DNA from: Octopus bimaculoides | Lineage: Eukaryota | Reading direction: 5' to 3' | Length of the DNA: 64,000 nt | NCBI RefSeq assembly: GCF_001194135.2 | Contig: NC_068989.1 | Location: 95,662,122 to 95,726,121 of the forward strand | Part shown: piece by piece, positions 1-64,000 of the stretch | Position numbering within the stretch: the stretch's first letter is position 1 | Layout of the letters: each line of letters starts with the position of its first letter | The notes under the pieces: generated by a model | What the model was told of the DNA's origin: nothing | The model's input: only the letters and a program-made list of their open reading frames with translations | The model's database searches: none | Translations under genes and position numbers: made by a program

Positions 1-1449
1 TGAAGACCTTAAAGGAAAAACTACGAAGGGGGAGAGAGAGGATGGAGGGGTAGACAGAGGCATGGCGGGAGAAAAGATCATCATCATCATCATCATATAT
101 ATATATAAAGAGAGAGAGAGAGAGAGAGAGGGAGAGGGGGGACCAGTCAAGCAGCACATCACGCTGTAATTCTTGGGCTGAGAAATCAACACTTAAAAGC
201 CATAATTTTAAGGAGCGATAAGAATTTTTGAATAAAGGAAAATGGGTAGTGGTGGTGGGTAGGTACCGCCAGCGAGTAGAGAGGGCTCTTAATTGTAGAT
301 TTTAAATATTTGAGAGACAACAATGCATAAATCGCAATGTATAAATTTTAAAATTACTGATAAGATGTTAAAACTAATAGAGGAAGCAATAGCAAAACAT
401 TTCACAAATATTTACTCCAGCTTATATATATAGTTTAGTACAAATCTATATAGTTTAGTACAATGAATTCATAATCATGGACAGTTTTAATAATAAATAG
501 ATTTCAGATGTTGAATATTTCAAATTTATTTTCTGAGTAAAATCATCTCCCCCTGAGACATCTGCTAATTCCCATTAGAACAGTCATGTTAATACAATAA
601 TCTCTCTAAAAAGTGTCATTCACATTAATTGGCTAGTGGTTATTAAAAAAAAAAATGATGTTCATGATCAAGTTACTTATTCACATTCTAGATCCATATT
701 TGATTCCCTTCTTCCATTCAATATCCAGAAACGTTTTCATTCTTCAATCAATATGTTAACAATCATCAGCAAATATGCACAGAATATTTGAACTCTTTAC
801 TCCACTGCCAGAGCTCCTGTATATAGTATGCTATATTAAAATCTTGGACAGTCTCAAATTTAAACTAGAAATCAGTCTTGAACTGGAAACTCATCATCCC
901 CATCATTTAACTATTGATGTAAATTATAAATACTGGTGATAAATTATTGTTAGTGTCATTATTATTAGCAGCATTACTTTAGATTTATTTATGGTAATTA
1001 TGTATATATAAGCACTATAATTATATTATGGATAGTTAATACATAAAAACAGTGTTTCTAATCCTATAAACCAGCAGTTATTCAAATTCAAATTTGTCTT
1101 TTTCTATCTCTGTATACATACATACATACTTCAATAACTAACTATAACAGAAAAAAAAATTAAAAGAAGAAACAAATATAAAGAGAAAATAATAATGACT
1201 AAAGAGCTGACAAAAAAAAAGTAAAGAATAAAATAAAAACTTTCTTAACCACTATACAAAGTTTACAACTTAACAGCAATGTTTCAGACATTTCAGATGA
1301 ACAGGAATAATTATCAGTAGAAATAGCAATGAACTGAAGTCTATAAACTGCTGAGATAGTACGGAAAATATAGTGGATAGTTTCTGTTACTTAAGTGACC
1401 TAATACTTGAAACAGCAACTAGACATTAAAGGTTTCTGTTAATGTATTT

Positions 1450-1705
1450 AGGCAAGGGAGCAGCAATATTATGGAAATGTGATGAGAATGGATAACACCA
1501 ACATAATAAAAGAAAGTGATATATTGACACTGGAAGGTACCCTCAGCAGAGGAAAGCAAAAGAAGAAATGTAAAGAAGTAAATGTTAGGATGCTGGACTT
1601 CACCAGATTTAGGAAAGTAAAGAGGAGATATGCAGTACTGTAGACTTGCCCAAACTATGCTAACACGAGAAAGAAAATAAGCATGAAGACAATGACGATA
1701 GCATA
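1450..1705 (+). mobile_element. Old RTE-clade LINE fragment (ORF C-terminus plus degenerate 3' end)
   Basis: Manual translation gives REQQYYGNVMRMDNTNIIKESDILTLEGTLSRGKQKKK, like the RTE C-terminal RLRWYGHVMRM...EG.R.RGRPRK motif; ends in a decayed version of the local RTE terminus. Confidence 0.55.
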
Positions 1706-3727
1706 AGAAGGAAGAAGACAGTGATTAAAATAAAAATGACATATTAACTAACGACTTGTAAGAATAGGAAATAAGTGAAGCAAAAAGAGAGACTGACTTT
1801 CAATTAGTTGAACTACAGAAATACTACTAATTTCATGAGAGTAAGTAATAGATAAAACTAATTTGAAGTAGATTAAAAGTATTTACAAAATCAACAAGAA
1901 TTACAAGTTAATGCCATTACTCATCGTTTTAAACTTCTCTAGCTTAATTCACATTGAGAAATATAGTTTAACTTTGTTACTAGTCTGTTCAAAGATAATT
2001 GGCTTTGTTTTCTTGTACATCTATTTACAATTCTTGTGTTTATAATCATTTCATTAAACATTACTTGCATTCATTGAAATCAGAATTAACAAGATAATGA
2101 AAAGAAAGTTAACATGTAATTAATTGAAAAATATTCAATACACAACTGTTTTTAATTATTGATGAGGTTTTCATACTCGACTATTTACACTGAACATATG
2201 CTTAAAGAATCGTCTCACACTGCAGAAATAATAACAAAAATAATTTAATACGCAACAAATGCTACACAAAAAGTTGATATTTAGGAATTTAGTAACGTAT
2301 CAAAATATTTATATCAATTATATTTTTTGTATTTTTTTATTTAGCAAAGTAACCGAAGTCGGGNNNNNNNNNNNNNNNNNNNNNNNNNNNNTTAAAAATT
2401 GACTTAACTTAAAACAGCTGTTAATTACATAATTTCAAAAAATGATTCATTGTTATGAATAGGTATTGGATATTTATTTCCTAACCAGCATCAAATATAG
2501 AAAATATTTGTATAAACTAATTACATTAATTTAAAAATTAGTTAAGCTATTCCTCATTGTACGCACGAGTCATCTTCTCTATGATTCATTACAAGTAGAT
2601 AAAATGATGGATTAAGAATCTCAGCTTAACTACACAAATTTTATTGTTTCTCAGAGACACTCTTTTTGTATTGTATTGTTTACTTCTTCAAAACATTCTT
2701 GTTCAAAGATAACTAATTCCCTTTCTCAAGATTAAAACAATCACCTCAAATAGTTCAGAAAAAGTTGTGTCAGTCAACCACATACATACAAAACATCAAA
2801 TAGCATATTTTTGTTAACTGATTGTCTTCCAAAACATGAGACATGGTCAATCTAGTAACAATAACAAGTGCTTAGGAATGAGGAGACATTGCTCCAGCTA
2901 ATATCAATCAATAACAGGATTACAGACCCTCTGTATAGTGCTGACAGACAATAAGAGATCAAATCACTGCCTTTCCACTCTCTCACATAACACATAGTCC
3001 ACATTTCAGTCTCATATAAAAGAAACCCCAAAATGCAAGTATTACGAATTGCTATTCTTGGCTTTCAGTCTACTGGACATTATCTTCCAGCCAAATAAAT
3101 GGCAGCCACAGCCTTTCATCACCGACACTGGCAAGTCATAGATTAAAGAAACAAGATTCAGAGAGAGAGTTGTTTCTTTAACATTGATATAAGATGGGAT
3201 CCATACTCATTGTAAGATATTTTAGGTAGACTTTTACATTTCAAACTCAGCTGATGCAAAAGCAAAATAATCACATTATAGTTGCAAGTAACACCTTTTT
3301 TATGTATTGCTAAAGCAACATCCTTTGCATATAAATTTCAAAAGGAGCATCTACGAAATCCAATGCTTTGCATAAAGATGAAAGACAGAGTAAAACAGTT
3401 TCTAATTACAAAGAAAACATTCAAGCAAGATGATGTAGGAAAGATACAATAAAGAAAGAGTGAGCAAAGATACCAAATAAGGTATGAGTTAAACCACTGC
3501 TTTACTTTGAGCTGCTATTTCTAGCAGCCAAATATCCTACATCTGATCACCACTATCATCAGTATCAACACTAGTATCAAGTAGATCATATCCAGTTTTT
3601 TAAACTCATCGAAACAAATGTAGTGTACTTAAAACAAAACAATAACAAGAGGGTAAAAAACAAAAAAAAAGTCCATAAAACAAGTGAAATATTCTGAACC
3701 AAAACATTCTACAATAATCAGTAGAAA

Positions 3728-3800
3728 ATGAAGCTCAGTGATTGGAGAAGTAAAAAAGCTTCTGAGCATGTGGATGGACAATCAATATCAGTTCCATGAG
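3728..3800 (+). mobile_element. Tigger/pogo-like transposase fragment (CENP-B type HTH)
   Basis: Translates as SSVIGEVKKLLSMWMDNQ, similar to Tigger-type SLIADMEKVLVVWIEDQ; short and isolated. Confidence 0.4.
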
Positions 3801-4206
3801 CCTTAAACTAAGTGAGAAGAATGCCATTGCTGACAGGCTGAGGCAGTGGAGATTTCCCGGTTATTAATTCTTGAAATCAACATCATCAAGAAAGATACTA
3901 TGAGAAATAAAGTGCTAACAGTATAAAATAGCTTTATTATCATTATTTATTATGATGGTTTTTATAACTATTTTTATATTATTACTATTCCTATCTATAT
4001 AATTTTGATAGGACATACTGCCGAACATTAGTAAGGTACAGCTGAGCTGTACAAACCTTTTTTATAATGCTGTGTACAGTATTTAGTATTAACAAGAATA
4101 ATATTCAACCTCTGAACAATTAAGCTTACAAAAAAAATCAAACTCTTAAGATATTATCCTATTCATGAGTAAGTGTGTGTGTTTGTGTGTGTGTGTGTGT
4201 GTGTGG

Positions 4207-4237
<31 letters not shown>

Positions 4238-4461
4238 TATAAAGAAAAGCAGTGTCTTAGAGAATGTGGCAACACAATAACAATGCAGAACAAGCATTAA
4301 ATATCAAAAATTAACAAGAACAAAGATATTGAAATGTTACCATAGAAATATTTAATCAGTTTTGATATTTTGGGTTAATAACCCTTTTACAAAAGTATTA
4401 AGAGTACAAGAGAGAGAGAAATTATGTGTCCATCATGTTGTTGAGGGGTGGGTAGGGTTAG

Positions 4462-4830
4462 TTGTACATACTTCAGCAGGGCTCTACTTCCTCCCATAAA
4501 GTGCTCCCATAAAGTGCTCCCATAAAGTGCTCACAACACTGAAGTTGCGGGTTAAGAATTTTCATGACTATAAGAACATAAAAAATGTGGCCTCCAAGTT
4601 CTCGTGATTTGAGCCCCACTCAACAGACTATTATGTCTGGAGCGTATCATCAAAAGGAAGGCCAGTTGCAATCCTCCAATGTCAAGGACATGATTGGCAA
4701 CATGTACAAGAACTGCCTGATCCTGGCTCCCAGTTACTTCCATGTTGGCACCAATATTGTCCTTGGGGCTGAAGGTAGGTTCATTGTATAACCTGTGTTT
4801 TTAATAGATCCAGTGCAATACACATGCCGT
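4462..4830 (+). mobile_element. Tc1/mariner-superfamily transposase C-terminal fossil (frameshifted)
   Basis: YILQQGSTSSHK (cf. FQQDSAPAHK), then WPPSSRDLSP and, after a frameshift, DYYVWS (cf. WPPSSPDLNPLDYYVW), ending AEGRFIV*. Confidence 0.75.
4491..4529. repeat. 13-bp tandem repeat x3 (CTCCCATAAAGTG) inside the transposase fossil
   Basis: Three exact consecutive copies read directly. Confidence 0.95.
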
Positions 4831-5529
4831 TTTTTCTGAAGCTATATTGTATTTTCCATTTAATACTTTTGTTTTTCCTTGTATTTTATTCTCAATTACC
4901 TGCACACACAGACACACACACACACACACACAAGCACACATTATTCATTCATTTATTCGACTGCAGCTTCTTCACAATGTCTACTTGTATGTGAAAATCA
5001 GATGTGTTTTTATTCATCTTCTATTGGTTTTAGCTATGCCATAGCAGACATTCTGGTGCATAGCTTTTGAAATACTATCCTCTATTTCTGGAATTATTTA
5101 CGTCTAGCTATATTCTTTCTTTGATAATTCTTGCTGCACTTTCTAGTTAAGAACATTGACTTTAAAGACAAGAAATCTTTATTTATTGAGATTTGAATGT
5201 TTTTGCTTTTCTTTTTTAATTTCTTTTGAGGAATTTATTTTTATTCACTTTTAGTTTTATCATTATTGTTTTACTATTTTCTTTTTAAATTTATTAACTT
5301 CACACTCAAACTAGCTCATTCATAGGTTTAATGCTTATGCCTAAGTTAATTAATGTACTTTGGTAAAGTAAGAATTTTACAATATTTGATTAACTCATTT
5401 ACAAATATTTTGTCACAGAAACTGTTTTCCTAATAATTATTTTGATGTGTTTCAAATATTTCCTTCTTTCTATTTTTTTACCAACTAATTTAATGCATCC
5501 TTTCTTCATTTCAAACTAATTAGATGTTT

Positions 5530-5690
5530 GCAAGCACAACAGTATAGTTAAGTAGCTTGGCTGGTAACCACACAGTTTTGGGTTGGATCCCATGTTACTC
5601 TGGTTAAATATCTTCTACCAAAGACTTAGGTAAACCATAGCCTTATGAATGAAATATAGCACACAAAAGCTGGATGGAGGTTCACAAAAT
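5530..5690 (+). mobile_element. Degenerate tRNA-derived SINE
   Basis: Loosely colinear with the better-preserved copies at 25411 and 32623. Confidence 0.45.
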
Positions 5691-6581
5691 ATGAGTGCAT
5701 GTGTGTCTATGTGTATGTATGTATAGATATATATGTGTTTATAGGTGTGTAACTGTGTTTAATATGTTTGTGTAGATTTGGATGTGGGAAGACCTTTGCT
5801 ACAGAAATTAGCCAGCGAGAAAAAAGAATTCAGCTTATAAACAATGCATATGAAAACACATCACTGAGATGTGAATGATATCAATGGGCTGGAAGACATG
5901 CATTTCTGTGTTGTTATGCTTCATCAACAAAATCCATTGTTCATAGCCCTGTCAGAAAAGTCATTCTCATATTTAACCAACAAAGAGTTCATTTACTGTT
6001 GTGCACCAAGTTCTGTCAGGATGGAATTAATAAAGTAGGGTGTATGAAGCAGCACTGATTGAAATAAAGGTATGTTTGTGTACACTCAGATGTGGACACT
6101 GTCCAGGAAAAAAATCCTCCTTGTAGTCAATATGTATGGAAACACTGCTGTGAATGACATTATTGGACCACAGAATGCAAGATTTTCTATACTTTTATGC
6201 ATCATCAGCTTTGAACATTGAATCATCTGTTATCCACAGCCCACTAAGAACAGTGATTCTTATCCTTAAACAGCACAAATTGTAAGCTGGAATGAATTAA
6301 CAAAAGGCACATGAAGCAAGTATAAGAACGGCTGTATTTTGTGGGGTGTGATGAATACAGTATCCAAACCTGATAACACAGAAATGGATGCAGCCTCCAG
6401 CTCGAACATGTCTGGCAGTGTGTTTTTATACATACTGTCTGTAAGCAGAATATTTTCTCAAGACAATTTCCACAGCAAAAGTCTTTCCATGTTTAAGTGT
6501 ACATGAATGTGTCAGATATAGCTGTACACACCTATATTCCAATCAATGCTGATTTGTGCACCTCTAGTTTATATATATATA

Positions 6582-6726
6582 TCATCATCATCATCATCAT
6601 CATCGTTTAACGTCCGCTTTCCATGCTAGCATGGGTTGGATGATTTAACTGAGGACTGGTGAAACCGGATGGCAACATCAGGCTCCAATCTAAATTTGGC
6701 AGAGTTTCTACAGCTGGATGCCCTTC
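6582..6726 (-). mobile_element. Young 5'-truncated RTE 3' end with (GAT)n tail
   Basis: Near-identical to 29846-30010 and 50931-51070 (GGAAAGCGGACGTTAAACGATGATGAT terminus on minus strand). Confidence 0.85.
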
Positions 6727-8446
6727 TGTGTGCGTGTGTGTATGGGCGCACACGCGGATGCCTGTATGTAGGTAATAGCGTTCTTTTTGCTAAAACTTTA
6801 AAAATTTTGTTCGGTTTTTGTAATTGTGAAATTTTTTCGCCATGAACGGTTTGTGTTTTTAAACGGAATGTATTTTTTCTGATGTTATACTTATTCCTGA
6901 ATGATGTNNNNNNNNNNNNNNNNNNNNNNNNNNNNNNNNNNNNNNNNNNNNNNNNNNNNNNNNNNNNNNNNNNNNNNNNNNNNNNNNNNNNNNNNNNNNN
7001 NNNNNNNNNNNNNNNNNNNNNNNNNNNNNNNNNNNNNATATATATATATATATATATATATATATAGCAGCATGATTAAGAAGCTCACTTAGCAACCACA
7101 TTGTTTCAGAAGTGTCCTTTACTACAGCCCTGGCCCAAACAAAACCCTATGAGAAAAAACCCCAGAAAATAGCCTGCTCTGTGTGTGTGAGTGCATGCAC
7201 ACACATGTGTATGCATGCATCTATACATACATATACATATGTTTATAGGCATGTACATCTATGTATGTGTACATATGTATGTCAGCATGAATTTCATGTT
7301 TGCTCTGAAAATTGTGGGCTATGAACATTGATACTGTCATTTCCCCTGTCAACAAATCATTTGTTGGCTTTGTTTCTTGAAAAACAATCGTAAGAAGAGA
7401 GCCATTACTTCAAAAACAGGTAAGGGTTAATGGCAAAAAGGGCATTCAACTGTTAAGAAATACTTCTATAATATATTCATCTAACTTATGCTAGCATAGA
7501 GAAAATAGATGTAAAATGAATGAAATATGAATGTAAAAGTGTATATGTGCACCTAAATAAATATGAATCTTTCTCTCAGCTTTACATTGATGATTAATAC
7601 AGATGTCAGGAAGAAGAAACCCTTGGCATATATATAATATACTTAAATTTAACTACATTCAAACCTTGTCTGATGCTTAACATTGAAAAACAAAGATTTC
7701 TACACCATTTCCACAAAATAATAAAAATAGGGGAAAAAAACTGTTAACTATTCTGCTAAATTAAAGGCAGAACAGGGAAAATGGCATGACACATAAACAA
7801 CAAAATGAAATAAAAAATAGATACATTTTATAAACGATAGGAAAAAATCAGGTCTCATTCTGAAACAGAAATTTAAAGTACAAAAGACATTGCTTGCTAT
7901 TTCTAACGGTGGTGCACCAGCATGACCGCAGCCACTTGGCTGAAACACATAAATAAATAAGCAGCGTTTGGTTACAAGGGAGAGGGGTGCTGGTTACCTA
8001 GTAAGATAATTCTGCACAACAAATGATAAATCTTATTTCATTTCTAGCAAGCAAACCGCACCAGTTTCAATGAAGTCCTCCAGTGAAAAAAGCATTTAAA
8101 TGTTGCTGCACATGTCCAGCTTGGAGGACAAAAGCACTGTTGTGCCTTCTTCTATTTCATTTCATGTTCCCTGTACAACTACAGTTGATACATAACTTTG
8201 AAAAACTTAATTTTGACTTCTAAAAACAATTCAGAATACTTAACCTTAACCAGATTTGAACCTTCATTCTATGCATTACATTGAACAATAAATTACTGAC
8301 TCTACTCAACCATATCACCCCCCCCCCCATCACCAGTCAAGTAAGAAAAAGGAAAAGAAAGAAAGATGAACAATTCTACAACAAAAGCAGCAAGAAAGAA
8401 ACAACTGGATAGAAAACTACTATATTTCATTTTTTAAGTTATAGGA

Positions 8447-8738
8447 GCAAAATTGCGGTTGTGGCAGAAACCAGTATAACGCAAATTGGCACATAAAAGC
8501 ACCCATTATACTCTCAGAGTGGTTGGCGTTGTTAGGAAGGGCACCCAGCTGTAGAAAACCATACCAAATCAGAGGCATCCAGCTGTAGAAAACCATACCA
8601 AATCAGAGGCATCCAGCTGTAGAAAACCATACCAAATGAGACTGGAGTCCAGTGCAGCCTTCCAGCATGCCAGCCCAGTCAAACCGTCCAACCCATGCCA
8701 GCAGGGACAACAGATGTTAAATGATGATGATGATGATG
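8447..8738 (+). mobile_element. RTE 3' UTR copy with internal 34-bp triplication
   Basis: GAGTGGTTGGCG..AGGAAGGGCA.CCAGCTGTAGAAA...GTCCAACCCATGCCAGCA...GTTAAATGATGATG. Confidence 0.85.
8540..8641. repeat. 34-bp tandem repeat x3 (GGCATCCAGCTGTAGAAAACCATACCAAATCAGA)
   Basis: Units start at 8540, 8574 and 8608, head-to-tail with no spacers. Confidence 0.95.
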
Positions 8739-9068
8739 AAGTTTATGCAGCCAATATTCAAAGACAAAGTTTGCCTTGTTTTAGCTATCATTCCATCAAT
8801 CATCTACTTAATTAACAAAGATGTTACAGAAATGAAAAATAATAAGAAAGAAAATTTTTTTCAATACATAGCTGTATTGTGAAATATATTATTTAGATAT
8901 ATTAATCTATAAAACTCTGATCGTGTAGGCAACCAAAAATAAAATTTGCATAGTGATAAAGATTGACTAATTGGGTTTTAGTTGCTATTATAAAATCAAT
9001 GTTGTATGGTTACTATTTACTGTTTAGCTGGGTAGATAAACAAACAAACAAACAAATCGATATACATA

Positions 9069-9121
<53 letters not shown>

Positions 9122-10166
9122 CTTTGTCTTGACATTATTTGATTGTCATACACAAGCATCACTGTCATCTAAGCAATATTCATTTCCATTCTTCATAGAA
9201 AACATGTCTTGCCTTGTGACACATTCCTTTGCTTGGAAACAGGGAAAGGCTGATGACAGAGAGCATCTTGCTGTAGAAAATCTGCCTCAACAAATACTGT
9301 CTGTCCCATGTTCGGATTAAAGTGAAATTGAAATGATGATGCACACATACGAAAATGTGTGTGTGTGTGTGTGTACATCCACATATATACACACGCACAT
9401 ACATGTGTGTGTGTGTGTACATCCACACACACGTACATAAACAAGAATAGGAGCACCTAAAATGCAACCGGTAGACAAATGGCATTCGAGTGACAGTTGT
9501 AATTTCTTTTCAAAACTACTTCAATGTAAAATTAAAGTAGTTAACAGTTTTTCACAAGTGATTGGTATTGTTTCAAATGTATCAATAATAAAATGCAAAC
9601 AATTTTTAAATGAAATCCTTGGTGTGTTCTACATAAAATTAGTTTCAGAATATTTAATTTTACATCACTGTATGTATTTCAGCTCTAGTTGGCTAGACTT
9701 ATATTCTTATATGATTATAACATCAACCTGAATTGATTTATTGAGATATCAGAATGGTATATGGATTTTTAACAATGCAAAACTGGCTTCTGTTATGATA
9801 GAAAGTAAAATGAATTTCAAGTTGATACAGTACAGAGATAACAGGTTTGTATAATGATTATGAAAGTAGTCAAGTAGGAAACCTTTACGTAGCTGCTCAA
9901 TCTTCCAGAAACAACAGGCAAATCTCTTTTGAATCACAATAGCACAAGTACAATGATATTTATTTACTTTCTGGCAATATGGAAAACATTTAATTTCCAG
10001 TAATTCACGAAAATATATGTTTATACATATATATGTCTGTGTGGTTGTTTGTCCACCTGTCATCATCCTCTGTTCAGGTTTAGACATACTGCATGTATAC
10101 ATACAAATAAATACTTATATATACACATAGGCATACACATACACACAAACACAAAATCCCTAAAAC

Positions 10167-10204
<38 letters not shown>

Positions 10205-10206
10205 TA

Positions 10207-10263
<57 letters not shown>

Positions 10264-10267
10264 TGTA

Positions 10268-10476
10268 TGTACATAAAAAACACCATTTGAGCCAGTGCTG
10301 CTGGACTGGTTGCTGTGCAGGTGGTACATAAAAAACACCATTTGAGTGTGGCCGCCGCCAGTACCGCCTGGTGCAGCCATCTGGCTTGCCAGTCCTCAGT
10401 CAAACCGTCCAACCCATGCCAGCATGGAAAGCAGACGTTAAACGATGATAATGATGATGATCATGGTGATGATGAT
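10268..10476 (+). mobile_element. RTE 3' end with (GAT)n tail
   Basis: GTCAAACCGTCCAACCCATGCCAGCATGGAAAGCAGACGTTAAACGATGAT; 5' end abuts a (TG)n(TA)n tract. Confidence 0.85.
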
Positions 10477-10600
10477 AGGAAAAACAATGGTTATGTTATG
10501 AACTTCATTAGCTTACAGCTGTTTCTGCTATATGATGCAGTGGACTCGTAGTTGAGTGCTCAAATAACATCCTTTAGCTTCATCAGAGCCTCAAATATGA
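10477..10600. mobile_element. Partial copy (one arm) of the hairpin MITE at 11504-11734
   Basis: TTATGAACTTCATTAGCTTACAGCTGTTTCTGC...GATGCAGTGGACTC matches the MITE arms. Confidence 0.75.
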
Positions 10601-11503
10601 ATTGCAATTTATATGGGAGGAAAGACTTACATTTTTGCAATATACAGGAAAGGCAAAACAAGTGAGAAAGTCATTGCAGATGTTTTTGAAAAGGTATGTG
10701 TAATCATGACAATGAATATATATATATGCATGTATGTATGTATGTGTATACACACATCAATATGATATTGTTATTCCATTTACAAAACATTTTCCTTTTG
10801 CTCTATATTGTTGCACACTTGCACATCCCTGTACATACACACACCTACATATACATCCTACGAATGAATAGAGGTAGACTACAAACTTTATGTTCTGAAT
10901 CAAATATACTACTATAATATTTTACACCAGAGTTACTATTCCCACCTACAATAAAATATCTAATAATTTTGACTAGTTTAGTCAAATACTGGTCAAATAA
11001 ATATTTAAATATTAAGCAAGTCATCTCAAACTTATAGAGGAAATTTCGTTTAAGTATTTATAGTACTAGTTCATATGCTCAAAATCTTTGTGAAAGAAAA
11101 CTAATTAATTTAGTGTCATAAAATTTACAATTTCACCTGCTGTAACAGAATAATATTTTGTACTAATCCAAAAACAGCAAACAAAAAACCAGTGTAAGCC
11201 AGAATGAATTCATACTTTACTTACTTCCATTTTGAACATATATTCCTGTGACCATACACACATAAAAGCACAGGCATCTTGTTGCAGTATGGCTCTCTGG
11301 TTAAGAAGTTTGCTTTGGAGCCACGTCGTTTGGAGTTCAGTTTGTGTATGTATGACTTATTGCATATTTCCCTTCTCTTGACATGCACACACAGATTGTA
11401 ATCAAAGCATCACCATTCATTTATCCATATACAAACATATTTAAACAGGCCCATCTGTCCATCTATCTATATATACACATGCATACAAAACTGAGATGAC
11501 AAA

Positions 11504-11734
11504 GGAATAAACGATTATTTTATGAACTTTGTTAGCTTACAGCTGTTTCTGTTATAGGATGCAGTTGACTCATAGTTGAATGCCTGAGTAATACTTTATA
11601 GCTTCCTCACACTTCATGTTTGAGGCACCAATGAAACTATAAGGTGTTACTCAGGCACTCGGCTATGAGTCCACTGCACCTTATGGCAGAAACAGCTGTA
11701 AGCTGATGAAGTTCATAAAATAATTGTTTATTCC
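11504..11734. mobile_element. MITE-like element with about 100-bp inverted arms and a short spacer
   Basis: Left arm GGAATAAACGATTATTTTATGAACTTTGTTAGCTTACAGCTGTTTCTG... is the imperfect reverse complement of the right arm ...CAGAAACAGCTGTAAGCTGATGAAGTTCATAAAATAATTGTTTATTCC. No TSD recognisable. Confidence 0.85.
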
Positions 11735-12393
11735 CCTGCCATCTCATTTTCTTATCACTGCTCTGTACTCAACAAACGCTTCATTCTGAAGCATTGTATA
11801 TTATCATACATGCTTGGTCAAGTAGGCAAGCTTCAATACTATCAATACTCTTGTTATCTTGAAAATTATCTTGAACAGTGTCTCTCTAGTAGTATTAATA
11901 TTGCTATTTATATTTATGTCAATAGAATCATGACTAGAATTAGAGGATAAAAGTTTAAAGTTATGAGCAGCGATAATGGGTTAAATTTTTGGTATTAGAG
12001 AAACCAAACCTTACCTTATGCGCGTTAATGACTTTATAGTAAATCATTTTCTAAGGTCTATTTTTTGGTCTATTTGCAATAATAATAGCATCCTCAATTG
12101 GTTAACAACTGAACATCATTATGTTTGAATTAATTTACCATTTGCTCGTTACCTACACCTTTAGGATTAACAGTTGTATATCATCTCACACCTTTTCATC
12201 CTGTTTTATATATTTTCATGGGTCAGCTATGAAAATTGGATTTGAATGTTTTCTGTTTTTATTGGCTGCATATTACTAATAATAATAATAATAATAACAA
12301 TAATAATGGGACCCCGAGGAGATGGAGTATCCCATATTTTACAATATGTATTAATCATTCTGGAAATTGCATCGAAATGTGCATATGTCATTT

Positions 12394-12428
<35 letters not shown>

Positions 12429-12468
12429 AAGTATTTTCAATGGATCAGTTTTGAGCTCTATTTAAAGT

Positions 12469-12508
<40 letters not shown>

Positions 12509-14653
12509 AGCCACACACACATATACATATAGACACAAAAGAGAGTAATGAAAATCTTTTAGTTCTGAGACAAAAATTTACTGAGGCTAAAAGGAGTAAT
12601 GAATCAACCATGATAGCCCTACTCATCTGTCCCAATTTTTTTAATTAACATGATTTCTCTTCCACCTCATCCTAATTAAATGGAAGCATAAACGATCATA
12701 CACAATTTGTTAAGATTTAACTAACTTTTTCTAAATATTACTTTAGTGTATCTTATCTACCTGTATTATGGCTGTATTATGGCTGTTCTTGGCTATCATT
12801 TCAAAGCATTTTCTCTTTGATGGTTATTCAGGGACATTACATATCCATCTCATTGCTGCCACCACTAACACCGATTTATTCAATCCCACAAGTTTAGTTT
12901 GATCAACCATCAAATCCTATTGAACTTGCTTCTATTATGCTCTTGGATTTCACTGTTTGCCTATTGCTTAACATTTCCACCTTATCAAAGATACTTCAAA
13001 CAGTCTAGTTATTTCCTATACAGTATAAAATTAATTGCTCAAACTGGATAAGACCAATCACTTCTGATTGACAGGCTGAATAAAACAGTAAATATTTCAC
13101 GTTTTATAATTTCCTTTATATAGCTACATTATCTAAAATTTTAAAACCTGAAATTTAGAACATGTAGTATTCATTTGAAGTATGAAAAATTTTGGAAATG
13201 CAATTTAATTGTAACTTTGACTATGTAAAGTGAGTCTCTAATTTTACTTCAAATTTTTTAAACCAATTATCAACATAAATGAAATAGAAAACTATAAATG
13301 TTTACACTTTTTTCTTTAAATTAAAAAACAAAAGAAAAAAATGAGAAATGACATACATGTACATGGAAGCAGCATTAGTTGTTTTTAGCCAATAATGATG
13401 CTACTGAATGCTACAGATAAATATAGTATATTTTCTATATAAAAACATGGTTGTGGACTGAAAGCTAAAATTGGTTAATTTTTTAAATTTCACTTTATGA
13501 TTTATTTCATGATTAGATCAATAGCAAAAATGTTTAAAAAAAAATAAAACCTCAGGTAAATTTTATTTTTATTTTCCAATTTATTACTTACGCATACATA
13601 AAAATATTCTTTTGTTACATTATTGTTACAATGAAATGAAATTATTCCTACATCAATCATGTGATAAATTTGAAAGTTACCATTAAAAAAGAAATTTTAT
13701 AAGTTGATAAAATACAATAGATACATCTAAGACAACTCTGAAAAAATGCTTTGACATGTTTCTAACAAAACAAAAAAAGAGAATAAATAAATAAATATAA
13801 CTTTTACATGTTGAATCAAATCAATAGCAATTACCATCAAAGACTTATATAGTTTATATAATTTGATGTTTGCCTGTTACCAATATAGGTATATTCTTTG
13901 TGTCAATGGGTAACATCTTCAAGTATTCATCACAATTTTAAATACATCAATTTAGAGACACAGTGACTGAGTACATGATATAAAGAATTGCTTCTCCTTA
14001 GGACACCTTATGCTTATAATATACAACTTTGCTCAGTGAAATGAACAAATATTAGGTCCCCCCCCCACACACACACACACACAGACACTATTTACATCAC
14101 TGTAATAGTGTATATTACACACTAAATCATGCCAGCAAAGAAATAACAATGACTTTATTTGTTTCATTCGCATTTTGTAATTTGTACCAATATTCAATTA
14201 GTTCTTGTTTAAATCATTGTATAAATAATATTCAAATCAGATATGTTCCTAACTCTAACAGTGAATGAATTATCTTAATTCTCAAAACTATGTCAACTAT
14301 AAGAGGACTATGCCATCGTCACAGTGGTAAAAATAAAGAAAAAAAAAGTCAAACAGAGAGCATTTGGTTTAATGCTCAACCTACTGTGAAAGGCATCACA
14401 TGAAACCATCTTGTGCAGATTAGCAGACACTATCTGGGAGGTGTTATTGTTCAGCTATGTGTGTCATTGGAAACAATCCCACATGCAAAGAAACGTTTTC
14501 TATAAATTATTCAACTGGGACAGAGAACTCCTGTGCAATAATGTGCACATGTGTGTGCATGCACACATATGTATAACTGCACAGGAATAATGTATGTATA
14601 AATACATTTATCAGTCTCTCCATATATATATAAGTCTCTATATATCACTATAT

Positions 14654-15040
14654 ATCATCATTTAGCATCCGTTATCCATGCTGGCATGGGTTGGATGGTT
14701 TGAACAAGGCTGGCCAGCAGGAAGGCTGCACCAGATTCCCATCTGATTTGGCAGAGTTTCTACAGTTGGATGCCCTTTCTAACGCCAACCACTCCAAGAG
14801 TGCAATAAGTATCTCTACCTGCCACAGACATGGGTGCCATTTGCCTGACACCAGTATCTGCCACGACTGCAATTTTGCTTGGCTTGATGGGTCTTCTTCT
14901 CAAGCACAACATAATGCCAAAGGTCTCAGTCATTGCCTCCATGAGGCCCAACACTCATAAGGAGCTTTTCATGTGCCGCCAGCATTGACCACTTTGCCTC
15001 TGTGAGGCCCAGTGCTCGAAAGAAGCTTCTTATGTGCCAG
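14654..15040 (-). mobile_element. RTE 3' UTR copy (older subfamily)
   Basis: Reverse complement of the same terminus; shares internal modules (GAGACC, TGAGGCCCA) with 60494-60992 and 32365-32600. Confidence 0.85.
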
Positions 15041-15491
15041 AAATAGATAAGATCATTTTTGGAAACTTTATACCTAAAGGTAAATTCCAAAACCATATGC
15101 ATTAAAAAATATAAAAATGAAAATAATGGTAGTTAACTCAATGATATAATTAACTTCAATTTCGTTCTTTGATAAAAATTCAATTTGTAAGATTTACATT
15201 TATTCTTTAAGACTATCTACTTTTATTATTATCCCTATAACTTAATTATTTATCCATCTTTGTATTCATTATTGTTGCCTAAATGATAAAATCTTACAGT
15301 TTCGACTTTCAGAATCTAGATTTCTTTCCGTATTCTTTCTCTGAAAAATAAGTTTTTATCTGTTGTTTGCTATATACTTTCTAAATATATTATTCATTCA
15401 ATTCTACCTGGTATATGTTGAATACAGTCCATACAGAAAAATTCAAAAGACTTGTCGTTAATGTTTTCTTAATAGCATATTTTCACACATA

Positions 15492-15622
15492 TGGCATTAG
15501 GAAGAGCATCCAGTTATAGAAACCAAGCTTGGACATGGCCCTATGACTTGCTGAATTTTCTCAAACAGTCAAACCCATGTCAACATGGAAAATGGACACT
15601 AAATGTTACTGATGATGATGAT
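15492..15622 (+). mobile_element. Degenerate RTE 3' end
   Basis: TTAGGAAGAGCATCCAGTTATAGAAACC...GTCAAACCCATGTCAACATGGAAAATGGAC...GATGATGATG. Confidence 0.7.
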
Positions 15623-17726
15623 AAATAATAGACTTTAGATTAAAATATATCACCCCCACCCCCCATGAAGCACAAAGATTATTTTACTTAATTATATAAA
15701 AAACACACAAACATAACATCTACATATTTCATTGATTAAATCAGAGAAAATTAGCTCCAGATCTATTCTTTGCAATACTTGTGGTAGAATATATATTAGC
15801 TTAGTCATAAATACCTAAAATAAATTAGCAACCTTTTTATCCATTCATTTTACAACCCTTAAGTAAATTTACCTTAGTTGGATGGGTCATTTATTGACAT
15901 ACCATACATCAAAACTTTTTTGAAAAACTTATTTGTGCACATTTTATTAAAATCAATGCATAATTTTCTTGTATTTTAATTAATATTACCTGAGAAAAGA
16001 TTTTCTTTGGGAACTTTCATCAACCATCATATAATGAAAGTATCCCTTTATATTTTATTGATTTTTAGGAATTAATACAAAATGAATTTAATGAGTTACT
16101 GAAGTTTCATTTTTCATTAGCAACCCACGAAAAAAAAAAGTAAAATAACTTATAACAATCAAGCACAATTTGATTAATGCCTTCTAGAATAGTTCTAATG
16201 GAAAGCAATTAATGAACCCAACTAATAATCAAATAACATTACTTGTGTCCTAAAGAGTATAAAAAAATATAGACAACATCTACATTGAAGATATCAATCA
16301 TATAAATACCTTTACTCTGTGATTCTCACAGATGATATTAAGGGTGGAGATGTTTAAATAATTATTTTATCACTATTAAATATTTTCTCTAATAGATGAA
16401 AAATTTATTTTATATTTGCTTTAAATTTTTAAGAATAATTTATACATTTATTGCTGCATAAATCTTCAGCTCAAATTAAGTTTACTAAGAATACTCATAA
16501 AAAATTGTCAAGGAGGAGAAAAATGTTTGTTACTTTGGCTATGTTAATGTTATGGTACTCTATAACAACAGTAACTTTGTGTTGTATGGATCAAAAATAA
16601 GAAGCACTGCAAAATTATATTGCAAATTAAAAAAAAAAATTTTAAATATCCTACTTTAATTTTGATCTTCATGTTTAGAATTAACGATTTTCTTGAAGCA
16701 TCAGTTTTTTTAAAGTGAAATATATTTAAAAACAAATTTATTGTCACTTATAATTCATTTCATTAACTTTTTATTACTGGTGCGGAGCATCATTAGCTTC
16801 ATTGAACTCTAGTTTATTTATTTATTTTTTTCACTTAAATTGTTTTGATTTTGGTCTAATTAAACACCAAACTACTTATTTTTCAATTAGCTCAATATTA
16901 TAAAAAATAGCTGAACTTATGTTTAGAACCAATTATGCTATGACAATAAATGATCAAAGCCTAAAGTCTATTTAAAACCTTCATTTTCTACTCAAAAATA
17001 TTTTCAAACTGTGTAATATCACCATAGTAACTTAATATTCATGAATAACTGTCTGTTATAAATAGAATATTTTGATAATTGTCCTACATCATATTAGAGA
17101 TGTCTATGACCTAAAACCCATTTAGAATACTTTTGTAATTTGTTAAATACTAAATATCATAAAACCATTCCCAATATTCAATTTAGATTTACAGAAAGAA
17201 TTGTCCCCCCTTTATTCATTGCATTTCTAGATTTCTGAAACAAATGATAGATATTTGTGTTAATAATATGAGAAACATGATATATTAAAGGTTTTCCTGA
17301 TGAGTGATATTTGTGGAAAAGAAACTGAATCAGTTCATTACAAATAAAAATTTCTTCACAGCATCATAGGCCCTTTTACACATAACCACCCACTCAATCA
17401 AAACATTTTCTCCCTAATCAATAATGGGAACAACAAACAATTCTCAAAAGACAAACCTCTTTTAAGAGATAACATTTTGACCAATCATCTCAAAGGAAAC
17501 ATAGAAATGAGCTATAAAATAGTAAACTTTCCCCAAAGAATGATGGAAAGCTATTCAACAATGAACAGAAAAAGGTTGATAGAGGAAATTATAGAATTAA
17601 TGGTTGATGTTTTATAATTTATTCCAATAATTATTTTTCTTGATTTAAAAAGGAAATGCAGGTTGAGTGATCAAACAAATAAATATATCTTTCAGCATTA
17701 ATACTTTTTGCTTATTGATTATGGAA

Positions 17727-17728
<2 letters not shown>

Positions 17729-17800
<72 letters not shown>
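17729..17800. repeat. (TG)n microsatellite
   Basis: Direct reading; representative of many (TG)n/(CA)n tracts (e.g. 9073-9118, 49314-49388). Confidence 0.98.
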
Positions 17801-17803
<3 letters not shown>

Positions 17804-18212
17804 TATAACCAACAAACCAAAGACAGAAATGTAAACTAAAATGCAGAAAGTTGCCAATATTTCTGAAGAGCAACATTAAGCATAATAATTCAAAAATTAA
17901 ATGTGCACTCATAAAGAAGTAAGTCTTAATAAAATACAAGATGTAAAATATTTTCCTCGTTTACGTACAATATTTTTTAATGTTAAAGCTGCTCACTAAA
18001 AAATATTTTTAGTTGCAAATTATCGTTTTTTTAAAATTTTTTAATGCTGATATGGATTAGAGTAGTCATCTGATTTGGATACTGTAAATGAGATATTGGA
18101 ACAACTGCTTTTATAGTTGAATATTCACCTTAATGTTAATCTTGTTAGTTAAACTTCACATGTAGAGCTTGAAAATATACTTTACTGTAGATAAATTTTT
18201 TCACATCATAAA

Positions 18213-18575
18213 CTGATAGACAAAATGGTGCTGAAGAACTGCATGAAAAGACATACTAATCTAGGTATGGTATAGGTTGATTATAAGACATGGTCCCCTT
18301 GGATCTATTCCTGGATATTAGGAAGTCTTGAGTTGCTACAAGTGTCTGATGACATCTTAAATTTTATCAGGAGATCAATGAGGAACTGGAATAGAGTTAA
18401 CAGGAGACATCTTTCAAGGAGATAGTCAATCACCATTGCTGTTTGTGATTTGTAAGAAACTCCTCATACAGATACTATGGAATGTGACATTGGGGTACAC
18501 CTTGAAAAGTGGAGGAAAAATAAAATCACCTGTTATATATGGATGACTTAAAGATCTTTGGGAAGAATGAACATC
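18213..18575 (+). mobile_element. R4/Dong-like non-LTR retrotransposon RT fragment (degenerate, with internal deletions)
   Basis: Across frameshifts: IDKMVLKNCMKRHTNLGMV*VDYK..MVP..SWILGSLELL...FIRRSMRNW..IFQGDSQSPLLFVIC...HLLYMDDLKIFGKNE. The QGDSLSPLLF and LLYMDDLK motifs are typical of restriction-like-endonuclease clade RTs. Confidence 0.8.
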
Positions 18576-18909
18576 TTATCTCTCTCATTGTGGCACATTT
18601 GATAAAGAAAAAGACATGTAAAGTTAAGGTATTCATACAGGTCAGCTGTGGCATATGTCACACCTTACACAAGAGTGCACACTGTTGAACATTTTCTGAT
18701 TTTCTTCAAGCTAAGACTCATTCACCGTTTTTCTCTTTTTTTAATTAAAATTTTAACAAGTATTTTACAAATAACATGCCTCAGATTTGATGATTCAAAG
18801 CTAAAACATTCTCATTGCCATTTGCAATTTATGCAATGTGAATATGTGTGCATGTGCATGCAAGAGTGTGCATGTATGTGAACGATGCATGAATATGTGT
18901 GAATGTGTG

Positions 18910-19070
18910 CCAAGTATAGTATGCTTGCTGCACATTGATGACTCTTCAATGAAAGCTTTCCCAATTAAGCACTAGTTCTCTGTCTTGCTACACTTGTCCA
19001 ACCAGCTCTTGATATTATCCAGCTATTGCATTCTCTGCCTGCCTCTTGATTCTGCCCATAAAGACCATAA
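18910..19070 (-). mobile_element. Old RTE/BovB-like C-terminal fragment
   Basis: Minus strand reads ESRGRQRMQ*LDNIKSWLD (cf. RGRQRMRWLD.I). Confidence 0.55.
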
Positions 19071-20766
19071 ATGTGTGTGCATGTGTAAAAATGTGAATGT
19101 AGATGATTTATCAAGAATTGTGCTCTTTCACTAAACCAATTTCCTCTTAGCCTCTAAATTTCAGAAATATATTGTCATCATCCTCATTATCACCATCATT
19201 CTTACAATAATCTGAACATAAAATTCAAAGCTTTAAAAATATTGTGAAATTCTAAGGTATCTAATATACAAGCAAAAAATAAAATGTTGAATTCATGTCA
19301 TATGTCTTCCACAGCAGATAACTATAAAGGTATTAATTAGTATTCTGTATATATACTTTGCATTTGATAATTATTGTTTAGAAATTAACTAATTAAGAAG
19401 AAAAAAATTATTGTAAAGAGAATTCAATTCTTTTATGTGAGAAGTCCTTCACTACAGGTATCACAACACATCATTTCCGATACAGCAGCTCTATTTCACT
19501 CATTTGCTATTCAATATATACACATATAAGTGTGTGTGTGTGTGCCTGTGCATGCACATGTATTTGCACAAACACTAATACATTTTTTTTAAAATTGAAT
19601 ATTGCATTGATGAGAAAGATGATAACTGAGAGCATTTTTATGGTTACTTCATCAACGCCTTAATGAAATTCTAAAAATCTGTTGACTTCACAATATTCTT
19701 TTTTTTTTTTTTTTAAAAAAAGGTGAAATATAAAAATATTACAGATAAGACTTTTTTTTTTTCAAAAGAAATACATTGAGAGAAATTGTTGAAGATTTTC
19801 GTTTGCACAAACTGATAATCAACAAAACATTTATAACAAAAACTATTATCAATGAATATCATTTAAAAATAGCATAGACATCTTTATGACAGGCTCACTG
19901 AATTATATAATATGCTGACTCTTTAAAAGCAGCAAAATATGAGCAGTATAGAAATAATGTTTAAACAGAAGCTTCATTTAATACTATATTTTTAAAAAGA
20001 AATAACATAGATTTTGTATTTACAACAATAAAAATATAAAGTTTAATAGATCCAGTAACATTCTTTAAGTATTTTCTCTTTTCGCATTTACAAATAAAAA
20101 CATTCTGATAAAATATAAAGGAGCTAAAGGAAATAAATAGGCCAATAGCATGAATTTAGACTACTAAGTTAAGGACTGACGTACTGAATAATGTATGTGG
20201 AAAATTCTTAATTTCTATATTTTTCTTACATTACTTGAAATTTCTGTCTTAGTTGGAGAAAGAAAACAGAAGAACCCAATGATAATATTGATGCTCAATG
20301 AGAAAAAAAGAAAGGTAAAATAATTTCAAGTAACTAAGAATTACTTTTACAAATTTTATAAATATGTTTCGAGAGGTGATATCTTCAGGCATGTTTCAGT
20401 CTTATTGGATCTTATAAGCACAAAGCATACTCTTCTACTGATTTCCAGTGTGTGCTACTTTCAAAAGTTTCTAGTCAATTTCATTGTGTCATGTACTTTG
20501 TAGGATGCTAATCTTATCAATCTTTACTTAACCTTTAGCGTGCTGCTGTTGCATTAAGTTGCCATATGAGTTTTCTCCCTTGTAAGCTGCAGGCACACTG
20601 TGTTACCTGGAGGGGTGCTTAAAATAAACACTTTACAAAGTTTTATTTCCAGTATTTTAAGCTGGAAACAGCCTACTTTCGATTCAGAATGAGGCTAAAC
20701 TTATATTTTCTGATGCTATTTGCATTGTTAATCACTTGACACAAGGCACACAATCTTTTAAATTGA

Positions 20767-22960
20767 TTGGAGTTTTTTGGATGTTTTGCCAGACAAAAAG
20801 TGGCTGCTCCTGTATTTCACAAAGCTTTACTTGAAAACCTTTTTGAAGGATTCAATCAGACAGGTATTGATGTTGAAGTAGTCAGAGGTGATGGTGATGA
20901 TGATGCCAGTGTGATAGTGAGAACGGTGTTGAATGGATACTATCATCCATGGCTGGCTGATTTCAAGGAAAATACTGACCCCAAGGAGGTACCTGATGGT
21001 ATTTCTGAAGGGTAACTCTTTCGTCTCTTCCTGAATGACAAAATTATAACTATGTTTGTCAATGAGACAAATATATATATATATATATGCTAGTCAGGTG
21101 AAGAAAAAAAGAGGGGAAAATGCTGGTGCTCACTCATACATCAACATGTTGAAGGACACCACTTTTGAAGATTTGAAAGCATTCATAACAATTTTGCTTC
21201 TGATTGGGCTTATTAAATGCTCATTTGATTTATACTGGTCTACTGATGATCAAGAATTATGTGTGAGTTTTATAAAAACAAATAACTAGGAAAAACTTGA
21301 ACACATAGAAATCTCATAAAAATTTCATGAAATAATAATTTAATAGTTCTACTATTAAGTATTATAAGTAGAATTTGCTATGATCTACTTCTTGTATGTT
21401 TTCAGTTCTTCACTGTAGTATTCACACCCCTGTGTAAATAAACCTATGCAAAGTCTATAATTATGACAGAATGGAAACATTGTAAACTGCACAACAGTTG
21501 CACTTTTTCTCAATCTAAAAATGATTAACATCTACTTTATAGTTGTATGTTAATTGTATACTAGCTCAGATTGAGAAACATTACATTCAAAAGTCCAAAA
21601 CAGTTAGAGATTTCTGAGTGAACAGTATGCTCGGTAATTTAATCTGTCAACCAACAGATTTATGAAAACTGTATGTTTCAATGATTATATTGCTCACACA
21701 CTAATTCGGCTGATGTAGTGAACACAGTCACTTCTCTGATGCTATTATAGGGATGTTAAATGACCATGATTACACACACACACACGTACAATCATACACT
21801 GGTCTACTGATGATTTTCTTGGGATGCCAGACTTCAAGCACATCATGGTAAGGGATAGTTTTTTTTAAGAATTCTGTATTTTTACCATCTTTTCGACAAC
21901 TCAAAAGCAAAACCAAGCAATCAACCTGAGCATGATAGAGCACATAAAATCCAGCCATATTCTGAAATACTTATGCTACTTTAGTAGAAATACTTTTATA
22001 ACAGAAAGGAACTTTCAGTGGATGAAAGTATGATTCCTTTCAAAGGAACAACAGGCCTAGTGATCCACAAGCCAGAAAAACCAACCAAGTGGGGCCTGAA
22101 AGCCTGAAAGGCTGGCTGGCGTGAAAATTTGCTGGCTGTACGAGGGCAGTTGGTGTTGCACATAAAGTGGTTTCTTCCTTCTTAGAGACTGTGCAAAATA
22201 AAGGACATGTTCTTTACATGGAGAATTTTTTTCTCATTACCTGCATTATTTTATGATCGAGCCCCGCACGGTATAAGAGCATGCAGCAGCAGCAGCAGAG
22301 AGTGCCTAATGAAATCAAAGCAGGAAGTCCCTGAGCAGGGAACCCTTCCTCTAGTCACACATAGGAATGGGTTCCTTTTGTACATTTTTTGCTATGACAA
22401 AAGGTCAGTGAGTCTTCTGATGACTGCCCATTCTGCTAAGACCTTCAGAAAAGAAGTGTGATCAAAATGTCATGAAGATCATAGCAGGATTGTGTGCAAA
22501 CCTTGTACTATGCAGTCCAACTCTCAACACATGGTGGTGGAAATAGACAGAGTGGACAAGCAGATGACATGCTGTCTGGTGCTGCAGAAATGTTACCAAT
22601 TGATGGAAGAAGGTTTTCTTTTATCTTTTCAAAATATGTTTCTGCAATGTTTGGAAAGCCAAGTCAGCTCACTAGGTTAATGCTGAAAATCATCCATTCT
22701 CTACTGGAGGGATACTATTTAGGTGTGCCTTACAGGAGAGGTAGTGGGATAGATGCCCTCCCCTAGAAAGGCTGGTATTTACAGAACACTGCCTTATCTT
22801 TAACCTCAAGTGCCTTCTTGCCGAGATTGTGCTGTTTGTTTGAACCAAGACATGAAGTGCCATACGACCCAGTTCATGAGCAGAAAGTGTGATGTAGTAC
22901 TCTGCCCATACCCTATTTCCAAAGGTACCACAGTCTGATGGATTACAAAATAGACTGCAC
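20767..22960 (+). pseudogene. piggyBac (PGBD4-like) transposase pseudogene
   Basis: FRLFLNDKII.MFVNETN; DLKAFITILLLIGLIK..YWSTDD|FLGMPDFKHIMVRDSF; ELSVDESMIPFKG..KPEKPTKWGLK (first catalytic D at 22021); GHVLYMENFF (second D replaced by E); YDKRSVSLLMTAH; IDRVDKQM; C-terminal CRD CAVC..HTTQFMSRKCDVVLCPYPYFQRYH. Multiple stops and frameshifts. Confidence 0.9.
21251..21797. mobile_element. 547-bp insertion in the piggyBac ORF flanked by a 17-bp direct repeat
   Basis: ACTGGTCTACTGATGAT at 21234-21250 and 21798-21814; removing insert plus one copy rejoins YWSTDD-FLGMPDF in frame. Confidence 0.8.
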
Positions 22961-23411
22961 CCCAGAACTCCATAGACAATGATCAAGGTATGATAAAAGT
23001 ATGTCAATAACATGTGTCTGTTGTTGTTGTTGTTTTCAATAACAAAACATGCATGCAGAACATAATGCATTACATCAAAATATTATTCATCCATTCCTTT
23101 ATTACTATATAAAAAGATCAAGTTTGTATACTAAATACAAGGAAAGTTATAACAATTTTAAAACAGTAGGTGCTCATGTTTTTGCTACATCAAAAAAACA
23201 AAACAATAGTAATGCAATGCCAGGGGAAACAATTGTAGGGGCAATGCAGTGTACTAAAGGTTAATGAAAGAGCTAAGTACACTTAAGAAAAACTTAAGAA
23301 ACTAAATACCACAATGTATTTTTATTAAATACACTGTTTTATTGTCTTTCGTCAAGTTGAAACACACACACAAACTCATATATAAATACTGTACACAAAC
23401 ACATAGATACT

Positions 23412-23575
23412 ATGGGTCTCTCCACAGTTTCTGTCCACTAAATTTCACTCACAAGGCATTAGTTAGCTATAAGCTATCGTTGATGACATGTGCCCAAGGC
23501 ATGATGCAGTAGAATCAAATCTGGAGTCATGCTGTTGTGATAGAAACTGAAATTTCTGAATTATATGCCCAAGCC
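23412..23575 (-). mobile_element. Degenerate tRNA-derived SINE
   Basis: TTTCACTCACAAGGC..GCTAT....TGCCCAAGG matches the reverse complement of the family body. Confidence 0.6.
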
Positions 23576-25410
23576 AGCAACCTGATGATAATTCATTAAT
23601 TTTAATTTTTGAACACATGGATATCAAAGTACCTCATTAAGAAACAGAAATTGCAAGTCAAGATAAAAATCAAATTAATGTTTTAATACATTATTTTATC
23701 ATTAAATTTATCCATCAATACAAAAATATTATCTAAGGTTACTTCTAAGATAACAGATAACAATGTATAAATAAATAAAGTTTATGTGTTAAACAAACCA
23801 TGTGTTATAAACTTTCTATTTTCTGAATAGGCTCACACTAACTTTAAGAAGTCTTCACCTTCACTCATTATAACATAACTAGCACCAAGATGAGAATGGT
23901 TAAAAGACTAGAGAACAGTATATTTTCATGGAGGAAATCAAAGGTGTAAATCTGGTTAAGTAGAATTGAGTTGGTGTCACAGTTACCCCAATGGATGTTC
24001 AATATCACAATGTAAGTTGAGATGGTAGAATGGCTTCAACTGAAATTGAGTTGAACTCGAAATTTTAGGGGAGAGCTTGGTCATGAGTACTGTGTCACAG
24101 AAGAGCAATTTGCATTCTGTCCAGAATACGATTCCATGTCAAAAACATTTTCCCATTAAAACCAGTTCATTCTATTCCATATTATTGACTACAGTCATAA
24201 ATCAGAGGTACACACAGTAACATGAAATGATGCAGCATGCAATTGAATCTGTATTGCAAACTCAAACTGCATGTGTTTTATAACAATGTTTTCTGACAAC
24301 TAAATAAGGTGTATATATCATTCAAACAATATTAAATCATAGACAGATGTATATAGGGAAAGCAAACATATCAGCAATTGCTACTACTGTTATCTATACA
24401 GAGTTTAAGAACCACTTAGGTTATCTATCAGTGTTAATCCATTTAATACCTATCTGCTTGAAACAATATGTATGAAAGTATTCATATCTAAAATAAAATT
24501 TTAATCAAAACTACTTAGCATGAATGAGAGTGAGATTTCAGTCAGTCAATGCAATATATCAACACAATATATATCAATTTATAAACTAACAACAAAATCT
24601 TGACTATATTGAGAATTGAAACACAAAGTGTGTCTACTAATTAGAAATATAGTCTCAGAATGGTTAAGCATAATAACCTTTTGCAGCTGTCTCATATTTA
24701 TTTATGTCAGATGAAACAATCATTGAAATAGAATATTTAGATTAGAATGTTAATATAACTGAGTTTTCATCAATGGAATATGTATTACTGTGAATATTTG
24801 GTGTATCCTATCATTTCCACAGGGGTGGTCAGTGAATATATTGTAGTACTCCGCTGTCTTGTTTAAGTGCACAACTATGGTGATAAGCTCTGATTTTATG
24901 GTCATGTGGTCATTAGATTACAGATTCACAAAATCATAAGCTCATAATTTATGATCATGTTATAAATACAATAATACATAAAAGTAGATTATGCAACAAT
25001 TTCCAAGTAAAAGTAAATCCTGAAACAGTAAATAGCCAAAGATAACAATGAAGCTTTTTTTTTTTTTTAAAGTCTATACCTAAAAATACTGAAACGATCA
25101 TTACTGCAATACTAAAGCCCTTGTAATGTAGAACGCAGATCTTTTTATTTTTATTCATGTTGAAATAATTGAAGAAATTTCTACTACTGGTTACTTTTCA
25201 TTACAGTTACTAGTGACTGACTCAAGATTACTCATTTCATTTTCATGGATAATATAAGTAAACACCTGGACAATGTCAACTAGTTTCATTTTTCCATGTG
25301 AACATAGGAAAAGACTACAAAACAAAAGTCTGAAACACTGAAATACACAAAGAAAGATATTTTGGAAGGCATCAAGAAATCTCCAGTAATTAGCTTTGAA
25401 TTATAAACAG

Positions 25411-25773
25411 GTACAGGTGTGACTGTGTGGTAAGAAATCTGCTTGTCAACTATGTGGTTCTGAGTTCAGTTCCACTGTGTGGCGTATTGGGCAAATGTCT
25501 TGTGAGTGGATTTGGTAGACAGAAACTGAAAGAAGCTAGCAGCATATATATGTGTGTGTATGTGTGTGTGTGTGTTTGATCCCCACCACCACCACCACCA
25601 CCACCACAGCTTGCAAACTGGCGTTGGTCTGTCAATATCCCTGTAATTTATCAGTTTAGCAAAAGAGACCAATAGAAAAAGTACCAGGTTTACAAAAATA
25701 AGAACTAGGGTTGATTTGTTTAACTAATCCTTGAAAGCAGTGCCCCAGCATGGATGAAACAAGTAAAAGATAA
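25411..25773 (+). mobile_element. Near full-length tRNA-derived SINE with internal (TG)n and (CAC)n tracts
   Basis: A-box-like TGACTGTGTGGT, B-box-like GTTCAGTTCC, body TTGTGAGTGGATTTGGTAGACAGAAACTGAAAGAAG, 3' part ending GCCCCAGCATGG..GAAACAAGTAAAAGATAAA. Resembles described octopus tRNA-derived SINEs; family not assigned. Confidence 0.8.
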
Positions 25774-26394
25774 ATGTAGAAAGATTCTGCAAGTCAGTTA
25801 TAATATGATTATGAGTTTTCATGTTACATAAATCATACATAATACCTAAGTCCTAGTATGTATCATCTGTTTAAAAAAAAACTGATGATAGATAATCTCT
25901 AATCAAAAAATGATGTTTTAACCTAAAATACAAAAGGATGTGTTTAGATGTAATGCTTTTAAACTTTTGTGGAGTTACTTGATTATGTTGCTCAACATAT
26001 TTGTTACAAAGAGTTCAAATAGTGGAATAAATTTTATGCAGTGAGAGAAATAAACAATGACAAAAAAAAAATAATGTTTATGAAATTTCTTGTAGAGAAA
26101 CATCAGTAGCAACATAATGTATGAACACATATATAGTTACAAAAGAAATTTCATAGACTATTTCCAAATTTTTATAAGCAAAATTCATCATTTGATTTCA
26201 AAATCAATTTGAAGGAGTTGCTGTTGACATTACAGACATGCTCTATCCATCGTTTATCATTTTACTGTGGTAAGTAAAGATATATGTACAAAGACACAAC
26301 AAATCTGTTGAAGCATGGAAATAGAAATCCATTTCAAGTTTGCAGTAATATTTATCACAGAAATAACATTTAAACTAGTCTCTCTTCTACTCAC

Positions 26395-26407
26395 CCACAG
26401 TGTATAC
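26395..26407 (-). other. Candidate 13-nt microexon (GTATACACTGTGG)
   Basis: Minus strand: ...GATTTCAAATAATATTTTAG|GTATACACTGTGG|GTGAGTAG. Confidence 0.35.
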
Positions 26408-27984
26408 CTAAAATATTATTTGAAATCAATATAACCAGAATACACTTCAAAGATTTGTCAGGAACCATTCCAACATTACAAGTGTAATGTTTCACATATC
26501 ACAGAAATTAGAAATCCAGATTTTAGAGTAATTCATTGCAGAGTTATGTAAAAAGGCATTCACAACACTGGAAAAAAAAAACAACTCAGGTAGTTAGGAT
26601 TTAAGCTTGACCCTCCTTCAAAAATGCTTACAAAATGTCTCATATCCAATAGATCACATATATGATATAACAAGTAAAATATAATTTCTCTTTGTCATTA
26701 AGTAATTGGTGATAGTATCTTTATAACATAGACATAGAAAATATAACAAAATGCTCTGAGAATCATCATCTACAACAATATCTTATTATGTGCATAATAG
26801 ACTAAGAACTGAACGAAATGAGTGCAGATTCAAACATGTATAACATAAATAAAATTAATCATAGTAAATTTGCATAAATTAACATATAATATATTTACCA
26901 GATAGGGATCAATAAGCATACTTCCAATGCCCTCTTCTTATTCCAATAAAAGGAAACATTGTTTCTACTTTATGGGCCTAATTATTACCAAAAAGCCCTG
27001 GAAGCAATATGTATATATTATTGCTAGTAATTAAAAAATGTTATTGCCAGTAAAATGAAGAGTTAATTTGCTATTAAGCTTAAAGTGTTAATAACAAAAT
27101 TGCTTTTTAATTATTGCAACTAAATACAAAAAAAAAAAAATATGGCATCCTCAGAAAAAGACCAGAGCTACAATGTTTAAAGTAACTATAGCAAAATACT
27201 CATCACTTAAGTCCATAAATAGTAACACAACATGTCAAGCTAGTATACTTTGTAGGACCAAACAATATCTAACTGTAACAGTCAAAGTGCAATCAGAAGA
27301 GCAGGAATATCTAAAATGAAGAGTGAAGCAAATGAAAAATAGCCATTTCATGACTAAATGTCACTTGAAACAGCAAAGAGAAAATAAAAGCAAACAGCTA
27401 TTTTATTTGGTTTGGATATAATAGATAGCCAACTGGAGCCAAACTGGCTTTTAGAAAAGTAGATCAAGCTCTGAAGTAACACTTAGTCAAAATTTCAAGA
27501 GAATATATTTAAAAGAGCTGTTCTAGTAGCATATACAATACTACCTAAATGTCTGAGAATGAGTGAGACATTTTCTTTCCCATAAAAATGATGTACAATA
27601 ATAAAGTTATTTGTTGTATATAAAGCAGAATTTCATTTTATATGATAGCATGTCAGTTGCAATAAAAGCCTGTTTTACAAAGCTCAAAGTAATTACAGTG
27701 GCTGTTTAATATCTCAGGTGACAAAATTATCTACACACAGGAACTATATAGGAGAAACATGAAACAGCAAACAACCAACTCACAACACTCATAAAGCTAT
27801 TCTACTTTTACACAGTTGAACAAAGATAGAATTCAAAGTCCAAAAATTTTATTGTGACTAAATTTATTCACACATATTGATCATTGGTATAAAACATTAT
27901 CAAATACCAATAATATATAAACTTATACATGCAAACATAAACATAGTTGTATCATTCCAGAATCCCATTCTCTATGCAGAGAGA

Positions 27985-28000
27985 GGGAAGAGAGAGAGAG

Positions 28001-28065
<65 letters not shown>
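27985..28065. repeat. (GA)n microsatellite
   Basis: Direct reading. Confidence 0.97.
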
Positions 28066-28067
<2 letters not shown>

Positions 28068-28344
28068 AGGTCAAGGATATTTGGAGTAAACAATAAAATT
28101 TTTCAATGACAGTTTAGAAAAACAATTACTTTTAATTCAATTGAAGTGTATATGGCATTCACCTGCTGCTTTTAAAACACTTTGCTTTCTGCCTTCTTAT
28201 TTTATCCTAAATTCAAATTTATCAAGTTTCATGAAATGCTTACTGTATGATTCGATAATGAGTTTTAACATAGGTTCAAAGCTACAAATTCAAGAGGAGC
28301 AATGTAATTTAGTATATCAACCTCAATAATTGATTTATACATAT

Positions 28345-28440
28345 ATTATCGACCCCCCAGAAAGATGAAAGTCAAAACTGATGCCAACAGGATTTGAAAT
28401 AGGAACATGAAAAGACATAGCTAAATACTGCAATACTTTA
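28345..28440 (-). mobile_element. Second SINE family, fragment
   Basis: TTATCGACCCC..GAAAGATGAAAG...GGATTTGAAA, homologous to 61340-61495 and the reverse complement of 45005-45078. Confidence 0.6.
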
Positions 28441-28719
28441 ATTTATTTCTCTCTCAAGTTTACCATCACCCAGTTTTATGATTTAATAATACGAATATTT
28501 TGATGTTGATAAGTTATACCCAGTACACTAAAGCAATAAAAGTTTGGTTTGAATTTTCCAAATTAGAAACATCCGCAGCCAGAACATCAGTCTCACTTAA
28601 CAAAAAAGAACCAAGGTGCATATTGCCATAGCATTGTTATAAGTTCTATATGTTCACACATGTTCTTTGTAGTTAAGTATGCAAATGAGCAAGTAGATAC
28701 AAATTCACTGCAGTCAAAA

Positions 28720-28858
28720 ATGCAGATATACTAATAGGAATTGGTATCACTAATGAAGAGATTCTATGCAGAGCCAGTTCCACAAGCATTGAATCAAAGA
28801 CTCTGAAAGCATAGTTTTCACTATGCTTTCTGGACATGGCAACTGCATGGATAAATAA
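28720..28858 (+). mobile_element. Old RTE/BovB-like C-terminal fragment
   Basis: GITNEEILCRASSTSIES..., then in another frame SGHGNCMDK (cf. NEEVL.RA..SI...LRW.GHV.RM). Confidence 0.45.
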
Positions 28859-29846
28859 AGAATTCTTCAACAAAAAAAAAAAAAAAGAATCAAATGAATA
28901 AAGAATTCTTGGGCAACAAAAAAGAAGCTACAGTAAAGCTATTTGAGCAAAAATAGTATTTTCATATAAATCTAAATTTCTTTAGTTTCTAAATGTCTGA
29001 TATTGTAAAGTCTATGATCTGCTCTGTTTAAACTTAGGCATTATAGTATTGGCAATTCTTACCTGTCAACACTTAAGCAATATTTAAAAACACATCTCTG
29101 TGCACCTAATTCTATATATTCTATTACAGTGTTTCAGTAAGGATCTAAACAAAGCATCTGCAATTATTTCTTTTAATGAAAAAGATAATATGTATTCAAT
29201 ATTGAATCAAGCAATTCTACAGGGTTGTAAGCAGGACTCAAAATTACAGGAAGACCATAAAAGCCATGTGCATAGTTGTAGTAAGTTTCAACTTCAGCAG
29301 ATAAAAGACGTCACAAAACATACCATGGGATGTAAATTTGCATTCCAATGTTCAATAGTAAAATAACATAATTAGATAATTTCTCTTCTAAAAAATATTA
29401 TACTTTTTCCCATCAGGACAAATTAAGATAAAATAAATCTCTTGTAATCTACCACTGTATATCAAAATTATAATTAACAGAGTAACATTTAAAACTGATT
29501 TAAAGAGGACTGTGACTGCTCCTTAGAAATTAAATAATTTCTTAAATAATATTTAAAGACTTACAACTATCTTTGACAGTTTTCTAATTAGTGCTTAGAG
29601 TTCTCTAATTAAGAAACTAAACAAAGAATAAATAAATGAACTGCCTTTCAACAAATATTGATAAAGTGCCTTGTCAAAAATGTTGAAAATCACAGAAATT
29701 TAATTGCCTTATGTCACTATCAATTGCATTTGTATGAAACAATATTAAACAAAGAAATATCCTTAAAATTGACAGTCTTGTGTTAATTTTAAAAATCTGG
29801 TTCAGTTGTGCATAAGTGATACTCTAAAATATTTCTATTATTATCC

Positions 29847-30010
29847 TCTGAGTGGTTGGCGTTAGGAAGGGCATCCAGCTGTAGAAACTCTGCCAAATTA
29901 GATTGGAGCCTGGTGTTGCCATCCGGTTTCACCAGTCCTCAGTCAAATCGTCCAACCCATGCTAGCATGGAAAGCGGATGTTAAACGATGATGATGATGA
30001 TGATGATGAT
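29847..30010 (+). mobile_element. Young 5'-truncated RTE 3' end with (GAT)n tail and 7-bp TSD
   Basis: ATTATCC at 29840-29846 and again at 30009-30015; interior nearly identical to the other young copies. Confidence 0.9.
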
Positions 30011-30434
30011 TATCCCTGAAAACAATGTAAAAATTGCCAAAGAACAAAAAAAAAATGCTAAATCTGCTAAACTATTTTATTCCTCCTCTATCATGAATAT
30101 AACCTCTAATTTTAATCCCACACAATACTTGCTATCCAGTATGCAAGGTTCACTGGTTTCTCTTAGGCAAATACTATACCTAAAACCCATAATGCTTTCT
30201 GAGGGATACACAAATAGAAAAAGGAGAAAGAAAAAAGAGTTTCTGCTTATTTAGCTTACTCCCAACCCCTCATATGGTTTCTCAACTTTGTAATTCAGAG
30301 TTTTTGCTTTGCAAATTTCACCAAATAAGGTATGTAAGAAGAGAAAATAGAAGTTGTAACAGCATAGATAGAATAACATGTATTTAACTCATTAGAATTG
30401 AAATCTGCTTTATCCTGTCCCAAAACTCCACAGG

Positions 30435-30600
30435 CTGTATGGTCAAACAGGCCAGATCCAGGCATCATACCTCACTTACAATGTCATTCTCAAAACAAAC
30501 AATTACAACTTCAAATTTTCAAAGCCACAAGTTAATGTATGATTAACTGAAAAGAATGTGAATAGCTAAGCATTACATTTGACAGAGTAATCTGAATGCA
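30435..30600 (+). mobile_element. Partial copy of the TTAA-flanked MITE at 44163-44388
   Basis: ATG.TCAAAC.GG...GATC...TACAATG.CATTCT.AAAA...CATTTG.CAGAGTAAT colinear with the reverse complement of 44170-44335. Confidence 0.7.
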
Positions 30601-31054
30601 TCCAGAGACATGAAATTCTATTCATCGGAAAGACACCTTACTGTTCATCCAGCTGAAACAGGCTAATTTCTTCTCCATGCTTGAACATTTTGTAGGAGGA
30701 TGATAAAAGCATCAGAATCACTTCTAATAAAATGCAGCTTCAGAAACCATTTCATTTGTACAAGCACGGAAAACAAAGAGCAAAATAGTAACAATCTGTT
30801 CATCAGAAACTGTGTCATCTGAATGTTACTGAAGATGGAAAGACCTTTTTCTTTTTCTTTTCCCTTAATGGCTTAGTTCGAGCAGGAAAGGTAGTGCTTA
30901 TCATTGAAACTGATAGAAAGGAAGATGTAAGTGATCCTCAGATCAGAGACCAGGTCTAATTGCTTGCGACAGAATGCATTCTGTTAAAGATACCAGCAAC
31001 GAGGTGGTGTGTTGTTTAAATGGGAAGATAGCACAAAAAATCAGGAATAGTCTC

Positions 31055-31200
31055 CTCAACAGGCTTCCACCCAGTTTCCATTTACCAAATTTCACTCACA
31101 AAGCTTGAAAGAAAATAGTTACCCAAGATGCTTCACAAAGGGATTGAACTTGAAACCACAGGGTTGCAAAGTATACTTCTTAACCATATACTTGTGCACA
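31055..31200 (-). mobile_element. Degenerate tRNA-derived SINE
   Basis: CAGTTTCCATTTACCAAATTTCACTCACAAAGC...GGGATTGAAC...CTTCTTAACCA. Confidence 0.6.
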
Positions 31201-32364
31201 TACTCTCATGTAGTTGTGAAGTATTCCCAATAAGTGTTTGGTAATATGGCTGTAAATCATCTCAGAAAACACAGAATTGTAATTTATCAAAGTGCACAAA
31301 TCTAATTACATTTAAAAACACATTAAACTGTCTCTGTCTGTCTCTCTCTCTCTGTCTCTCTCTGTCATTTTCTGTCTGTCTCTCTGTCTCTCTCTCTGTG
31401 AGTGCATGTGTAAAATAACTACCAAAAAGAAAGAAATTAAAAAAGAGAATTAGCGAATTGAATTGTCTAACAATATAAGTTAATGATGATGATGATGCTC
31501 CAAACCCATGCAATATTGTTTACTTCAATGGTAGACAGACAAGATGTTTTATAGAAAGATGGTAAAGAGAAAAACAAAGGATTGGTATCATGAGATGCTG
31601 TTGACATAGTTGTCTATGAACAGATCTATGAAAATGATATTACAGTGCAAGAGCAAATACAATATATGTCAAAGTCAGGAGAAGTCCAAAGGATAAACTT
31701 TCACCACTCAAATTGAAATTGCATCATTTCATCCAGACTAGAAGCAATAAGATCTGTCTTTGTTCACTTGTCACCAGTCTTGATTGCATAGTTTTATTGA
31801 AGATGATAAGTAAATAAGAGCTTACAAGCAAAGAGGATCAATAAAAAGGAATCATTTGTATTGATGATCAAATAAAATGCATTGTCATAGTCAGAAGTTG
31901 AATTATAAACAATGACAAGTTTTTGAGAACTTGGAGTACATTAGTGATGCTATCTCAATGAATAGCTTTCAGTGTCAATAGTAAAAGTGAGGGTCATTTT
32001 TTCTTTTATCTTAGAGTTTTTTTTGTTTTTTTTTTACAATAAACACCATTGTCTTATAGGCATTAAGTACAGGATATAACTTCTCAAAATCTATGAATAA
32101 ATAAGAATGCAACAGAATATTTAAATGTTTTCAATAAGTATTAATATTCTTCAAAAGTTATTCTTTCAATTACAGCTGATTACAATAAAGAAGTTTATGT
32201 AAGCATGACTTTTTAAAAAATATATTTTATCTATTTCTCATTCATTTAGAAAACGTAATAATAGATTCACTTTGCGAACATTAAAACTGACCTTTAAAAT
32301 TATTATAATTGTTTAGCTTCGGGCCACCTCTAATTCAGCAGAACTATAACCAAAGGCTCGAAAG

Positions 32365-32600
32365 AAACTCAGCCACCTCACCTCTGTGAGGCCCGCTTGA
32401 AGGGAACTCAGCCACTTTGCCTCTGTCAGGCCCAACACTCACAAGGTACTCAACCACTTTGCCTCCGTCAGGCCCAAAATTCAAAGGTTGATTATTCTAT
32501 GTGCCACCAGCACTTGACAAGTCCTCTTCAGCAGAGAACATTGGCAAGGGTCTCGGTCACTACTCATTGACTCTGTGAGGTTCAAAGTTCGAAAATCATG
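32365..32600 (-). mobile_element. RTE 3' UTR internal fragment with tandem about 38-bp modules
   Basis: Three copies of AACTCAGCCACTTTGCCTCTGT.AGGCCC; the same module occurs at 14990-15012 and inverted at about 60660-60690. Confidence 0.7.
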
Positions 32601-32622
32601 CTTCACCATCTCACCCCATGTC

Positions 32623-32780
32623 TGGGCTTCTTTCAGTTTCCGTCTCTCAAATCCACTCACAAGGCTTTGGTCAGCCTGAGACTATAGTAGGAGACATTAA
32701 CCCAAGGTGCCATGCAGTGGGACTGAACCTGGAACCATGCAGTTGGGAAGAAAGCTTCTTACCACACAGCCACGCCTGTG

Positions 32781-32783
<3 letters not shown>
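32623..32783 (-). mobile_element. Well-preserved tRNA-derived SINE, 5' half
   Basis: Minus strand A-box-like TGGCTGTGTGGT (32772-32761), B-box-like GGTTCAGTCCC (32729-32719), then GGCACCTTGGG..GTCT.CTACTATAG and TTGTGAGTGGATTTG. Confidence 0.85.
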
Positions 32784-32819
<36 letters not shown>

Positions 32820-32832
32820 NNNNNNNNNNACA

Positions 32833-32890
<58 letters not shown>

Positions 32891-33157
32891 CATACAAACC
32901 TTTCATCAAGTAAAAGATTAAAATTTATATCACAAGTATTCTTCAAATATCACAGCATCTGAAACTATTGCATTAGAGCTGTTTGTGATAATGTTTTTAA
33001 ATGAATATTAAGTATCGAATATAAAATTATCCTTCGTGTTCTTGTATATTTGAATTGTTGCTCATGGCTAAACTTCCAGATAAGGAAACTATTCTTTCAC
33101 TTAAGACTTTTGAGAATTTGCTGCATTCAATCTCTTCTCCTTAATTTCACATTTTAA

Positions 33158-33259
33158 CCATTAGTGATGGACATAAAGAATAGACTAAATGAAGGAAAGT
33201 CATAGATACCATTAGTGATGGACAGAAAGAATAGACTAAATGAAGGAAAACCATAGATA
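33158..33259. repeat. 51-bp tandem duplication
   Basis: CCATTAGTGATGGACA(T/G)AAAGAATAGACTAAATGAAGGAAA(GT/AC)CATAGATA twice; 3 mismatches. Confidence 0.95.
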
Positions 33260-34734
33260 AGTCCAAATTTTATAATTATAATGCAGACAAAATTCTTTAC
33301 ACATTTAAAATCTTTCCATTTCAATGAAGTAATAAAAAAGCAAATAATTTATCTACTGCTTGCTGTTTGCTCCTGAATATAAGAATGCTCACATAATAGA
33401 TATATTAAAGATTAACTGGAGGCACTTGTACAGAATTTGGACACAGTAGGCTAATAACATCAATGTGTAAATGTATTTTATCTGTAGAATAACATTTTTT
33501 CTCAGAATGTGGAGTGTGACTCTGAATGGTAGGAAGTCTGGATAAGCAACTGTATACCATGTTTAGATAAGTAAACAAAGAGAAACATATATCTCTTATG
33601 TATTTAGATTGCATGGTTGATGTTACTTTAATAGTTGTTTAAAAAAAAACCTTCTGTGTATGCCATCTGGATGTATAAAAAGCATAAAATACACATCACT
33701 TTTAAAGGAAAATAAATTGGGAATAAAATGTCATAAAATAATATATTACATATTCCCCATACATTTTAATACTCATAACAAAAATCGTTTTTAACTTTTC
33801 TAGCAAAATATTTAAATCTATTTCAATTCCATAAAAGAAATTTAGACTCATAGAGACTTCAATGAACTTATAATATGCAACAAAGGAAACTACAAATCTT
33901 GAGAGAAATTTCAAGCAATTTAAATTAATATACTTTTTCTTTCAATGTTTCAACCACTTAATGTCAAGAGTTTCATCATAGAGTCACTAGCTTTTACTAT
34001 CAAAGATTATTGCAAGTGAAAATTATAATATATGAAATGGATTGGAAATTTCCTTAAGATATTTCTTTTATTTCTTTAAGATTTTTGACTATTCAGTTGA
34101 ATTAGTATTGATCAATAAAAAGCAAGCAGAAAGATGATCAATTAAAGGATTTATGGAGGCAACATATTTCATTGAATGTAATAAGTTGAAGACACATGAA
34201 ATAAAGTTTTTAGTATACTAATTTTTAAAGAGCTGCTTTCAAATGAAAATCTGAAAATATTAATAAAGGGATATTAAGTAAAGAAATTAAGTAATGAGGA
34301 AAAACACCAGGACATTCTAATAACCAGCATATCTGAATAAAAGAAATTCGTTCTAAGGCAGCATTTAATCAATTTAGTTTACACAAATTTGTTTGTATAA
34401 AAGATAGTTTTTCAGCTGATATAAATAAAATCATACAGATGTAAATGTTGAATGTGACTTAATGGATAAATCTAAAATTTATGAAATGTAATGAACAACT
34501 TTCATAAAGTTATGAAAGATATAAATGCTTTCTCACCAAGACCACATACCTTTCTATGGTGTCATTGAATATATAAAACTCGTTTGCAAATGTACAAGCA
34601 GAATAAAATCTATAAGAATATTTTATTTAAGTATATAATTCTTCATATACTTTCATTTTCGTATTTTACTTGTAGATTTGTCAAATAAATTTTCACATTC
34701 TCAAGAAGTAATACCTAATGAAGAATATCTATAT

Positions 34735-34736
34735 AT

Positions 34737-34800
<64 letters not shown>

Positions 34801-34820
34801 TTATCTACCTATCTATCTAT
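34735..34820. repeat. (TATC)n tetranucleotide microsatellite
   Basis: Direct reading; an opposite-orientation (GATA)n tract lies at 54780-54864. Confidence 0.97.
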
Positions 34821-35139
34821 CTGTGTGTGTAATCATGTTGTGTATACATATATCCTAATGTATATCTAAACAGCATTTTATATTTACGGTTTATACCCCA
34901 TTCCATCCCCAAAACTTCAAATTATTATGTAACAATAATTTGCATTTTATGGAAGTTATTAATTTATATTTACACAAGATAGGAGACATCTATCTATCTA
35001 TTCATGTGTGTATATATGCATACACACACACACACACATGCAAAAACATTCCTACAAGTAGATCTTAAAATCACTTTAGTAGCCACTTCAAGAGGCTTGT
35101 GATAAGTTTATAGATTTAACAGGTGCAAAGCAGTTAATT

Positions 35140-35192
<53 letters not shown>

Positions 35193-35524
35193 TCCAATAA
35201 TAAAATATTGCTAGATAGTTTCAAAGATTATATGCATACATATACATGCAGAATATGTTGTGTAAGGCATTATTTAGCACTGAATTAATTTTGAATGCTT
35301 CTTTACTAATGAAACATCTGGCATGTGTGTGTATGTGTGTATGTGTGTCTGTGTGCACATAATAACACACACAGATACACAGATACACACATACATATAT
35401 ACGTGCTTTACACACACACATTGTAAATAGAATTATAAGCTTTCATTATATATTGACTAAAGAGAATACTCTAATATTAGGGCATATTAGCTCCTGTAAT
35501 GGAAGAAAACGGACATTAGTATGT

Positions 35525-35597
<73 letters not shown>

Positions 35598-36119
35598 ATA
35601 TATATATATACATACACACACACACATATATATATATCAATTAATGAATATTAGTGTTTATGCAGATTTATTACTTCCCTAAGTAAGTTGTTTTCACTGC
35701 AGCTTGCACAGTCTATGCCTCTTTCATTTCTTCTTCACCATTTTAGCATGCTTTTTAGACCAACTATTTTATCATCTCATCATGCTGTCAGCACTAGAGG
35801 TGCTTTCTATCATAACTAAAGTATTGATTCTACCTTGTATCTGATCTCCTATGGAATTATTCATTTCCTAGATGGGTTACCTTCACTGTAGTGTGGAGGA
35901 GTCTACAGCTTCCTCGTATGATTAGGGCAACACTTAATCTATATGCTGTTGGATCTGTTCCAAATACCCAACTCACTAGGAATGTCATAAATGTATAGCT
36001 GAGAAGCTACATGTTTCTATGACAGAGTAGGGGTTGTTTAACCTACAGTGGAGAAGGAGTCCTTAGTTACATCTACAGATGGGAAACCATAACTCACTGA
36101 TGTGTGGTGAGAATCTTTA

Positions 36120-36240
36120 ATTACCACTTAAATGACATTGGTTGACCCAGGGCTACAGCAAAGACACTTGCTTGAACTGCCACACAGTGAAACACAGCCC
36201 CAAACCATGCTGTTATGAAGCAAACTCTATATCCGCACCA
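36120..36240 (-). mobile_element. Degenerate tRNA-derived SINE
   Basis: GGTTGACCCAGGGCTACAGCAAAGACACTTGC matches the reverse complement of the family body. Confidence 0.55.
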
Positions 36241-36307
36241 GAGCATTAACAGTGATTGCTTGCAGTTTGTGATTGATTGCACAACAATTCAATTTCCAAC
36301 CATTTTA

Positions 36308-36482
36308 AAAAGCACCCAGTACACTCTGCCAAGTGGCTGGTGTTAGGAAGAACAACCAGCCATAGAAAGCATGCCAAAGTAGGAAGCAAAACTTGGTGTA
36401 ATATTCTGACTTGCTGTTCCTGTCAAACCATTCAACCCATATCAGCATGGAAACTGGATGTTCAATGACGATGATGATGATC
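36308..36482 (+). mobile_element. Degenerate RTE 3' end
   Basis: AAAAGCACCCAGTACACTCT...GTTAGGAAG...GTCAAACCATTCAACCCATATCAGCATGGAAA...GATGATGATG. Confidence 0.75.
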
Positions 36483-36891
36483 ATCATCAAATTTCAAGGA
36501 GATTTGTTTACAACAACTAGATTTAATAAACATAGCACCAACAGGTGTAGATTTGAACTTATGAACTTGACCATTTTAGCTCATTCAAAACATAAATATG
36601 TAAACTCTAAACTGACAAAGGTTCAAATCAACTTAGAAACTGCTACTTATGAAATAGGCTAATATTCGAATAGAGCATAGTGGTCATTGTGAAATGACAG
36701 CATACAGCCAGGCATCTGTCATAAAGTCCATTTATAATTGATAGAAATTTTCACAAGAGCAGCACTTCAAATCCCTTTCCACAGACTGATTAATTTAGAT
36801 TTGAATCTACAGACTGATGAAATTAAAGTAAATATTATAGCTGTAATCTAAAAACAGTTGATCAATTCTTTTTTTTTTTTTTAAATATTCA

Positions 36892-37000
36892 AGAGACCGA
36901 TAGAATAAGTCCTGGAGTTGATTCATTTGACTAAAAATTCAAGGCAATGCCCCAGCACGGGAGCAGCCTAATAATGAAACAAGTAAAAGATAAAAAGATT
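36892..37000 (+). mobile_element. SINE 3' fragment
   Basis: AAGAGACCGATAGAATAAG...GCCCCAGCA...GAAACAAGTAAAAGATAAA, as in 25665-25773. Confidence 0.7.
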
Positions 37001-37433
37001 AAAGATATATATTGTTTCAGCTATTTTGCTATGGTGTTCTTTCCTTTAACAAAAGATGAACCCACAAAAAAATTAATCTAAATTTTTTATATGAAATCTA
37101 ATAACACATATTAACTGTTTGCATATTTTTCTCTCTATATTTAAAACTATTGATACATACAACCACCCACACAACACACTTCCATCTGGTCATCTGAGGC
37201 AAGTTTTTTTGTTTTTCTTGTGGAAGGCTAATAGTTACCAAAGCATGCGAGTCACTGCTCATTACACGACCAGTGATGTGCAAGATAAAGGCAGAACAGA
37301 TAGTTTCACATCAGTGTCATTGCAGGTGTTTTCTGTCAGGATACAAAGAGTTGAAACACCAACCATAAGGCTTTCTTACACTCTCCTTCACCAATTCACA
37401 CACACATTTCTTACTTACTAATCCAGGATGTCA

Positions 37434-37486
<53 letters not shown>

Positions 37487-38469
37487 TACATACATACATA
37501 CATACATACATTAAAAAAAATGATAATGATAGAAATTTATTTCCATGATAATTATTTTCACGAAAATTAAATTTGTTTTGATGATACCTATTTTCATAAA
37601 AAATAAAAAATTTTAAAAAATTAGAAATGAGCTTTATTCAGACAAATGATAATTTGTACGAAGTCAAATTATAATTTATCTATAATTTACATTGCCAAAT
37701 TGCATTATGTATAGTTTAAAAACCTTATATGTATTATGTTCGATAATCCTTTACCAATATACGCTGCAAACAATATATATACTACTGACTGAAAAAAAAA
37801 AAAAAAACAATTGTTGGTACCATATCACCACGATGAATTCTAAAACATCAAAGTACCATGGAGAAGTAAAGATTAATAACGTAATCTGTGGAAAGATTAC
37901 ATATTAGTAAACATTTCTTTTAGCTAGATGTGTCAGGTTCAACCCTACTATGCATTCCCACCTGGCTGACGGGCAGTGGATACACTTCATGAAGTGAATG
38001 ATCCAATAATAGTCAATCTCACCCATTTTTTATTATAGTCACAATATCCAGCTACTATCAGTACTGTAAAATGTACTTTAAGATCATGCAAACTGACATG
38101 TTTGGAGATAGTTCACTTAGCTTAACAAGTTGACAGTGCATGCAGATATAGCAGTAAAGAGAACTCCTCCCAAATGAAATTAAATAAAGAAAAACATCAA
38201 GCCATAGTATTTACAAGTGTCTTCTTCTTATTTGTTTTCTTTAATGGCTTAGGGAGAAGGAAAGGGCAGTTCAATAGCATAGCTAGTCCTTAACTTTTCC
38301 CATAGATATTCCCTGAATTATCCCCCACACCTCCTCACCTCAGCATAAAACGAATGTAAATCATAATACATCAATAAAATGCTGCCCTCCTAAATATCCC
38401 CCAGTAATATTCTCTTTAACAATGCAAATGAGGCAGAACCAATGACCTTTGCAGGTCATCCAAGATTTA

Positions 38470-38780
38470 TTCAGTTACATAGCTTGGACATTTGTAAGTT
38501 GTTGTGAGTGAGGAGGAAGGTTTGTGCAAGCCTAGAAGTGAGACACAATAGAAATGAAAATAGGAGGGAAAATGGATACGTTTGTGAGAGTCTGAATGAT
38601 GGAGGTGGTATGCAACAGACCAATTCTGAAAAGCAGAGGTCATTATACAGGCAATAGATTACGCAAAGTGAGGAGACAGTGCATCTGTGAGTCAGAAGTT
38701 GGAGCATGCTGGTGTGTGAGTCTTCTTTTCAATACAGTCAAGGTTGTTCATGTGTGTTGCAGAAGCCACCAGGGGTAGGA
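38470..38780 (-). mobile_element. CR1/Jockey-group LINE C-terminal fragment
   Basis: ORF 38471-38707 reads LQLLTHRCTVSSLCVIYCLYNDLCFSELVCCIPPP (cf. L.PL.HRR.V.SL.LFYRYY.G.CSSEL...PP). Confidence 0.75.
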
Positions 38781-40213
38781 GAGTAATATGACAGAATTCA
38801 CCAGAATAAAATATAACAGAAAGTTATTCGATAAATGTATTCAGTGTTTGAAGTGAAATTAACACAAAATGAAAATACAAAACAGAAGTAAATATTTCAA
38901 AATATTTTGCTTATATTTCTTTTAATGTCTTTCTACCCCCAACATCAGCATCAGCATCACCACTATACGTATGTGTGTGTGTGTGTGTGTGCGAAGATAG
39001 TTTTTTTAAACAGCTTTTTATAAAAGGGAAACATTCAATAATATTTGATCAAGTGTACAACTAATGTCAACGATATGTGAGAAAGTATGTAAAGCCTAAA
39101 AAGTACAGATAATTTCTGAAAATTAATACATAGAAAAAAAAAAAGAAAATTATCTTATGGACATATTTGTAGCAGTAATGCAAGGTGAATGGCTTCATAT
39201 GTGATTTATTATTTTCAATAGAATTGATAACAAAAATTATTCTTTTTTCACATTTTTGAAATTGGTCTTTTTCTAGTTTTCTCTGAGTTTAGTAAACTTT
39301 CAATGCAAATTGAAGTTTATTTTAAAGTGAATCATAAATGCCCTTTGCAAAGATAACTTAAACTACATTAGCAACTTATTGTAATACTTATCGTACATGA
39401 ATGGATTCATGAATGATACAATGGTAATTCAGAATGAAGACAGGAAGCAGCCATAAATCATTCATTTAATGAAAAGATACTCCTGTAAGTATTTTATCAA
39501 ATATATGAAAGTTTGAGGTTCAAATGTATATATCAGTTACATGGAATCCTTGTAAAAGTTGATATCTTTGTTCCAAATAACATTATGTATTGAAAGTAAT
39601 CCTACTTAGCAAAAAGCACACACTCGTAAAATTATAAATGATATGAGCTAAAACTATATTTTGAGCAATGCATATAAAAATTAACAATAAAACTTAAATT
39701 AATTTTTAAAATTGAATAATTACATACTTTTGAAAAGAATTGATTTTTGTGAATACTGAGCCTAAAATTATCCTTTTCAGACAAAATAATTACCTATAGT
39801 TCAATTTTTCAGATTATTAATGCCAATTGAACAGATGCTTGATCTCTTAAAATCATGATATTGATTCAGAAAATATACAGAGAAAAAAAACAGTTAATCG
39901 CAGATACTGTGTATATGTATATATATATATATATATNNNNNNNNNNNNNNNNNNNNNNNNNNNNNNNNNNNNNNNNNNNNNNNNNNNNNNNNNNNNNNNN
40001 NNNNNNNNNNNNNNNNNNNNNNNNNNNNNNNNNNNNNNNNNNNNNNNNNNNNNNNNNNNNNNNNNNNNNNNNNNNNNNNNNNNNNNNNNNNNNNNNNNNN
40101 NNNNNNNNNNNNNNNNNNNNNNNNNNNNNNNNNNNNNNNNNNNNNNNNNNNNNNNNNNNNNNNNNNNNNNNNNNNNNNNNNNNNNNNNNNNNNNNNNNNN
40201 NNNNNNNNNNNNN

Positions 40214-40790
40214 TACAAAGCAGTATATTATATAAGTAAAGTTAGATAAGGCTGGTTTATGGGATTACCCTGGGTTTCACATCCATAAAGCACTTAGCTT
40301 TACAGGGTATTATCAGATCGCAAACCTGTTGGCTTATGGCCTCACTAGAAAATGGAGGAGGAAAGGACCTCACTAGTCAATGTCAACAACAAAGGACTGT
40401 CTCCATTTGGCTATCGATTGTAAGTAGTCCTATTATTTTGTGGATTCTAATAGGGCAGAAGGAATTTCCTGAAATGCAGGCATGGTCCAAAGACCTCTGT
40501 TCTGGAGTTAAGGATGTTCCCCCAGTCGAGGGAGTCCTTTAGTATCCTCACCTGTTCCACTATGCACAGTTCACAATGCTTGGTCCCGTTTATGTACGAG
40601 CTTGAATTTTCTAGGATTCCCCATGACATTATGTGTGGAATCCCATAGTCCTTCAGCTGGCATACATGGCTGGCTAATGATATAATGTATCTCCTTTTGA
40701 ATATTCCGAAGGAGGATCTGTGGTTGGAGAGGCATTGCTTGAATGTGTTACTGGAGCAACAGACGTATGTTAATATTTATTTCTAAAGAC
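40214..40790 (-). mobile_element. Penelope-like element 3' fragment (GIY-YIG endonuclease C-terminal half plus downstream region)
   Basis: Minus strand: ..SSNTFKQCLSNHRSSF...SLASHVCQLKDYGIPHIMSWGILENSSSYINGTKHCELCIVEQVRILK....NILNSRTEVFGPCLHFRKFLL (cf. TFK.RY.NH..SF..LS.HIW.LK...I.W.IL...Y....K.C.LC..EK..I...LN.R.E...C.H..KF.L). Confidence 0.8.
40254..40326 (-). ncRNA. Degenerate type I hammerhead ribozyme in the Penelope-like element
   Basis: Minus strand GGTTTG CGAT CTGATAA T ACCCTGTAAAGC TAAGT GCTTTATGGATGT GAAACCCAGGGTA ATCCCATAAACC: core CTGATAA (canonical CTGANGA), stem II, GAAA, palindromic ACCC-A-GGGT, GTA triplet, stem I GAT/ATC plus GGTTTG/TAAACC. Confidence 0.65.
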
Positions 40791-41169
40791 ACATAATTTG
40801 AGGAGAAAAATTGTTTAATCTCAGCTACAATTGATACAGATACAATATATATANNNNNNNNNNNNNNNNNNNNNNNNNNNNNNNNNNNNNNNNNNNNNNN
40901 NNNNNNNNNNNNNNNNNNNNNNNNNNNNNNNNNNNNNNNNNNNNNNNNNNNNNNNNNNNNNNNNNNNNNNNNNNNNNNNNNNNNNNNNNNNNNNNNNNNN
41001 NNNNNNNNNNNNNNNNNNNNNNNNNNNNNNNNNNNNNNNNNNNNNNNNNNNNNNNNNNNNNNNNNNNNNNNNNNNNNNNNNNNNNNNNNNNNNNNNNNNN
41101 NNNNNNNNNNNNNNNNNNNNNNNNNNNNNNNNNNNNNNNNNNNNNNNNNNNNNNNNNNNNNNNNNNNNN

Positions 41170-41214
<45 letters not shown>

Positions 41215-41469
41215 TATATACATGTACACACACACACACGCGCATATTTGTACTCAGCTGACATGATTTTTCTTACACATGTTTTTTCTTTCATACTTTA
41301 CATTTGTGTTTCTGTTTAGGCTTTACATTCTCCTCTCCATTTTTAGTTTCATTAAACTCCCTTCATAGTGTGTCAGATAAACTAATGTCTAAGTTAGAAA
41401 TTTGTTTAATGTTTTATAAACAGTTTTTAAATTGAAAAATAAATTTTCAATTGTCATTAAAGTCAGTTT

Positions 41470-41700
41470 CTCTCGAAGTAATAACATATTAAACTCATCT
41501 TGAAAATGGAAAGGAGATGGCAAAAGAAACTTTAAAAAAGTTTAATGTAAACAAAGCAACTGTTAGAACAGTTAAAAGATACAAAGAAAAATTAGAGTTA
41601 GCATAATCACTGAATCCTTAATAAATTTTAAAATACAAATCATACTAACATAACATGGAAACAATGGAAGAAACTGTTGTTTCATATACTAGATAGGACA
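41470..41700 (+). mobile_element. Tigger/pogo-like transposase N-terminal fossil
   Basis: LEVI...HLENGKEMAKETLKKFNVNKATVRTVKRYKEKL...METMEE, resembling the pipsqueak-type HTH of Tigger transposases. Confidence 0.5.
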
Positions 41701-41720
41701 AAATATCATAAAGTACCAAT

Positions 41721-41772
41721 GTCCAACCCATGCTAGCATGGAAAGTGGATGTTAAACGATGACGATGATGAT
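41721..41772 (+). mobile_element. Very short RTE 3' terminus
   Basis: GTCCAACCCATGCTAGCATGGAAAGTGGATGTTAAACGATGACGATGATGAT. Confidence 0.85.
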
Positions 41773-42225
41773 ACCTCTCTCTCTCTCTCTCTCTCTATAG
41801 ATATATATATATATATATATCTATATATAAATTTTTTTTTTCACACACATGAAGGAAAATCATATTTATTATCCAAATTTCAATAACAGTTAAAATTATC
41901 ATTTCTAATTAATAATATCTTTAAAAATATATCACCATTGTTTAATAGAATTTTGATTTGTGATGTGACTCATGGGACCGACTCAATGAGGAACAATTCA
42001 GTGTGTGTGTGTGTGCGCGTGTGTGCATGTACGCATGTGTGTATGCATGTGTACATGTGTTTGTATCTGTCTATTTCCATGTATGTGTGTATATCATATA
42101 CAATGTGTGTTTATATTTATAAATACACATTGCATTTAACACACACACACATATATATAGTTATATTTTTGTTCATTATATAGACAACGCTGTAAAATGC
42201 TCAGTTAGACAACTTGAGACATGTG

Positions 42226-42269
<44 letters not shown>

Positions 42270-42305
42270 CTGATGTGTATGAGTGCACATGAGAAAGCCA
42301 ACTTA

Positions 42306-42525
42306 CATCATCGTCTTCATTGAATAACGTATGTTTCCCGTGCTGGCATGGGTTGGACAGTTTGATAGGAGCTGGCAAACTGGAGAGCTGCACCTGGCTC
42401 TAATTCTATGGTTTCTGTGGCTGGATGCCCTTCCCAATGCCAACCCTTTTACAGAGTGTATTGGGTGCTTTTTACATGGCACTGGCATGGGTTCTGTTTA
42501 CATGGCACCAGTACAGGTGCTTTTC
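42306..42525 (-). mobile_element. RTE 3' end (older)
   Basis: GCTGGCATGGGTTGGACAGTTTGA...GCTGGATGCCCTTCCCAATGCCAACC. Confidence 0.8.
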
Positions 42526-43971
42526 ACTGCTTTCTGTAAAATATTTTGACTAACAAAATGATTGTTATATTGAAGTTATTGCATAAGGTACTACTGAATC
42601 TATATTTTAAGATGCAATCATTAATTTAAAAAGTAAGGAGATTTTGCTAAGAATATTGTGACACATTTAGTTTCAATTACAACAAACAGCAAACAACAGG
42701 TGTCTAAATGTTTGAGATTAATTGTTAAAATGATTAAGTTTCCAACTAATTAACTTCATCTTTACAGGTGAAAAATGGTTTAGTATTTGTATCTATAGTA
42801 CATTTAGATCAGCTTTATCTCTAAATATCATTAAGTGCAAATACGAAAATATCATTTTATCTCAATGAAATGAAGTTATAGTCTAAAAAAAAAAAAAATT
42901 ACAGTCATACAAAATAGGTTTTCATTTGAAACTAAATACAGAAACTAATCTGATAAAATTCTGATTTTCTCTGTTCTTGTCTAAGAGAATACACAAACAT
43001 TAAATATGGCAATATGGTCGAACTGTTACATGTGATATTGGTTGTGGTTCAAGATAGGCTGTAAATGTAATTTACTACACATTCTCTGAATACATCAACT
43101 CCACTGGGGTAATGGCAGTCAATGTTTACAGGTTGATACTGTTGTTTTATTGCATCTTCAAGTAAATTCAGTGTAATTGTACTAAGATGCATAACAACAA
43201 AGACCAAACACAGATGGCATATGTAGGCTGATGCACTTTACTTTAGTTTCAAGCAAAAACAATTCAAATCTTTTTTTATTGTTTCATAAAGAGAGAAGAA
43301 AATCTTTATATGTCAGCAATATAACCATCATTCAATTTTTGTTCATTTTTTTTTTATTTTATGCTTCATGTTTATATACAATATTCCTATTAGAATGAAG
43401 AAAAAATGTAAACTATTTCATAAAATGACTGCATAACTATCAAGTGAAAGTATATAAAAGTGTCCTTGAAGTTAAACCATAAGAAAAAAGTTTCTATAGT
43501 ATGAGAAAATACGACTAATATAGTAAAACCAGATAAATCATTAAGCATATTGTTTAGCTGGTATTTAAAAGAAAAATCAACAAATAATACACAGAAATGG
43601 TCTTGTTATGAGAAGGGAAACTAATACTGCTTATTGTCGTAAAATAGGATTTTATTTTGACATGTTTCACTAATGCACTACATTTGATATTTTCTAAATC
43701 TTTTTCTTGTTCAAGAGATACACAAACATTTTAAAGAAGCCTTTTACTTATGAGAAGAAAAATTTATTGATAAAATATATTTGTTTATATATTCACACAC
43801 ACATATATATTTTCCTTTTCTATAAGAAAGAAAGATATTTATAACTCACTGTTGGAAGTAACTAGTTATGTGTATGTAACAAAATTGAATATACTGTTCT
43901 TATCAAAATTAGATATGACTATAATCCCAAAATCAGATCAAATTCATAATTATGAATAATAAATGTCTCAC

Positions 43972-43981
43972 TCTTCCTCAC
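43972..43981 (-). other. Candidate 10-nt microexon or recursive splice site (AG|GTGAGG)
   Basis: Minus strand TGACTAATTTTTTTTCTTTTGTTTAG|GTGAGGAAGA|GTGAGA. Confidence 0.45.
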
Positions 43982-44101
43982 CTAAACAAAAGAAAAAAAA
44001 TTAGTCAAAATTTCCAATTCTCCTTCTTGATAAAATTAAAGCCCAAAACTGACCAAAATACAGGATGATATCATAAAAGGCATAGTTGATTTTCTACTCA
44101 C
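43982..44101 (-). other. Candidate 120-nt intron with consensus donor, branch point and acceptor
   Basis: ATG|GTGAGTAG ... GACTAAT (branch A about 20 nt from the AG), polypyrimidine tract, TTTAG|. Confidence 0.55.
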
Positions 44102-44134
44102 CATATAAAGTAATCCAATTAACAATACACCACA
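44102..44134 (-). other. Candidate 33-nt exon (phase 0 reads CGVLLIGLLYM)
   Basis: GATTTCTTAAG|TGTGGTGTATTGTTAATTGGATTACTTTATATG|GTGAGT; acceptor is a weaker AAG. Confidence 0.4.
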
Positions 44135-44162
44135 CTTAAGAAATCACATTGAGCATGTTTAA

Positions 44163-44388
44163 TCCTTTAAATTACTCTGCCAAATGCAAAGCTTATTTAT
44201 TCATATTGTTTTGAATTAATCTTGCATTGTTTCATAAGCTTTGAGATTTTGATGATGCTATTGTCAATTTTTAGAACTATTTTTAGAATGGCATTGTAGG
44301 GTAGGTGTGAGATGTTAGATCAGACCAGTTTGAACATAAAACAAGCAGAATATTTGGGCTGTACAAGGCTGGTTTAAATGCTAAATGG
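44163..44388 (-). mobile_element. TTAA-flanked non-autonomous piggyBac-type MITE
   Basis: TTAA at 44159-44162 and 44389-44392; ends TCCTTTA.. and ..ATGCTAAATGG (reverse complement CCATTTAGCAT); second partial copy at 30435-30600. Confidence 0.65.
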
Positions 44389-45004
44389 TTAAATAACCAA
44401 ATCAATGTTTATGGTCTAATATTCACTTGTATGTTGAAGAAAATCATTGTAGAAGTTTGCTTTAAGGGATTGCAAACATACATCATGGCTGATTAGCAAC
44501 TCAGCATTTTTAATCATTGTTAATACAAAGACTTTCCACAACTATGTATTTGCTATCTCTGACTACACATCATCAGTATCATACACACACACATACATAC
44601 ACATTACATATTAATGAGTGTGTCTACGTACACACACACACATTTGTATATATGTAATGAATTCCTTGGATAGTGAAGGGAATCATGATATGATCTTCAT
44701 TAATTTCAATGGCTCAAGTTATTATGCGAAATATCCTAGCAACTTAACTTCATTATTGATGCTTCATAATAACTCTAGGGGTAAAAGATACTAAACTGCA
44801 CAGCAGGAATAATACAAAGTAAATCATTAAAATTAAATTGATTATATTGTTTGGCAGGTATTAAAAAAAATTGCAAAATGCATATAATTCAGCTAATTGT
44901 ACAAGGAAATTAATAGTGCTCATTGCTTTAAAATAGAAATTTATTTTGACATGTTGAACTCAGAAGATAAATGCTGGCATTTGTTCTGACTCTTTACATC
45001 CTGA

Positions 45005-45078
45005 GTTCAAATTCCATGGAGATCAACTGGCCTTTTGCCACCCCGACTCCAAGGAGTTGATAAAATTAAGAATTAATT
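45005..45078 (+). mobile_element. Second SINE family, fragment
   Basis: CTGAGTTCAAATTCC..GGAGATCAACT.GCCTTT...GGAGTTGATAAAAT; B-box-like GTTCAAATTCC. Confidence 0.55.
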
Positions 45079-45261
45079 CAGAAATATGGTCAATTTAATT
45101 AACCCTTCCCCTCTCAATTTTATACAGTACACTTTTGTTTAAAACATTTTCAATGTAATAAGATTCATTACTTTTTTGATTGACGACTTTTTGTTTACTC
45201 ATATTCCCAGAGATTTGCACATGTAAACAATTGTACACACACACACACACACACACACACA

Positions 45262-45390
45262 CTATGAGCTTTGTCCAGTTTCCATCACCTAACTTCACAA
45301 AACATTGGCTCATCCAGAACTAAGGTAGGACTGAATCTGAAAGCATGTGGTTGTGAAGCAAGTTTCTTCACCATGCAGCCTGGCCTGCAC
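45262..45390 (-). mobile_element. Degenerate tRNA-derived SINE
   Basis: CAGTTTCCATC.CC.AA.TTCAC...CATGTGGTTGTGAAGCAAGTTTCTTCACCATGCAGCC. Confidence 0.55.
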
Positions 45391-46614
45391 CTATTTAGTT
45401 ATATAATTTCATATAATCCAGTAACGTATTTTTGAACAATTATTGAAAATATGACTTAGTAATAAAACTTATAAAACAATTCCATCTCTAAATTCAATCT
45501 TAAAATATATATGATGATTGTTTAAGTTGTTGAAATAGATAACAAAATATACCAAGTACAATATTTAGATATAAAATAAAAGATATTTGGCAAAATATTT
45601 GAACAAGCAGGTTCTAGAACTTACAAAGTAAAGAAACTCAAATTAAAAAGTTATATAAATTGATTATTATATTTATATGCCTTAATAAAACAAAAAACAA
45701 ATGCTTTTATTTTTGATACAAAGCAGACTGGGATGGATATGCAACATTGTTCTTGTTTACTCATTTATATATAACTACAATGCTAGGCAAAGAAGAAGAT
45801 AGCAAAAAATTAAAAAATGGAATTAAACTATATATACAAAATAGAAGAAAAGTTTTTTCATCTTTATTTTTTCACTGAAGAAAAGAAATAACTAAATTAA
45901 TCGATAAAAACAAAGTTTTTTTACATAATTTTCTTTTTATTAAACTACCTTTCAGACAGACAGTCAATAGCCAGAGAAATATTGCATACGATAAAATTTT
46001 AAAAGAATACATAAAAAAGATAAAAGGGAGATATAATAAGCAATTAAAAGTTTTTTTTTTATTTATTTACTTTATAAAAAAGATAAGCCTTCAAAATTAG
46101 TTAATTCTTTCTCAATAATAATAATAATTGAACTAAATGGACTTTAAAAAAAAAACATTTATTTAGTAAAAAAACAAATCTTTCATCATGAGGATTGGCA
46201 CTGCTATTTGTCACAAAAGATAGGATTATTGATTGTTGGAGGTTTGAAGAAGAAGTCAGGTTCAATAAAGTATAGAAAAAATAGTATGTGAAGTTTTCAT
46301 TTATTTATCTTTGTATACAAATATCTGAAGGACACAAAGAAAATCACTTTACAGGGTTACATAAAAATAAAGTGGCTATGTATAATTGATCATGGCTTTT
46401 ATATCATAGAAGATCAATATAAACTTTCTTTTTACTTGCCCAAAGTACAGATTTAAATTCAAGAGCATTTGGAAAACAAAAGTTTAGAGCTCTTAAACAT
46501 TTTTATTATTTCATTGTTTTTTTTTTTTTGTTCTTTTACTTTTTTTTTTCATGTGCTCATCTGTTAGAAAACAGCCCCCATCTAATTCATGCACTTGTGT
46601 CACTAGCCAACTAA

Positions 46615-46815
46615 AGAGCCATTGCATGGTCATTTGACCTGCTGGAAGCAGCAGTCAAATCTCCCTAAAATCACATATATCTACTATTTTAAAAGAACTT
46701 ATTCAATAAAATAGTCAAAAGCAAATGTCTAAATAGATGGGATTACCATGGAGAGAATGTTTTTAGCATAGGTCTATCAGTGAGATTAGGTCAGACCTGG
46801 TGTTAAACAAGCAAA
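46615..46815 (+). repeat. Dispersed repeat family ending ...GACCTGG.GTTAAACAA (probable retroposon 3' part)
   Basis: Homologous copies at 48440-48618 (+), 59385-59560 (-) and 32310-32355 (-). Confidence 0.55.
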
Positions 46816-47261
46816 ACTATGAAAATGAAGAGCAAGATATGAAATTCCAATATCAAGAAAAGTCAAAACGTTGGAATGTTACTTCGCCTACCTAGTCCAA
46901 AATAGATACGAATCCCAGGAATGGAGCTTTTTCTTAACCTAGAAGCTCCATTACTCCATATTACTCTATAAGTGAAAAATCTGAAGAGTGTAGTACCAAC
47001 TCTAGAACATAAGTGCTGTATGTGCCAAGCGTGAATGAAATCAAATGAAAAATATTGATTTTAATGAGGTTCAATTAAATAGCCTGTCACACACACACAC
47101 ACACACACACACACATCTTCTGTCTTATTTATTATAGATGAACATCACAAATTATGTTTTCTAATTCCTTGTAATCAACAGGGTTAATTTCTACTTGACA
47201 TGAGAAGACAAACATGATAAACTAAGGACAAATGTGACTGTTATGCAAATATTTATGAATC

Positions 47262-47470
47262 ATGATCATGATCATTTTAATACTTTCTTTTCCATACTTG
47301 CATCGATCAGATAGTTTTATTGAGAAAGAATTACTATGGCCAGAAGCCCTTTCTGTTACTAACCCTCACTTGTTTCCAAGCAAGATAATATTTCCCCATG
47401 GCCAGATGATTCTGGCAGAATATTGGAAATGAATGACGCTGCTTGTATGATAATGGTACTCAATCACATA
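47262..47470 (-). mobile_element. 3' end of a second, older RTE-like subfamily
   Basis: CCCTCACTTGTTTCCAAGCAAGATAATATTTCCCC is the reverse complement of 62705-62745; (GAT)-type tail. Confidence 0.6.
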
Positions 47471-47514
47471 ATGTCAAGGCAAAAAGATATGTACACACAT
47501 TACATACATGCATG

Positions 47515-47670
47515 TACAAAACAGGCTTTTTTTCAGTTTCCATCTACCAAATACACTCACAGGGCTTTGGCTGGGGCTATAGTAGAAGGCACTTGCCCAA
47601 GGTGCCATGTAGTGGATCTGAACTCAAAACCAAGTGGTTGGGAAGCAAACTTCTGAACCACAAAGCCAAA
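47515..47670 (-). mobile_element. tRNA-derived SINE, 5' half
   Basis: CAGTTTCCATCTACC...CTATAGTAGAAGGCACTTGCCCAAGGTGCCATGTAGTGG...GGTTGGGAAGCAAACTTCT. Confidence 0.8.
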
Positions 47671-49309
47671 TAAATTACTCAATACCAAACACATTTTAAA
47701 AGTATATTGGACAATGCATTTACAACAATTTTATACAAATGATCATATAACTTGAATTTTTCCAAGTATGCTTAGGAAAAACTTTCAAAAATATATTTAA
47801 ACAAGTTATATAAATATATTTAAACAGGTTATATAAACTAGTGTTAATTCACTTCTTCCACATGATAAAAATTATATTATATCAAATAGATATGTAAAAA
47901 GAATTCCAAACATGCAAATCTATTAGAAAATAATTAAACAAACATTAATTAAATTTGGAACACAGAATTAGCTTCATAAAAATTTTCTAAAATTACTTCC
48001 ATCAATCAACTTCCTATGTGTGAACGAGCTATAAAGAAGATGAAATTTGAAAAAGTGAGATCTATAATATAAAACATATTCTTTATAGAAATCTTTTGTT
48101 TGAGTTATTTAAAGAACACAAGCAACTATTGTAGAAATTCAAATATAACTTAATGAAAGAATAGAGCCACCAATTGAGCAAAATTGTTTGTTAAGCTAGA
48201 CGAAACAGCATTGCCTTTTAAATATAATGATCTGGAGGGAAGAAAAGAAAGAGATTTTAGGATTAGAGTAAAGGAGGATTAGAAAATTGAATTGGGGGGG
48301 GTTCCCCCCTTTCCTGAAGGAAAGCAATTTAAGTAAAGCAATATGACATGAGTGGGAACCAATTTGTTCAGAGAACAGCAACAGTAACAGGAGGGATGTT
48401 ATTTAACAGTTGATATACAAAAGCAACCTAAGCCAAAAAGGGAACTTGTGTGGTTACTTGACCCACTGGACAGAGTAGGCAAATCTCTCTCAAAAATACA
48501 CCATGTCATCATGAAAAAGAATGTATAATGTTACATGATGGGACAGTCATTGCCAGTAAGTCTTTGATGATAAGTCTAATCTGTTGATGCTAACCTGGGG
48601 GTTAAACATCAACAAAAAACTACAATCAGAAGCAGCATCAGTTTCATTGCTGTGTGATTAAAAAACTGACAAGTATCTAGATACACAGCACACTCTAAAA
48701 TATTAACTGATACTAAAATATAACAATTGCATATTTCAAGCAGGGATCACATCACATTTTCATTTCCTCTAAACAATTCCCAAATTTGAGTATCCACTCC
48801 TACTACTCACAGAAAGACTTAATCTGAAGCTATGTTTTTTCTTTTTTTCCAAGATTCCTTAAGCTACAATTTTGTTCTAATTTTCTAATTTTCAAGAGCA
48901 TCCACATATTTTGACATCATCTTAGGTGGTTAGAAATAATTAACCTTTAAAAAGTATTATAAAATGGCATAAATGGATAATTATCATCATTGGCAGTGGT
49001 GACAACATCATTCTACATTCACTTTCCATACTGGCTTCAGATGGATAAATTTCATGGTGGTCCTTGGAATAGATATTTGGTGTTTCTGCCTTTCCATATA
49101 GATCAAGTGATTACATCCTGCTTGTACTTTTTATTTGCTATCATTTCTACAGCTGAATACCCTCCCTAGCACCACCCACTTTACTGAATGTAATGTAGTA
49201 ATTATATTTATCAAAATAAAAAATAAAGCTTTAAGATTACATTTGTGCAAAGTTTCTTTTAATTTCTTACAAAGCAATCATGTTATTTATCAGATATGAC
49301 TATTGTCAG

Positions 49310-49395
<86 letters not shown>

Positions 49396-50930
49396 TTAAC
49401 TTTTTTAAAAGGATGGCTATCTCCAGAGAGCATCTTTGCTTTTATGTTGCCTTAATTCAATCAAACCAGTAAATTTTTAGAACTTGCTTGAATAATTAAT
49501 ATAATTTTCAAGAAATCCATTACATTTTGGCTTAACAATCAAACTAGTCCCTGAAGTAATTGTCTGAGGATCTTGATCTCAAGGTGGGGGGGGGGGATGG
49601 TTAAGGATACAAGCTGGCCCTAAATTTTTAGTAACCAGGTAGAGGAAATCATGACTAAGTTGATTTGACAAATACATTTGAGAGTTTGGTACAGACTATG
49701 TAACTGATCTTCCAGCATTGTATACAAATTTAGAAATGTCAAAATTTAGACAGGTCTCCTACAAATTGAGTGGTACTAACAAAGGGTACTGTAGGGATAT
49801 TTCAAGTGTGCTGTTTTTATATAACAATAATGAGCCACTTCTGAATTAGAGTGAAAACCTGTGTTAAAATGTATATCCGTTTAAACACACACACACACAC
49901 CCACACCTAAATATACACTATACTATTGTTGGCCAAGTCTGAGACTAAGAAACTTCTCTTGATCAAACAAAGGATGTAGTCACAAGATGGTAGACAACAG
50001 AAGCAATAAACTTTATTTGTTTCCTTGGTTCCAGAATACTCTATCAATGCAAAAAAAGTATAATTTTGAAAAGAACACATTGCACCAATAATTAGCTGAA
50101 AGCCACTGTCTTTGGTCAACAGAAATGAGTTGTTTTTCTGTATAACAATGGTTGGTTAAATACATAGCATGAATGACTTATCAAAGACATTCAGGAGATA
50201 AAGTTTTGAGACACTTCCACCTGTTCAAGCATTACAGTGTTTTCCTACAACATAAAAAGTTCTTAAAATGGGTAACCACTAATGAGTATTTCAATAAATT
50301 AAAGTAGCTTAAAAACTAATTCTGTTTGAAACTTGACAAATACAACAAAACAAATGCAATGAAACTTAACCTATCAAAAACAAAAACAAAAAGATGGACA
50401 TCAACCACTGTCCTAAATGAAGCACTTTTGCAATAGCTATTAGTGTGCAACAGTCTACTTGAAACACCAAAAATAAATTAAACTTTTTTCACTTCACTAC
50501 CTCAGTTATTTTATTAGCTAAAATAGCATCTGTCGTATACACAATTCCTGGTGTGGACATATTTTATCACATTATTCTTTGGTTGTATACAAAAAACAAT
50601 TCCATGAAACAAGCTACTCAAAAAAGAAAGTATATTCTATATATTTTAACAAGACAGCAAAATATATATTTCAGTAATCTTTTCTGAGAATAAACAATTT
50701 TCCAAAGAATTCTAAAACATAACAGACTGACAATATATATCAAATGCACAGTTACTACTGTTTTTGTAAAACAAAAACATTATACAAACAACTGGATTCT
50801 TATTATGCTAGTCAAAATATTAACTTACACCTATGACATTATATATATATATATATATATAAACAAATGCAGGTACACATACAAGCATAAATATACATAC
50901 ATATATGTGTGTGTATATATATATATATAT

Positions 50931-52160
50931 CATCATCATCATCATCGTTTAACGTCCGCTTTCCATGTTAGCATGGGTTGGACGATTTGACTGAGGACTG
51001 GTGAAACCGGATGGCAACACCAGGCTCCAGTCTGATTTGGCAGAGTTTCTACAGCTGGATGCCCTTCCTAACGCCAACCACTCAGAGAGTGTAGTGGGTG
51101 CTTTTACGTGTCACCCGCACGAAAACGGCCACGCTCGAAATGGTGTCTTTTATGTGCCACCCGCACAAGCCAGTCCAGGGGCACTGGCAACGATCTCGCT
51201 CGAAAATCCTACGGGAGCCAGTCAGGCGGTACTGGCAACGGCCACGCTCAAAATGGTGCATCTCATGTNNNNNNNNNNNNNNNNNNNNNNNNNNNNNNNN
51301 NNNNNNNNNNNNNNNNNNNNNNNNNNNNNNNNNNNNNNNNNNNNNNNNNNNNNNNNNNNNNNNNNNNNNNNNNNNNNNNNNNNNNNNNNNNNNNNNNNNN
51401 NNNNNNNNNNNNNNNNNNNNNNNNNNNNNNNNNNNNNNNNNNNNNNNNNNNNNNNNNNNNNNNNNNNNNNNNNNNNNNNNNNNNNNNNNNNNNNNNNNNN
51501 NNNNNNNNNNNNNNNNNNNNNNNNNNNNNNNNNNNNNNNNNNNNNNNNNNNNNNNNNNNNNNNNNNNNNNNNNNNNNNNNNNNNNNNNNNNNNNNNNNNN
51601 NNNNNNNNNNNNNNNNNNNNNNNNNNNNNNNNNNNNNNNNNNNNNNNNNNNNNNNNNNNNNNNNNNNNNNNNNNNNNNNNNNNNNNNNNNNNNNNNNNNN
51701 NNNNNNNNNNNNNNNNNNNNNNNNNNNNNNNNNNNNNNNNNNNNNNNNNNNNNNNNNNNNNNNNNNNNNNNNNNNNNNNNNNNNNNNNNNNNNNNNNNNN
51801 NNNNNNNNNNNNNNNNNNNNNNNNNNNNNNNNNNNNNNNNNNNNNNNNNNNNNNNNNNNNNNNNNNNNNNNCGGAAGCTATCGACTACCTCTAGTTTTTC
51901 ACCCTGGAATGAGATAGAAGTTGTTTCCTGTTTGTTTACAGTCTTTATTGCACCTGAACATCTGCCACAAACAAAAACTAACTTGCTAGTTAACCTGCCT
52001 TTGATGTTGCTGCACCTCTTATGTGTCCATAGCTTGCACCGGGTACATCTTATAGAGTTACTACCTACTCCTTTTCTACATACTGAGCAGGGCCATCTAC
52101 CTGAAGGGGTTTGTGTTTTATCTACCTTCCTACTTATTAGGATTTTGGATTTTGGTTTTT

Positions 52161-52162
<2 letters not shown>
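50931..52162 (-). mobile_element. Young 5'-truncated RTE LINE spanning an assembly gap (ORF fragment with PHD-like finger plus 3' UTR)
   Basis: Stop-free KILISRKVDKTQTPSGRWPCSVCRKGVGSNSIRCTRCKLWTHKRCSNIKGRL...CGRC...GEKLEVVDSF at 51873-52150; same-strand 3' UTR and (GAT)n tail at 50931-51268. Continuity across the Ns is assumed. Confidence 0.8.
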
Positions 52163-52198
<36 letters not shown>

Positions 52199-52217
52199 CA
52201 CACATATATATAAATAA

Positions 52218-52979
52218 CAGCTATACTACATGGAAGTGTGACATAGGCTGTGACTACTGAGGACATGTGAATGCTTGAAAGAAATGAAGCCATCACATTC
52301 ACTGGATGGGTAATGTTAGTGTGCGTGTACAACAGAGTATAAGTGATTTGAGAGAAAAATTGGGTATACGAGGCATCAGATGTAGTGTGCAAGAGAGAAG
52401 CTACACTGGTGTGGTCATATGATGCATATAGATGAAGACAGCTACATCAAAAAGTGTCAATCTCTAATTGTGGATAGAACATGTGGAAGAGATAAACCAA
52501 GGAAAATGTAGGACAAAGTGGTAAGAAAAGAATATTCAGTTATTGGATTTCACAGACGAGATAGCAAGAGACCAAGACTTTTGCAGTGCTTGAGAGGACA
52601 CATCAAGATAAGTAAAACTGTAGCTGTCCCTGCAAGCATGTCCTTTACATCCCTTTCTCAGCCAAGAGATCCTCGTCTTGTGCACTCTTGGGTGCTGGTA
52701 CCATCTGAAAACACCTATGTTGGTGTCACATAAAAGCATCCATGTTGGTGCCACATTAAAGTGCCTGTACCAGTGCTTTGAAAAAGCACCTGCACTGATG
52801 CCACATTGTACAATCTGTAAAGTGGCTGGCATTAGGAAAGGCATCTTGCCATAGAAACCATGCCAAAACAGACAAATGGAGAGCAGGCAACTCCCTGGCT
52901 GGCCCAGTTCCTGTTAAACTCTCCAACCCGTACTAACATAGAGATCAAACATAATATCATGATGATGACGATGATGATG
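52218..52979 (+). mobile_element. Older RTE LINE 3' portion (ORF C-terminus plus 3' UTR)
   Basis: LLHGSVT*AVTTEDM*MLERNEA..W..NVSVRVQQSISDLREKLGIRGIRCSVQERS...WCGHMMHIDEDSYIKKC..CGRDKPRK; decayed 3' terminus with (GAT)n. Confidence 0.85.
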
Positions 52980-54149
52980 TTATGTATATATTAAGAATTA
53001 TCTCCCCAGATGCCGCAGTGAATTCAGCAAATAAACAAAATACATAGATTGTGTACATGTGATTCATCACCACCATCACTGTCATCATCATTTAATGCCC
53101 GCTTTCCATGTGCGCGCGTGCGTGTGTGTGTGTGTGTCTCAAAGATGACAGTTGGTATAAAATATTAGATTATAACAAAATTTTTTAAATGTTTAATTGA
53201 TCTCTTTTTATGAGAATAATCTTGCTTAGATATTTTTCCTGAATGAAAATGGCGAGCTTGAAAGACAGTGTAACAATATATAGTAGAAGGTTGAGTATCT
53301 CAAGATTTAGAGTTGGTCCTATTCTATATTTAAGTCATGCATGCAAAGGTCTTACTCCTGTCTCTCATCAGCTTTTTTTTTTTTTCTGAATTTTCTCATA
53401 GATAAACTTTCTTCATTCTGCTATCTTTTCTTCCAAAAATTTTTCTCAATTGAGATTTGTTTTATTATACATTTCATGTTACTTTACATATAATCAACAC
53501 ACACACACACACACACAAAGACAAGAAAAACTGTGTGTAAGTAAGTTCAGTGTTTTTACAGCCTAATTGCTTTGAATCATGGATATGTTTTAACATTAGT
53601 TCACATTTTATAAAAACTGGGAAGTAAAGTATTGAAATGATGTGAACCACATTTAAGTTTTGTGTAGGTTTCCTGATAATCAATTATTTAAATTGAGATG
53701 CTTAACAAAATGCTTTTCCACCAAATGAATATATACTTGACAGAATTAGTGATTTTTTTACTATGCTTTATATGATGAAAGGTAGTGCAGAATTATAGTA
53801 AACGGTACTAAACTAAAAGTAGACTTTAGTTTGAAACAATTTATAAAAGACCTGAGATTATCAAAGAAAAGTAGCAGTAGACAGCTGAAGGAAAGCTATT
53901 TGCAATACCTCTTCTAGCTAAGTCAATATAGAAAGAAGCAAAATAAATGTGCTATTCGTTTTCTGCTTTCGGTTATTGGACTGCAACCAAGATGGAGCAT
54001 CATTTTTGAAGGTTTTAATCAATTATATAGATTTCAGGACTTAATCTGGTAGTCTTTTTATCAACTTAACTTTGTTGAATGATTAAGTTTACTCATTAAG
54101 TTGCTTTCCATTAGTGACATAAATACCACAAGGTATTTACACACACACA

Positions 54150-54290
54150 CACACTTAAGAAGATGGCTTTGCAGTTATGAACTGCTTTTTATCCCACTTT
54201 GTAGCATCTTAGACAAGGGTTAACCCAACTCTTGTGAGCGAAAATGGATAGATGGAAATTGTGAAGAAGCCTAACAGATGGATTGTACTT
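54150..54290 (+). mobile_element. Degenerate tRNA-derived SINE
   Basis: CTTGTGAGCGAAAATGGATAGATGGAAATTGTGAAGAAGCC; an opposite-strand degenerate copy lies at about 54500-54650. Confidence 0.5.
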
Positions 54291-54383
54291 ATGATGAAAA
54301 AGTTTTATTTTCTGGTAATTCGCTGGGAGAATTATGTCGAATGTATATGTACCTAACGAGTTGGTAGTTCATTTGGTTGATGA

Positions 54384-54420
<37 letters not shown>

Positions 54421-54452
54421 NNNNNNNNNNNNNNNNNNNNNNNNNNNNNNNN

Positions 54453-54499
<47 letters not shown>

Positions 54500-54780
54500 T
54501 GTGCATACGTTAAGTTTCTACAGAGTGACTATTTACCAATTATCAACTGGTCAACTGTAGGCTATAGAAGAAGACATTCACTTATCCTTAACTTGGAACT
54601 GCATGGTTGTGAGGTAGACTTCTAAACCAAACAGGCAAGCCTGCACCAGCTATATATTTAATATAAACAATGTTTACAACAATCAAATATACATTTCTAT
54701 TACATAGCTAAAAATAAAAAAAAAACACAACCTTAAAATGATCAACTGTAGTTCAAACTCATATATACATATATATATAG

Positions 54781-54864
<84 letters not shown>

Positions 54865-55098
54865 GTAGTATTTTTAAATCTTTGATGGCTTTGTCTTTCC
54901 CACTTGGCTATTGATTTATCTAAAATGTTTTTTTTTTTTCAATCAGCTATTCTCAACAAAAGTAATAAGAATGAAAGGAAAAGAGATAGAAAGCAAACAC
55001 TAGAATGGTACAGGGAACAATTTTCAAGAAAGAAGGAGCACTTGTCATAAATACTCTTTCTACAGATTTTTATTTATTTTTTATTAATGTTATTTATA

Positions 55099-55099
<1 letters not shown>

Positions 55100-55158
<59 letters not shown>

Positions 55159-55311
55159 TTATGTTTGACTTTTGTTTTGCATTTGTACAAGTTGGATCCA
55201 AGTCTCACCCAGAGACCTCAAGAGACAACAAGTTAGAAGTTCATGTAGGTGTTATGCCTAGGGTACCATATATTTGGATTTGTACAGTTTTGTTCAAGTG
55301 AATGTTTAAGA

Positions 55312-55391
<80 letters not shown>
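55100..55391. repeat. Two long (TAT)n tracts (55100-55157 and 55312-55391) enclosing a 154-bp island
   Basis: Direct reading. Confidence 0.95.
55158..55311 (-). mobile_element. Probable 3' end of an R4/Dong-like retroelement inserted in (TAA)n
   Basis: Minus strand ends ...GTCTCTGGGTGAGACTTGGATCCAACTTGTACAAATGCAAAACAAAAGTCAAACATAAA(ATA)n; identity is from recollection of such termini and not verified. Confidence 0.45.
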
Positions 55392-55392
<1 letters not shown>

Positions 55393-57194
55393 TATGTGCT
55401 TACTGTAACCTCTTAGAGCTTAAGTTTGTACTGAAACATTCCAGATTGTTTCACACAATATTCAGTAACTATTTGCTAAGAATGAAGTGTTTAAACTATC
55501 CAGCTTGAATTTCTGTACTGCAAAAATTGTAACCATTAACTTTGTGTAAGTATTAAAATACTGTATAAAGCATAGATATTACTTGCATAATCCTACCTAA
55601 GTCTTATTTTCATCCATGTGATTGTATTTGAATGTAAAGGGATGAGAGAGAAAGAATATTTTCTTTGTTGCAGTGTGTTGCCTGCTTAATGTATTGTTTT
55701 TCCTTAGGTAGAAATTTGAGCAATGTTCAAAGTTATTTGGTATGTTGTTTGAGTATATTACAAGGGTGCTTGCGTATATTCCAAAAGCTTCTTTACACAG
55801 TAAGACTATTCATGATTTAAGCTTCTTTCAATTCTTCTGGTGCCTTGGTGACTTCTGAAATGTTATTGATCTAATGCCAATATGCAAATTACCACACACA
55901 TGATATGCATAACCTTTCTACAGCAAAGTAATTTTGTAAATTTTTGTAGTTATTGTAATCATTGGCAATGTACTAACAAAAGTTAAATGGACTTGAAAAA
56001 GAACTGCACTTGCTCTGAAACTGTAGACCATGTGAAAGCCTGTGCTTTTTACCAAATATCTGAGATATATTGATAGTCCCAAAGTTTCACAGGTCAAACT
56101 ATACAACTTAACATAGCTGTAGCTTCATCAGGAGGAATGCAGAATCAGGAAAAAGGATGTACCCAAATGAGATTTTATGGTTCTTCGGTATGTCCCTTGA
56201 TATTCTGACTTCAGATCTTAGTCAATTTTGCTTTTCAGTTTTATGAGATAGATAAATAAAAGCCACCTGTTATAAAATGTTAATGTAATCAAATATACCC
56301 AAGAAGACTTCAGCATGACCAATGACTGAAATCAGTAAAATAGTGAGAAGATAGGTTAAAAAAATGGGATTTTCATGCTATGCATATGAATGTAAGAGTA
56401 TGTGCAAGTGAACATGGGTGTGTCTTTGCAAATTTGAACTTATTGTTGATGTCTTTTCTTAGATCACAGCCATTGCTTAGAGAGAATGATTTGGGAATTG
56501 TACTATATTGGATATATATACATGGGTTAAACATGAACAATAATTGTTATTTCTATTAGACATTACAATATACAGATGCGTTAAAATGAGCTTTGCAAAG
56601 TTTATAGAGTTATCTCAAATCTTCAACAACAACAACAACAATTCTTAACGATAATTTAAATTTAGCTCAGAGTTTTAGCAAGAGATCAATTTTACAATCT
56701 TTAATAATTATTAGGCAACAATTAAAAAAAAAAGTAGAGATCAAAAAATCTAAATTATGAAAGTTATAATAGATAAGAAAAGAAATTCAAACAACAGGTC
56801 TTTTGTATGATTATAGTCATACGAGTCCTGTTTATTGCATATTTTAAAAACTAAATAAAAATTTAAAAATTCAAAAACTCAGTAATTAAAGAATATCATA
56901 GATAAAATCAGAATAGTTCTACTACATACTTAAACATATCTAGATAAAGTTTTAAAATTAATTTCACATACTATTGATATTGTTTGATAAAATATAACCA
57001 TAAAGACAAGAGAATAAGTAAAGAATTCTGATAATAACCTCTTTAAGAAAGCCTACAATAAGGAACTACCAGTCTATTATCTGACAATTTATTTCAATTA
57101 AAATGGTTGGTTATTCTAAATTATTAATAATCTAAATTGATAATTTGAAAATCTTTTTAAAACTTGTGACAGAACAATATTACATGCTACTCAC

Positions 57195-57217
57195 CAATAT
57201 TTGACAAGAGCACTTAC
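57195..57217 (-). other. Candidate recursive splice site with 23-nt RS-exon/microexon
   Basis: Minus strand TGATTTCCTTTCTTCTATTGCAG|GTAAGTGCTCTTGTCAAATATTG|GTGAGTAG. Confidence 0.5.
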
Positions 57218-58332
57218 CTGCAATAGAAGAAAGGAAATCAGTAATTCAATAAAATAATCTCTCAATATATAAATATAATTCAATAATATAAACTATAGCA
57301 TAAAATTAATCTTTTTTAAATTCATGATTAACTGCAAATATAATTCTCAGTATGCGAGAATAATTTTAGAAAAAAACTCGCTCGTGGTTATTAAGGAAAT
57401 AGAATACAATTGGTTTTGCACTGAAAGAACAAGAAAAATTGTTTTGAAATACAATTAAATATCAATTATACAACATTCAGGTGTCACAGACGTTTTGCAC
57501 TTTTTCTTTTTTTTCTTTCATTTGTTTGTGGTGTGGTGATGGTGGTGGGACATCAGTGCATTTTTAGTCCCATATCCCAAGCTGGAGATTAAATATTGTT
57601 CTTCAAATATGAGTTGATGTTACATCATGATGATACAAAGCAATGTAAGAACTAATAAACTAAATGAAAATGCCATTAACACATTCTAATTAATAATCAT
57701 AACCTTCCTTTTTTTTTTTTTTCCAGACAGGAACAATTATACAGAACTAGCTGAAGAGTGATATAAAAGAATTTTTAAAATTAACAAATAATTAGCATTT
57801 CTACAAAGTGAATTGCAAATTAATTTTTGATTTGAAAGAATGCAAAACACTACACATCAAAAAAAAACAATTCCTCGTGGCCTTTCAATAATATTTCCTT
57901 TTCAACTTTGTCAGATTGTTATCAATTATTATTATTACTGTTTCATCCAAAATAGAAGACAGTAAAACAATAATAAAGTGGATGCAAGCCTTTTTTTAGA
58001 TTCTTGATTTGTAACCTCCTGGGTTTCAAACTCATACAANNNNNNNNNNNNNNNNNNNNNNNNNNNNNNNNNNNNNNNNNNNNNNNNNNNNNNNNNNNNN
58101 NNNNNNNNNNNNNNNNNNNNNNNNNNNNNNNNNNNNNNNNNNNNNNNNNNNNNNNNNNNNNNNNNNNNNNNNNNNNNNNNNNNNNNNNNNNNNNNNNNNN
58201 NNNNNNNNNNNNNNNNNNNNNNNNNNNNNNNNNNNNNNNNNNNNNNNNNNNNNNNNNNNNNNNNNNNNNNNNNNNNNNNNNNNNNNNNNNNNNNNNNNNN
58301 NNNNNNNNNNNNNNNNNNNNNNNNNNNNNNNN

Positions 58333-58365
<33 letters not shown>

Positions 58366-58843
58366 CATTTATTTATTTTTAGATATTTACTGCTAAAACA
58401 AATGACAAAATATCCAGGTTTAATACTGCGTGTCGTCTCTTAATTTCCGAGGAAGATTACTATATTTCTTTCATCAGTACTATTGGTGTCAAATAATGAT
58501 GTAAAAAAAATGTGGCAACTATTTTCATTGTTATTTGACATGAATTGCTTTTATGGGCAACATCATATTTCTTTTTCGATATCTTTAAATTTGTAAAACA
58601 AGTGTTTTTACAATCAGATGCCCTTTACAATGCTGATAAATTAACTATGAAGTAGTTCTTCAGATAGGCAAATTATACAAAAATGGAAAGTATCCTAAAC
58701 TTGTTCATAATCATTGAAATCTGATTGCTTTGATTAAGTACATTGTGATAAAATATAAACATATGATTAAATAATATCTTAAACTACAACTCTGGTAAAT
58801 TCAAAGATATAAAATGGTTATTTTGCTTATATCTTTTGCTTAC

Positions 58844-58883
58844 CTTTTCATCAGATGATTTTAAAATTACATATATCAACTTT
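58844..58883 (-). other. Candidate 40-nt exon (only open frame KLIYVILKSSDEK)
   Basis: TTTTATCTCTGTATTTGTTCATTTTTACAAATTTAG|AAAG...GATGAAAAG|GTAAGC. Confidence 0.4.
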
Positions 58884-60493
58884 CTAAATTTGTAAAAATG
58901 AACAAATACAGAGATAAAATTTAAGAAATTTATGATGGTCAGCTTAATAGTCTTATAGTTACACATTCAACAAAACAATTGATAAGGCATCAACATTTAT
59001 CTATATCAATATTTGATAATGGTGATAATTTCAAACAAAGAAAACAAATTACTAGCAGATATTCATTACAGTAGTATTGTCTTTGTAATATTCCATGTGA
59101 AGTTTACATAATTAATGATTGACAGTAAAATAAATTTATGGTGTATCTCATCAATTGTATATTTTGAAATATGCAAGATAAAAAAACTATAGATAACATA
59201 TATATATATTAGATGATGCATAATTAATAGCAATTAATCAGAATAATATTTTAATGATAGAAATCTACCTACAATGCCTAATTTGCAATGGCTTAAAAGT
59301 ATCAACTATGGAAACATAAAAGTAATTTTTGTTAATAATAATAATAAGTACATAGTCAAATAAATATAAAAAATATAGTTGCTGTTTAGTTTCATGTCAG
59401 TTCTGACAGAGCAGATGTATGAAGATCTCATCTTATTTCTGAACAATGTATCCAAGACTATACTACCTGATGCATCCTTTTACCTTTTTTTAAAGATAAT
59501 AGGGTGTGGCTTAAAGTGAACTGGGCTGCTGTTTCTAACAAGTGATTGCATAGAAGTTTTCTCCTATTGGCTAATTGTTAAGCTTCAATTTAGAAATTGT
59601 AATTTGTGATGGAGAAAGTTCTAGATTATCTCTTATGTCAAATAATTCTTTAACATATACATTTATATATCTATAACATATTTTCATAAGGTATACAGGG
59701 ACTTGTAAATCATAGTGATTTCAAATATACTACACTGTTCAACTTGTAAGCAGAATTTCAGTTGTAATTTTTCAAGTTTAGCAAGGTTTCTGTATAATAG
59801 CTTAGTATTCTTACTTAGTTTCATCCCTATTTTCAATGAATTTTTTAACAATAAATTATCAATAAACATTCTCAAAATTGGATGCCATTCAATAATTTGA
59901 AAGAATTTCATTACAATAGCAAAATAGATTTATAATTCTCAACTATCATGAAAATTTAAGCCAATACATAAGCAAATACATGTTTAAAATTGTAAAAATA
60001 ATACATAAAATTACATTGCTGCAAAATACTCTGAACTTCCAAAATGTGTAAGTACAAATACGAAAAGACACTTGAAATAACTTCAATTATACTAACAATC
60101 ATTTTTGGTTGAGGGAAGAAAGATACAAATTATTTCTGAAGAAATGTAGCATACATAAAGAAAAGTAGTGCCAAAAGTAAAAAATATCTAAGTTCTAAAA
60201 AAACATTACTATAAAAATCATTTCTACAATTAATTTTATGAAATGATTTTTATGAATAAGTCAATATAAATAAGTAGCTAATTAAAACCTGTTCAAATAA
60301 GTTATGTGAAATTAAAGGACAATATAAATTAATTAAATGCTTAAGATCATAGTTAATTCTAATTAAGTGAATTACTATATTCAACATATATCTTACTTAA
60401 TATCTTAATACATATTATTATTATCATTATTATTGTCTACCTCTACCTGTGGTAGGGGTAAGCCCAGGAAGAAGTGGTGAAGCATAAACTTTG

Positions 60494-60992
60494 AACTTTG
60501 GGCCTCACAGAGGCAATGACTAGTGACTGAGACCTTTGGCGATATGCTGCGCTAGAGAAGACCCATCAAGCCAAATGAAATCACAGTCGTGGCTGATGTT
60601 AGTGTCGCATAACTGGCACACATGCTGGTGGCACATAAACAGCACCTTTCATGCATTGGACCTCACAGAGGCAAAGTGGCTGAGGCTGGTGGCACATGAA
60701 CAGCTCCTTTCGAATGTCGGGCCTCATAAAGGCAATGACTGAGACCTTAAGCATTATGCTGTGCTAGAGAAGACCCATCAAGCCATGTAAACTCACAGTC
60801 ATGACAGATACCGGTGTGAATCAAATGGCACCCATGCCAGTAAAAGCATGTCAAAGCACCCATTACACTCTCGGAGTGGTTCACATTAGGAAGGGTATCC
60901 AACCATAGAAACCCTGCCAAATCAGACTGGAGTCTGGTGCAGCCTTCCAGCTTACCAGCCCTGGTCAAACCGTCCAACAATGCCAGCATGGA
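60494..60992 (+). mobile_element. RTE 3' UTR (older subfamily) with internal duplication of about 110 bp, tail missing
   Basis: GGGCCTCA.A.AGGCAATGACT..GAGACC...GCTAGAGAAGACCCATCAAGCCA at about 60500 and 60720; ends GTCAAACCGTCCAACAATGCCAGCATGGA. Confidence 0.85.
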
Positions 60993-61146
60993 CATCATCA
61001 TCAACATCATGATCGTTTAACGTCCGCCTTCCATGCTAGCATGGGTTGGACAATTTGACGGAGGACTGGTGAACCAGATGGCTGCACCAGGCTCCAATCT
61101 GATCTGGCAGAGTTTCTACAGCTGGATGCCCTTCCTAACGCCAACC
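60993..61146 (-). mobile_element. Young RTE 3' end, tail-to-tail with the preceding copy
   Basis: CATCATCATCAACATCATGATCGTTTAACGTCCGCCTTCCATGCTAGCATGGGTTGG...GGATGCCCTTCCTAACGCCAACCA. Confidence 0.9.
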
Positions 61147-61339
61147 ATGCTCATATGGTTATGGTCAAACAGCTGACAAGCAAATCTGTGGTATTGAGCA
61201 GAATATTTGCTGTAGCCCATCTTTTATACTAAGACAAAACATGTACATGGTAACACTTTCAATCAGTTAAGATCAGAAGCCATGAGAGCCACTGCCTGGG
61301 ACTGCATCAGGGCATTTATTATTATCGTTATTATTAATA

Positions 61340-61495
61340 TTATTACCCCGAAAGGATGAAAGACAAAGTTGAACCCAGCAGAATTTGAAATTAGAATGAC
61401 GATGATGATGATGATGATGATGAATGTGAAGATGGATAAAATGCTGCTAAGTATTTTGCCTGGCTTGCTATCAATTCAGCCAGTTTGCTGCCTTA
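61340..61495 (-). mobile_element. Second SINE family copy interrupted by a (GAT)n micro-insert
   Basis: ACCCCGAAAGGATGAAAGACAAAGTTGA....GAATTTGAA; homologous to 28345-28440. Confidence 0.7.
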
Positions 61496-61739
61496 ATGGT
61501 GATGATGATGATGATAAATATGATATTTTTTTCCTAAAAGGAAATATTTTACTCTTGACCACTAGATATTTTGATTTCTTTTAAAAAATTCCATTTTCAA
61601 TTTCCATTTCTGTTTTCAATAAAATAGGAATATCTCACTTTAGTAAGAATAGCCTTGACGTTTATCATACATGCTTGTAACGAAGATACAATTTGCAGAA
61701 AGAGGACAGGTGAGGGGGATGATAAAGTGGCAGTGGGCT

Positions 61740-62330
61740 GCAAGAACACAGGGAGTTAGAGAAGCATAGTGCATGAAGAGATGTAGTTTGGTTCATTGGA
61801 GTGAACCTTTTATCACCAAACATCTTAGTCCATTATCTCCTCCGTTTGGCTCAGCATATTGCAAGCAGTCCTCACTACTTCATCCCATGCCTTCCTGAAT
61901 TTCCTCTTCTACAGGTCCCATCCACTTTAAGCAATCAACCCTCTTTTATAAACCTGCTTTCATTCATAGGCATTACCTGTCCAAAATATTGTTGTCTTCT
62001 TTCTTGCATGCTACATCCGATTCCTCTTGGATCTAACTTTACTTTCACACATTTGCACTTTGTTCTACATTGTACACTGGTGTTGCACATCCAATGGATC
62101 ATACTAGCTTCATTCCTCTAGTCTTTGCATGTCTTTTGCATCCAGGCCCATACCTCACTATCATAGAGCATAGCCATTTATAAACTAGCATCAAACAATC
62201 TAATCTGACCTTTTGTGGCCAATAGACATAATAACTTTCTAAACTTTCTCTATCAGCATCCAGAATATATATTCTGGGGATGTAGACCTGAATGTTCTCT
62301 CTAGATATACCAAACAATCCTTTCAGATAT
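61740..62330 (-). mobile_element. Old RTE LINE ORF C-terminal fragment
   Basis: Minus strand MAMLYDSEVWAW...RNEASMIHWMCN...RGIGCSMQERRQQYFGQVM, homologous to 52218-52520. Confidence 0.75.
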
Positions 62331-62336
62331 GGCTAA

Positions 62337-62495
62337 AAATATTTGGCTGTATGGTTAAGAAGGTTGTTTCCTCAACACATGGTTTTCAGTTTGGTTCTAC
62401 TACATGAAACTTTGGACAAGTGTCTTCTACTATAACTCTCAGTTGATCAACGTTTTCTAGGTGTATTTGATAGATGGAAACTGAAAAAGTGTGTT
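62337..62495 (+). mobile_element. tRNA-derived SINE, 5' half
   Basis: TGGCTGTATGGTTAAGAAG...TTGGACAAGTGTCTTCTACTATA...GATAGATGGAAACTGAAA followed by (TG)n. Confidence 0.7.
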
Positions 62496-62699
62496 GTCTA
62501 TTTCTGTGCATGTGCATGTGTGCATGTGCGTGTGTGCATGTGCGTGTGTGTGTGTGTGTGTGTGCGCGTGTGTGTGTATGCGTGTGTGTGTGTGTGTGTG
62601 TGTCCGTGTCCTCATCTTGATATCATGTGAAAGTAATAAACGAGTATCACACTAATACAAGCAGTGCCTTTCATTTCTGATATTCTGTGGAGGCGTGTC

Positions 62700-62842
62700 C
62701 AGCCCTGGGGAGACATTACCATGTTTAAAAACAGGTGATGGGATGGGCATCTGGCCAGAGAACTCTGCCTTGAAACATTCTGTGTGATCCACGCAAGCAT
62801 GAAAAAGAGGATGTTAAAAGAAGAGGATGATGATGATGATGA
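62700..62842 (+). mobile_element. 3' end of the older RTE-like subfamily with (GAT)n tail
   Basis: GGGCATCTGGCC...GCAAGCATGAAAAAGAGGATGTTAAAA...GATGATGATG. Confidence 0.65.
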
Positions 62843-63663
62843 ATTTCTCTTTGATGTGTTGTATAATTTTTCTAAAATATCAACTTCCAAAAGGATTTTT
62901 TTCGAGACATAGCTGATGCACAAATAATCTGATTGAGAAAAGGTGTTTAGTTTTACCCATTCCGAAGCTATTAAGACCCACTAACATCAAAGTAGTGATC
63001 CCTTAAGTATTAGATTCATTCTCTTTAGAGATCATATGCCCAAAATTGATTCAGAAAAAGAATGTTATGACATAGTTTAAATTTTAAAAATAAAACAAAT
63101 TAAATTCTTGCTTATACTGTCCAACTAGATATCTTTTTGGGTATATATATATAAAAAAGAAAAACTAGCTCATTAAAAAAATGTATTTGGAAGAATTTTA
63201 AATTCAAAATAGCATCATTAAATATTTTAAGCCATATACCAGAAATATTGATGTCATTTATGACAGAAGACATTTAGGACATGAAATGACATAAGCATTT
63301 AAATGACATATGCTTTTTCAAAAATAATTTTTCAATCAAAAGCTACAAAATATGATATATTGCCACAATTATATCAATTTCTTCTTATTGAAACCATCTT
63401 CATAAAACAAAATATGAAGGAGGTGGATGTCTTATTTTCATAAAAATTGAAAAATTCACTTTAAAAGGTTGCACTGGAAGATAAAACAAAAAAACGAATT
63501 TCCTAATTCGATAATTAAATTCAAATTCTGGAGACTATAACAAGAATTTCTCTGAAGATTATTACTGTATACCTCATTTGCCAAGTGAACAAATCTTGAA
63601 GAGGAAAGTAATTTGATAGTACATTAAATATATATATAAATATAGACACATGTATACACATGT

Positions 63664-63825
<162 letters not shown>

Positions 63826-64000
63826 CACATATACATGCATATATATGCATGTGTATGTATAAAGGAGGTAGTAATGTAGATAAACACAATTAGGCTTGAC
63901 ACATACATAGGGCACAAAATACAGAAAACTATGAAGAAAATACATAATTGTGTATGTATATAAATGTATGCATATGTATGTGTGTGTATGTGTATATATA

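What the first reader, a model, noticed from the sequence alone, without database searches (positions are those of the whole stretch)
57189..57240. Textbook recursive-splice-site architecture: strong acceptor, immediate GTAAGT, second donor 23 nt later
Seen: minus strand TTTCCTTTCTTCTATTGCAG|GTAAGT, then 23 nt from the junction G|GTGAGT. The 3' splice site is fused to a perfect 5' splice site and followed by a competing downstream donor. Established: this matches the RS-exon model (zero-length exon, or inclusion of a short exon when the downstream donor wins). Inference: because 23 nt is not a multiple of 3, inclusion would shift frame relative to skipping and could act as a poison or quality-control switch.
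Basis: partly seen in the sequence, partly recalled or inferred. Interest (0 to 1): 0.72.

Follow-up and report, generated by a model that had tools for sequence, protein, structure and literature searches.

The report
Recursive-splice-site look-alike in octopus non-coding DNA
A textbook-looking fused acceptor/donor splice motif really is present on the minus strand of this octopus genome window, but nothing available here shows that it is transcribed, spliced or conserved, so it remains a motif-level candidate, not a demonstrated recursive splice site.

Summary
The minus strand reads CTGAT-TTCCTTTCTTCTATTGCAG|GTAAGT (junction 57218|57217), followed 23 nt later by TTG|GTGAGT (57194-57189). It is the only AGGTRAGT in the window and the best fused AG|GT by about 5 bits. 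It also has TT at -5/-6 and a yUnAy branch-like motif at -21.

A null that keeps the window's real acceptor and donor score distributions expects about 0.02 such sites per 64 kb. That is rare locally, but hundreds per Gb-scale genome, or tens if the second donor is also required.

The window is octopus DNA (retroelement hits to Octopus bimaculoides). It is 31% GC and repeat-rich, with no detectable host exon on either strand.

Two indirect hints fit a minus-strand transcription unit: a T>A skew of +5.2% on the minus strand, and uniform CpG depletion (o/e 0.20). Neither can be calibrated here. No annotation, RNA data or orthologous DNA could be reached.

The 23-nt "RS-exon" is about half the usual ~50 nt and below the ~51-nt limit for efficient exon definition. 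The "out-of-frame = poison switch" idea restates a known generic property of cryptic RS-exons.

Verdict: unused chance motif about 0.45, working ratchet point about 0.35. Low to moderate interest.

The parts
57237..57241 (-). CTGAT, a branch-point-like yUnAy motif; the A at 57238 is position -21 from the acceptor
   Evidence: Read from the sequence. Fly recursive branch points lie at -36 to -21 (bioRxiv 10.1101/006163). Such a motif is expected by chance in about 40% of comparable stretches (my estimate), so it carries little weight.
57221..57237 (-). Polypyrimidine tract TTTCCTTTCTTCTATTG, with T,T at -6/-5 (57223, 57222)
   Evidence: 16 of 20 pyrimidines. The acceptor PWM score is 14.6 bits, rank 5 of 6834 AGs.
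57218..57220 (-). CAG acceptor; the putative 3' splice junction follows 57218
57212..57217 (-). GTAAGT donor fused to the acceptor (putative ratchet-point 5' splice site); unspliced it reads CAG|GTAAGT
   Evidence: The 9-mer score is 13.2 bits; only 6 of 6521 GT sites in the window reach 12.
57195..57217 (-). 23-nt interval GTAAGTGCTCTTGTCAAATATTG, the putative cryptic RS-exon; it has a TAA in one of three frames
   Evidence: Length and translations.
57189..57194 (-). Second donor GTGAGT, preceded by TTG
   Evidence: 9-mer score 8.9 bits. The only other donor-like site within 320 nt is weak (+148, 5.2 bits).
43976..44007 (-). Possible sibling site: GACTAATTTTTTTTCTTTTGTTTAG|GTGAGG (junction 43982|43981), 13.2 kb downstream on the same strand; donor-like sites at +10 and +132
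   Evidence: It is the second-best fused AG|GT in the window at 18.5 bits; sequence; downstream donors. It lacks T at -6. Two sites of >=18 bits against 0.2 expected gives permutation p=0.016.

Best explanation
The most likely single reading is a chance juxtaposition. A strong acceptor-like tract is followed by a consensus donor hexamer in T-rich, single-copy, non-coding octopus DNA. Either it is not used by the spliceosome, because it is not in a minus-strand transcript, or it is used only as splicing noise.

Shown: the motif, its rarity per window, and the absence of exons, RNA families and repeat copies around it.

Inferred: that it is not used. This rests on base rates, because no positive evidence of use could be obtained.
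For: - A null that keeps the window's real splice-score distributions expects about 0.02 sites this strong per 64 kb. The independent count-based estimate is 0.03. Scaled to a Gb-size genome, that is hundreds of chance sites, and tens with a second donor within 100 nt.
- Published antisense background for ratchet-point motifs is 0.07-0.12 per 100 kb in every animal tested. Large repeat-rich vertebrate genomes show no sense-strand enrichment (PMC2773006, Table 2).
- Efficient intronic RS sites number 197 in fly but only 10 in human (PMC6224609).
- No host exon was detected on either strand in 64 kb.
- The strand-wide excess of weaker fused sites disappears under the permutation null: 10 observed against 7.2 expected.
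- The 23-nt spacing is atypical for RS-exons (PMC8605326, PMC8378409).
- No open paper reports recursive splicing in octopus, cephalopods or molluscs.
Against: - Every checkable sub-feature fits a working ratchet point at once: a top-5 acceptor, a perfect donor, TT at -5/-6, a branch motif at -21, no intervening AG, and a strong second donor.
- The same strand carries a T>A skew of +5.2% (13 of 16 bins, p=5e-4). T>A is the general sign of a coding strand (PMC5786239).
- CpG o/e is 0.20 with TpG/CpA at 1.32 across the whole window. This fits germline methylation, which in octopus marks gene bodies (PMC9476566).
- If the window is genic, the intron is longer than 64 kb, which is exactly where recursive sites occur.
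- All five non-vertebrate animals tested show 4-22x sense-strand enrichment of the motif (PMC2773006).
Confidence: 0.45

Rival explanations
1. A working recursive splice site (ratchet point) inside a very long (>64 kb) intron of a minus-strand gene whose exons lie outside the window.

Inferred mechanism, following the fly and vertebrate model:
1. U2AF/U2 recognise the strong acceptor, helped by U1 at the +23 donor.
2. The upstream exon is joined to 57217.
3. This regenerates MAG|GTAAGT, which outcompetes TTG|GTGAGT, so the 23 nt are removed with the rest of the intron (a zero-length exon).
4. Rare use of the +23 donor would insert 23 nt.
For: - Full motif match including TT at -5/-6 (bioRxiv 10.1101/006163).
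- A downstream donor is present (PMC8605326, PMC6110457).
- The regenerated donor scores 11.9-13.2 bits against 8.9 for the +23 donor.
- Minus-strand T>A skew (PMC5786239).
- CpG decay fits a methylated gene body (PMC9476566).
- No exon in 64 kb, so any intron here is very long.
- A second fused site lies 13.2 kb downstream on the same strand. The median fly recursive segment is 16.4 kb (bioRxiv 10.1101/006163).
- The locus is single-copy in the window and less structured than shuffles (z=+2.36).
- Invertebrate long introns are 4-22x enriched for the motif on the sense strand (PMC2773006).
Against: - There is no evidence of transcription, junctions, lariats or conservation.
- The host gene is unknown, and most of the octopus genome is intergenic (PMC9476566).
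- The 23-nt RS-exon is half the usual ~50 nt and below the ~51-nt exon-definition limit (PMC8605326, PMC8378409). The next donor is weak and sits at +148.
- The retroelement fragment on this strand would be sense-oriented.
- The sibling site lacks T at -6.
- The skew and CpG hints cannot be calibrated without an octopus baseline.
Confidence: 0.35
2. An ordinary 5' splice site, or a tandem pair of alternative donors 23 nt apart, at the end of an untranslated or lncRNA exon or a pseudoexon on the minus strand. One example is the 203-nt unit 57420-57218, which is opened by the acceptor TTTTTCTTGTTCTTTCAG at 57421. On this reading the pyrimidine tract is just the exon's 3' end.
For: - CAG|GTAAGT is by itself the perfect donor 9-mer.
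- An acceptor of 9.7 bits lies 203 nt upstream.
Against: - The 203 nt have stops in all frames and are 23% GC.
- Acceptors of >=8 bits occur about every 730 nt on this strand. One within 400 nt is therefore expected in roughly 40% of cases.
- There is no transcript evidence.
Confidence: 0.12
3. The motif is carried by an old transposable-element copy that is single-copy in this window but repeated elsewhere in the genome. Its features would then reflect the element's consensus, not local function.
For: About half of the octopus genome is repeats (PMC9476566). The window holds several SINE-like families, a piggyBac remnant and a retroelement fragment.
Against: BLAST of 56200-58030 against the whole window finds only itself. 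No repeat was found around the site. No TE-like ORF lies within about 1 kb of the site.
Confidence: 0.05
4. A plus-strand element, such as a U1-snRNA-like gene or pseudogene. The plus strand reads ACTTACCTG, like the 5' end of U1 snRNA (the U1 sequence is from my own knowledge).
For: Only the 9-nt complementarity, which is inherent to any consensus donor.
Against: There is no Rfam match at gathering thresholds anywhere in the window. There is also none at E<=1 in 56700-57700.
Confidence: 0.01

Closest known systems
Drosophila intronic ratchet points with cryptic RS-exons (Hatton 1998; Burnette 2005; Duff 2015; Joseph 2018/2021; read here via bioRxiv 10.1101/006163 and PMC8605326)
   Same: - The juxtaposed (y)nNCAG|GTAAGT motif.
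- A very strong pyrimidine tract with TT at -5/-6.
- A branch-like motif within the -36 to -21 range.
- A downstream donor.
- An interval that is not a multiple of 3 and looks non-coding.
- A possible second site at a fly-like spacing of 13 kb.
   Different: - The organism is a mollusc, in which recursive splicing is unreported.
- The host intron, usage and conservation are all unknown.
- The putative RS-exon is 23 nt, not about 50 nt.
Vertebrate RS-sites and RS-exons (Sibley 2015; Blazquez 2018, PMC6224609)
   Same: The same two-step logic: the exon is defined through a downstream 5' splice site, then the regenerated RS donor competes with that downstream donor. The genome context is also large and repeat-rich.
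   Different: In vertebrates only about 10 efficient intronic sites are known, and the motif is not enriched on the sense strand (PMC2773006). By that analogy, a motif alone predicts little.
Pseudoexons and cryptic splice-site pairs in long non-coding stretches
   Same: Strong splice-like signals without coding potential, at a frequency compatible with chance.
   Different: Here the acceptor and donor are fused with zero spacing and both are near-perfect. That is rarer than an ordinary pseudoexon.

Membership tests
Recursive splice site / ratchet point | [quoted passage not shown] | tested here: met
   It is the best fused site in the window at 23.4 bits; unspliced it reads CAG|GTAAGT.
Recursive splice site / ratchet point | TT at -5/-6 of the acceptor (99.5% of fly ratchet points; bioRxiv 10.1101/006163) | tested here: met
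   T at 57222 and 57223. The rule is established for flies only.
Recursive splice site / ratchet point | Lies on the sense strand inside a long intron (fly range 11-133 kb) | tested here: inconclusive
   No exon was found in 64 kb on either strand. The minus-strand T>A skew and CpG decay fit a minus-strand gene body but are uncalibrated. No annotation could be reached.
Recursive splice site / ratchet point | Exon-to-site junction reads, a sawtooth read density, and lariats starting at the regenerated donor | not testable with these tools
   No RNA-seq data are accessible.
Recursive splice site / ratchet point | The motif is conserved well above the flanking intron and above control AGGT sites (PMC6110457; bioRxiv 10.1101/006163) | not testable with these tools
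   No other cephalopod DNA could be reached. Exact and gapped scans of the metagenome collection found nothing.
Cryptic RS-exon (exon-definition model) | A downstream 5' splice site delimits a short exon of about 50 nt | tested here: inconclusive
   A strong donor is present at +23 (8.9 bits) and only a weak one at +148. 23 nt is well below the ~50 nt typical of flies (PMC8605326) and below the ~51-nt exon-definition limit (PMC8378409).
Cryptic RS-exon (exon-definition model) | The regenerated RS donor is stronger than the RS-exon donor, so the exon is skipped | tested here: met
   MAG|GTAAGT scores 11.9-13.2 bits against 8.9 for TTG|GTGAGT, using a generic PWM. This assumes the upstream exon ends in MAG.
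Poison (NMD) cassette exon or regulated switch | The exon is included in a fraction of mRNAs from a coding-region intron and introduces a frameshift or premature stop | not testable with these tools
   Only the arithmetic holds: 23 is not a multiple of 3, and there is a TAA in one frame. The host gene, reading frame and inclusion level are unknown.

The most novel reading that the evidence does not exclude
The site, perhaps together with the weaker one at 43981, is a functional ratchet point in a >64-kb intron of an octopus gene. That would be the first recursive splice site described in a mollusc or lophotrochozoan. It would operate with an unusually short 23-nt RS-exon, which suggests recognition without classical exon definition.
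Probability: 0.33. Interest if true: 0.5.

Novelty: new member of a known kind. Interest (0 to 1): 0.24.

Why it matters
If the site is used, recursive splicing would extend from insects and vertebrates to cephalopods. Cephalopod genomes combine invertebrate ancestry with a vertebrate-like size and repeat load. That combination bears on whether ratchet points are an ancestral bilaterian way of handling long introns.

A 23-nt RS-exon would also test how far the exon-definition requirement of the current model stretches.

If the site is not used, it is a useful reminder that a perfect motif is expected hundreds of times by chance in a Gb-scale AT-rich genome. A single site cannot decide either question. 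A genome-wide sense-versus-antisense count in annotated long octopus introns could.

Tried and rejected
1. Exact look-up of two >=100-aa window ORFs to place the window in an annotated assembly: not on record.
2. Protein search with the ORF of the commonest interspersed repeat, hoping to reach contigs of the same or a sister species: no candidate at all. Fishing for orthologous DNA through junk ORFs next to the site was therefore abandoned.
3. Look-up of the 95%-identical retroelement hit P0002 for a possible allelic locus: not on record. The octopus hits come from UniRef or metaclust without contigs.
4. Two scans of the metagenome collection, one for the exact junction 26-mer and one for a gapped architecture pattern: 0 hits.
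5. Exon hunting with stop-free segments, splice-flanked open segments of >=38% GC, and Pfam: only TE-derived or repeat-derived pieces.
6. Rfam at gathering thresholds over the window and at E<=1 locally: nothing, which rejects a U1-like or other RNA gene.
7. The Markov-1 null suggested a striking minus-strand excess of fused sites. I rejected that as overstated, because a permutation null removed most of it.
8. Pfam on four further fragments that looked TE-like by eye (4.6 kb, 22.2-22.8 kb, 40.5 kb, 62 kb): no hits, so those calls stay unverified.
9. CpG-island or promoter search: the only CpG-rich spots are young repeat copies.
10. I left unused the third homologue search, the representative search and the structure tools. 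No candidate exon justified their cost.

Full report
**1. The observation**

The minus strand reads ...GAATTACTGATTTCCTTTCTTCTATTGCAG|GTAAGTGCTCTTGTCAAATATTG|GTGAGTAGC... The first junction lies between 57218 and 57217, and the second donor is at 57194-57189. The interval is exactly 23 nt.

- T,T at -5/-6 (57222/57223).
- CTGAT with its A at -21 (57238).
- No AG between that A and the acceptor.

**2. Is it more than chance?**

Within the window, yes.
- It is the only AGGTRAGT on either strand.
- With generic splice PWMs it is the best of 305 AG|GT sites: 23.4 bits against 18.5 for the runner-up.
- The acceptor ranks 5th of 6834 AGs.
- The unspliced 9-mer is the perfect donor CAG|GTAAGT.

The size of the surprise depends on the null.
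- First-order Markov sequences give 0.03 per window for a simple definition. None of 300 simulations reached 23.4 bits.
- Real DNA has clustered T-tracts. A permutation that re-pairs the window's own acceptor and donor scores expects 0.016 (minus strand) plus 0.003 (plus strand) sites this strong.
- A count-based estimate gives 85 strong acceptor-like sites x 49 GTRAGT / 124,600 positions = 0.03.
- A donor of >=8 bits within 100 nt adds a factor of about 0.05 (79 such sites among about 124,600 positions).

One window in about 50 should therefore carry such a fused site by chance, and about one in 1000 the full architecture. In an octopus genome of about 2.7 Gb (size from my own knowledge), that is hundreds and tens of sites respectively.

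**3. What surrounds it**

The window is draft eukaryotic DNA: 31% GC, eight N gaps and many microsatellites.

Transposable-element and repeat content:
- A retroelement tail with a PHD finger at about 51.9-52.4 kb (minus strand) matches Octopus bimaculoides proteins at 71-95% identity. The source is therefore an octopus.
- There is a decayed piggyBac-type transposase at about 20.7-23 kb (plus strand).
- Several interspersed repeat families have up to 10 copies each.

The site's own neighbourhood:
- The 1.8 kb around the site is single-copy in the window.
- It has no Rfam match, even at E<=1.
- It folds less stably than shuffled sequence (z=+2.36).

I found no credible host exon on either strand. 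Long stop-free segments and splice-flanked open segments are all TE-derived, repeat-derived or low-complexity. If the window is genic, it lies inside an intron longer than 64 kb.

**4. Indirect evidence on transcription and strand**

Strand skew. After masking repeats, the minus strand has T>A by 5.2% (13 of 16 4-kb bins, p=5e-4) and G>C by 2.1% (not significant). T>A is the general signature of the coding strand in eukaryotes (PMC5786239, Discussion).

CpG decay. CpG o/e is 0.20 with TpG and CpA both at 1.32, uniformly along the window. That is the footprint of methyl-CpG decay. In O. bimaculoides, methylation is concentrated on the bodies of highly expressed genes. Intergenic CpGs, which make up more than 85% of all CpGs, are largely unmethylated (PMC9476566).

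Both hints point to a minus-strand gene body. I could not calibrate either against octopus intergenic DNA, so I treat them as weak.

Sibling sites. The apparent excess of weaker fused sites on the minus strand mostly disappears under the permutation null: 10 against 7.2 expected. Only the two strongest sites, 57217 and 43981, stand out: 2 against 0.2 expected, p=0.016. The 43981 site lies 13.2 kb downstream, which is close to the fly median segment of 16.4 kb (bioRxiv 10.1101/006163). It lacks T at -6.

**5. Mechanism, if the site is used**

This follows the established model (PMC8605326, PMC6224609, PMC6110457).
1. The acceptor is recognised, helped by U1 at a downstream donor.
2. The upstream exon is ligated to 57217.
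3. A donor is regenerated.

With a usual MAG exon end, the regenerated donor scores 11.9-13.2 bits against 8.9 for TTG|GTGAGT. The fused donor should therefore win and the 23 nt should be discarded.

Two cautions apply.
- Length. Cryptic RS-exons are about 50 nt (PMC8605326), and exons under 51 nt are poorly handled by exon definition because of steric interference (PMC8378409). 23 nt is atypical, and the next donor (+148) is weak.
- Frame. Being out of frame is the norm for cryptic RS-exons, which are 'always skipped' (PMC8605326).

**6. Base rates from the literature**

Ratchet-point motifs occur at 0.07-0.12 per 100 kb on the antisense strand of long introns in all animals tested. On the sense strand they are enriched 4-22-fold in four insects and a sea urchin, but only 0.9-1.5-fold in vertebrates (PMC2773006, Table 2). 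No mollusc was tested.

Efficient intronic sites number 197 in fly and 10 in human (PMC6224609). In flies only 6% of sufficiently long introns are recursive (bioRxiv 10.1101/006163).

I found no open paper reporting recursive splicing in octopus, cephalopods or molluscs.

Octopus is an invertebrate with a vertebrate-like, repeat-laden genome, so I cannot say which regime applies.

**7. Weighing**

These numbers are my own judgement.
- Probability that the window is an intron of a minus-strand gene: roughly 0.4-0.5. Most of the genome is intergenic, but the skew and the CpG decay raise the figure.
- Given that, probability that a site this complete is functional: roughly 0.5-0.8, depending on which regime octopus follows.

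Overall estimates:

| Reading | Probability |
|---|---|
| Unused chance or cryptic motif | about 0.45 |
| Working ratchet point | about 0.35 |
| Conventional donor or pseudoexon | about 0.12 |
| TE-borne or other | about 0.06 |

The pseudoexon case includes, for example, the non-coding 203-nt unit opened by the acceptor at 57421.

**8. Verdict**

If the site is real, it is a new member of a known kind and the first from a mollusc. It is otherwise mechanistically ordinary, apart from the very short RS-exon.

The decisive data were out of reach here: annotation, total-RNA junction and lariat reads, cross-species alignment, and a genome-wide sense/antisense motif count.

Noticed in passing
window 43976-44007 (minus): A second fused acceptor|donor on the same strand: GACTAATTTTTTTTCTTTTGTTTAG|GTGAGG. 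It scores 18.5 bits, has a CTAAT branch-like motif, and has donor-like sites at +10 and +132. It lies 13.2 kb downstream of the main site.
   Followed up: partly
whole window: Strong, uniform CpG depletion (o/e 0.20 in unique DNA, 0.11-0.26 per 8 kb) with TpG and CpA both at 1.32. This is the footprint of methyl-CpG decay. It is notable because octopus methylation is reported mainly on gene bodies.
   Followed up: partly
whole window: Persistent strand asymmetry after repeat masking. The minus strand has T>A by 5.2% (13 of 16 bins) and G>C by 2.1%. This is compatible with minus-strand transcription across the window.
   Followed up: partly
window 51082-52392 (minus), interrupted by the N gap 51269-51871: The 3' part of a non-LTR retroelement ORF ending in a PHD finger. 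It is 71-95% identical to Octopus bimaculoides reverse-transcriptase/PHD proteins, and this is what identifies the organism.
   Followed up: yes
window about 20700-23100 (plus): A decayed, frame-broken piggyBac-type transposase (weak Pfam DDE_Tnp_1_7 match at 21050-21286), with other transposase-like stop-free pieces around it.
   Followed up: partly
window 6567-6726, 8446-8739, 10366-10465, 14597-15039, 29840-30010, 36306-36487, 42306-42513, 50892-51114, 60475-61147: Interspersed SINE-like repeat families with up to 8-10 copies in 64 kb, in both orientations. They are the only CpG-richer spots in the window. A protein search with their spurious ORF found nothing.
   Followed up: partly
window 40450-40776 (minus), 4582-4788 (plus), 61938-62332 (minus): Stop-free segments that by eye resemble TE proteins: a Penelope/GIY-YIG-like segment, a mariner-like transposase tail, and a LINE reverse-transcriptase C-terminal region. 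Pfam gave no hit, so these calls are unverified.
   Followed up: partly
window 57421 (minus): A strong acceptor-like site, TTTTTCTTGTTCTTTCAG, lies 203 nt upstream of the fused site. Together they outline a non-coding 203-nt pseudoexon (23% GC, stops in all frames).
   Followed up: yes
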